64,000 nucleotides of DNA from assembly GCA_039621445.1 (NCBI GenBank), contig CP154954.1, positions 47,595,847-47,659,846 on the forward strand. Direction: 5' to 3'. The notes under the pieces are model-generated. The model saw nothing but the letters and a program-made list of their open reading frames with translations, did not search any database and was not told where the DNA came from. Each line of letters opens with the position of its first letter. Position 1 is the stretch's first letter. This document shows positions 1 to 64,000 of the stretch, one piece after another. This stretch comes from Euglena gracilis (lineage: Eukaryota). A program made the position numbers and the translations under genes.

Positions 1-210
1 GGCACCACACGCGGGCACGCAAGCACACAACACAGCACACAACACACAAACACAGAACACACCACAAACACACAAACGAATACACACACAGACAGGCAGG
101 CAGGCAAGGAGGCAGGCGAACTCCTGTACTCCTGACATGCATGTGCATTTCTGGGTTCAAATTGCCAGAAAACTCAAACATTTTCGGCAGAACCAGTGAT
201 GCGCACGTAC

Positions 211-1983
211 CTTGCGCAGAGGGTCATGCACCCGAAGGGTCTCCAGTGGCAACCCCTCCGCCCTGGCCGGGTCGTCATGGAAGCGGGCAATGTTGTAGCC
301 CATGATCCAGAAAGCCTGCGAGCCAACAAAGGACATCGCAATCCTGCCCTTGCCTGGGTTTGCACTGAAACATCATTCTGTTCACAGAAGGCTTCGCCTG
401 TGATATATTTCAGTGGACGGGCTGCCCAACCCAACCCCACGCAGGGGGGGGGAGAAATTGCACATGGGGAGGTCAAAAATTGCAGTGCAAAAAATTGCAC
501 AAAATTGCACAAAATTGCACAAAATTGCACACACCAGAAAAGCCATACCAGAAACCAGAAAAGCTGCGTGTTCTGCCAATTTACCCGGTCGGTTCGCCCA
601 AAAAGTTGCAACACAATCAGCCGTGGCAATATGCGTTGGCAATACTTGCGCCATTCATCCTGAATTTGTTCATCATCCAGCGAAAGACACAACAACTCAT
701 ACTTAGAAGTTATCAAGGCACAAAATACGAACCTGTTTGTAGAACGCCTATTTCTCCTTTGCCAATTGGCCAATTGGGTTTGAAAACTGAGTACCTCCCC
801 CCCCCTTGTCCAACGACCACTAAATATCGCTACTGACCGGGGGGGGGGGTCGCTATTTTGGCCAAATATCGCTACTGACCAGGGGGGTGGTCGTTAGACA
901 AGACCGGGGTCAAAATTTTTTCTCCCGCTTCGTCCTAAGGTGAACAACAGGTGAACAAAAGGTGACAAAATGGCCAAAAGTGGTCAAAAGGGGGCAAAAA
1001 GTGGATAAAAGCTGTCAGAAGTGGCTTAAAATGGCCACAAATATGCAAAAATAGCCAGAAGCAGCCAAAAATTGGTATAAATGAAGCAAAAATGCATTCA
1101 AAGCAGCCAAAAGTGGTTTAAAATGCGAAAAATGCAGCCCAGAGTGGCCAAAAGTGTCCAAAAGTGGCCAAAAGTGGTCGAAAATAGCCAAAAACATGGC
1201 CAAAAAAGGCCAAAAGTTGATGATTTGCAGTAAACCAGGCAAAAAAAAGAATGGAAATCAACTACAGATGGGATACTGGTGGAAATTTGTGAAAATTGCA
1301 AACACGAAAAAAAGATCACCTGCAAAAAGATCGCTACTGACCGGGGGGGTGGTCGTTGGACAAGGGGGGGGGGTAAACCAACAATAAACAGCCTTTGAAC
1401 GGAAATTTTCATTATGCACATCAGTTTCCCAGCAAAAAAAAAAACAGTAAATTCTCAATTGCGTTAAAAACAGACATTTTCCAAAACAAAATGTCCTGGG
1501 CCATGTGCAATTAATTGCACAAAATTGCAAAAAATTGCACATTTCAGGAAAATCGAAAATTGCACAAAATTGCAAAAATTGCACGGTGCAATTTTCCCCC
1601 CCCTCTGCCCCACGGCATATGCCACCCACCCCCCGTTCACCTTGCGGGTTGGGGTGGCCCCGGCTTCCAGCAGGTGCACCACCGCCTCCAGTTGGTCGGC
1701 CAGAACGACAACATGCAGAAGGTCCTGGGAATGGGGGAGGGGTCACACCACACCTCCCGAATCGCGCTTGGTGTTGATGCGGCGCAAATCCATTCAGAGA
1801 GTGATGGGAGGCCTTTGCGGCCGTGAGGATGAGAAGAGGGCGGTTATGGCAACCGAGACTTCTGTAAAGCCAAAATCCTACGGCTTGACAATCGCACATA
1901 CCCATCCAGCCACCCACCATGCCCCCCCCCCCCCACACATCAAAACACGAACGCACGCGCGCGCACACACACGCACACACACA

Positions 1984-2025
<42 letters not shown>

Positions 2026-5000
2026 GCACGCATGCACTTACGCACGCACGCGCGCACGCACGGACGCACACCTGAGGGCTGTACACGCCGTCACGGGTCA
2101 TCACTTGCAGCAACTGAACGTGGTGGGCGTGGTCGTCAGGGTGCCCTCCAAAGCCGTTGCGTTGGACGGGCCGTCGACCACGGACTGCCTTTCTTCTGCT
2201 GTGCGGACAGGAGGCTGTGGCTGGAAGCCACTTGGAGCTCAAAATTTGTCCCCGCCACCCTCCAAGCAGAGTACGGCTCAGAAGGGGATGAGTGAATGCC
2301 CCAATGTGTCACTGCGCAATTGGCAATCGCCTGATCCAGCGGCAGCAGCGGTGGACAACCATTGTTCCCTCGCCACCAGAGCCGGCATCTGACAACAATG
2401 CCCAATGAAAGACATCCTTGGCTTGCAATGAGTACATATTTTGCTGAGCAAATTGGCTCCATATCATGTCCATGGGAGGTGCAATTGTTTGAGCATTCAC
2501 CATATTCCAAATAAATGCTATTGCCAAGCACCAGCCACCCCTGCTGCCGCAGACAAAGCAGGTTGGAGAGTGAAAGAGGTCAGATACTCATCACTCTGCA
2601 GTGAAAAATTCATCACTCTGCAGGGCAATTTTATTAGAAACAACCCACAGTAAATGGAAATTTGAGTTGGGGGACTGGGGGGGTTGGATGAACAGAAACC
2701 ATCCAGGGGTTGGGTTCCAAATAATTGTCCACTCCTAAAAACCATGGATACTTCAAACGGGTTTTTTTTTAAAAGCCCTGGGTCAATAACCCCCAAATTC
2801 TAAATATACACAAACTCCCAAACTTAAAAGCCTTGAATCCTTCACTTCTGACAAACCCGAAAAGACAAGAAAAGTCCAGAAGTGCAGCTCAAGGTGACGT
2901 GCAACCCATCAATTGTCGGGCAGGGTGCCAAAATGGAAACTACACTGCAACTTCTACGGGACGGGCAACTCATGCTTGTTCCCCTGAAGGAAAGGTCCGG
3001 GAGGGCGATGGCAGCGTACAGCGTCTCCAGGGAGGGGTACGCCGCCAGCCTCACAAACGTGGCCACTGGGGTGACGGAGGGGTGGTGGCTGCGCTGCGAC
3101 CGCTCCAACAGCAGGGGGGTCAAATCATTGTCTGAGCAAGCACTGAGTTCTAACATACTTCAGATGGACCGTCCCATTCTTTAGCGCCTCTGCTGTATAT
3201 CAGAGAGTACCTAGAGAGGGAGGGGGCACTTCTTTCGAGCTGAATCCTGCCAGATTCCTGAATCTCTCTCCCGTGGTGTCGACTGATATAAAATGGGTTT
3301 CCACTCAGTCCGGCTGGGATTAAATTAGTTAATGAATTCGGGCAAGGGATCAAAAAATGAACAACACTGTTTTGTGCGGGATTTTTGGAAATCTGACATT
3401 GTTCCCTCAAGGTTCCCTCAGGTTTTTGGCTATGACTGTTGCAAAAGCACTTGAATGCACCAACTGTTTTCCAGCCCAACCCAGCCCAACAGACAGCTGG
3501 ACCGAACATCATCCATCATTTAAAGCAATGCCCAAATAACTTTGTAGGGAAAATATCCAAAAAAGAAACTTCAAAAAACTTGCCCCCCCCTTCACAAAGA
3601 ACAATGAGAAAAATGATATATCATTTTTGGGAAATCAACAGGAGGTGAGCGCAAAACATCATTCAACATGCCACAGTTTTTTCTGTCTGATAAATAGAAT
3701 CATTGTTAAATTCCATTGAAATGATTAGCTTGAACGGCATATGACACCGAATAGATTGTAATCGCTCCATAAATCGCCTTGGGTGCTTCCAAGAAAATCT
3801 GCCCACGAACTTTGCGGGGGGGGGGGGGAATTATTTGGGGGGGGGCATTGTGGAAGCTCCAGGGTCCCAAAAAAAAATCCGAGGAGGTGGAGGTTGGAGT
3901 ATGAACAAAGGGCAATTGTGAATGATGAGCCAGGGCTGTGGAGACCGCTCGGCAGGGCCCACCACAACCGTCAACGAAGAAGGCAGCAAGGCGGCCGGGT
4001 ACACACAAAGCTGTTGCACACTGATCGCCGCAAAAGTGTGCTGCAGGGCTGTCCAACCAGCCATTCCGCCGGTCCCTTTTCACACACACACATTGAGCCC
4101 TCAAACTGCAATCTTTCAAATGAAATGATGAGTAATACAATCAAACGGGCAAATAAAAAAAAGCTAGCTCAGACGTCAATGCGGTTGAGCTAATGCGGCC
4201 GGCGGATTGGGCAAACTTGAGAAGATTTGACAGGGGTCCCACTCCGGAACACTGAAGCCTTTGGTGTGCTCATGGCTGCGGCCATGGGCTTCCCTTCTGA
4301 CCCCAACTTCATGCAACTTTCAACAAATGAACGTCTTTAGTGGGCATGAGCCTTCACATTTTCCATCGGTTATGAATCAACGAACTTTCGGTGGCATTCA
4401 AAATGAAATGCCCATCAGTGGGAGGGGTGGGACACCAATCCTCTCCTGGTTGGGGGGTTGACAACCCGACAATACCAGGTTTTGAGTGGAGCCCAGGACC
4501 CCCCTTGTGGTAAAGAAATCCTGAGTGAGCCCAAATCTCGTCCTGATCGAGTGTCTGTGACTGACAGGATTGCAAAAGGTGGTGGCTCTGGTGGCAGACG
4601 GAATGGCTCCTTTCACAGCACACCTTTGCGGGCTCAGTCTGCAACATATTCGTGTGCTGTATGTTTGATGCCTGACCGTCTTGTTGCCTTCCACCACGCT
4701 TGTGAGAGGTGATTCCGGTTCCTCATAATCCAAACTCGGGTGTCCATTCTTTTGAGCCAATCAGAATCAATCAATCAACCAACCAGAATTTTTTTTCGCC
4801 AGTCACACTGTTTAATTTGAGATAGACCGTGCCCTGAAATATGAACTGTGGCCTCCAATATGCTTGCTTGCTTCACACAGACAAACATGCACACAAAACG
4901 TACAATCAGCACAAGCACACATACACAGATATTGGGGCCAACGGAGTCTTCTTTGGTGGGTTATCAAACAAATACTCGATAGAGATAAAAAATTCGCACA

Positions 5001-7847
5001 AAAATGGCCATCACATTCAAAGCACATACAGATGGTCTCAGCCTCACAAGCCACCAGCAGCGCTCGTTGGCATTCTTCATAGGGCCACACGTAATTCTCT
5101 GGCAGAAAATAGAAAATGAACACGATGAGGGAAAAATGACCGACCTCAGCACCCACCCAAGAACCTCTCAATTCCAGAATTAAAAAAAAAGAGGGGCTCA
5201 TTCAATGGGTTACGCTTAAATTCGGGGATCTTATAAAGGGCGGCATTGCAAATACCCCTTGGCTCAAAACAGGGACACAAGAACAAAGGAATATTTTTTA
5301 CATTTTATACCTCTTGTGTCCATATATATAAATGTATATACATACTTTTAATATCCTTTTAGTCACAAATTTTCGTTATCTGCTCGAACCCCTAACAGCT
5401 CAACTTTGGGATGGCAAATGAAACATTTGCCATTCTGGCCACACCTAATGTCAACTGACAAATGATTTTTTTTACAAGATGCAAAACAACACAAAATAAA
5501 TTGAACTTTTTCAGTCGCTGCAACTTAGAACTTAGGTTCATCAGATGGCTTTGGCTCATTCAAATATGCAGCTTTCCAGCCGGAAAATTCAGTGGGCATA
5601 TCTAGAGACCTGCACCTCACTTTGACAGGGCAGAAGCCACCCACACCCATGAGGTACTTCACCATGATGGGCTGTTGCTCCCTCGCGGCGTGCACCAGCA
5701 GACTGCAGAGATCGCCGTCCGGCCCAGGCTGGACCATCTCTGTGGTGACCTGCCGGCCAGCAGAGGGGGGGGGGAGGCGGAGAGGGGTCACTGCATGTGT
5801 CTCCATCCGGGCTTGTCCGGTGAAGGACACGTTGTGCGGGGAGGGGGCAACCTCCCAAACCTGGGCTTCCGTTCTGATGATCAAGCTTTCAAAAATCCAT
5901 GGGGAGGGTCTTGGGCCAGAGATCTCGGTGTGCGTTTTGGCAATTTTCTTTTTCAGAAATGCCTTTAGACGGCCCAATTTGGGGGGGATCCCTCCCACGG
6001 GGTCCCACACCAGGCTGGGTGGGAGCTCCAGGTGTATACCTTCAAATTAAAGCAACACTCCCTGTAAGACACAGCGCCTTGGGAGTGTTTTCAAGCTCAT
6101 TTCCAGAAGAACCTTCAGAAGACATCCCTAATGCAGAACATCTTTTTGGTTTGGCATTTAATTGAAGGCAGACTCCTGGGAGACCTAAACGAATCGCCAT
6201 CAGGCACCTCTGGAATTTGGGCTGAAATTAACACCAGGATGAAACCTCAGTAACTGAAAGGAGTTGAAATGTGGAACAAATGAAGGGGTGGGCACCCACG
6301 AATGAACCCCAACTCTTTGATTGGCTGCCCTCTCGAAAAAAAAATATAAAGAGATGTGAGAGAAGAGAAGATGAAAAGATGAAGGGAGTGGCACCAGTCG
6401 TTCTGATTTGTCGGCCAGAAGGTTCATCACGGGCTCAATGTGGCCTGAGGGACGACAATAATTGAGGGCAGGCTTCTTCCCAAAAAAAAAATCTGTAGGG
6501 TCGATCTCTGGAATTTGGGGCTGCAGAAAAAATATGCACACCTAAATGGAAAGAATGTGTGTATTTAACTGAATGTCAAAGGTTCTTTAATACCTGGGTG
6601 GAGGTGGCTTGGCAAGCACCGCCAGCCCCCAAGGGGTGTATGGGGAAGGGAGCCAGGGGGGCCTTCTTGGGAATTAGTTCGGGCTCGAAAATTTTTGGAC
6701 CCCAATGGCACAGCTGTGCGCTGAGCTTCTATTTAAGACCTTTGGGGTCTCCCCCCCACCAGCCTGGGACCTGCCAGAACTCACTCCCTCCCTCCCGGGG
6801 GGCTTTGAGTTACTAAACAGAAGCCTGCTCTGTGCCAGGCTATTTTTTTTTTAACCAACCCCGGGGTGAGTGCCCTTGAGTGCCTGACCAGGTAGGCACT
6901 ACCCCCTCCCCCTTGTGGGGGGGTCGGATTTCAGCCTGTGCCCAGGAACTGTCCTCAGAAAATAGGCCATTTTTGAGCCTTCTGGCGCCGAAGGCGCCGG
7001 AATGCCTGCCAAGCACTTTTGGCCGTGTGCCCTGCCCCCCCCCCCCCCGGGTCGGATACTTGTGCCTTGGAGTGCTTGCCCAGGCAGCCCCTCCCCCCCC
7101 CCCCCCGGGGGGGGTCGGCACCCGGCTAAACTACAGCCTGTTCTATGCCTCCTCTTGCTCATTTCTGTTTACCGGAGTTGGAATCACACACACCCCGAAA
7201 GATCTGGACTGCAACCATGTTGTAAGTAATTGATAGCACAATTGCACCCTAACACAAGCAATTTATATCTGGGGTGAGGCTATCCAATAATTACCCATAT
7301 TGAAGCGATACAAATAAATGGCACCTGGGGGGGGGGCTTATCCAGAGGGGGCACCTGAGGGGGCTGATGGGTGCTTAACACCTAAAAAGCGAGGGGTGCT
7401 TAACATCAAAAAAGGGCCCAGATGGCACATATACATACATTTGTCTTACTATCGGCTTGGGGGCTTATCTTTTCCCAGGACAGCAGGTGTTCAATTCATC
7501 CATTTTTGAGATGTATTTTTTTTGCAAAAAACAAGAGGGACATCTTTTTGGGCTTAACTTACTCTGGCCAGGGCCAGAGTGACCGGCCCTCTGCGGAGAG
7601 GAGTGGATGACTGGAATTCAAAAAGTCACTAACCCATTTTTTTTTGAATGTGGGAAAGCAGCCCCCCCCCCCCCCCGGGATGGGGGTGTGGGGACGTTGT
7701 TTAGGATGGCCCGGCCCTCCTCCACTTTGGTGCCGCGCGAGAGAGGGCTGGAAGAGGACCCTTGCTGACGGCCTCGAAGCACGGCCGCCACGCCCGGTGG
7801 TTGAGGTCGGAGGCGGTCCGGGCCAGGAGCGCCTCGATGTGCGACAT
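211..7847 (-). CDS. Multi-exon ankyrin-repeat-like protein (3' end runs off window start)
   Basis: Phase-compatible exons: 7847-7760, 6444-6395, 5749-5621, (5098-5030 and 4638-4476 uncertain), 4020-3969, 3131-2986, 2200-2072, 1724-1641, 315-211, and probably one starting at 131. Joined peptide includes CFEAVSKGHIEPVMNLL, LLVHAAREQQPIMVKYLMGVGG and DLLHVVVLADQLEAVVHLLEAGA, which resemble ankyrin helices. Most introns are GT-AG. Confidence 0.6.
442..1607. mobile_element. MITE with nested element, 7-bp TSD
   Basis: Ends CAGGGGGGGGGAGAAATTGCAC / GTGCAATTTTCCCCCCCCTCTG; CCCCACG on both flanks; internal (AAAATTGCAC)n; nested TIR element at ~797-1374. Confidence 0.65.
1950..2070. repeat. (CA)n/(GCAC)n microsatellite
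   Basis: Direct reading. Confidence 0.9.
6836..7140. mobile_element. hAT-like MITE family A
   Basis: CAGGCT...CAGCCTG ends, GTGCC-rich body, TSD ctctgtgc/ttctatgc (6/8). Homologous to 36625, 48541 and 57485. Confidence 0.75.
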
Positions 7848-10800
7848 GGGCGGCCCGCCACAGTAGCGAGGCCGGCCAACAGGATGGGCCTCGGCCCAAA
7901 GAATGGGACGGCGACTGAGACGGGAAGCGACAACAGTCACATCCCACGGAAAAAAATGTAGCAATGCCGAACAGAAGGACACAAGTCCCAGGTTGGCGAC
8001 CCAGCACGTTTGGTCATCCAGAGCCCCAGACCCAGCCACGCCCACTCACGCCCAGTCATTTCATAGGTGTTTGGTGGCGACATGCGACAGCCTCACAGCC
8101 TCACAGAGGATAGAAATTTTCACAACGACGTGATATCAGCTTTTTTGTTTTGAACATTGTTTTATCATGCTTTTTGCCGGTTTTGCAGACCTGATGTGCG
8201 ACAAAATACTATTCATGAGGAAAATCAACTTCAGACCCGAATCTCCAAACAGGTGACGATGGCGAACCAGGCCATGAAAGATAACTCGTGATAAACAACG
8301 CCCACTTTTGCAGCAATGGAGCCAACTTTTGATAATGTCATTTGTGCAAGTCTGGCGCATCACCATCACCGTCATCAACACACACACACGCGCGCGCATG
8401 CACGCACGCACGCATGCACGCCCGCATACACACACATACACACGCAAAGCGATTGCAATGCTGTGTATGTGCCATTGGAGGAGGTGCGGGGGAAAATTGA
8501 AAACAGCAATGCGGTGTGCAGCAGGAAAGGATATTCACAATCCAGGGGGAGGGGGGCTGAGCTGCGTGATCAGCCGGAGGTCACAGGTCCAAGCAGGTCC
8601 GATCTTGCCAGGCAAAGCCCACCCAGGCAAGGTCACAGGACCGAATACAAACGCACGAGGGAGGAACCCTGCGACGAGGCAGGGAACCGCGGACAGAACA
8701 TCTGAGGCCGCAGGCAAGCCAGAGGGGTTGCCTGGAGAGTGGTTGTTCCAAAAGGCAAACCAATTTCGCTGTGAACTCGGGCCAGGACCAGGGATTTCTT
8801 TTAAGACTGGAGGGAGTCGGACCATAAATCTTCACGCGGCATATTTCCTCTTCTTCATATTTCAATCTTCTGGGAACCAGAACTTGTGCGGCACCCCATT
8901 TTCTGTAGCTGGAGAGAAATAACCCAAAAAAATGACTTTTTTTGATACCCCCCTCCTCCTTAAGTTATGAACCTACAAAAATCCTACCGGGACAAAATCA
9001 GAAATACTTTGAACCTTTGCAAAGAACCCCCATTTTGAAATAGGCTGGCAAAATAAACAGTTGAACTACTGTGATTCTCATCTGGGGCGGACTTTTGAAA
9101 GGCTCATAGCTTTGGCAGGAGGAGAATCAAGAAAAACATTTCTAATGACCTTTCTAACGACAATTTCGCAAGGTGCAGAATATGCCTGGTAGTCTCCGAC
9201 TACGTACTCCCAACACAGGCATTGGGAGGGGGGTACTAAATTGGTTGCACCCACTGGCTTAAGGGAGAATGGTGCAAACAATTGATCCACTCGCCCTTGT
9301 GCGAGGAATTTTACAACTGGAAACGCGTACAACACACTCTGTTTCATCCACAGAGAATTGTTTCAACTTTCTTTTCGGATGCTATTTATACGTTCATGCT
9401 ATTCAATCATGTACGCATATGTGTATATGTGTGCGTGGGTGCCGTCCAATTTATCCACCATGCCCAATTCCCCTCCCCAAGTGACATTTTCTGTGCCACC
9501 AGCGCTTGCTCTAGTATTTGGATTTCTCAACTCCAGTAGCTCTCAAAAGCAAACAACGTTGCCTGTACACCTGGAAATGGGCTGCTTAACATTGTGAGTA
9601 GGAACAGAAACACAAGAGAAGGTGCAATGTGGATGTGAAAATAAGGAAAGCGATGAAATTTGGGGGGGGGGGCCCACCACCTGCTGGCGTCCCTGTGCCT
9701 TGGCCGGGAGACCATCAGATGCAAACAGTGCTTCACAAGGTTGTTGAGAGGCGGCCCAACGCTGTTATCGTCCCGCTATCCGCCCCTTCCCTGCACTGTT
9801 GTGCCGGCAATCCAGCCAAGAGCCAAATAGGTGCACAATGCCCTAAACTGAGTCCCAAACCGGGTGGTCCAGAACCAGAACCAAACGACCTTCATCATGC
9901 ACAGAACGCACTACGGGGATTGCTTGGGGGGCGAGTCAGGCAACTCTTTGCAAGAGTTGTAAGATCAGAACGCACCCACCCTTCGGCGCGGATGCACCGA
10001 AGTAAAATTTGACCTGAAAATGTGCCCCTAGAGAACTGGAAAGGATGCCTCGGGGCACCACCCAGGACGAAAGGTCTCCAGTCCTGGTGCAGAATGCAGC
10101 GCCTTCAGTTGAGGCCTCGGCACAGGGGGTGTGGGGGAACAGCGCATTGAAAAGTGTGTGCAGAAGCACAGTTCGCGTCCAGCCAACTCCATTTGCTTCA
10201 TCGCCAGTTCCAACTCACTCCAACACATTGCCATATCCAATTTTGAGGAATACCAGAGGGAACCAACAGAAGTCATCTGAGAGCAGCGGCAAGAACGCCA
10301 ATGAGGAAATTGCTCAAACGGTTGAAGAATCAACCACCTTTTTTATTGATGCCAAAACAATGAAGTTTTTGGTGATTGTGCACATCTGAGGGCCCATGGG
10401 AGCAGGTTCCCGGAGATGCCACCCACGAAGCCTTGAAGGATAAAAGATCAGCAATGTTGCGCTTTTGAGTCCCCCCCCCGGGGGGGTCAGTTATGGATCG
10501 AGTGGGCAGTGGGTAGTGCTTTAGGCCAAAACGCAGCCTAAAGCAGGCCGAACTCCCTGAAAAATCCCGAAACCTAACCATAACCCCCAATAAAGCAACC
10601 CCCAAATTCAAGCACCCTTTGGGGCCGAACCGACCGACACCCAAGTTTAAACAGCCCCTGGAGGACCACGGCAAATCAAAATGTCGAAAAATTCAGGGAA
10701 AATGAAAATGAAATCAACCAACCATCAGCAACAAAAACCACCCAAGTTTACAAATATTGCTCATCCTTTGGGTTCAAAGATGAGCATATCATCAAAAAAA

Positions 10801-11292
10801 TATGCCACCTTCTTCGTTCATTTGGGTTCTTCACTGTTTCCCGGTGACGTCTCATTGCTGTCTCGAACAATGCCTTTGTACATTGACAACGGTATCTGAG
10901 GAAAATGGGAAATGAATATCATTAAATCGGATTTTTTGGCAACGTTTCAGGGAGTAGCAGACCGCACCGGGTCTTCAGCCAACCAGGCTTAGTGACCTGG
11001 ACACCCCCCATTCTTCCCTACAAAAATGGTGCCGGCGCAGGAAACTTTTTAGCACAGGTGGGGCACATGCTGGGGTTGGGTGAGAGTAAAAATTAGGATT
11101 AGGATGAGGATTCGGGCCAGAATTGGGATTTGGATTAGGGTTGAACCCCCCAATTTGAGCAACCCGTTGAACCCAACCCAACCCAACCCAATTTGAGCAA
11201 CCTTGAATTTGGGGTTTGGCCCACCTGTCCGTGCCAAGCCGGTGCCGCCTCTCCGAGGCAGGTGGAGCTGTGTCGGGAGTCCCAGGGGGAGC

Positions 11293-12302
11293 TCACAGGG
11301 GGCGGGGGGCGGCGCCAAACGGGGCCGAGGGGGTGGGCAGTGGCGGGGGGCTGGCGGGGGTGTCCGGGGCAGGGGCCGCGGTCAGCGCCGCCCGCGGCCG
11401 AGGCCGGGGAGGCCAGTGGTACGGCGACTGCGTCACGAATTGCATCCACGAGGCGAAGTCGAAGGCGGCCCGGGGCAGGGCTTCGCTCATCATTCTCCCC
11501 GGGAACTCTGGCCACCCTTTGTGGGGGTAATGTGGTGCGTTGGGCTGTTTGGAAGCAGGAAATTTGGCGGCAATGAGTTGATGGAGTCACTTCCCATTCT
11601 CCAGGCTTGAGGTCGCTGGCACGCTTCTGTAGCCATCCCTGCACCCACTGCAATGAAAGTTATTCACGACTTAAACAAGGTGGAGGTGCTGGCCAGCCTG
11701 CCTGGCCAGCCTGGGTAAAAATGCATGAAATCGACTCCAAATCTACCCCAAAAATGTGCTTAACTCACATTCTTAAATTTGATTTAATTATGAGTTTTGC
11801 GCATTCTTGTGTGAATGCCTCAGAAACTTTTGTCCATTTCTGCATGTCCAGAGAGAGAGATTGAAAACCCCCTGCAAAAAAAACTGGGAAGGCAGAAAAA
11901 AAAGTTCAAAAATATTTAAAAGAGCGCTGAACTGCACTTTTCAGAAAATGTGCAAAAGATCTTCATGATGCAAGAAACCTTTTTGATGGCATCTTCAAGG
12001 AAAACAACTTGGAGCAGCATCTAAACTGAAACACCCTCTCCAAATAAGTTTTAGAAATTTGCCTCAAAAAGGGTGGTGCAACCATCTTTTTTGCCCCCCC
12101 CCCCTGCCGCCAGGCTTTTCGGGGTTTTCGGCATTGATGTCACTAAACTAATTCTGCACTGCAATTTGGCTGTTTCACGAAAAGTCTCCAGTGAAGGCCA
12201 CTTTGGGGCTTTCAGGAAAGAAGAAAGGAAAAGCAAAGCTCTAGCCAGGTTACACTCAACGTATACCTGAAGAATGGAAACCAACAGACTGGAAGGACGT
12301 CC

Positions 12303-12337
<35 letters not shown>

Positions 12338-12348
12338 CGTGCGCGCGC

Positions 12349-12429
<81 letters not shown>

Positions 12430-15400
12430 CGCGCGCGCGTGGGGTGGATGTGGGTGTGGGTGTGGGTGGGTGGGTACGCGTGTGCTTTTTGACATCCCGG
12501 GTTGTTTTTCTTTGGTCTTCATACAGCAGATCCAATGCCTCCCGCCAAACACACATACCAACACACCCCACACCCACAGTTGCTCATGGACCCCGGGGGG
12601 TAATGTGGGTAAGGGGTAATGGGTAATGTGGGCTGGCTGAAAAAAGGCTGCTGGCTGCCCCCCCCCCCCCCGCCCCATAGGGGTCCCAGGCTGGAGCTGG
12701 GCCGACTGGGGGTCAAACCGGGTACCAAAATCTAAATCACAATAAAGGTAAAAAAAACCACTAATCATGCAAAAAAAAATCGACTTTTTGACCCAAAAAA
12801 CGTCCCGGATAGCTTTTTTCCAACCCATTTTCACCAATTTTTGGCCCATTTTTTTGCCCATTTTTGTGCCCCCGAAAACGAAAAATCCATTAAATCCAGC
12901 CGCCCGAAGGGCGGGTGAAAACAAATAAACTTGTTGATGGGGGTCCAGGGCTGGAAATAAGGGGAAAACGGTGCTGGCCGGCTTGACCCCCCTGGGGTGA
13001 GGTCAAATTTTCTTGAGCAACGCCCTGCACCCACCCACCCACCCACACCCACCCACCCACCCATATACCCACACCCCCACACCCACACCCACCCCCCCCA
13101 CATCCACCCCCCCCACAGGCGCGCGCAGGTGGGTGCACCCACCCACCCACCCACCCACCCACACACACACCTGGATACCGAACAGCTGCCAGAAGTCCAG
13201 CCGGCCGCTCTGGCTGCTGTCCACTTGCGCGGCCAGGCCGGCGATGCGGCCCAGCGTCGCCTCTGGCACCGCCAGGAGCTCCCCGAGGGCGAGCAGCTGG
13301 GAGAGCAGCAGCACCCCGCTGCGCATCGGGTCCAGCCTGTGGGGACGGGGGCGTCAGGGTGGGGGGAGGGGATGGTTCTATTCCAATGCGCTCTGGCAAA
13401 GCCAGACCACTGAAGGATCACCTTCTATGCATTCTTCAGAATGCAACCTGAAAGTTCCTTTTGTAGTCGGCGATGTTAACACCCCGTGCTAGGCATCGAC
13501 CAATGTATACAATGTATTTGCGTCGATGAATTTTTTTTGCCAGTTTCGAGTTTGGACTTGAGAAATTTGAAACCCCCAAATTACATGGGAAAGCTTGGTT
13601 TCAAACCAAGCTTGGGAAAGCTTGGTTTGAAACCAAGCTTGGGAAAGCTTGGTTTGAAACCAAGCTTTCCCATCGACAACCAAACACCCTAAACTGTCCG
13701 TCCGTCTGTCCGTCCGTCTGTCTGTCTGTCTGTCTGTTGGCCTGTCCATCACCCAAACTGGCAAAGTCAACGGCATTCACAATTACCCACCTCGTTCTTC
13801 TTTCCCCCTCATCCCAGAAAATGTGCGATGTGGCAACCGATGGTTCCACCGCTTGCACCGTGCCACAGTTCAGGCACGCGCAATGCGGACTTGACGAACG
13901 CGAGGCGGAACGCCACGAGGACGTTCAAGTCCACGGCCACGGCGTGGAACAGCTCCCAGTCCGCCACGCGCCGCGGCAGGCGCTTGTGCGGCGATACCGC
14001 GTACGACGTGGACGCCGACGGCGGCTCCAGCATCGGCGGCACGCCCCTCCCCCACGGTGGTTGGGCGGGGGACATCTGGGCTGTCAATTTCATTTGTTTG
14101 TGCAGGCGGGGGAGGGGGGGTTGGAAAGCATTGTCGACGTGTTCCGCCTGGAAATGCCCCAAAACGTTAAACAGTTGCATTGCATTTGATTTCGGCCAGA
14201 CGTTCAGCGGTGGCCATGACCCTCCTCGGAGGGGCCAGGACCACCCCCGCTTGGCCTCATATTTGCATGACCGCTGGTGATTGCAGACCTGCAGCTCCAG
14301 CGCCGTGGCCTTGGGCTGGGGATTTTACCTGACTGATTTTTGTTGTTGATTTATTTTGGAATTCAATTTATATTTCTTTATTTTTTGATTTTTTTTGGAA
14401 TTACCATTAAAACTGGGGGTGCTTCTTTGAATGAACCAAGTCTTTTGAATAGGGGTTTCACCCAGCAAGTTGATGGGGTCTGCCAGAGCCATTGTTCAGA
14501 CAAGGAGACGAAAGAGATTTCATAATTTTGAGGCGGTCAAACCCCCAAAAACACAACCCATGAGTTGCATTCAGACTCCAGCACGCATGTCTAGGACTGA
14601 TCTGAAAAGGCACAGACAATCCACATATTTAGGAGGAAACAGGCATAAAATAATAATAGAGCAGCCGGCACAATTTGCTGTGCCAGACAAGCACCAAAAA
14701 ATTTTCTGTCAGTGATTTATTATCAGACAACGGGGGGGGGGGGAAATCCCTCAACCAAAGACTTCGGAGAGTTCTCAAGAGAGTGCACATCAGACCCCAT
14801 AAAAAGATATGCTGGCGACCCAAAACAGGGTGCCACCTCCCAACAACTATCTGGTTCCTGCATCAAAATGAGAACCAGGTTCTTGCGCACGGGAGCTGCA
14901 TGGCCAGGAGGTTGCCTGACATGAGCTGGGGGCTTGCCGCAAGTGCCCCAGGGATGCGAGCATTCATCATCCGGAGCTCCATGTCCCACAACTCCTGCAA
15001 GAAAGAAAACAACAGGCCGTAATGCATACAGCGATAACGTGCAGGTCAACGCACTACCAGCCAATATCAAATGGAAGGGAGCAACAATTTGTTGCCCTCA
15101 ACACAGGTTTCCAAAAATAAATCTTCGGCAAACCTGCTGGGTCGCGTGAAGACGGTTGCTCCATTCCTCCAGACGCTGCACATCCGATGCAGCCTGCGGA
15201 CAACCACAGACGGAGGGGCAGATGGGTACTAAAAAAACCGGAGGATGTGACCTTTGGGGACTACTTGAGGGCGGACAAAACCCAAAGAAAACAACCCCAG
15301 AGGCAGATTGCCGCCTAGAAATTGATAAAGAAGGAAGAAGAAGAAGAAGAAAGAAAAATGAACTTCAAACTTCTATAATTCCACAAAATGAAAACAAAAT

Positions 15401-18400
15401 TCCCCCAAAACAACACAGGATGCTGTATGGTAATACCTTCATTGCACTGAAGTGAAGGAGTGATTCCCTCTTTGCCATCAACTCAGCCTCTGCCCGGTCC
15501 CGGGTTGCCTGCGTGAGGGTTGGTTGGGGTGGCAGGGGCTGCACGGAGTGAAGGATGGATGCCGTCAGGAACCAAATGGTATGCATAAAGGTGCTGTGCT
15601 TCCAGAACAGCGCAGGAGCCGGCACAGGGCTGACCAAAAGGAGAACTTGCATGCCCAGCACCGTCCGGGTGGCCATTTTGTCCGATAGGAGTGCCATCCA
15701 GCCATCCCCTCGGCGCACCATTCCCGAGACCCCACGCCCCCACGGCGCACACTTTGGCCCGCCGCCACTCCTCCCGCTGCTGGTCCCACTCCGCCCGCGC
15801 CTTCTGCAGCTGCGCCCGCTCCTCCTCCAGCTGGGCCCGCTGCTGGGCGAGGTCCCCCCCGCCGTCCGGCCCCGCCCCCCAGCCCGGGTCGGCGGCGGGG
15901 ACGGCCACAGCCCGGCCCAGCCCAGCCTGGGCCGCGGCCTGGGCATCGGCCTGCGAGGAATTGGGCCGAGTGGGCACTGGCATACGGAGGGAGTTCGCAA
16001 TTTTGAAAAGGCAATGCCTTCTCATTGGATGCTGCGCTGGGTGGGGGGGAAATACTTCGGGGGTTTCCCAAACACCAGTCAATAAAAAAAAACACCACTC
16101 ATGTGTGTGCAGGAATGCAACAATGAAAAGCGGAAAACGTGGGGGAGTGCGATGCCGAGAGAGTGAAACGAAAAAGTGAAATGTGGGGAAGCTGCGGGAA
16201 AGCTGCCAGATAAAGCTTGGCGATTGTGGCAAATAATCCACCTAACCACACCCACTTTTCTTTCAACACTTCTGCAGGCCTGGACAACCTCATCATAACT
16301 CCCTCCCAGCTTATAAGATCAGATTTAGTGGGTTTTGCAGGGGGGGGAGGTATAAGGTGAAGAAAAGTTGGTGAATATCCTATCCCTGAAAATTCCCCCA
16401 AACCACCAAAAGCCCAATCCTCGAAAAATAATTGTCAAAAATGATGTTTTGACGACGGTTAGTCGCATAAATATTAGCGACAATAGTTTCAGGGGGGTTT
16501 GAAGCAAAAAAAATTCGTCACCGGCATCTATTGCTTTCCTTTGCATGTCCTGAATGGCTCCAGGTGGAGGAGGGGTATATAACGAGCGAGGTGACCCACG
16601 GTTCGATATAATGGCAGGTGGAGGGGTTGGACCCCCTCCGGTCCAGGAGGGGGACACCCCCCCTCCACTGACCCGTACACCCTCTGGATATCAAACCCTG
16701 GGGGTACCCGATGCCCAGAAATGCCAACCGTCCAGCAAGGACCTTCGCCTTCTTCCACTCCTCGATCTGCCGGTCCAGCTCCTCCCGCAGCCGCCGGTGC
16801 TTGGCCCGGGCCTCCTCCAGGGCCGCCTGCCGGGCCACCAGCTTGGCGTCCCACGCCTTGTACCGCTCCCGCTCCGCCGTCATCGCCACCTCCAGCTGCC
16901 GCAGCCGGGCCTGGGGGGGGGGAGGGGGCACTGCGGGGGGGGGAGGGGGGGCTGGGCTGACCAGGGTCCATGCTGACCCCCCCCTTTCCACCCGCCAGGT
17001 GCGCCACTGAGAACTGCGGCCCTCCATGGGGAGGTGTGGCCTTTGTTAGGAGTGGACCCAGGAGTATTCGGCAGCCGAGGAATAACACCTGCAGATGGGG
17101 AATCCCCCCAACGGCCAGCAGGCCTCTGGTAATTAACCCTGGGGTGTGCCATGTGCTATGGGGTGCCCATAGCAGGCATCCTGGGGGGGGGGGGCGGTTC
17201 TGAACCCCGGTGCCTGCGACCCAGCCAAATTTCGTTTGAAAATGGCCTTTTCGCGACCTGGTGCCTTCGGTCCGGGGGGGGGGGTGCTAGCACTGCCCAC
17301 CCCAAAACCCGACCCCCCCCCTGCGGGGATCGAAAATGCCATGCTCCCCTACAGACAGTCATTTAGTGTGGTTCACAAAAGGCGTATGAACCACAAAAAA
17401 TATTTTGGCGTCCACAGGCGAACCACAAAATTTTTTTGGTGTCCACAAAAATTTTGTTGCCCACAAAACTTGATTGAGGATCGAAAAAAACCAAGTTTTA
17501 CAACTGAAAGCGGATTGATCTTGAGACACCTTAGCCAAATTGTGGACCTTGGCTCCGGCTCAATCCGTAAAGTGTGGCAGCGAATCACACCCCCAGGCTT
17601 GCATGGGAATCTCGGAGGGGGGGGGGTGGGGGGACCCCCCCAACCTCCAGTTTTCGGTGGCCGAATCTTCTCAGTTTCTGGGTCAAAAAAAAAAGTCGAA
17701 AAAAGCGAAGCAAAGGGGTGTGGGGGGTATTGGAGGGGGTCGCTGGCGTCTTAACCTTTCAAAAATTACTGTAAATAACCGTAAATTGCACGTGTGTGAT
17801 TTGTAAACCATAATTTATGCGAAATTTGCAATGCTGGTCTTTTCAGCCGTCCATGACGTGCAAGTCCCATTAAGATCTCAACGCTATTCAAACCTGGTCC
17901 CTCACCCCCCAAGTTTCGGAAGGGGGTCCTCCCACCCCCCCCCTGCTCTGTGGGGGGAAAAAAATCATCTGGCGCTTTGCGCCGGGTGTGTATTTTAGGA
18001 CCCTCTTGAGGCTCAATACAAAAATTTGCACCCAAATGCATGGGTTCCGAGCCAAAAAAACGGGGGGGGGGGCGGGGGGGCGAAAAACGCTCATTCTTGG
18101 CTCAAAAACAGTTCTTCCAGGTCCGAGAAACATCGTTTTGGCCAATCTTTTTCTTCGATTTTCTTCGAATTTTTCGACCTTTTCAACCCAAACATGGCCG
18201 AAAACGGCCAAGTCAAAACAAGCCAAAACTGTACAAAATGGCCCAAAAAATGGCCGTAACTCAGGTTGGGCGGGGAGTTGCGGGGAAATCAAAATACCCT
18301 TAGATAGGGCTTCAAAGGGCTTCAATTCAGGTCTCCGAACGTTTCCTTTGACTCCCCACCATTGAACCACAAAAAAATTCTTGGTGTCCACAGGTGAACC

Positions 18401-21400
18401 ACAAAAAAAATTGGTGTCCACAATGAACCACAAAATGACAACCTTGGTGCACTACACTAAATGAATGTCTGCTCCCCGACTTCCCATAGCACCCCCCCCC
18501 CTGGGAGTGCAATTTTCTTCAAAAAAAAGCCTGGACCGGAGGTGGGGAAGCAAACCAAAAATTGTCAATCACCGCAATGACCAGGCAGGTGTGTCACAAA
18601 CTTCGTCAGGAATGCCGTCTGCAAAAGTTGAGTTTATCATGCAAAACCTCAACGATGCTTTTCTGAATGGAACGATCTCAAACCCTAAATTGCCTTGCAT
18701 TGAAAAATGCATTCATTGGGTATTGCATTGGGAAAATGTGGGGGATGTGGGGGCTGCGAGAGGGGATGGTGACACTCTGCATCAAAAAATGAAGATATGC
18801 AGAAAGGCATGAAATATGAAAATGAACCATAAAAAAGCTTGGAGGAACTGGCAATCATCACTTATTTTCAAAGTCTTCAAATTTCGGAACCCCCCCAATC
18901 AAATAACTCCCCAGCTTTCGGCGTCGGGTGCCCAATCAATAATTTATTAATTGGGGGGGGGGTACAAATTTACACCCCTTGGTGTAAATTTGTAACCCAC
19001 CAAAAAAAAAAGGAAGCAAAAAATTCACACACCTTCTCGTGGTTCAGCTTCATCTTCTGTTCCCTCAGCATGTCCTTCTCGTTCTCATACTCCTCCAGGG
19101 CCTGGGCTAACACCTCCACCTCCTTTGCCAGCGCCTCTTGCTCTGTCATCATCAGGAGTTTTATTAACGACCCGGGGGGGGGAGGGGTCCAGCTGCCCCC
19201 CCCCCCCCCGGCTGGAAAAAAGGAGTTGGCATGACTCCCTGGGGAGGGGGGTCCAGCCAGCTGGCAGCTGGACGATTTCTGGTCCACGCGGAGTCACCTT
19301 CCATGTTCAAAATCTAGTCATCCACCCCCCCCCCCGCCCTGGGGGTCAGTCACTTTGACCACTCGGGCCAAAATGGCTCAAAATCAATGGACATTGGCCA
19401 ACCCCTGGAAAAATTCTGCCGGGTGGGAACTTTCGACCATTCCTGGTGACCCCCCCCCCCTCAGGGTGCTGGAGCCAAAACCAGCCAGTCATCCCGCCCC
19501 CTAAGGGTGGGGTTGGGCGCACCTTAAGCATGGTGTACCTGAAAACGGGCAAGCAAGCCCAAATCCGGCAGGGTTGGGAATTTTCAACCAAGAATTTTGA
19601 GACCAAAACCTCAAAAATTCACATCGAAATGCTTTTCTTGACTGGTGTTTGCATCGGAAATATCTTCGCCCAACTTTATTTCACCAGGCCCTTGGGGAGA
19701 GGGTCTGCAGCTGGCTGGCAGCTGCTGGCTGGAAAAAAAAAGGCCCTGAGTAGGGGTTTTTTTGAGGACCCCCGGAGGGGTCCTGTGGGCCGAAAAACGT
19801 GCCGGCTAGAAAAAAGCTGCTGGCTGGACGCTGGGAGCTGGACCCAACAGGTACCCAAAAAATGCCCCAAAAAACCCAAATCCAGCTGAAATTGGCAAAA
19901 ATAGGAGGTGAAGACCACCCAAAATGCCATTTTTTTTGTCACTTTTGACCCCCTTTCCTAAAATTTTCGGTGCAGAGTGCCAAAAATTTTTTCGGTCCAT
20001 CCCCAACTTTATTTCAGCGGACTCAGGGGTCTGCAGCCCGGCTGGGAGGTGCTGGCTGGAAAAAAGGTGCTGGCTGAACCCCCCCCCCGGGGTAACCCCC
20101 CGTTTTAAGGACATAGTTTCGGATCCCACTTACTGGAGCACCCATTGGGGCACCGCGCACTTATTAGAGCAAAGCACAAAATACTGTCCCCGGAAAAAAT
20201 AACAACCGGAAAAAATAACAACCGGAAAAAATAACAACCGGAAAAATAACAACCCGGAAGGCTTCAGAGCAACAAGGATGTCAATATGGAATTCATGAAA
20301 AACTGGGTCCAGGTCATCAAATCAGGTCAGCGACGTCAATATCTGACAGGTCAAAATCGCAGTCAGCAAATTCTTGGTCGTTCACGGAAGGCTTTGCTGC
20401 AAGGACATGCTTTTCCATGACGATTCTGAAAGGAACAAAGGGGTTTGCTCATCCATACTGGCCCCGCCACCCTCTCAGCCAGGCCAAGTGAGAAAGTATC
20501 CAAAGAGCCATGGCGAAGGCGGGGCCTTTACACAAGAAAAAAATTGGAAAAATAACAACCGAAAAAATAACAACCTGAAAGGCTTGGGTTGTTATTTTTT
20601 CCGGTTGTTATTTTTTCCGGGGACAGTAAGTGATATTCCACCACTCTGTTTCAGTTTTTCCCCTTCTTGTGATGTCAAGCAGTGAGTCAAATGATCATGT
20701 GTCAAATTTGGGCTTGGACTATTTGGTTTGAGAAAGACAATTCTGAGAATTGTGTGACAGCGATTTCTCCTTTGGGGGGTGCGCACTTTTTGGGGAGGTA
20801 ATTCGGACCCTTGGGGGGGGGGGATGCGCACTCATTAGGGCACTGCGCATAATTAGATCATTGTGCACTTTGGGGGGGTCAGGGTTCCCTCCGGCTGAAG
20901 AAAACCCCCGGTCATCAGCGTCTGTCGGTCTGCAGCCAGTGTGGCTTCGGAGTCGGCCTGATCGGAAAACAACGCGTGCCAGTGTGCCACACTGCCCGCG
21001 GACCATAGAGTCATTCCTTGGTAGTTTCAGGCTGTTCTTTGTTGAGGTGCAAAACTGGAAAACTCTTTTGGTAACATCCTAAAACATTTCGACATGTTTT
21101 AGGTCAAAAGAATCGCGCTTTGCGCCGGTCACTGGGGAGATGAAATCCACCAGCCAGTTTTGCTGTTCTGCCAGGGAGAGGGGGTCCAGCTAGTGGCTCT
21201 TCTCCTGTGGCCAGCAAAAGTGGACAGCTATTGGACCCCTGGTGTCCTGAAGCAAAAGCCTGCTTCGAGGTGTGGTTTCTCTTTGGCAACAGAAGCCACG
21301 ATCCCAAACCTTGGCCCATAGCCACGTGTCCCGCCTCTTCTCGAACTCCTCCAGCCGCAGCTCCAGCTCGGCCTTCAGCGCCTTCAGCTGCTCGTCCGCG

Positions 21401-23320
21401 TTGGCCCATTGCCCGGCCCCCTGCAGCAACGCCTGCTGCAGCTGTTGCTGCATCACCGCCTGCCAGCGGGGCAGCGGCCAGGGAGGACGGAGCCGGGATG
21501 GCACGGGCATCCACCTCGAGCCACGCAATCGATAAACGAGACGTGCTCGTACTGCCAGGCTGTGCCCACTCACTGACCCTGCCGGCAACAAAACACGTAG
21601 AAAATGGTTGGGAAAAATACGTGTGGCGGAGATGGAAACAGAAAGAAATGCCAGGGAAACGCCGTCCTCACCAATTGCCAAACACACAAGCGCCATAACC
21701 CAAATCCAACTGCATCATGCTGCCGTTCCACCGGGGCAAGCAGCCGGACGTCTCGGCGCAGCCACTGATCGGACCAGGCTCGGAGCCGGGCCAACGCCCA
21801 CACACCTTCTCCCCCTGCAGCTGAACATAATGCTCCTGCAGCGTCTCCCGTTCCCGCTGCAGCTCCGTCAGGGCCACCGTCAGCATCGCCACCTCCTGCC
21901 CCAGCGCCTCCTGCTCTGTCGTCAGCGTCTGCCGGTCCGCGGCCAGCGTGGCCTGGGAGTTAGCCTGCGGATTGGGGGGGGGGGGGCTCCGTGGCGAAAC
22001 GTGGTGGTGGGCGGCAGCAAGGACGGCCTTGTTGGCCAAAGCAATGTGTCAGAGGACAAACTCACAAACACGGCATCACTTACCAAACCCCGGGGGGGGG
22101 GGGCATCTCAGAGGCTCAGGTTTTATGTCATCAAAACTGTTTGATTGCCAGAAATTGTCTGTTCTGTCGAAATATCGCTGCCACCAATTCCGTTGGCAAG
22201 ATAGGAAAAAATTTGATCCCGATTCTTATTTGATTCAGGGTTCTCATTTGGGAGTTTATCATTTGGGGACAGAACCGACAATGAACCTCACACAAAGGGG
22301 TGAAAGGGGTGGATGCACAGGTGGATGGGCATTGTGTTGTTATGTTGTGTTGTGTTGTGTTGTGTTGTGTTGTGTTGTGTTGTGTTGTGTTGTGTTGTGT
22401 TGTGTTGTGTTGTGTTGTGTTGTGTTGTGTTGTGTTGTGTTGTGTTGTGTTGTGTTGTGTTGTGGCGCACTGCTGTGGGCCTCTCCCCTGTGATCCATGC
22501 GGAGAAAAAGCCTGGGGCCACAGTCGGACACACACCCATACCTGTGTGCCTGCGAGTTCACACTCGTCATCAGGGGGGCTGCTTCAAAAAAAAATGAGCC
22601 CATCCCCCTGGGGGGGTCCAGCCAGGCATTATTTTTTAAGGAACCTTAAAAACCTCAGAAATACGTTTAAAAATTTGCCACAATGCCTTTAAACCCCTCA
22701 ATAAACCTTAAAAATTCGTCCCAGAAAAATTACGAATTTCGAGCAAAGAAATAAATTGAAAAATCTCGGCAAAAAACAAGTCAACTCCGGGGAAAAAAAT
22801 AGTTTCTGGCATCGCTGGAACATTGTCAACCCACCCAAAACTCAAAAAAAACTCAATTTGTTTTTTGAACCTTTTTGATTTTCAACCTGGACCGACGTTG
22901 GCTCGATGCCCGGAAGACTCTTTGACTCCCCTTGGAAAATAGACACCTTGAAAATGCCTTAAAAAAACTTTTTTTTAAAAAAAAATCCGCCTTAAAAGAT
23001 AATGCCCGGGTCCAGCCAGCCAGCAGCCCCCCCCCCCCCCTCCCGGCTCAACGACTTACAGTGGTTGGGCCACTGGCTAGTCCATCCACTAGTCGATCCG
23101 ACTCCCAGTTGCCCTATCGACCAGTCGACGGTCAGTCGACCGATTTTCAATTTCTTTTGTGTGCAACTGCTTGGAGGGCCCCAAAGAAAAAGAAACCCTT
23201 GTGTTGCATACGTTGTTTTGCTACATATGCGTAAACGTAACTATGTTGTGCTTTGTTTATATATATATATATATAATATATATATTATATATATATTATA
23301 TATATATGATAATATCTATA

Positions 23321-23363
<43 letters not shown>

Positions 23364-26300
23364 ATATATATATATCTATATATATATATATATATCTATA
23401 TATAGTAATATATATGCTATATATCCGATATATATATATATACTGATATTCTAATTCTCCTATATATATATATATATATATGGTCTTTCATCAGAGTGTT
23501 TCACCGGGGAAAATATCTGGCTGGTTCAATTGCCGACGGGAAAAATGCTGTCGGGAAAACTATTGGACGAACTTATAAAACGCCAATAAAAAATCTGGAC
23601 GCCCACTTATGGACGGGAAAAAATTAAAAAAAAAATGCACGAAAAAATCTCGTGAACCCATTTTTCAGGGTAATACAAGAGAATGTGCACCAAATCCCGG
23701 TTTCCACAGATCCAAAGTTCAAAAGCTAATAAAATGCGAAACTTCAAAAAACAAAACGACGCAAAAAAAAACAACACATTCTTTCATTTTGAAGGATTAC
23801 TGATGACATTCTAAACAAGGGATTTGGAACGCAAATATGCTCCAAAATCAGCGCAAAGCGCCGAAGAAAATTTTTGGGTGTTCACTGGAGAAAATTAGAT
23901 TTTTCTCAAATTTGCCAGAAAAAACCTGGATGGATCCTTAAAAATGGAGGGAGAAATCCTGGACAAAATTTCGTCCAGAATTATTCCCACAACAATTTTT
24001 CCCATCCAAGTCCCCCCCCCCCCGGAGTTGACCGACTAGTTGGTTGACTAGTCGACAGGGCAACTGGCTGAACCCCGATTAAACGGGGCAGAGGTATGAT
24101 GCACGCCTGCACACAAATGGTGCAGGAATGGTCTCCAATCGTCACAAACATGCCAACAGATCAAGGAAAAGGACCCCTAAGGGGGGGGGTCCAGCCGGCT
24201 GGCTGGAAAAATGTAATGGGTGGAAAAAAGATGCTGGCTGGACCCCCCCCACAGGGCGTAGGGGGTTAATGGGGGGTGGCTCCTACCGGATGCCAGGCTG
24301 GACCCAGCAGGTACTGGAAACAGGCAAACCAGCCCAAATCCTGCTGGGTTGGATTTTTTTTTAGCCAAATTTTTGACCCGACCCTGGGGATCCCCTGGCT
24401 GGAACCAGGCCCAACTGGGGGTCAAACCAGGTGCCAAACAATCGAAACTGCAAAAAACAACAACAAAAAAATCAATTGTGCAAAATTCAAGTTTTTTGCC
24501 CAAAATTTGCTCTGGCCAGCCCGATTCTGGCCTGTTTTGCCCATTTCCCTCTCATTTTGGCACCTCCAAAAACCGAAAATACGTCACCGTCCAGCCAGCC
24601 TTCGGGCAGCTGCAAAGGAAAAAAAATTCTCTCCCTTGTCAATGGGGAGGGGCGGCCCCAAACATCAGAGTGGGGGGTTCTGACCAGTCAATTCACCAGT
24701 CAATCAACTGGCTTTGTTGGTGGAAGATTTGGGCTGGCTGGAACAGGCTGATGGCTGACCAGTTCCAGCCCGGTACAGCCAGGCTTTGATACAAGGGGGG
24801 GGGGTCGGACCCTCCTCCGGTCCAGCAGGGGGACCCCCACCTAAAAAGTGGCGCAAGGTTGGGTTTTGGGTCCCCCCCCCCAATTTTTGTTTTTTGGGTA
24901 CCCCCCAAAAAACACCAAAAATTTGTATTTTTGGGAAAAGGCCGATTTTGGCCAAGAAAAGCCATTTTTCAAAATTTTCTGCGCCTGCGGCGCCAAAAAG
25001 TATATCCCACCCCCCTCTGGGCCCCGGGGGGTCCGGCCGGACCCACCCCAACCCCCCCCTCCCCCCCGGGGGTGCGGCCTTGAATAATCCCTGGGGCTGC
25101 AGCCGGAATCGAACCATTGACCTGAAAATGTAGGTAAAAATCACAATCTCTGACTACAAAGTACGAAAAAAATCGATTTTTCTGGATCATCTGGCCTCCA
25201 AATAAATGCTAGATTTCATGAGAAAGAACAAAAAATGACCCCAAAGGGGGGTTTTGGCGCTATTTTTGCTCCTACGGAACTTCGAAAAATTTCGGAAAAT
25301 TTTGGGAAATAATACCCCCCCCAAATAATACCCCCCCCCTCGGGCCGGGACCTCGGGCAAAAAAATAATACCCCGGGGGTATTATTTGGGGGGGTTTACA
25401 TGTCTCGGCATTTTGAAAGGCTTTGTGCCCCCCAAAAATTCAGCATCCAAAATTGTACAAACTAAACTAACTGGACTAACTGGGTGGGGGAAGGTCTGAC
25501 TATTGAAAAAAAAACGCCAGAAAGCGTTTCAAGCAGGCGGGGAGTGTTCAGGACAACTCTGAGCGACAAGCCCCTTTGTGATTTGGTGGATGTCGACCAT
25601 TGTTTCCCGTGGTTGTCTCTCATCGTCAATGGAGACCCAAAATTTTGATTTTTGGGTACCCCCCAAAAATTTTGGGCCGATTTTGGGACCCCCCCCAACA
25701 ATGCAAAACCAAAACCCAACCTTGAGTGGCGTGTTCTGGGTGACAGATTTTCACCCCCCCCCCCCAAACGGCCAAAAGTGCCATGTCGGGCCTTTGGGCT
25801 AAAATTTGTCAAAAACGCTAAAAATTTTCGGCGGAAAGCGCCAGAAGGAAAGAAATTCACCTTTTGGGGGGGGTCCTGGGCACCCCCCCCCCCTGGGGTT
25901 GGTCCAGACCAACTTGGCAGGTGGGGGGGTCCAACCCCCCCTCTGGTCAAGGAGGGGGGGACACCCCGACCTAAACCCCACAAACCCTCCTATTATCGAA
26001 CCCCTACCCCCACCCCTGGGTCCAGCCAGCCAGCACCTTATTCCAGCCAGCCAGCCAGCAGCTCCCAGCCACGCTGCAGACCCCCCTGGCGGGGTTGAGC
26101 GGCAATAAAACTTTTGCAGCCCAGCGAAGCTGGGCTGGACATAGGGTGAGGGTAACAATTTTCGCCTCAGGTCAAGCCAAAATTTAGCTAATATTTTTAG
26201 CACGAAATTGACAAAACTTAGACCTCAATTGAGGCCTAAACTTAGACCTAAATAAAAATGTCACCCGAACCTGCCGAATACTCCTCTGCATCAATTTGAG

Positions 26301-27442
26301 CACTCGAACTCCCGTCGACTTACTCCACCACTCCAGGTTTTAGCAAGCGGGAAGCAAAAGCAGCTCCGTCGCAAGGGACGGGCGAAAGCCCTCCAGTGGG
26401 ACAGACGGCTGGACGCCCGGCCGCCCCACACCTTGGCCCACAGCCAGGCGTCCCGCTTCTTCTCGAACTCCTCCTCCCGCAGCGCCAGCTCCGCCTTCAT
26501 CGCCCGCAGCTGCTCGTCCGCCCCGGCCCACTGCCCGCCCTGCCGCAGCGCCTGCTGCAGCTGCTGCTGCATCGCCTCCTGCGGCACAGGGGGGCGGGGG
26601 AGAACACAGTTCGGCGGAAGAGGCGGAGCGTGGCCCGGAACAGAAAAGACCAGCGGTGGGACCAGCTGGAGGGGGCCGAATGCTGCATCAGGTGTAGCCC
26701 ACCTCGAAAATTCGCGGGGCAGAGCGCCGGAAATTTGGGGGAAGTGGGCTAGAAATGAGGGGGAGTATAATGGGTCTTGGGGTTTTGTAAACATAACTGA
26801 ATGGGGGGGGGCTGTATGATGCAAAACGAAGGTGCAATAAAAATTATTACCCTTTAAAAACACGTAGGTGCGCGGAAATTGATAAAAGACGAACTAGAAA
26901 TGCCTTTAAAAGGGCGTTGTATCAACCCTGTTTTTTTTGTGTTTCATAATTTTGGGCAACATGAGGCCAGGGATTGTTGAGAAAGGAAATATTTTTACGC
27001 TTCTCAACCTGACTGCGCTTCCAGGCCTCACGCTCCTTGGCGAGGCTCTCCTCGGCCAGTGTGCTCGATGCCTGCGCGGCCGCCAGCCGCTCCCGCAGCT
27101 CCGCACAGCGAGCCGCCTCGCGCTGCAGCGCCTCCTGCAGCTGCTGCAGCCCACCAGCCTGCCCGGGAGGGGAGGGCAGGGAAGATGGGTGTATTGATCT
27201 ATACAGACGTACATACATACATACATACATACATACATACATACATACATACATACATACATACATACATACATACATACATACATACATACATACATAC
27301 ATACATACATACATGCATACATGTATACATACATACATACATGCCTGCATACATACATGCATACATACATGCATACACACATACATACATACATGACATA
27401 CATATCCACATCCATACATGCATACACATTTCCATAAAAACG

Positions 27443-27505
<63 letters not shown>

Positions 27506-27719
27506 ATATATACATTTTTATATATATGGCAAGTGTTAACTTTAGTACCCCTGGGGGGGGTACTAAACTTGACACCAGGTTGGGAAAGGGTTACCCTAAC
27601 CCTAACCCTAACCCTAACCCTAACCCTAACCCTAACCCTAACCCTATCCCCAACCCTAACCCCCGCCCAACCTGGTGTCAAGTTTAGAACCCCCCCGGGG
27701 GTACTAACCTTAACACTCG

Positions 27720-27765
<46 letters not shown>

Positions 27766-30700
27766 ATATATATATATGTACTTTAAGTACAAATTTATGT
27801 ATTATTATTATTTATTTATTTACCAAATTTATGTACTTTGCACATAAAAGAAAACACACACGTGTTCCATACAGAGAGGTCTGCACTTTCTAGAAACCAA
27901 ATTTCTGGCCCCTTTGTCAGCATACCCCCCCCGGGGGGGTTAAACGACACATCAAAACGGGGACAGGTGTGTGCAATTATCAGGACAGCAACACAAAATT
28001 GCGAACCACATCCTTTTCACCTACTCTTCACTATTTCCAATCCTCTTTAATTGTGATTTCAAGCAAACGGATCAAGAAAACTTCATGTGTTTGCTTGAAA
28101 TCACAATTAAAGAGGATTGGGAATAATGAAGATGGGTGGAAAGGTTCACAATTCTTCAGATTCAGATACCATTTCAGTTGACTAATACATTGCAGGACCA
28201 AAAAATTGACGAAAACATAGCATTTTATATCATGAACTTACGGTGGCCAAATAAAACAATAAAACAAATAAAATTATGCCACCAGTGGCAAAAGTTTTGG
28301 CAAAAAAACACGCCACCAGTGGCGAAACTTTTGACAAACACATCTGGCATAGGTGGCCTGCAGTTCATTTGATCATCAAAGACTGTTTCAAATTGGTGTC
28401 ACTTTTCTTTGAAAAAAATTGAACTTGGAGAAACCACAATTATCATGCATTTTTGGTTGCAATTGAATAACGTCAGTTAGTGTTCTGGAAAAGTGCCGTT
28501 GACACGGGGGGGGGGTGTCAACGACACGGTGTGTCTTGGACAAAGGTGAGAGGAGGTACTGTTGAACTTGGCCGCCGAAAAAAAGATGGATTGTGTTCAT
28601 GGCTATAATTTTTTGGGTGCAAAACTTTCCAGGGAGGATGTTCCAGGCCCTCCAGGTGCACACGTACTGGTTTTCGCAATTATCATGGTGCACAATATTG
28701 GGGGGGGGTTAAGGCACCTGCTCCGGGGGAGGGATCACTTTAATCTCCGCCGTCTCCACCGATTGCCCCGGCCGCTGAGCCCCTCGCTGCAGCTCCTCCA
28801 AAGCGTGCTGCAGGGCCGCCTGGCCGGCATTGGGAGGCCAAGCAAAGTGCACCCGTTGAAGCCCCACCCTCCCATGCGACAAGTCCCGGGAGGAGGAGCG
28901 CATCAACGCTCCGTGAAGTGAACAAAACATGGGAAACATTGTACCAAATGCCAACGGCGATGACGATGGCGACAATGAAACGATGCGGTGCCCTGAGATC
29001 ACTGGAATCATTCCCGCGAGAGGTGCTGTTGCACAGAAACCGAAACATATGCACTGATATTTTTAAGACATCACACTACCTCCACCGACAAACACCCTTT
29101 GGTGCTGTTTCTATACATTTTCTTTCACGTCTTGCTGTAATGTGTGGGATTGTCAAAGAAGCGCACAGAGACACAGATTGAGAGGACACACGTATTCTGC
29201 CTGAAGAGTATGGCGGGCTGCTGTCTCCGTTTCCAAGGCAGCTAACGCTGGGCCACCCATGGGCAAGAAAGAGAAACACTCTCACGGCTCTTTCTTCAGT
29301 TCAGTTCTTGTTCTTCTTTGTTGAGGTCACCAACCCCTTTCTTCTCAAATATCTCCTGTAGACTGACTGAAAGAAACGGATTGAAACTCCAGGGACGCAA
29401 AAAAAGGGCAAGATCCGTCCTTGAAAGAGTGTAACTCTCGCCAAAGGGTCGATGGGGACCCGGCCCGGGCCAGGTCCCTCTCCCCCCAGGCCTGTGACAG
29501 CTGAGCCGGCAACGGGCCTCCCCCCCCCCCCCTGCGTCGCCAGCGGGACCCACCCGGGGGGGGAGGTGGGAGGGGGCGGCCCGGGCTGCATCGCCTGGAA
29601 CTCCGCCACGGAGACGGTCCCCTGCTGGGCCTGGCGGTGCTCCTCCAGGGCCTTCTCCAGCTGGTCCTGCCGGCCCGGGGGGGGGGGGCTTCCGGCTTTG
29701 CAATTCGAGCCAAAACTGGCCTGGTATTGGAAAAGAACAATGTACAGGGATTCCCACAAATTCGTGCTGACGGCCCTTAATTCTGATTTGTGATTATTCG
29801 CGCTACCAAAAAAGCGCCTGGGTTTTCCTATTTCCTGCACAAAACAACAATACCCATTCGCAATACAACACAATTTTCCAGTATTTTTTGATATTTTTGA
29901 GGACTTTGCGAAAATTTAGCTAAGAAAATCATTTTCTGAAGGATGATGTAGGTGCCTCGGTCAAGCTCAAGGAGGACACAAGATAACTGTAATTCAAAGC
30001 TGATACAAAAATAGCCGGAATGGCCAATAATGCCGGTGCTTGGAGGAGAGTAATTATCACCTCTTGTCCATGTTTGTTTTCCTTCAAGGGAAATTGATCC
30101 GGGACAGAGGATCAAAAGGATGGACATTCAGAGGAACAGATTCATAAAAGAGAGAAAAGCTCGCTCATTATTCAGGGTTGTTTGTGGTCATTCGTGCAAA
30201 TTCGTGATTTTGGAAAATCACCAAATTTGTGCCGGTTTGTGATTATTCATGATTATTCGTGGCACGAACTTGTGGGAATCCTTGCAATGTATGTGATGAT
30301 GTGCCAACATGTTTGTGTGTCTAATCGTCTGTTAAAAAACAAATCCCTTTGGGGAAAACGTTATAAAAAAAAAGAGCTAAAAGTCGTCTTTCGTCAGCCG
30401 AATCATCCCAAACAACCAAAATCCATAAAAATCATTCCAACAAAATTACTTTCATAATACTTCCCAATTATTTCGGAATCTCGAAATTTTGGTATAAAAA
30501 TATTTTATTTCTTTACACACTGCATATGTGCGTCATATGTGCGTATGAGCCTGTATATGTGCTCATGAAGGGATGGATGCCTGCATTTGTTCGTAGGATG
30601 AACCCAGCAAGCAACTTGGGGTGGGTGACACACCCGCTTCTGCAGCCAACCCCGGCGCTCCGTTTCCAGCTGGCGCAGAGCGGCCTCGACCTCAGCGAGG

Positions 30701-33204
30701 CGGCTGGTCTTTTGTTGCAGCGCCGTGCGGAGCCGTTCCAGCTCCGACTCCGGGGAAAGCTGCGAGGTGCAAACCCATTCATGTCCACAGTTGCATCACC
30801 ACCAACCTGCAAACCCCTGAAACATCGAAATAAATCACAGAAAAATGTCATTTTCAAAAATTCGGAAAATTCAGAAAGTGCAAGAAACCACAAAAAAAAT
30901 GGGCAAAAAAAACACAAAAACTGAGGAAATCACAAAAAAGTTCCCAAACAATGAGAAAAACAAAAAAGTGTACTGAAATTTATGTGCAAAAACGCAAAAA
31001 AATGCGCATATCCCCTGCTCAAAATATGCGATGCAAAAATGCAACAAACGAAGGTGCGAACAGTGGAATGTGCAGCTTCAGGCTGTCTGGGTATTCTGGT
31101 CAAACACAAAACAATAATTTCTCATATTCTTTCAAAATTACGCAAAAAAACGCGACCTTTGAAGATTCTGGATACCGAACAAAATATCAATTATGCAAAT
31201 TGCATCCCCTCTGTTGACCACCTTGGTTTTCTCATCTCCCGCAACTTCAATGAGATGAACATTTGAGGGCCATCTAGACAGGTTTGGAACAGGCAATACA
31301 ATTTTTATGGCGCCTGTTCAAAAAAAATTATTTTTTAAAACTTAAAATGCTCAAAATGTTGGGCCAAAATGCCTTAAAATGCCTGAAAATGCCAAAAAAA
31401 ATTGGACCAGCAAAATTTTCTCTCATTGAACAAAAGTGAACCACAAAATCTCGGCAAAATCAGCCCAACTTGGGGGGTAAAAATTATTTTTGTCATCGCT
31501 GGAACATTGTCTATCCATCCAAAACAAAAGAAGGTTTATTGTTGACTTTTTGATTTTGGACCGTGTGCAAAATCAAAAACATCGGTTCGATGCCTGGACA
31601 GCCCTTAGACCACAGCACCTTAAAAAGCTCTAAAAATGCCTTAAAAAGCCTTGAAAAAAAAACGCCATAAAATGCTTTAAAATGTTTTGCCTTAAAAAAT
31701 GCCTGGTTTGGAAGTCTTGGGCTTGAAAAAAAAAGAATTTTCTGAAGGTATTCAGGAAATAAAAGACGCACACTCTGTACAATGTCGATGATGTGCCAAA
31801 CACCGTGCGCTGGCACCCCCAACACCCCTCCGGCCTGGCCTGGCACTGCCAGGCACACACCTCCTCGCCCTGGAAGAAGGACCGGCTGGCGCGGCCGGCC
31901 TTGAGGGACGTCAGGGCAGCATCCCGGTCGATCATCGCCTCCAGCGCCCGCTGCTCCGCCCGCTCCACCGTGGCCCGCGCCTGCTCCAGCCGCTTCTCGA
32001 TCCCTGGCTGGGGGAGGCCGCTTCCAGAAGGACCTCCGGGCAGCAAGCCAGAAGGAAAGGGGGTGGAAACAAACCGGCCCGGAACAGTGGGACAGATGCT
32101 GCTTAAAGGTGCTGGCACACCTGAAAACCACCCGTGTCACCGGAAACTGGCTCACGAGCCCATCCTGTTTGCAAGGGCCACCATCCTGTGTAACTTCCTG
32201 GCTACATATGGTCCCTTTCGTCGTCAGACAAGAGACACAGACATGACTGCACAAAGTTGGCATGGCTTGACTGCAGCATCGGACAAGAATGAAATTAGTC
32301 GATTGGGGCGTCGATCCAGTCTCCAAATAGTCTAAATGGTTCGGCAGTCCAGCTGGGTCTGCCGCTGCCGCCACTCAGGCCGGGGACAGACCGACGGAGT
32401 CCGCGCTGGAGGGCCGGCGATGGGAGGTGTCCTGGTCCGCCGCAGCCCTCGGCCAGCAGTCCACTGGCCCCCGGGGCCCATCCCCGGTGGACGGCCGGGG
32501 CCTCCTTGCGGACGGTGGACACCTGGCCCGCCGGCTCCCTAAGCCACATGGCCGAACAAAGCTGGAAAAATGCCGCTGCTGGGGGGGGGGGGGCAGAGAC
32601 AAAATCTTAGGTGGCCGCTTGCACTTGACACATAGTTGGCCTGTTCTTTGAACAATTGTGTAAAGGAACACAAAAAAGCTGACGTGCGAGATTGGCCGCC
32701 CAAGAAAAATTGATCTGACTAACGGCAAAGAAATGGCTAAAATTTTTGTTGCAGTTGAAAAAGCGCGGGCACCTCCACAAAACGCAAAAGTAACGTTTCA
32801 CCTCATGAATAATGCCATTTCGTTTTACCGTCCAGAAAATTTTGGCAATTTCCTTAACATGGTGCAGGCATATTTGGCGAAGTTTGGTGACCCCCCATCC
32901 ACCGGCCGGTGGGTGGGGACGGAGCCCCCAATCTCCTCCGGGTCCTGGGGAAAGAGTTGTTTTGTGGCAGCGTGGTCAGATGTTTGTACATTCTTGTCTC
33001 ACTGGAAAGGAAGTCTAGATTCAATGTTTGCACTCAACAGGTGGCTAACAGAAGGGAATCCTGTGGTTGTGCGGTTGCCTGAAGCACTGAAGCAAAATTG
33101 GCCAACCTTGAAATTCTTTACCTCAGTGCCGAGGCTCGCCAGGGCAAGGGCTGGCCGTCACTGAACAGCGGCCCGTTCAGCCGGCCAGCCGGGGGGTAGG
33201 CCAT
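11293..33204 (-). CDS. Large multi-exon coiled-coil protein with C-terminal EF-hand-like pair
   Basis: Exons: 33204-33122, 32944-32903, 32522-32392, 32003-31861, 30759-30651, 29666-~29587, 28819-28718, 27158-27009, 26578-26432, 21964-21806, 21459-21310, 20957-20914, 19147-19033, 16910-16743, 15950-15753, 15508-15437, 15193-15134, 14994-~14880, 14315-14289, 14075-13891, 13336-13171, 12538-~12486, 11494-11293. Most joins are GT-AG with matching phase. Heptad-rich E/Q/R/A/L peptide; EF-hand-like loops [14 protein letters not shown] and [14 protein letters not shown]. Start, stop and a few joins are tentative. Confidence 0.7.
12306..12428. repeat. (TG)n microsatellite
   Basis: Direct reading. 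Confidence 0.95.
13587..13671. repeat. 27-bp tandem repeat x3, each unit a palindrome
   Basis: GGGAAAGCTTGGTTT(C/G)AAACCAAGCTT repeated three times. Confidence 0.9.
17352..18471. mobile_element. hAT-like MITE
   Basis: TIR CAGACAGTCATTTAGTG / CACTAAATGAATGTCTG; TSD ctccccta/ctccccga (7/8); subterminal GAACCACAAAA repeats. Confidence 0.75.
19148..20913 (-). other. Nonconventional (euglenid-type) intron formed by a MITE
   Basis: CTGAT|gacCGGGGGTTTT...AAAACTCCTGatgat|GACAGAG. Y|R at both junctions and a 10-bp stem in the +4/-6 register. Removal gives 44+115=159 nt, the same length as the paralogous uninterrupted exon 21964-21806. Confidence 0.85.
22333..22463. repeat. (TGTGT)n pentanucleotide microsatellite
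   Basis: Direct reading. Confidence 0.95.
22623..23008. mobile_element. hAT-like MITE family B
   Basis: TIR CAGGCATTATTTTTTAAGG / CCTTAAAAGATAATGCCCG; perfect TSD GGTCCAGC. Confidence 0.8.
23258..23481. repeat. (TA)n microsatellite
   Basis: Direct reading. Confidence 0.95.
24854..25724. mobile_element. TIR element with CAAGG ends and 7-bp TSD (P-superfamily-like)
   Basis: TIR CAAGGTTGGGTTTTGG / CCAAAACCCAACCTTG; TSD AGTGGCG; inverted homolog at 34250-35591. Confidence 0.75.
27210..27527. repeat. (TACA)n followed by (TA)n
   Basis: Direct reading. Confidence 0.95.
27528..27721. mobile_element. MITE carrying a (CCCTAA)n core
   Basis: TIR GGCAAGTGTTAA..TAGTACCCC / GGGGTACTA..TTAACACTCGCC; telomeric repeats at ~27594-27660. 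Confidence 0.65.
31290..31705. mobile_element. hAT-like MITE family B
   Basis: CAGGCA...TGCCTG ends; perfect TSD GTTTGGAA; body similar to 22623-23008 and ~53725-54100. Confidence 0.8.
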
Positions 33205-34249
33205 CCGCCGGGGTCAGGGCAGGCCCGAGGGAGGCGGGGCTCTGGGCCGGGCCCACATGGGGTCTGAGGTGGGGAGTGTGGGGCATGGATGTGCTCCCCC
33301 AGTGGCAACCGCCCGCTCACGCCACCACACAACGGACGTGCAGGGAGTGGAAGAGAGTGCGCTGGTGATGGACAAGCAACACTGTTTTGGCAACGGTTGG
33401 TAGGTCTCCCTTTGACACATTGATGGCCACATGTTTTTTTTACTGACCCCACTGGGGGGTCACTTCCACTCCTCCAAAATCCAGTCACTAACTGTTTTCA
33501 GAAAACCAGTCAGCCACTACCCCCCCCCCCCGGGGGGGTCGGCCACTCTGGAATCCAAGAGATATTTGACCAGAAATGGGGAAAAGTCAAACTTTTTACC
33601 AGCGCCTTAGGTGCAAGGTCACTTTAGAGTTTTTTTGCCCCCCCCCTCTGCAGTGGAGGGGGTCTGGGTCAATAACCAGTCAGTCACTCTAAAAACCAGT
33701 CACCCACCCCGGGGGGGGGGGGTGTCGGCCAGTGTCAAAATGATTGTATGTCCATTGCAGTCCCAATGATCCTCCATAATGTCGTAATGTCATAATGTCA
33801 TAATGCCATTTTTTTTGCCAGCCTTCCCCCCAAAAAACTGGAACAGAACAACGCTGGAAGAGAATGAGTCCTTCGCCTTCTGCCACAACCCCGAAAAAAC
33901 TTTGAACATTTCACAAAATGAAAAGACATCGGCAAAAAAAAATTCGTGGGGAAAAATAAATGCCGAGGAGGAAAGTTTTGGGACTGGGTGGAAATTCATA
34001 TTACTTAAGGTGGGCAAAATTTTCAGGGACGGGAGGCAAAAAAAAAAGAGCGAGATACTGGGCAAAATATGCTGAGCCACGCCGGATGACACTAATGATA
34101 CACACTTGGCAAACTCCACCTGAAAGGGCAAGGGTCAAAATAATTATAAATGATCAAAGGGGACATTTATCATTTAATAATACGGAACGAGTTCACAAGT
34201 GAGTGAATGGATGGAATTTGTAAGAATGTAGTTTGCATGTTTAGGGGGC

Positions 34250-35591
34250 CAAGGTTGGGTTTTGTTTTTGTATTTTTTTGGGGGGTCCCAAAATCGGCCC
34301 AAAATTTTTGGGGGGAAATTTTGGGGGGGTACCCAAAAATCAAAATTTTGGGTCTCCATTGATGATGAGCGAAAACCACGGGAAACAATGGTCGACATCC
34401 GCAAAGTCACAAAGGGGCTGTCGCTCAGAGTTGTCCTGAACACTCCCCGCCTGCTTGAAAGGCTTTCTGGCGTTTTTTTTTTCTTCAATGGTCCGACCTT
34501 CCCCCACCCAGTTAGTCCAGTTAGTTTAGTTAATACACTTTTGGATCCTGAAATTGGGGCAACAAGGCCTTTCAAAATGCCCCAAAGTGCAATTTTCTGT
34601 TCGAGACATGTAAACCCCCCCAAATAATACCCCCAGGGTATTATTTTTCGCCCGAAGTCCCGGCCCGAGGGGGGGGGTATTATTTGGGGGGGTATTATTT
34701 GGGGGGGGGTATTATTTCCCAAAATTTTTCGAAATTTTTCGAAGTTCTGTAGGAGCAAAAATAGCGCCAAAACCCCCCTTTGGGGTCATTTTTTGTACTT
34801 TCTCATGAAATTTAGCATTTTTTGGGGGCCAGATGATCCAGAAAAATCGATTTTTTTTGTACTTAGTTGTCAGAGATTGTGATTTTTACCTACATTTTCA
34901 GGTCAAAAATCCGGGCCTTCGGCCCGAAACCGGGGGGGGGGGTATTATTTCGGCGGCCGAAGTCAGACCCCGAGGGGGGGGGGTATTATTTGGGGGGGGG
35001 CATTATTTGGGGGGAGGGTTTACAATGATCACACCCCCCTGCCCCCCCCCCCAATCAGAGGCCACAATTCTGGAGGGCATCATTTTTCCTCCGAAAATAA
35101 TTGTCTGGATTCCAACGATCACCCCTTATCAGAATCCACAATTTTTTGTACCATCCCCCCCCCCCGGAGTATTAACACCGGCCTTGTATAAGCACTGTCC
35201 CCCCCCCCCCCGGTGCGCTTCCATCCTTTTAGACGTGTTGGACAGGAATCCTGCTTTGCACACGGGGGGTCGGTGGTTCGATTCCGGCTGCAGCCCCAGG
35301 GATTATTTAAGGCCGCACCCCCGGGGGGGTGGGGTTGGGGTGGGTCCGGCCGGACCCCCCCTGGGGGGTCCAGAGGGGGGTGAGAGATACTTTTTTGCGT
35401 TGCAGGCACAGAAAATTTTGAAAAAAATGGCTTTTCTTGGCCAAAATCGGCCTTTTTTAGGTGGTCAGGGGTTATGGGGTTAAATTTTTCCAAGAGGGGG
35501 TCCCAAAAAAGCAAATTTCCTGGTGTTTTTGGGGGGAGTACCCAAAAAACAAAATTTGGGGGGGGGACCCAAAACCCAAAACCCAACCTTG
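34250..35591. mobile_element. TIR element with CAAGG ends and 7-bp TSD, inverted copy
   Basis: TIR CAAGGTTGGGTTTTG; TSD AGGGGGC; reverse-complement similarity to 24854-25724 with extra inserted sequence. Confidence 0.75.
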
Positions 35592-36157
35592 AGGGGGCGG
35601 GTGAATTTCAACCCTGTCATGCTCTTCACCGTTATTCTTTGGAACGATGAAGGGCAACCTAACTGTTCTGAACCTGCAATGTTTGTTGCAATCCGCTTTC
35701 CCCCCTCCTTCTTCACAGTGGGCGTGGCATAAATGCCGCTGCTTGCATTATTTATTTTGCTTCTGAACCATTGTTTCTGTCAGTGTGAACCAATGAAACT
35801 CACCCCTGTTTCCAAAAAATAAATGCATCAGAAGCCTTGCTTCATTCTTGCAGTGCTCAACAGGGAATGGTGGTGCTTATTTTTCGCATCCAATTTTTCC
35901 TTCGAGGGGCTGTTGTGTGGGTGTAATATGTGCAATAAATTTAATTATAAATGTAGATTGATACTGTATTATGATGTGGCAATCTGCCTGATTTCCCCAA
36001 GAGGCAGAAAACACAACGTACCCTTGCCGCCTTCATCAATGTGTGTCGGGTGTCATCAGCCGCAGGTAAATTGCCCCATGTTTCCTGGGCTGTGGGTGCC
36101 CCGGGCACTGTAGGAGAGCGTCAGGGCCGGGACAGGGGAGGGGTTCGGGCCGCAGCA

Positions 36158-43927
<7,770 letters not shown>

Positions 43928-45951
43928 CACCGCCTGTGAATAACTCGACCGCTACATGGTGCGGGCAATCTGGGGGAACGATGCGGGTACCGCGTGAAAA
44001 ACACAAATGAGTGAACACACCCCGGTGGTGTTGCAACGATGCCATAGTGGTGATTCTGGGGAAGCACAACCAGGACGATGGAACTGAGGTGAGCCTATGC
44101 TGCTGGTTGGGGGATTTCTCCGTCAGCACTGGACACACACAATACTCTCGGTTGGTTTCGGTCAGGCAAAGGGATGGAATTATTTTTCTATTTTTTAAAA
44201 AAAATTCAGCCACTTCGGGGGGTTTTGTGTGGGTTTGGGCCGATGCATATCAGATCCCAAAATACCCGCTGGGAGTGGGGGCCTTATGATGGGCTGTTTT
44301 TTTTTCTGGCAGAACGGGAGATAAAGATTGTGCGGACAGACAAGGGTAAGGTTCCACCACGTTGTAAAGCATCAGCAAGCAGTTTGATTTATGTGCACCC
44401 CCCTCCTTCATTTATCATCAGTGTGCCTGGAATTGGTGAAAGTTGATTTCAATCACATGCACCGGGGCAAAATTTTCCTAAAGTCCTAAAAGTCATTTTC
44501 AGAAGAAAGTCACCTGAAAATGGGTGGGTGCCATCCTCCCTCCCCAGAGGATGGGTGCGCAAACACAACCAACAGACACAGCGAGGCAAATCCTGATTGC
44601 AGGATAATTGACACTGTGCCCCCAGGCTCGTCCCAGAGGCCAAAATATTCTAGGTCTAGGTCACCTGGGCGACTTCGGCCGACCTCGCCTGGGCTATAAG
44701 GTGAAAGCACAAGACTGCTGCTGTGCTTTTCAGCATGCTGGGGAGTTAAACTGCCCCACAGCGAAATAAAAATCGACCGGTCATTATATTTGTTGTTCTC
44801 CCTTATGTCCATTCCAAGGATTGGGGTTCCTGAACCACCACCCTTCCCAGACTGCTCAGAGGCTGGAAAAATTGTGCTGGCTGGAAAAAAAGCTGCTGGC
44901 TTCCAAAGCTGGCCTGGTTCCAAAGCTGACTTGCTGGGAAAAAAAATTCGAAACTGCAAAAAAAAAACACCAATTATGCAAAAAAAAAAGTCATTTTCGA
45001 CTCAAAATTTGCCCTGGCCAGCCTAAATCTGGCTCCCTTTTGCCAGGTTTTGCCCATTTTTTGCAGATCCGAAAAAAAATCCGTCACCGTCCAGCTGCCC
45101 AAATGGCGGCTGGAAATAAAACTTGTCGATGGGGGGGAGGAGGGTCCGAGGCTGGGATAAAAGCTCCTGGCTGGCTGGACCCCTCCCCCTGTGGGGGGAT
45201 GGGGTTCACTTCGGTTTAAGCGACGCCCAGGTCCGGGGAGAAGGTGACAGATGAGGCTGCCGGGTGACGCCGGAGCGTCACACGGGCCCACCCACACCCC
45301 CAACACTCTTTCGACACCATCGGACAGAAAACGTCCAACAAAACTCTCCCTCAGGATGCCAGCAGGCACAAACCCAAAGAGAAACGGGAGACGAGAACAT
45401 CAAACTGAAACACACAGCACAGACATGGTGAGGAAGGGGAAGGGGAGACATGGATGAGAAAAGAAATCAGAGAATCTCTGCCGTTGTCGATCGGTCACAA
45501 AGCGGCCTTTTGGTGGTGAATCGTTGCCTGGATGTGCCAGTCCGCCCCAAAGCCGTGGGTCACCAGCCAGGCCGACACGCCGAAGCCCGCGCTGAAGAAA
45601 CTCTCAGCATGCAGTGCACCAAGAGGCTTGGGGAGGAAGTTAGGGAGGAAGTTAGGGCATGTGTGGGACATCTGCTTGTCCATGGTGTGTGTCGTGTGTG
45701 CATCTGTGCACATGAGTTTCTATGTGTATTGTGAACGTGTATTTGAGGCTGCATTGTGAACGTGTATTTGACGTTCCCCTGGGGTGCACTGGGCGGCCGC
45801 CAGCAGAAGAACGAGGTAGCCATCACTGCTGTAGTATTGCCGGCAGGCCTGGCCGTAACGTGCCGCGTGCACATGGCCTGCGGCGTTCCTGTCGTGTTCG
45901 TATGCCCCTTTCCCGCATCCAAAGGCAGGGCATGATATAGCAGTTTTTGGA

Positions 45952-46045
45952 AATTTGAAAATACATGTGAAATATGTTGGAAGAACCCTGATTTTCTTGA
46001 GAAAATCAGGGTTCTTCCAACATATTTCACATGTATTTTCAAATT
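45952..46045. repeat. Perfect 46-bp-arm palindrome
   Basis: AATTTGAAAA...CTGATTTTCT-tg-AGAAAATCAG...TTTTCAAATT. Confidence 0.9.
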
Positions 46046-46183
46046 CAGCTGGCTCTTGAACCAAATAAAGAAAATGAGTCTTGTCAGTTTTGAGGGGAGG
46101 GGGTCGAAAAGCGATCTGATTCCCCCACCCCCTTTGTGTTTTTACGTTGGCTGATTTTATGTTTTATGTTTGCCGATGGCCAG

Positions 46184-46690
46184 CAGGGAATTTCTTAAGG
46201 ACCCCCCGGGGGGGGGGGGTCCAGCCTCCGGCTGGCAAAAAGGCTGCTGGCTGGATTTGAGCTGCTGGCTGGACCCCCCCCCCGGGGGGGGGGGGGGGGA
46301 GGGGGGGGGTCCGGGGCTGGAGCGGGCTGGGCTGGGCTGGGTTGAGGAAAAACAAAATTTTCTAACACATTTTGGCCATTTTCGACATTTTGATGGGTGG
46401 AGCTAGGTCAAGGCTGGGGGGCTGTAATGGAGGGGCTGTGATGAGGGGGGAAAATGCAGGGATAAGTGAGCTGGACAGCCCAGTTGGCTGGCCGGCCTGT
46501 GGCCGGCTGGGCCGGCCTTCGGCCGGCTGGCCCGGCCTCCGGCCGGGCTGGACCCGACTTTATTTCACTCGACCCCGTGGGGGGGGGGGCTCCCAGCCCG
46601 AATTTGGGCTGCTGGCTGGATTTGAGCTGCTGGCTGGCTGGACCCCCCCCCCCGGGGGGTAGGGTACCCTCCGGCTTAAGAAATTCCCTG
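46184..46690. mobile_element. hAT-like MITE family C (free copy)
   Basis: Perfect TIR CAGGGAATTTCTTAAG / CTTAAGAAATTCCCTG; perfect TSD ATGGCCAG; GCTGGCTGG-rich body. Confidence 0.85.
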
Positions 46691-47314
46691 ATGGCCAGGC
46701 CTGGCTGAGAGATGTGGGCTCCGGGGGCGCGGTCCATCGCGTTGAATCCGTTCCAGCCGGGTGGATACCCCTCTGGGCCTGAGTGGAGATTACCAGCGTC
46801 ACAGGTTGGGAAGTGGGCACAGTGGTTGGGGGGATGGGGTTAAAAATGAACCCATGCAAATTTCAAGTAAGAATGTGGTCTTGTATGGATCACAGCAAGC
46901 GTGTGGAAAGATTTATTTTTTTGGCCGCCACTGTGACACATGAGAAAAAATCATTGGCATTACACCAGCCGTGGAAAATATTTGGGCCTTGCCCTCTCTC
47001 CTCTGATTGGGGTGCCTTGTGCCTCACGGTGGAAAACATCTGGACTGCACAAACCCTCCTCCAATTAATACCCCCCCTTGGGGTCCGACCAAAAAATAAT
47101 ACCTCCCATAATTTTGGGCCGCCGAAATCGATTTTCGCCTGAAAGAATGTGGTTGAAAATAGGAATTCACAGCAAAAAATGACAAAAAAAATGGGTTTTG
47201 TGGATCGTCTGGCCTACAAAAAACCCAATTTTTGCGGGGAAAAAAATACTCAAAAAATAACTAAAAAGGGTGGTTTTGGGTGATATCTTGCGTCTCAGGA
47301 TTTTACAATAACAC

Positions 47315-47766
47315 CAGGGGGGGGGGAAAAAATGCAACTGGGCCCTTCAAATTATGCAAGTCAAAAAAATGCAAAAAAATGCAAAAAAAATGCAAAAAAT
47401 GCAAAAAAATGCAACTTGCATGAAAAACCTGAGAAAAAGCTGGAATATAACAGAACTTTGCTGCCTAAGATCAAAAAAAATTTCCAGGGCAAAATATTTT
47501 ATGCAAAAAAATGCAAAAAAAATGCAAAAAAATCCATAAATATGGCAACCAACAACAAAATTTTTTTCCAGGGCAAAATATTTTATGTGGAAAATGCAAA
47601 AATATGCAAAAAATTTCAAACATATGGCAACCAACTACAAAAATTTTTTCCGGGGAAAATATTTTATGCAAAAAAATGCAAAAAAATGCAAAAAAATGCA
47701 AATTTCGGGAAAAGCCGGTTATGCAAAAAAATGCAAATTATGCAAGTTGCATTCCCCCCCCCCCTG
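47315..47766. mobile_element. hAT-like MITE with (AAAAAATGC)n body, nested in another repeat
   Basis: CAGGGGGGGG..AATGCAACT / AGTTGCATT..CCCCCCCTG; perfect TSD AATAACAC. Confidence 0.85.
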
Positions 47767-48002
47767 AATAACACCCCCCCCCAAATAAACGGGGACTTCG
47801 GGCGAAGAAAATAATAGCCCAGGGGGTGTTATTCCGGGGGGTTACCAAATTGTGGGGCTGCTGATTCACTCATTCTGGAGAGAAAAAACAGCAGGCAATT
47901 AGCTCATATTATGCAATACATGATCCCCCACACACCAGGTTCCAGCGGTGGAGACGGCCCTGGTTTCCACTTCGTGCAGCCTGCGATCAGGCTTCATTTC
48001 AT

Positions 48003-51000
48003 TCATTTTTTTTTTGCCAGAAAAAGCCTCGTGCATGACATCTGGTGCTCAACCATCCCGGCCTCAAAGAAGAGACGCCTGCCCACAATCTCCGAGTTGA
48101 TGGGGGCGTTGTACCCATAGTTGGCTGCGGGGCTGTCTGCTGACCCAAGCAGACGAGCCGCTCAACGGCTTCTGCGGGCACACATCGTTCAAGTGGTCGC
48201 CGAAACGTGCGGACCCATAGGGTGGCAGTCAGGGTGCCAGCGTGCCAGTGCCGGTGTGCCAGCGTGCTGGTGTGCCGGCCATGGCTCACCGGAGGCGCAG
48301 CCGGCCCCAGGCGTAGCCCTCCACCAGGAAGCGGTACATCACTTTGCTCACGGCGGGGACGTTCGTCTTGATGTGGATGTGGGCGACGGGGTCGGCGGAC
48401 GGCTTGGGCTGGCGGTGCCGCCGCGGACACGTGATGAAGTCCCGGAACACCTGGTGGGCAAGGGATGGCAAGACTGTTGGCGATGGCCAAGCGACTCCAA
48501 TGACTAGAATGACGAGCTGCTGCTGCAACCTTTCCCTGGCCAGGCAGTTTTTTTACCAACCCTGGGGGGGGGGTCCTGAGTGCCTTGGGGTGCCTGCCCA
48601 GGCAGGCACTACCCCCCGTCGGATTTCGGCCTGTGCCCAGGCATATTCCTTTGAAAATAAGCCATTTTTTTGGCTCCCCGGCGCCATTGGGGTCTGTTCT
48701 AGGGCACTTTTGGCCGTGTGCCCTATTCCCCCCCCCAGAGGGGGGTCGGATCGGGAGTGCCTTGGAGTGCCTGCCCAGGCAGCCCCCCCCCCCCCCGGGG
48801 TGGGTCGGCACCACCTTAAAAAACAGCCTGTCCCCAGCATTCAACAATTCTCTAAACGGAAAATTACATCACACACAATTTCTGATTTGGCGCTTTTAAA
48901 CCCTCTAACCCCCCCCCTAATAGAAGCACAGGTGCGCTTATAGGGGACCGCCGCCTCCGGCGGCGGGGGGTGCGCTTCTATTTGGACCCTACCTGCGCGG
49001 TTTTCGTTGATTTCCTTTAGAAATCCCATCAAAATGGGGGTGCGCTTGTAGCGGACCGCCGCCTTCGGCGGCGGGGGGTGTGCTTTTATTTGGACCCTGC
49101 GCTTGTAGCGGCCCCGTGCTTCTATTAGGGGGGTTACTATATTCATAAAATTTCTACTATACTCATATAGTAGAAATCAGTAGTAGAAAATTAATATTTA
49201 TATTTTATATTTCCAGTATATTTTTGAAATTGAATAAAAAATTAGCATTCAGAAAATTGCCTGGTCTTGTTTTAGAACTGGTTGCCAAGCTGAGGCAAAC
49301 TGGGACCGATGCATAACATTCCTTCAACGTGGGGCAAAGGTGCTACCTTGGCTCGACGGCTCCACAGCCGAGGCAAATAGATATGCACCTTGGTGGGGTC
49401 CATTAGCGCGGGGACGAAGACGCCGGCGAGGTCGAGGCCCTGCAGCAGCCTAAAGCAGTGGTACCGCGTGGTGGCACCACCCGCCATCCGCCCTCCAGCC
49501 ATGTGCGGCTGGTCCAGGCGGCCCTGCCTCCACGAGAGAGGCATGGTAACCCCACAACCTCACCCTGTGACCCTGCGACCTGTCCTCCAAGGCAGGACGT
49601 GCATTCCGCAGGACACAGCGGTGCCACCTGACCCCCAACCCCGGGAGTTCCCAAAAACGATGACACCCCCCACAGCAGCCGCCGGGTGCCCGGGCTGCTC
49701 CAGCAGGTGCGTGAGGCGGAACATCGGCAGGGTGAGGTGCAGCTCCCCCTCCGCGTAGGGGACCCGCACCCGGGGCTCCGCCACCTCCGGGGCGGGGGTG
49801 GCCGGCTCCGGCGTTGGGGGGCGGTCTGCCGCGGCGTCCGCGCTCGCGAGGTGGGCCCGCAGCACCTGCGTCAGGGGGAGGGGGACAACCCCGCTGTGTT
49901 TCTTTGGCGCCGGACCCCGACTTCCGTGGGTGAAGTCCGAAAGTGGGGCTGGCCTTAACTGGGGTCTGCAGAGCGGTTGCCGGCCGGCCGGCCGTCTGTC
50001 TCAAAGCACAGCGCCGCAGAGAAAGCGAAGGGGGGTTGCCGACAGGCACCGGGACGTCCGAATTCCTGTTTTGGAGCCGGGGGAGCTTGTTGTCGGATAT
50101 GGGCCCGAGGAGGGAAGGGGGACGGAGAGAAAGGAAGGCGGACCTGCTCCGGGACGGAGGGCATCCAGGCACGCAGGATGTCCAAGAACGAGATGGCGCC
50201 GTTGTGGCCGTGCTGGACGAGTGTTTCGGCAAACGGCAGCAGGCCACCCGGGGGTGGGGCTTGCCTCGAAAGGGAGGTGGCGCTGAACCACAAAGAACCA
50301 AACCCATCCGCTACCCACCCATTCACACACAGACAGACAGACAGACAGACACACCCGCACATACGTACACAAAAAGGCGCATACGCGCGATACACACAGG
50401 GCGGCCCAAGAAAACAAAACGTGGGGAAAAATTCTGCCGTCCCAGCACATTCACCTGAAAATAAGAAGGAAAAATGGGCAGTAAATGGACATGCTGAGCA
50501 AAACAGATCAACATCAGGGAGTTCCGGCATCCTTCGACCATCCCCCGTTTTTTTATTTATTTAAAAAAGCAGCCACAAATCATCTGACATGTACAAGTGA
50601 GAACATACTGTGAAACCTTGGCTCGCTTTAATGCTGCACAACACGTCGACTTCATGGATGCTGTGTTTGCACTCTGCTCTGCACGACTGCACAAACGAAC
50701 TATTCAAGTGGTCCACTTTGCGTGACTGGACAAATGAGACACTCACAAGAACAAGTGAAGTCGACCGGCTGAACAAACAAAACTGCTGGCTGGAAAAAAA
50801 GGTGCCGGCTGCCCCCCCCCCAGGAAAGGGGTCCGGGGGTCCTGCTGCAGTCTCATCCCCCATCCACCAGAAATGGAGTTATCTGACAGTCCATTTCTAC
50901 CAGTAAAGGTGTGGGAAAAGGCTCCTTGTAAAGCGGAGGATCTGTCACCCGACCTCAGACCTCCAGAGAACAATCTGATGCTGGTTCACCTGTCCCTCTC

Positions 51001-54000
51001 CCCCCCCGGGGGGGGGGGGGGCTGGGGGACCCGCTTTTGGGGTCAATTTTGGGTCCGACAGATCATTCCGGCGCTTCGCATCGAAAAAGGAGAAAATCCC
51101 CCTCCGGAGGGGGGAGGAATTCAGCCTGACCCAAACCTAAAAAAAAATATATCTGGTTGCCACTCAGGAAATGTGGGCGGACAAGATCAGGGGTTTGGGT
51201 AATTTCTCATTTCCTGGGGATGAAACCTGTGGGAAAGAAAATTGGTGCCATTCTTGGTGTCATGAGGGGACCAAAAACACCAAAATTTTGTCTCTCCCCC
51301 CAGGCTTCACCCCCGGACAATGGGGGCAAGGCGGCGTGCCACCAGCAGTTCAAAAACCCAACCCAAATCTCGAGAAGTGGGGATTTTGCGCAGTCGTGCA
51401 AGACGACATGCCAAGGCCCAATTGCATGTTTGGCTGCTTAAGCCCAAGGAAAAATAATTATCCCCATCCCTTGAAGACCGTCCTGGACACACACACACAC
51501 ACACACACACATGCACACGCGCGCGGGCACACACACACACAAACACTCAATCACACACACACACACACACACACCCACACACTGCATTGCATTTCCTCAC
51601 CAAGCCTGCACACTGGCCATGCAGAGAGGGGCCCCCGACACACCGTAACACATCAGAGGGACTCCCATAAGCTCAGGGGCTTTTGTTTTAACTTGCGCTT
51701 AAGCGCAAGTTAAAAATTTTGCGCTTAAGCGCAAATGTCCAAAAACATTGCCTTCTGTGCCCGGCAGTGTGGGGCCTGGCGTTGCTCACCAGACGTTGGG
51801 ACAGGTCCATGGGCTTGCCCTCAACCCCCCCCCCCCCCCCCCCCCCCACCTGGGTGGTTCCCGCTGTACCGCTCCTCGCGCTTCAAGCACCCAGGGATCA
51901 CAACTCTGTGACATGCCGGTTTTTCCAACTTTTCACAACGTGTATGTAGAGTCCACCCTCTGGATGCCTCAGCAGGCAACCCTTCAGGCACAAATCGCAG
52001 AGCCTAAAAAAAGCAACAAAAAGGGCCAAATGTCGCCCAGCCTGTGTGGCACCATCCGGCGAACACTGTCAAAGCTTCAAAAACAAGGGACTCGCAACGG
52101 GGGTTTTGGCACTTTTTTGGGGGGAAAATTCACGTGTCCCGGCAGTCAAACCCAGGGTTTTGACCCTTTTTCAAAATGGTGCACAGGCTGAAAAACACCA
52201 AAATTGGGCCTGTTCCCCACGTCCCAACATTGGCAAATGATGCACACGCCACCGTGGAGGGTCTCCGCGGAACCAGAGGATCAAAAGGGTGGGTTCTACC
52301 GCCGGGTTTCAAAAAGATCGAAAATTTGCGCGAAAGCGCAAGCTAAAAATCAAAACCTTAAGTGCGAGTTAGGCCGCCTAAGTCGGTGGGAAACCACTTT
52401 AGGGGTTAATTTAGGGGTTCGAAAATTTATTTGTCTGGAACTTTGTGCGCAAAAGGAAACAATAAAAACCTTTTGCAAGGGTACCCACTCGCCCCCCCCC
52501 CCCCCCGGGGGGGGACCCACCCACCTCCCCTCCCCCTCCGTCCCAACCTTCAGAAATCAGGAAGATCGAAGTGGGGAGGGCCTGAGAATTTTTCGGGTGA
52601 AGCGATTGCCAGCTATGGTTTCCCCAGCCGCAACCAACGCTGGCAGCCGCAAGCGATACCGTGCAGTGGGAGGGGGATGCAGCACCGCTGGGCGAAGGGC
52701 GGGGTGCCACAATTGCAGCGCACAGATTGGAACTGATCGGATAAATCAAAGACAGAGGGTGGGTGAAATGCGCAAACAAATAACAGACAGCAGGCACTCT
52801 GCAAAACCTGCATGAAAATCTGAAAACAAACTATGAAACATATATAATCTCACCGGGAGAGAAGAAAACCTCATCACAAAAAAATTGCGGAAAGATTCAG
52901 AGAAAATGTGCTTCCTGGTAAAAGGCATTGGCTTCTATTGCAGTTGATGTGTTGCCCTCCAAACTGCAGCCCCGGCACCACGGACCACTTTCTCGTAGCC
53001 CATCCGGAGGGCCAGGAACTCCTCGCGCGACAGCATAATGGCCGCCGGGTTGATCTGGAACTCTTCCAGCGGCTGGGCCACTTCCTGTGAACCAACAGCC
53101 CCCCGTTTGTCTCCACAGATCACACAAATCCCACGGTGCACCACGGCCTCCGGCTTTGGCCTTGTCATGAACAACCGTTCCTCTGGGCTGCAACCAGCCG
53201 GCTCCACCCACAGATGACAACAATTTGGGATGAAAAGCCGCATATGAGAAAATAAGTAATAATACTTTAAGAAAGTAAATAATAAATTTAACAATGAACA
53301 ATCAGCAATTATCAATTGATTTTTTAAAAAATCAACTGATTTTATATTATTCTTTGTTAAATAATAAAATTGAATCACTTGATTTGGGTTGAAGATAATT
53401 GAATGATTGGTGCACGACAGAAAAGGAGGCAGAAAGGTGGTACTTGAGGCGGCGGGGGGTAGTCGGGGTGGGGGGGCTCGTTCCCCGCCATGCGCAGGAA
53501 GAGGTCGATGAGGTGCGGGGAGAAGTGGGGGAACAGCACTGCGATCACCTCCGCCAGGCTGACGGAGTCGTCCCGGGAGCGGGCGGCAGCACGGAACATC
53601 TCCACCGTGAAAGTCCGCCCCGCAATCTCCTGCGCGGCAGAAAGGAGCAGAACGTCCCCCACCCCCAACCACAAGCAAAGCCACACCTTTCCACCATACG
53701 ACCACGCGTGTCGTGTGCGCCGAGCACGCTTATTTTTTTAAGACCTTAAAACCCTTTAAAAACATTAAAAAAGGCTTAAGAAATAACTCGGACAAAATCT
53801 TTCTTCAACTGAGAAAAGGTGAAGTGGCAAAACCTCAGCAAAAACTAGCTGGCATCGCTGGGACATTGTCTATCCACCCAAACTCAAACAATGGGGGCCC
53901 AAATATTATTATTATATTATATATATATTATTATATTATATTATATATTATTATTATTTGGACCCTGTTCGATGCCCAGATCGCCCTTATAATTTTTTGT

Positions 54001-57000
54001 GCCGTGACACCTGCGCAAAAAATTGCAAATATTTCAAAGTTCTCTGAGGCATTTTTATGGTTTTTTAAGGGGGTTTCAAAGGTTTCTAAAGGGGTTTAAA
54101 GTTTTTCTCTAAGAATTCTGTTCAAATTTGAAATTCCATGGATGGTCCCGTGGTCAGTGGATTTTCCGCAACGGCAATAATTTATTGCTGAAGCGGAGGT
54201 GGCACAAAACATTTGACACATTTTTTTTCATTGCAGTCGCAGCGCAAGTGTTTTCCGCAGTGATCATTAGTCAGCCAGGCTTAGTCAGCCAGCCAGGCTG
54301 CAGATCTGCCCCTGAGGGGTCCGCTTAAATAAAACTGGGGCTGGACCCCCCCAAAAAATAATGTGCACAATGTGCCGCATTTTTTTTGCAAAATAGTATT
54401 TTTGAGGGGGGTTTGGGTTTTCATCTCCAAAATTTGGCTGAAAATTCCAAACTACCAATTTACCTAAAATTGGACTTTTTTGCTTATTTTCGGGGTACCA
54501 ACTGGGTCTAGCTGCCAGTCGAGTGGACCTTGGACCCCCCTCAGGGGGGGGGGTCCAACCAGGACCTGTTTTCCAGCCCGGAGCTATTTTCCAGTCAGCT
54601 GGCTGGAGTCCTTAAGAAAACCCGTGGATGCAAAATATAATGGGATGACAATGGTTCCCACCTAGGCCCTTGTCAAAACAAAAAGCACACCACAGTAGCA
54701 CCCTCGCCCTCCCGAACAAATGCATAGAAATGCAAAGTGAAAAGCAGCAAATAAAAAAAATTGAGCGGCAGTTGTGGTGCACATTTCAAAAGTTGGTGCG
54801 GTGCAGACGGGCACAACAAGAAGTCTGTCGCAGAAAATCGGTTGCAATAATTGTTCCGCGGTGGTTGTGAAGCCAAAAAAAAAAACTTCTTTAGAGGCAC
54901 ACTGACAACAAATAAACTTTCCATCATGGCTGCTGGAATAGAACCCATTGGATCATGCACACGTTGAATGCGTGCCGAAATGTTGAGAAATACGCTCGGC
55001 ACAAACAGGCTTCAGAATGCCATGCCAAGAAAAACCCACACCTCGCCTGCTGCAGCAAGTTCATCCACCGAAATGCGCCCACAATTCCGCACGTCGAGTT
55101 CGCAGAACCCTGAAAGCATTGGGACGGTCTGTGTGGATGTCGCCACCAGATGTGGGCAGATGCAGGCGACATGGAGGATCATAAATGCGGCATTCCTCAC
55201 AACCAGGAACGTCATTGTAACCAAAAATCTGAATTGTCTTTGAGATTGCCCATTACAGGATAAAAATTTGGGTAATTCCCAAACTTCTGCCTACCATTTT
55301 TCCAAACAAAAATTGAGCCAAAAAAAACTACGAAAGAGAAAAAACACACAAAAAAAGAAGCAACTGCATGCATTTCTGGGAGGTTGAGGTCACAAAAAAG
55401 CAATTTCCTGTTTCCTTCAAGTTGTAGAGCTGCTTCTTCCAAAAATACAATCTTTAAAATCGGCACAAAATTGCTTCATCTCCCAGCAAAACACAAAAAA
55501 AATGTGGGAAAATCCAAAAAAAAGATAAATTTGGTCAAAACATGAAAAATGTTCAAAGAACACAAAAAAAACAACACAACAAAATGGTCGTCCCCTTGAA
55601 ACAAAACAACTGGTCTGTTTGTTCAGCGATGCTTTTCCCAGCTCTGGAGAATATGGGAACAAATGTGGGAGCAAGGCTGTACATTGCCATAAAACGTCAA
55701 AAGCAGGATTTTTCCGAGGAAAGAAAAAAAACACCAGCCAATTGCCACGTCCAAAAGAACCGGGGGGATCACGGTTCTGGAAACCCAATCACAGATATAT
55801 CAGGAAAAGGGGTGGGATGTTTAGAATGTTTCCCGCCCCCTTCGGGGGAGATAACACAGCATAACAGCCCAAACATTACAAGAGCAGGATGTGGATAGAA
55901 GAGCCCCTCCCTCACCAGGAGTCCACAGTTTAGGCCATGAATTTGACAGCTTTGGTCCAAAAATGGTCGCCTGCCGGAATTTTGTTTGAAAATAGCGAAA
56001 TTTGGGCTGGATGGGGCAAAACTGTATTAGAAAACAACCCCCCCCCCCCAATAACCTGGAGGGGCCCTTGCTGCTGGCAAACTGGCGGGGGGCAAGCCAA
56101 AAAAAATATGGTTCCAGTAAACCCCCCTTTTAAGGCAAAAATCCTTACGACTGAAAATAATCAGGGGCAGGGAGATATTCGGTCGGCCGAAAATTTTATT
56201 ACGGGGTCTTATTCCGGTTTATTCCGGGTTATTCCGGTTTATTCCGGAATTTATTCCGGTTTATTCCAGTCAATTTCTGTCTGAATGGACTTTGGATTTT
56301 TTTGAAGTACAATTTGGCCGAGGCGCTCACCCGGGCTTCAGGAATAGGGATGCATTCCTTCGTTGCCCCGCCCCGCCAAGTGGTCACTCCGCACTTGGTG
56401 ACGCGGGTCTGCACACCACAGCAGACCCCGGCCTTTTCCGGAAAAACAAGCCGATGAAAATTGGCGCTCGGGGTTTTCTCTTGAGGCAGTGCTGTATTTT
56501 TCTTCACAAAAATGTCCCGCCGAATGTCTTAGGCGGCCTAACTCGCACTTAGCTTTGAAAGTGTATAATTGCGCCGGCACGCAATGTTGCAAAAAAGTTC
56601 TGTTTTCGAACACCGAGGCCTGAGGTTCAGGACAATCCGAATTAATGTCTCCCTACACCCCTAGGGCCTGGGGACGGAAGTAACGAGTTGGAACTCCACG
56701 TTGTCCAGGCACACGGTTCACGGGACCAGTGTGCATGACCCCAAAGCGCCGGATAATGAAACGAGAGAACTCCATTGCGCAGTTGCGCCATGGCACAACA
56801 TTTTTTTTCATTACAAAACATAAAACACATTGCGCTTTGGCACAATGTTTCTAATTTTTTGTAATTCTGATGTGGGGGATCATTGCGCACTTGCGCAATA
56901 AAAATATGGTTTTATTGCGCATCCGCAAATTGGGCACGCTCATGTAGAATGAAAATTTAAGAGTTATATTGCGCCACGGCACAATAGAAATACAATTATT

Positions 57001-60000
57001 AAAATTCCAAATTAGCTGTTGTGCCGAAGCGGACACCTCAGCAGGCAAACCTTCACGGACAGATCACAGAGCCTAAAAAACCAACAAAATGGCCCAAAAG
57101 TCACCTGGCCTGTGCTGCACCATCATGGGAACACAGTCAAGGCTTCAAAAATGAGGGAGACACAACAGGGGTGTTGGCCCTTTTTTGGGAAAATTCACGC
57201 GTCCCGGCGTTCAAACCCGGGGTTTTGAACCTTTTTAAAATGGAGCACAGGCTTAAAAACACCAAAGGGGTCTGTGTCCTGGGTCCCAATAACTGCAAAT
57301 GATGCACGTGCCACCGTGCAGGGTCCCCGCGGAACCAGAGGGCCCAAAGGGTGGGTTTGACCGCCGGGTTCTAACAGAGTGCAACGTTGCGCAATGCAAA
57401 AATCAAAACCTTAAATGCGAGTTGGGCCGCCTAAGAGTGTTATTGCCCCCTGATTGAAGGATGATTCGCTTTGTCCAATGGGATCAGGCTGTTATTTACC
57501 AACCCCGGGGGGGGGGTCCGGAGTGCCTATGAGTGCCTGCCCAGGCAGGCACTACCCCCCCCCCCGGGGGGGGTCGGATTTGGGCCTGTGCTCAAGCACA
57601 TTCCTTTGAAAATAGGCCATTTTTGGCTCCCCGGCGCCTTTGGCGCCGGGTCTGTGCTAGGGCACTTTTGGCCGTGTGCCCCCCCCCCCGGGGGGGGGCC
57701 GGATTTGGAGTGCCTTGGGGTGCCTGCCCAGGCAGGCACCCCCTCCCCCCCGGGGTGGGGTCGGCACCCGACTAAAATACAACCTGAATGGTATCCCTGC
57801 CCCCAAAAATCAGTTGATATTGTCCCAATTCATGTACCTTTGGAAAGAACTCAGGGACAAATATTCACTAAGTGCAGCCCCCACAAGTGGGGATAAAATC
57901 CAAACAAAAAATGCATTCATCCAGGGGGAGAAACAGGCAAAGTAAAAATGTGCTCCTGATATCAAATGCCGATTGTGCTACGCTTGCGCTCTTTTGTTGC
58001 TCTTGTGGTTTTGAAACCTGAAAAGATGTCAAACTTCACCATCATTGCCTTTGTGTCTTGCAGAATTTTCAGGCCATTGGCTGGCACTTTTATTCCGGTT
58101 ATTCCGGGTTATTCCGGGTTATTCCGGTTTTCGCTATTCCGGTTTATTCCGGTTTATTCCGGACCGGAATATCTCCCTGCTCCTGAAATAATGCCCAAAT
58201 AACCTGGCGGGGGGAGGTGAAAAAGATTGTTCCAGTAATTTTGGCACCCTGGCTATTTGTGGGGGTTACGTTTGTGTTGGTCGCGGAAAATTTGATTTGC
58301 CACACAAAACACAAACCCCTGCCAAACGTAAGGCTGCCCCATGAGGATCTTGAATCCGGTCCAAAAAAAATCCAACCTCCCAAATAATTTTGCCCCCCTG
58401 CAAAATTAGTGGACCGATCTCTTTGGCCCCTACCCGTGCAAAGCTATTGGGGCAAATCACACCCTAACCCATTGATGGATCGATTTGCCGCATTTCCTCC
58501 CTTTTTTTTGTGAAAGGGGGGCAAAATTATTTTGGGCGAATCTCTTTCGGCCTTCCCTCCTGCAAAGACATTTGGGCACGCAAAGAGTTAAGGGCACTGT
58601 AAAATCATTTGGGAAGGGGGGCTATAAACTCTGGGTGGGGTGACACTTGGGAGGGGGTTTTGACCTTGCTGCAGATCCAAGAAATCATCCTCAGTAAGAT
58701 CCTGCTCCACGACACTGATTTCCTTGAGGAACTGGCGGCGCTCTTCTAACGCAGCCCGGTACGCTTTCATCAAGTCAGCCTGGGCCACCAAAAAAAAGGT
58801 GGACTAAACGAAAAGCCCCATCACAAAAAAATACCCAATTCTCACAAAAAAATAAAACAACAGAAGGCGCACAATAAATCCACTCTGGAGGTGTCCAGGC
58901 TTTGCCCAGAAACCCCACCGGAAACCCCACCACGTTGAGATGTGTTAAAAGTTGTGCATCAAGGTCATGAAGTCAACACACCGAAAGCGTCAAAAAATGG
59001 AAAATAAATTAATTTTTTTTAACCTTATCAGGGCACAGTGTGGCCCCATTCTGTGCGTATGTGGGGGGATTTGATCACTTTTCACACACGGAAAGTCATT
59101 TTCAGTTGACAAAAAACTTCGTGCTTGAAATCTAATTCCCCAATTTAGCAATTTATGAAATCCACTGAACAAAAATGAACAGAACTCAACTGGACAGAGG
59201 AGAGGAATTTCACGGGAATTCATAAAGGTTCAGAGACAAGATGACTGAAAATCTGAATGGGAAATGTACCTTGCAAAAGATTCCCGAAATTCTGCATATG
59301 GTCAAATGTCATTACAACACCCCAAATATATTAAAAAGGGGGGGAAATGGAAACACGGACCCTTCAAAAAAGCGACAAAAAAAGGGGGGAAACTCCAAAA
59401 TTGCAATTTGTATGCAAAATCCTTTACAAGCTCCCCCGGTTGTGCACTTCCTGCTTCAGAGGACTTAGATAAAATTTTCGGCTCCCTCGGGGCAAATTTT
59501 CATTTTGAATAAAAATACTGCAATTTTTTGAGGTTTTTTGGGCTTTTCGATTTGGCAAATTTCTTGTGAAATCGGTTTTTTTTGCATTTTTTTTGTCCTG
59601 ATAATTTTTCAATTTTCGCTGGAAAATTTCTTCAATAATGGAAAATTCCTCGCCCGATTTTTCCCCAAGACCAAAATCTGACAATATTTTGATGCATTGG
59701 CTCCCCCCCCCTGTATATAAAGCCCCAACCAAGACGTTTCGTTTTGCCACACAAATATAAAAACACCCCTCCCCCTAATGTAAAACCCACCAATGGTGCC
59801 ATTCAAAGCAAAAATAAAAATAAAAAAAATGCATGAAAATTACAATTATTTTTTTAAAAAAAATAAATGCTCCATTTTGGGCAAAAATGGTGCTTTTGGT
59901 AAAATTGAGACGTGGGGAAAATGACACTTTTTCGATGGCCTCTTTGTCTTCAAGTGCAGTCAAATATTTTATACCTATAAATTTTTAACTGATTTCAGTT

Positions 60001-60258
60001 GTCACCCAAATATAAGCTGTCCCCCCCCCAATACAAAGCCCACCCCGAGGGCCTTAACATCCCATCCGATCATAAAGCCTGGAGGGTTTTCTATTTAGGG
60101 GTCAATATACACACAAAAGAATATATGCGTACACACATATACTGTAAAATATAAGCACATATTCACATATACATAAAAAAAATTGCACATAAAAATTGCA
60201 CATATACGTTGCACATATACATATTCATATACACGTACATATACATATACATATACAC

Positions 60259-60317
<59 letters not shown>

Positions 60318-60318
60318 C

Positions 60319-60362
<44 letters not shown>

Positions 60363-60456
60363 GCATACACATACACATACACATACACATATACATTACA
60401 TATACATACACATATTCACATACATATACATAAACATATTCATATACGTATACGCG

Positions 60457-60513
<57 letters not shown>

Positions 60514-63500
60514 CATATATACATAAATAATTTATGAGGATTTTATAGACGCATCTATATCATACATCTAGATCAATATCCATCCATGTATATGTAATAT
60601 AATGTACATGTTTATATAATACAACATATATGGCAACCTGTGGGACCTCCCAGCGGGGGGGAGGGGGGTCCCAGTGGTATGACCTGGGGTGGGGGTCCCA
60701 CTTGTATGAGCACATTGGTGGGTGTCAGCTTCGCCGTTTTCACCATCAAGGGTTAGGGTTAGGATTCACATTTCCGTTCTGAGGCAGTTTTTGGACCAAG
60801 TTAAGCCCAAATTTAGGCCCAACTTTAAGCCTGACTTTAGCCTAAACCCAGGTCAAATTTTGGCCGAAAACACCTGACCCTAACCCTAATCCTTACAATA
60901 ACCAAAACCCTAACCCTGACTCTAACTCTGAGGCAAAACACAATTCGGTGCACCCTCAACTTGAACATGACATGTATCCACATTGTACATAATATACAGT
61001 CAGTTCAAAAAGTCCTGACCCAAGCTGGTTCAAAAAGTCATGACTCCTGAAAATTTCAAAAAAAAATTGTTCTCTTCCTTGCTAGACCCCTATGTCAGGC
61101 AATGGGTTGGCAGTGGTGGAGGAGGTACCTGGATGCTCTGTGTGTGCCACCCTGCAGACTGCACCCCTGCACTGCTGCGCTGTGCACGCCCGTGAGCTCC
61201 TTTTGACGCTGTGCCAAGCACTCAGTGTTCTCCTCAAAATGCCAGAATCGCTCGGTGCAGCACATATGGGGATACACCGCAACCAAGGTTCTGGTCAGCT
61301 CGGCGGTGGTCTCAAAATTGTGAGGAGGCACAGGCGGTCGAATTTATCGCCAAATTTATCGCCGTGCACCAAAAATAAGCAAAAAAATCCATCAAACTTC
61401 CCCATCTGTTATCATCACAACCCCCGACCCAAGGACCATAGCCATAAATAAAAACCGAATCAAACCGCACCAAACCATAATCGGATCCTGCGAACTGTGG
61501 CGATAAATTCGACCGCCTGTGCCTCCTCACAATTTTGAGACCACCGCCGAGCTGACCAGAACCTTGGTTGCGGTGTATCCCCATATGTGCTGCACCGAGC
61601 GATTCTGGCATTTTGAGGAGAACACTGAGTGCTGGCACAGCGTCAAAAGGAGCTCACGGGCGTGCACAGCGCAGCAGTGCAGGGGTGCAGTCTGCAGGGT
61701 GGCACACACAGAGCATCCAGGTACCTCCTCCACCACTGCCAACCCATTGCCTGACATAGGGGTCTAGCAAGGAAGAGAACAAATTTTTTTTGAAATTTTC
61801 AGGAGTCATGACTTTTTGAACCAGCTTGGGTCATGACTTTTTGAACTGACTGCATCTTCCAGCCAAGGGCTGAAATATATATATTATGTACAATAGGTGT
61901 ATACATGGAAATGTTTTTTTTAAAACCTTGAAACACATTTCCACAGCCGAAAAATGTTTCATAATGTAACGTTGCTAAAAGGCTGCCAGAGGGACAATGA
62001 CCCCCCCACAGGGTGACAGCTTCAGCACAAGGTTTCGATCCAGCCAACCTAACACAACCTCCACAGAAGAAAATTTCATGATGCACAAAAAAAAATCGGT
62101 GGTGATGGGTTTGGGTTGGTAAATGGGTTTGGGTTCTCATTGAATCTACCCCCCAGAATGAGGCAGGGGTCTTGCTTTTTCTTGTTCTGTTGTTGGAAAG
62201 CTCCAGGGGGATACTGGGGTATTTTTTTTGACCAACGTGGGCTCCAGAAAAATTTCAGAAAGAAATGCCTTGCTGGTTCGCGCAGAAACACAAAAAAATT
62301 CCCTTCGACAATTCCCGCAACGTACTAAATGAGGCCTGATTGAGAATTTGCATGACTTCCGGAATAGGCTTTCCCAAAAATTAAATTCTAATTAAATCAA
62401 ATTAAAATAAATTTGACATTTTGATGTGTTTCTTACTGTCCCTGATTGTGGTTGAGGGGGTCTAAGAATTTTGGGTCTTTTTTATCCTTGCTCTTTAAAA
62501 AATGATAATGATGATAATAATTAAACATGATACTATTGAAAGGAGGGGTTTCCTCGCATTTGCTCCACATGTATCCAAAAGAGTGAAAGTTAAACCTGTC
62601 GGGGCTTGGGCGGCGGAGGAGGATTGGGATTCTGCAACACTCCAAGGCGCTCCTTCAGCACCTTACGTGGGTGGAGATCCGGCGGCCGTTTGTAAAATTC
62701 CTGGGAGTGGGGAAAACGGGTGAAATAAGACAGCACCAGGGCATGAGTTGATTTGAGGTGTTTATATTTGCACTTCCGCCCTGCAATGGTGTTTTGACAT
62801 GCGACTGACAATTGCATATACCATATAATCTTCAATATGTTATTTTACATGTTACCACATCACAGATGTGTGTGTACTGCCATGCAAACACAAAAACGAA
62901 TTTTTAAGCCATTTTTCAAATTGGAAGTTCTACCCAAGAGAAGGTTACATCCAGTCTGTAGACTTTTTTTTAAAAAAAACCAGTGCCCAACAAAGATAAT
63001 TGCCCCCCGTACTAGAGAGAAGCTTTTGATCCAATCAGGCCCAATCAATATCAGGTATCAAACTACAACCTTGGGCACAATTTCTTTCAAATAGAAATGA
63101 AGGTGTTGATCATCAATATGGTGAATAATCCATATTTGGGTGTACAAACTAATACTTTTCCAGGCTGGATGACGGCCCAATTTCTTCTCTTCCACAGGCC
63201 CCAGACCAGACTTCTTTGTTAGACCCTTCCTTCCCTTAAAGACCACCTACAGGCCAAAAGTGTGGTCAAGGGCCGGTCGGGGGCTTGGATGTGGAAAACC
63301 GAAAAACTGTACAGCCAAAAATGAATGATTATTAAATATTTTTGACAAATTCTGATTTTAAAACCGGTGTGTTTTTGGAGGAAATTTCAGATTTTCGCCA
63401 ACTTCCCCTATTTGAAAGTTCTGAGATATTCTGCAATTATTTTTGCAAATCACCAAAACAATAGTGCAAAAAAACCATAAATTCCTGGCGCAACGCGCTG

Positions 63501-63798
63501 GGGAAGAAAAATAATTGGGGTCCCTGAGGGGGACCCCTGATCCCAAAATAACTTATTATTTGCATCAACCGTCATTTATTTAACACATATTATAAATATG
63601 CATGTGCATATCAAACTCGTATATGAGGCACCCCGCGGTGCAGTTGTGCATTGACTGTCTCAGCAATGCTGTATGGAAGTTTTAACAGGATTTTCAGTTG
63701 CTCTGCACCTCCTGGAGGTTAAAGCACACCTCCTGGGTTTGGTGGAATGTGACACACAGGCCTTGAAGCGCCGCAACGAAGAGGCTGTGGTCATACAT
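48003..63798 (-). CDS. Multi-exon EF-hand-like protein (5' end probably outside window)
   Basis: Exons: 63798-~63709, 63246-63070, 62700-62596, (62335-~62270 and 59974-59928 tentative), 58779-58665, 55109-55042, 53629-53444, 53084-52989, ~50220-50144, 49865-~49683, 48450-48290, 48132-48003. EF-hand-like motifs [29 protein letters not shown] and [11 protein letters not shown]. Mostly GT-AG joins with matching phase; the middle section is unresolved. Confidence 0.6.
48541..48830. mobile_element. hAT-like MITE family A
   Basis: CAGGCAGTTTTTT / AAAAAACAGCCTG; TSD tccctggc/tccccagc (6/8). Confidence 0.75.
48907..49138. mobile_element. Small TIR element with an internal duplication
   Basis: TAACCCCCCCCTAATAGAAGCAC / GTGCTTCTATTAGGGGGGTTA; repeated GGACCGCCGCCT.CGGCGGCGGGGGGTG block. 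Confidence 0.6.
56528..57435. mobile_element. Nested TIR element
   Basis: TIR CTTAGGCGGCCTAACTCGCA / TGCGAGTTGGGCCGCCTAAG; right half is homologous to ~51965-52382. Confidence 0.65.
57485..57786. mobile_element. hAT-like MITE family A
   Basis: CAGGCTGT...ACAACCTG; TSD aatgggat/aatggtat (7/8). Confidence 0.8.
60213..60525. repeat. (ACATAT)n hexanucleotide microsatellite
   Basis: Direct reading. Confidence 0.95.
60997..61852. mobile_element. Foldback element with ~355-bp arms carrying a probable hAT transposase C-terminal relic
   Basis: Arms 60997-61352 and 61498-61852 are near-perfect reverse complements; CAG/CTG ends; arm peptide [25 protein letters not shown]. Confidence 0.65.
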
Positions 63799-64000
63799 CT
63801 GTTTAAGGACTGGGGGGTTGCTGGGTTAGGGCTAGAAATTTTTTTGCCCGGGGGTGGGGGGGGCTGGACCACAGCTGCACCTGAGCTGGGCCGGGCTGAG
63901 CCAAAATCAGACAACTGCCCCCAAAAATGACCTGCAAAACACAGCGTTGAAAAAAATGAGCATCTGGCAACTGTCAAAAACGCGCCACAACAGCCCCAAA

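Follow-up and report, generated by a model that had tools for sequence, protein, structure and literature searches.

Background

The nonconventional introns of euglenids are reportedly the subject of work by Milanowski et al. (2014 and 2016). A MITE-like origin of these introns has been a hypothesis since 2013, and papers from 2013 to 2025 also state that their origin is unclear; according to the 2013 paper, euglenids had at that time yielded no identified transposable element. Our search of the full-text literature, in which subscription journals were partly covered, found no paper that names a donor transposon family or that ties spacers of 3 and 5 nt to an 8-bp target-site duplication (TSD). 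The excerpted text of Nomura et al. (2025; PMC12501133) gives the code of euglenid nonconventional splicing as 5'-N3CDG-/-CH'GN5-6|R, in which C-D-G at +4 to +6 pairs with C-H-G at -8 to -6 or -9 to -7, and the first base of the following exon is a purine. A CGG-CTG intron variant with spacers of 3 and 5 nt was tested there and is spliceable.

Three other systems invite comparison. Introners are transposon-generated spliceosomal introns found in Micromonas, dinoflagellates and others (reviewed in PMC11282704). Ds elements in maize genes can be partly spliced (Giroux et al. 1994, as cited in PMC3935182). Finally, intron 4 of gapC in Euglena agilis strain ACOI 323 is a recent gain, polarized by comparison of strains, for which break repair was invoked; the excerpted text (PMC4770533) mentions no element family.

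Here we report on a 64-kb window of Euglena gracilis DNA, which is the whole stretch that was analyzed and to which all positions refer. In this window, a coiled-coil gene on the minus strand carries an insert in one of two paralogous exons. The anatomy of the insertion, its relation to a family, its exact removal from RNA and its fit to the published code were each observed directly. Our explanation, to which we assign a probability of roughly 0.8, is that a hAT-like non-autonomous transposon, of the family represented at 46184-46690, landed in the second of two duplicated exons and is now a nonconventional intron.

This 1766-nt intron is a member of the euglenid nonconventional introns, with no difference in kind. 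It shares with them the lack of GT-AG borders, CGG at +4 to +6, CTG at -8 to -6 and a purine as the first exon base, and also a slidable junction with direct repeats, a gene of mixed intron types and exact removal from RNA. To the known cases it adds a donor family, represented by a second copy whose TIR and TSD are both perfect, and an empty site that the gene itself preserves in a paralogous exon. As with introners, a DNA element with TIR and TSD in an exon has become an intron, and the TSD contributes to exact removal. However, the spliceosome cuts introners at GT/GC-AG sites provided by the element or the TSD, and the 1766-nt intron has no such sites; where it is cut would instead depend on how far the site lies from the TIR stem, in the euglenid nonconventional pathway. 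Introners occur as many near-identical intronic copies over genes; in the 64-kb window, the Euglena family has two clear copies, plus fragments. Removal of Ds in maize is imprecise and spliceosomal, in contrast to the exact and nonconventional removal of the Euglena insert. Like gapC intron 4 of strain ACOI 323, the Euglena gracilis intron is nonconventional and has eight-nt direct repeats at its junctions. The gapC intron, present in one lineage only, has a strain comparison but no family, whereas the intron described here has a family, and its comparison is a paralogous exon.

The locus is a direct and concrete case for the derivation of nonconventional introns from small transposons. One window unites a family copy with perfect TIR and TSD, an insertion into an exon, the corresponding empty site in a paralog and proof from RNA that the insert is removed without a scar at the register of the code, and the question of how nonconventional introns originate thereby becomes concretely testable.

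Results and Discussion

Duplicated exons in the host gene

The host gene bears the source label EG_transcript_3498. Its exon A (21964-21806, minus strand, 159 nt) is uninterrupted, has the borders AG|..|GT and is connected by GT-AG RNA joints on both sides; it corresponds to residues 316-368 of protein P0003. The paralogous exon B is split into a 5' part of 44 nt (20957-20914, minus strand) and a 3' part of 115 nt (19147-19033, minus strand). Both parts are supported by paralogy, blastn and an RNA joint, and the 3' part is additionally supported by protein mapping. A split paralog of exon A had been proposed from the sequence alone, and our comparisons agree: in an ungapped alignment, 110/159 nucleotides are identical (35/44 plus 75/115), and 30 of the 53 encoded residues are common to the two exons. 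When exon A was used as a blastn query, bases 5-47 matched 20953-20911 and bases 41-102 matched 19151-19090. This double matching of seven query bases is the hallmark of a target-site duplication. The sequence at 20911-20960 aligns with 21918-21967 in exon A, where the empty target site is preserved, as had been claimed, in the form of a single 8-mer at 21925-21918 (sense CTGACGAC).

Between exons A and B lies exon M (21459-21310, minus strand, 150 nt), which together with exon B makes up one copy of the duplicated pair. A paralog of exon M, termed M' (26581-26432, minus strand), lies upstream of exon A, is 100% identical to P0003 residues 266-315 and has 81% amino-acid identity to exon M. Exon M' shows that the duplicated unit was a pair of exons, arranged as (M',A)(M,B). 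The paralogy of M' and M accounts for an RNA joint, 21963>21309, that "goes back". Only two exons of the A/B type are present in the window, and no third was found there.

Anatomy of the insert

The inserted element (19153-20910, 1758 bp) is non-coding and composite, and has ends of the family type. Its TIR arms are CAGGAGTTTTATTAAC (19153-19168, plus strand) and CGGGGGTTTTCTTCAG (20895-20910, minus strand), which match at 10/14 positions, or at 11/16 if extended. The flanking 8-mers, GTCATCAT at 19145-19152 and GTCATCAG at 20911-20918 (both plus strand), are identical at 7/8 positions. A TIR element bordered by an 8-bp direct repeat, as first read from the letters, is therefore present. In the sense of the RNA, the copy at 20911-20918 provides the last five bases of the exon B 5' part and the three bases of the 5' spacer, and the copy at 19145-19152 provides the five bases of the 3' spacer and the first three of the exon B 3' part. 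The arm at 19153-19168 is the counterpart of the 46184 end of a 507-bp copy elsewhere in the window. The opposite arm is followed by a AGCCGGAGGG-ACCCT stretch that, in that copy, is present only at the 46690 end.

Non-autonomous hAT elements and MITEs resemble the insert in their 8-bp TSD, short TIRs beginning with CAG, non-coding nature and presence in more than one copy. However, its 1758 bp exceed the limit of about 800 bp for miniature elements. The sequence-only reading had called the insert a MITE; the family relation this implied is upheld, but the miniature size is not. The insert is 3.5 times the size of the 46184 copy, and we consider it composite for this reason. A nested Stowaway-like MITE occupies 20182-20628 within the intron (447 bp, 42-nt perfect inverted ends, TA on both flanks). 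Family-like duplicated modules are situated at 19669-19738 and 20002-20065, and a stretch resembling the left end lies near 19751. Among 12 candidates listed for nested elements with 8-bp TSDs within the intron, the outer pair alone was convincing.

The longest open frame in the insert is at most 176 aa. Pfam gave no match for two internal open frames of the insert (2 of the 28 listed were scanned), and no transposase domain was detected in 12 ORFs scanned, comprising two intron ORFs and 10 long ORFs of the window. A search of 14000-28000 against Rfam likewise gave no match.

A second member of the element family

The family member at 46184-46690 is 507 bp in length and apparently lies outside coding sequence. 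Its 16-nt TIR is perfect, as is its 8-bp TSD, ATGGCCAG, at 46176-46183 and 46691-46698. The resemblance of the insert's ends to this element, which had been proposed previously, was evaluated by anchored alignment of 45-nt ends. The pair 19153(+) and 46184(+) scored 22, as did the pair 20910(-) and 46690(-), versus 3 and 1 for the crossed pairs. In a background of 1297 45-mers starting with C[AG]GG, a score of 22 was reached only by the self match and the partner end, and no other sequence in the window, the insert end itself aside, matched either end as well as the corresponding end of 46184-46690 did.

Perfect 8/8 TSDs also occur at 22623-23008 and 47315-47766. For TIR pairs of the form C[AG]G...C[TC]G in the window, 4 have 8/8 flanks, versus 0, 0 and 1 in shifted-flank controls. 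A candidate third family copy at 54626 was rejected: it has one recognizable end only, with neither a partner nor a TSD. An open-frame test over reconstituted empty sites, intended to tell which MITEs lie in exons, was uninformative in this G+C-rich DNA, and even the frame of the true intron was not top-ranked. In a scan of metagenome sequences, the right-end pattern of the family had 0 matches, and the left-end pattern had 60, which is about the chance expectation; none of these loci continues like the family. Ten of the left-end loci, all from one assembly, represent a different palindromic repeat with an identical upstream flank, as does an eleventh from a related assembly.

Elements of the hAT superfamily have the terminal consensus YARNG. 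The 46184-46690 copy begins with CAGGG on both arms, and the arms of the insert, CAGGA and CGGGG, each show one deviation from the consensus. From the 8-bp TSD and the CAG...CTG-type ends, we infer that the element is hAT-like, TSD length and end motif being the sole characters used for the superfamily assignment.

The two copies also bear on an origin by double-strand-break repair, in which filler DNA would have been captured and an 8-nt direct repeat left behind, with no transposition. Such an origin has a precedent in the recent nonconventional intron of Euglena agilis gapC, whose eight-nt repeats are ascribed to break repair in the excerpted text of PMC4770533. However, chance would then have placed both TIR-family ends, in the correct orientation, exactly at the borders of the repeat, and the second family member, located elsewhere, is flanked by a perfect 8-bp repeat of its own. 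We therefore regard break repair as extremely improbable at this locus. In the preferred reading, a non-autonomous DNA transposon would have entered exon B of the tandemly duplicated exon pair, generating the 8-bp TSD.

Exact removal of the insert from RNA

RNA runs were chosen by species label, and comprise three runs and a transcript contig from three studies. The RNA joint 19144>20911 skips exactly 1766 nt, with a register ambiguity of 7 nt. The junction predicted by the sequence-only reading was found in 51 reads: 30 in run X21 (11+19; 29 starts), 19 in X22 (4+15; 17 starts) and 2 in X24. It is also present in one X15 contig at a depth of 43.5; X15 contig 1, with a length of 1608 nt, matches five spliced exons in collinear order. 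In P0003, which is derived from an independent transcriptome (EG_transcript_3498), residues 419-471 cross the junction with 0 mismatches. The spliced CDS of nine exons is open for 351 aa, whereas retention of the intron leads to a stop after 34 aa.

RNA depth within the intron is low in comparison with the abundant junction reads. The initial description of an element in the course of becoming an intron needs qualification: the insert is already a working nonconventional intron, and its TSD (7/8), TIR (10/14) and nested MITE indicate that it is not brand new. Euglenid nonconventional introns are excised as full-length RNA circles once the conventional introns have been removed; the back-joint expected of such a circle, 20910>19153, was not among the RNA joints listed.

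Junction reads could conceivably come from an insert-free allele, or from a paralogous locus of a large genome, the insert-bearing copy being a disrupted allele. Position 19138, located 7 nt from the joint, is relevant to this possibility. The 30 bases read there in X21, a total equal to the joint count, are 13 T (the assembly base) and 17 C, and two variants among the junction reads mean that more than one haplotype is expressed. Nevertheless, the 13/30 reads with the assembly base place the haplotype assembled with the insert among the spliced ones. In addition, 14 DNA runs contain 0.72-0.77 of the words sampled from a stretch that is 60% intron, the intron fits the code, and CGG-CTG introns are experimentally spliceable according to the excerpted text of PMC12501133. 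A disrupted allele is thus highly unlikely, and we retain splicing of the insert-bearing transcript as the source of the reads.

Splice register and the nonconventional code

The eight registers possible for the 1766-nt intron have the borders TG-GA, GA-AT, AT-TG, TG-GA, GA-AT, AC-TG, CC-GA and CG-AC. The intron was classed as nonconventional in the protein mapping, and its plus-strand ends read GT..CG in the RNA mapping. Exactly one register, 20913-19148 on the minus strand, agrees with the published code, and it is the one originally proposed. In this register, N3 is GAC, the motifs are CGG...CTG, N5 is ATGAT, and the first base of the downstream exon is a purine (G at 19147).

A rival reading is removal by the ordinary spliceosome through non-canonical splice sites. 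In its favor, the 14 conventional introns of the gene indicate an active spliceosome on the same transcript, and no machinery is known for nonconventional introns. However, none of the eight registers has GT-AG, whose absence had been noted at the outset, and none has GC-AG or AT-AC, whereas one fits a separate, genetically defined code. Spliceosomal removal accordingly appears most improbable, and we attribute removal to the nonconventional pathway.

The spacers of 3 and 5 nt equal the 8-bp TSD in length. Because the two spacers amount to one TSD copy, splicing takes out the element together with one TSD and leaves no scar. The euglenid nonconventional pathway recognizes a C-D-G / C-H-G stem of the intron ends and cuts the RNA on the outer side of each motif, leaving 3 nt before the 5' motif and 5 nt after the 3' motif within the intron. 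In the mechanism that we propose, the terminal CGG and CTG of the transposon would constitute this stem. Loss of the element and one TSD from the RNA brings back the pre-insertion frame (..DRQTL M TEQEAL..). The intron would later have grown, among other ways by acquiring a young MITE with TA flanks and internal modules that resemble the family, with splicing undisturbed.

At this locus, we infer, the splicing machinery reads the TIR stem. By inspection, 12 of the terminal 13 nt are paired in the sense RNA (2 as G-U), and 10 are paired in the antisense. Thermodynamic calculations gave the stem no support: the TIR helix is absent from the minimum-free-energy structure of the full-length intron, and the two 40-nt ends have an unexceptional duplex energy, with 14.6% of 1000 random 40-mers doing as well. 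Compensation of TIR mismatches by G-U pairs in the sense RNA only (two of two, P = 0.25) was not counted as evidence.

Order of insertion and duplication

Gain by transposon insertion, as originally suggested, is supported by the TIR and TSD and by the family ends. The further suggestion that the gain followed duplication of the exon pair is the parsimonious order; this order is unproven because the window has only two exons of the A/B type, with no outgroup copy to polarize gain versus loss. Insertion might instead have preceded the duplication, followed by a precise loss of the intron from exon A, for instance through recombination with spliced cDNA. Nonconventional splicing restores the pre-insertion sequence, so a precise loss would look like an empty site, and no third exon copy serves as an outgroup against this order. 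However, loss requires two events rather than one, and exon A retains a conventional intron on either side (346 and 4467 nt), which would confine a cDNA-mediated loss to one intron. The TSD is also intact at 7/8 positions, whereas 20/53 third codon positions differ between exons A and B, although this comparison of ages (1/8 versus 20/53) is not significant (P ~0.13). We consider loss from exon A unlikely, and favor gain in exon B after the duplication.

Implications for nonconventional introns

A single locus is not enough to settle how the entire nonconventional class arose. As a tentative proposal, and one we think somewhat more apt to be wrong than right, the nonconventional splicing code may be the imprint of one type of transposon, with the CAG/CTG stem derived from hAT-like ends and the 3+5 spacers corresponding to the 8-bp TSD. 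If so, the pathway would erase such insertions scarlessly, in either orientation, whenever the sixth base of the TSD is a purine. Much of the load of nonconventional introns in Euglena would then be a fossil record of MITE families, and families that are still recognizable, the 46184 type for one, would be supplying new introns today.

Fifteen nonconventional introns were mapped in two genes, and 9 of these show neither the code nor the TIR/TSD pattern. The intron at 14905-14035 was considered as a second nonconventional intron; it is real in both RNA and protein mapping, but no register of it fits the code. For the 6 code-fitting introns in the two genes, identity between the flanking 8-mers is 7, 6, 5, 3, 3 and 2 of 8, and the 1766-nt intron has the best-preserved flanks.

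Splicing of the split exon

The host gene of the split exon lies on the minus strand, from about 33204 to 11386, and the product of its uninterrupted exon A (21964-21806) is 100% identical to the 805-residue transcriptome-derived protein P0003 (source label eukprot:EG_transcript_3498), which is coiled-coil-like and has only sub-threshold Pfam hits. Two exons of 150 and 159 nt, together 103 residues, form a tandemly duplicated pair in this gene, and the exon order on the minus strand is M' (26581-26432), A, M (21459-21310) and B. Exon B lies in two parts, 20957-20914 and 19147-19033. Jointly these align with exon A over the full 159 nt, with 110 identical nucleotides and 30 of 53 identical residues.

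Reads of four sequencing runs from three studies were mapped over 14000-22300. Junction reads jump from 19144 to 20911, a distance of 1766 nt, and 7 letters fit both sides. Run X21 provides 30 such reads (29 distinct starts), X22 19 (17 distinct starts) and X24 two, and one contig of X15 crosses the junction at a depth of 43.5. X15, at first only presumed to be RNA, is cDNA, since its contig of 1608 nt runs along five exons in spliced order. P0003 is continuous over the junction with 0 mismatches. The nine-exon spliced coding sequence is open for 351 residues, and retention of the intron leads to a stop after 34 residues. Position 19138 lies 7 bases from the joint and is covered by exactly as many X21 reads as the joint itself; 13 of them carry the base of the assembly and 17 the alternative. 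Therefore, both haplotypes are spliced, also the haplotype in which the insert was assembled.

The remaining well-supported joints of the gene in the mapped stretch all read CT..AC in plus-strand orientation, that is, GT-AG on the gene strand. For the 1766-nt intron, GT-AG, GC-AG and AT-AC are absent from all eight registers that the 7-nt repeat permits.

Anatomy of the insert

The 1766 nt that separate the parts of exon B consist of a 1758-bp element (19153-20910) and one 8-mer copy. The element is flanked on the plus strand by GTCATCAT and GTCATCAG (7/8 match), and exon A holds a single copy of this 8-mer, at 21925-21918. The two element ends form inverted repeats that match at 10/14 or 11/16 positions. 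The split paralogous exon, the terminal inverted repeat (TIR) element and its flanking 8-mers had been described by the sequence-only reading, and this observation is confirmed.

A second member of the family, 46184-46690 (507 bp), has a perfect 16-nt TIR and a perfect 8-bp target-site duplication (TSD), ATGGCCAG, and each insert end matches its corresponding end. One shared end continues TTAA-GACCC-G-run-GGTCCAGC, and the other has an additional AGCCGGAGGG-ACCCT stretch. In anchored alignments of the ends, like-with-like comparisons score 22 and 22, and crossed comparisons 3 and 1. Among 1297 background 45-mers starting with C[AG]GG, a score of 22 is reached only by the self match and the partner.

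The insert is composite. It has no long open frame, and Pfam searches were negative for the two internal frames scanned, of 28 listed. Nested within it is a 447-bp MITE (20182-20628) with TA on both flanks and 42-nt perfect inverted ends made of a 16-nt CCGGAAAAAATAACAA repeat; this MITE is Stowaway-like and seems to be young, and the host intron is evidently spliced undisturbed. A family-like sub-terminal module occurs twice in the insert, at 19669-19738 and 20002-20065, with 79% identity between the two copies. Near 19751 lies a stretch like the left end. At these three places, no nested elements with their own TSDs were resolved.

Relation to the splicing code

Knock-in genetics defined the nonconventional signature as 5'-N3CDG-/-CH'GN5-6|R, with spacers of exactly 3 nt on the 5' side and 5 (or 6) nt on the 3' side, and splicing was demonstrated for natural CGG-CTG introns (Nomura et al. 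2025, PMC12501133). The 1766-nt intron fits this code in a single register, GAC-CGG ... CTG-ATGAT|G, to which the exon coordinates proposed from sequence correspond exactly. The element itself supplies CGG and CTG as its outermost trinucleotides, and each of the two TSD copies contributes one spacer. Since 3 + 5 = 8, splicing takes out the element and the equivalent of one TSD, and so restores the pre-insertion message. Both the code fit and the exact removal are demonstrated at this locus, and we regard this scarless 3 + 5 = 8 removal as the mechanistic core.

Judging from published mutagenesis, the splicing machinery may read the TIR stem here. By inspection, 12 of the terminal 13 positions of the intron are pairable in the sense RNA. 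Thermodynamic prediction gives the stem no help: the minimum free energy structure of the whole intron, which is rich in G/C runs, uses helices other than the terminal one, and the duplex energy of the intron ends is ordinary.

Gain or loss

We consider that the intron was gained after duplication of the exon pair, with a probability of roughly 0.8 to 0.9. Alternatively, the element was inserted before the duplication and the intron was then precisely lost from exon A, an outcome that scarless splicing makes indistinguishable from an empty site. This history seems improbable, as it needs two events, whereas gain after duplication needs one, and the loss would have had to strike one intron only and spare the conventional introns on both sides. 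Divergence of the TSD copies (1/8) is lower than that of third codon positions between A and B (20/53), a difference that, with eight sites, is not significant (about 0.13). The transposon-to-intron conversion read from the sequence gains support from junction RNA and from the family ends. The window contains no third exon of the A/B type.

Nonconventional introns of two genes

With P0003 and a second transcript-derived protein, P0001, we mapped 31 junctions, 16 conventional and 15 nonconventional. The EG_transcript_3498 gene (P0003) has 21 (14 conventional, seven nonconventional), and the adjacent PCNA-like gene (EG_transcript_22509, P0001; exons 43927..36191) has 10 (two conventional, eight nonconventional). 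The latter gene matches P0001 at 100% in eight of 11 aligned pieces and at 72-92% in the remaining three. The source labels of the two proteins indicate Euglena gracilis as the organism.

For six of the 15 nonconventional introns, there is a register that agrees with the code. The 8-mers on either side of these six are identical at 7, 6, 5, 3, 3 and 2 of 8 positions, where chance predicts 2, and the series looks like a decay from recognisable transposon to anonymous intron. The 1766-nt intron has the best-preserved flanks (7/8). The next best is an intron of 180 nt in the PCNA-like gene (41341-41162, minus strand; 6/8), which corresponds to a 172-bp element (41167-41338) with CAGGGGGT-type ends and a TIR of 11/14, and which fits N3(GGG)-CAG...CTG-N5(GTGGT)|G. 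Over 47 nt, it is 79% identical to 31355-31401.

The other nine fit no code register and show no TIR/TSD pattern, and therefore the window does not show a transposon origin for the whole class. In the PCNA-like gene, a scripted check puts six of the eight nonconventional introns among those that fit no code register. The 871-nt intron 14035-14905 (minus strand), which is seen in one X21 read, one X15 contig and the protein mapping, fits none either.

The 1766-nt intron is a member of a known intron class, not a new kind, with its transposon origin visible in unusual completeness. MITE-like elements were proposed as the source of nonconventional introns in 2013 by Milanowski et al., who noted that transposable elements had not yet been identified in euglenids (PMC3935182). 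In 2016, a strain-specific gapC intron of E. agilis with eight-nucleotide direct repeats was described, and break repair was suggested (PMC4770533). A 2024 review (PMC11282704) depicts euglenid introns that have TSD-like repeats and carry TIRs at +4..6 and -8..-6. Intron origin is still described as unclear or hypothetical in the 2025 PNAS paper (PMC12501133), and likewise in a 2025 diplonemid paper and a 2024 BMC Genomics paper. Among main full texts outside subscription journals, none was found to name a donor family, report non-intronic copies with TSDs or equate the code spacers with an 8-bp TSD. The locus supplies direct evidence of a sort so far missing for the field's standing hypothesis, and it suggests one specific, testable explanation of why the code has a 3/5-nt geometry.

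Other elements and features of the window

Scanning the window for C[AG]G...C[TC]G inverted ends returned four pairs with perfect 8-bp flanking repeats; controls with flanks shifted by 8, 16 and 24 nt returned 0, 0 and 1. Three of the four look like real elements: the family member 46184-46690; 22623-23008 (386 bp, GGTCCAGC, 8/8), in the conventional intron of 4.4 kb that precedes exon A; and 47315-47766 (452 bp, AATAACAC, 8/8), with poly-G ends and internal tandem repeats. A 68%-identical relative of 22623-23008 lies at 31327-31557, in another intron of the same gene. Separately, a 300-bp MITE family with CAGGCTGT-type ends has four copies that are 75-82% identical (6836-7140, 36625-36886, 48541-48830 and 57485-57786), and its flanking 8-mers match at 6-7 of 8 positions. 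One of these copies, 36625-36886, sits within the final nonconventional intron of the PCNA-like gene.

In the read-covered stretch 14000-22300, every conventional intron of the EG_transcript_3498 gene is in phase 0, and an Ala codon starts seven, and a Lys codon ends six, of the nine read-covered exons. An intron of this gene contains an interstitial telomere-like array, (ACCCTA) x 11.7 (27593-27662), with long microsatellites nearby: (TA) x 112 (23258-23481), (TGTTG) x 25 (22338-22464) and (ATAC) x 56 (27201-27426).

RNA and assembly differ at many exon positions (19138, 16845, 15146, 18299 and others), often in about half of the reads, and a few residues differ between P0003 and the window. 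These differences point to alleles or strain differences at an expressed, multi-haplotype locus. Finally, the 2122-nt conventional intron 16911-19032 contains a 1120-bp element (17352-18471; TIR 13/14, flanking repeat 7/8). X15 depth is very high (about 660) at 18155-18431, joints go back from 18080 to 16935 and to 17613, and loose poly-G ends occur at 18062/18080; these signs suggest either an expressed repeat or rearranged transcripts.
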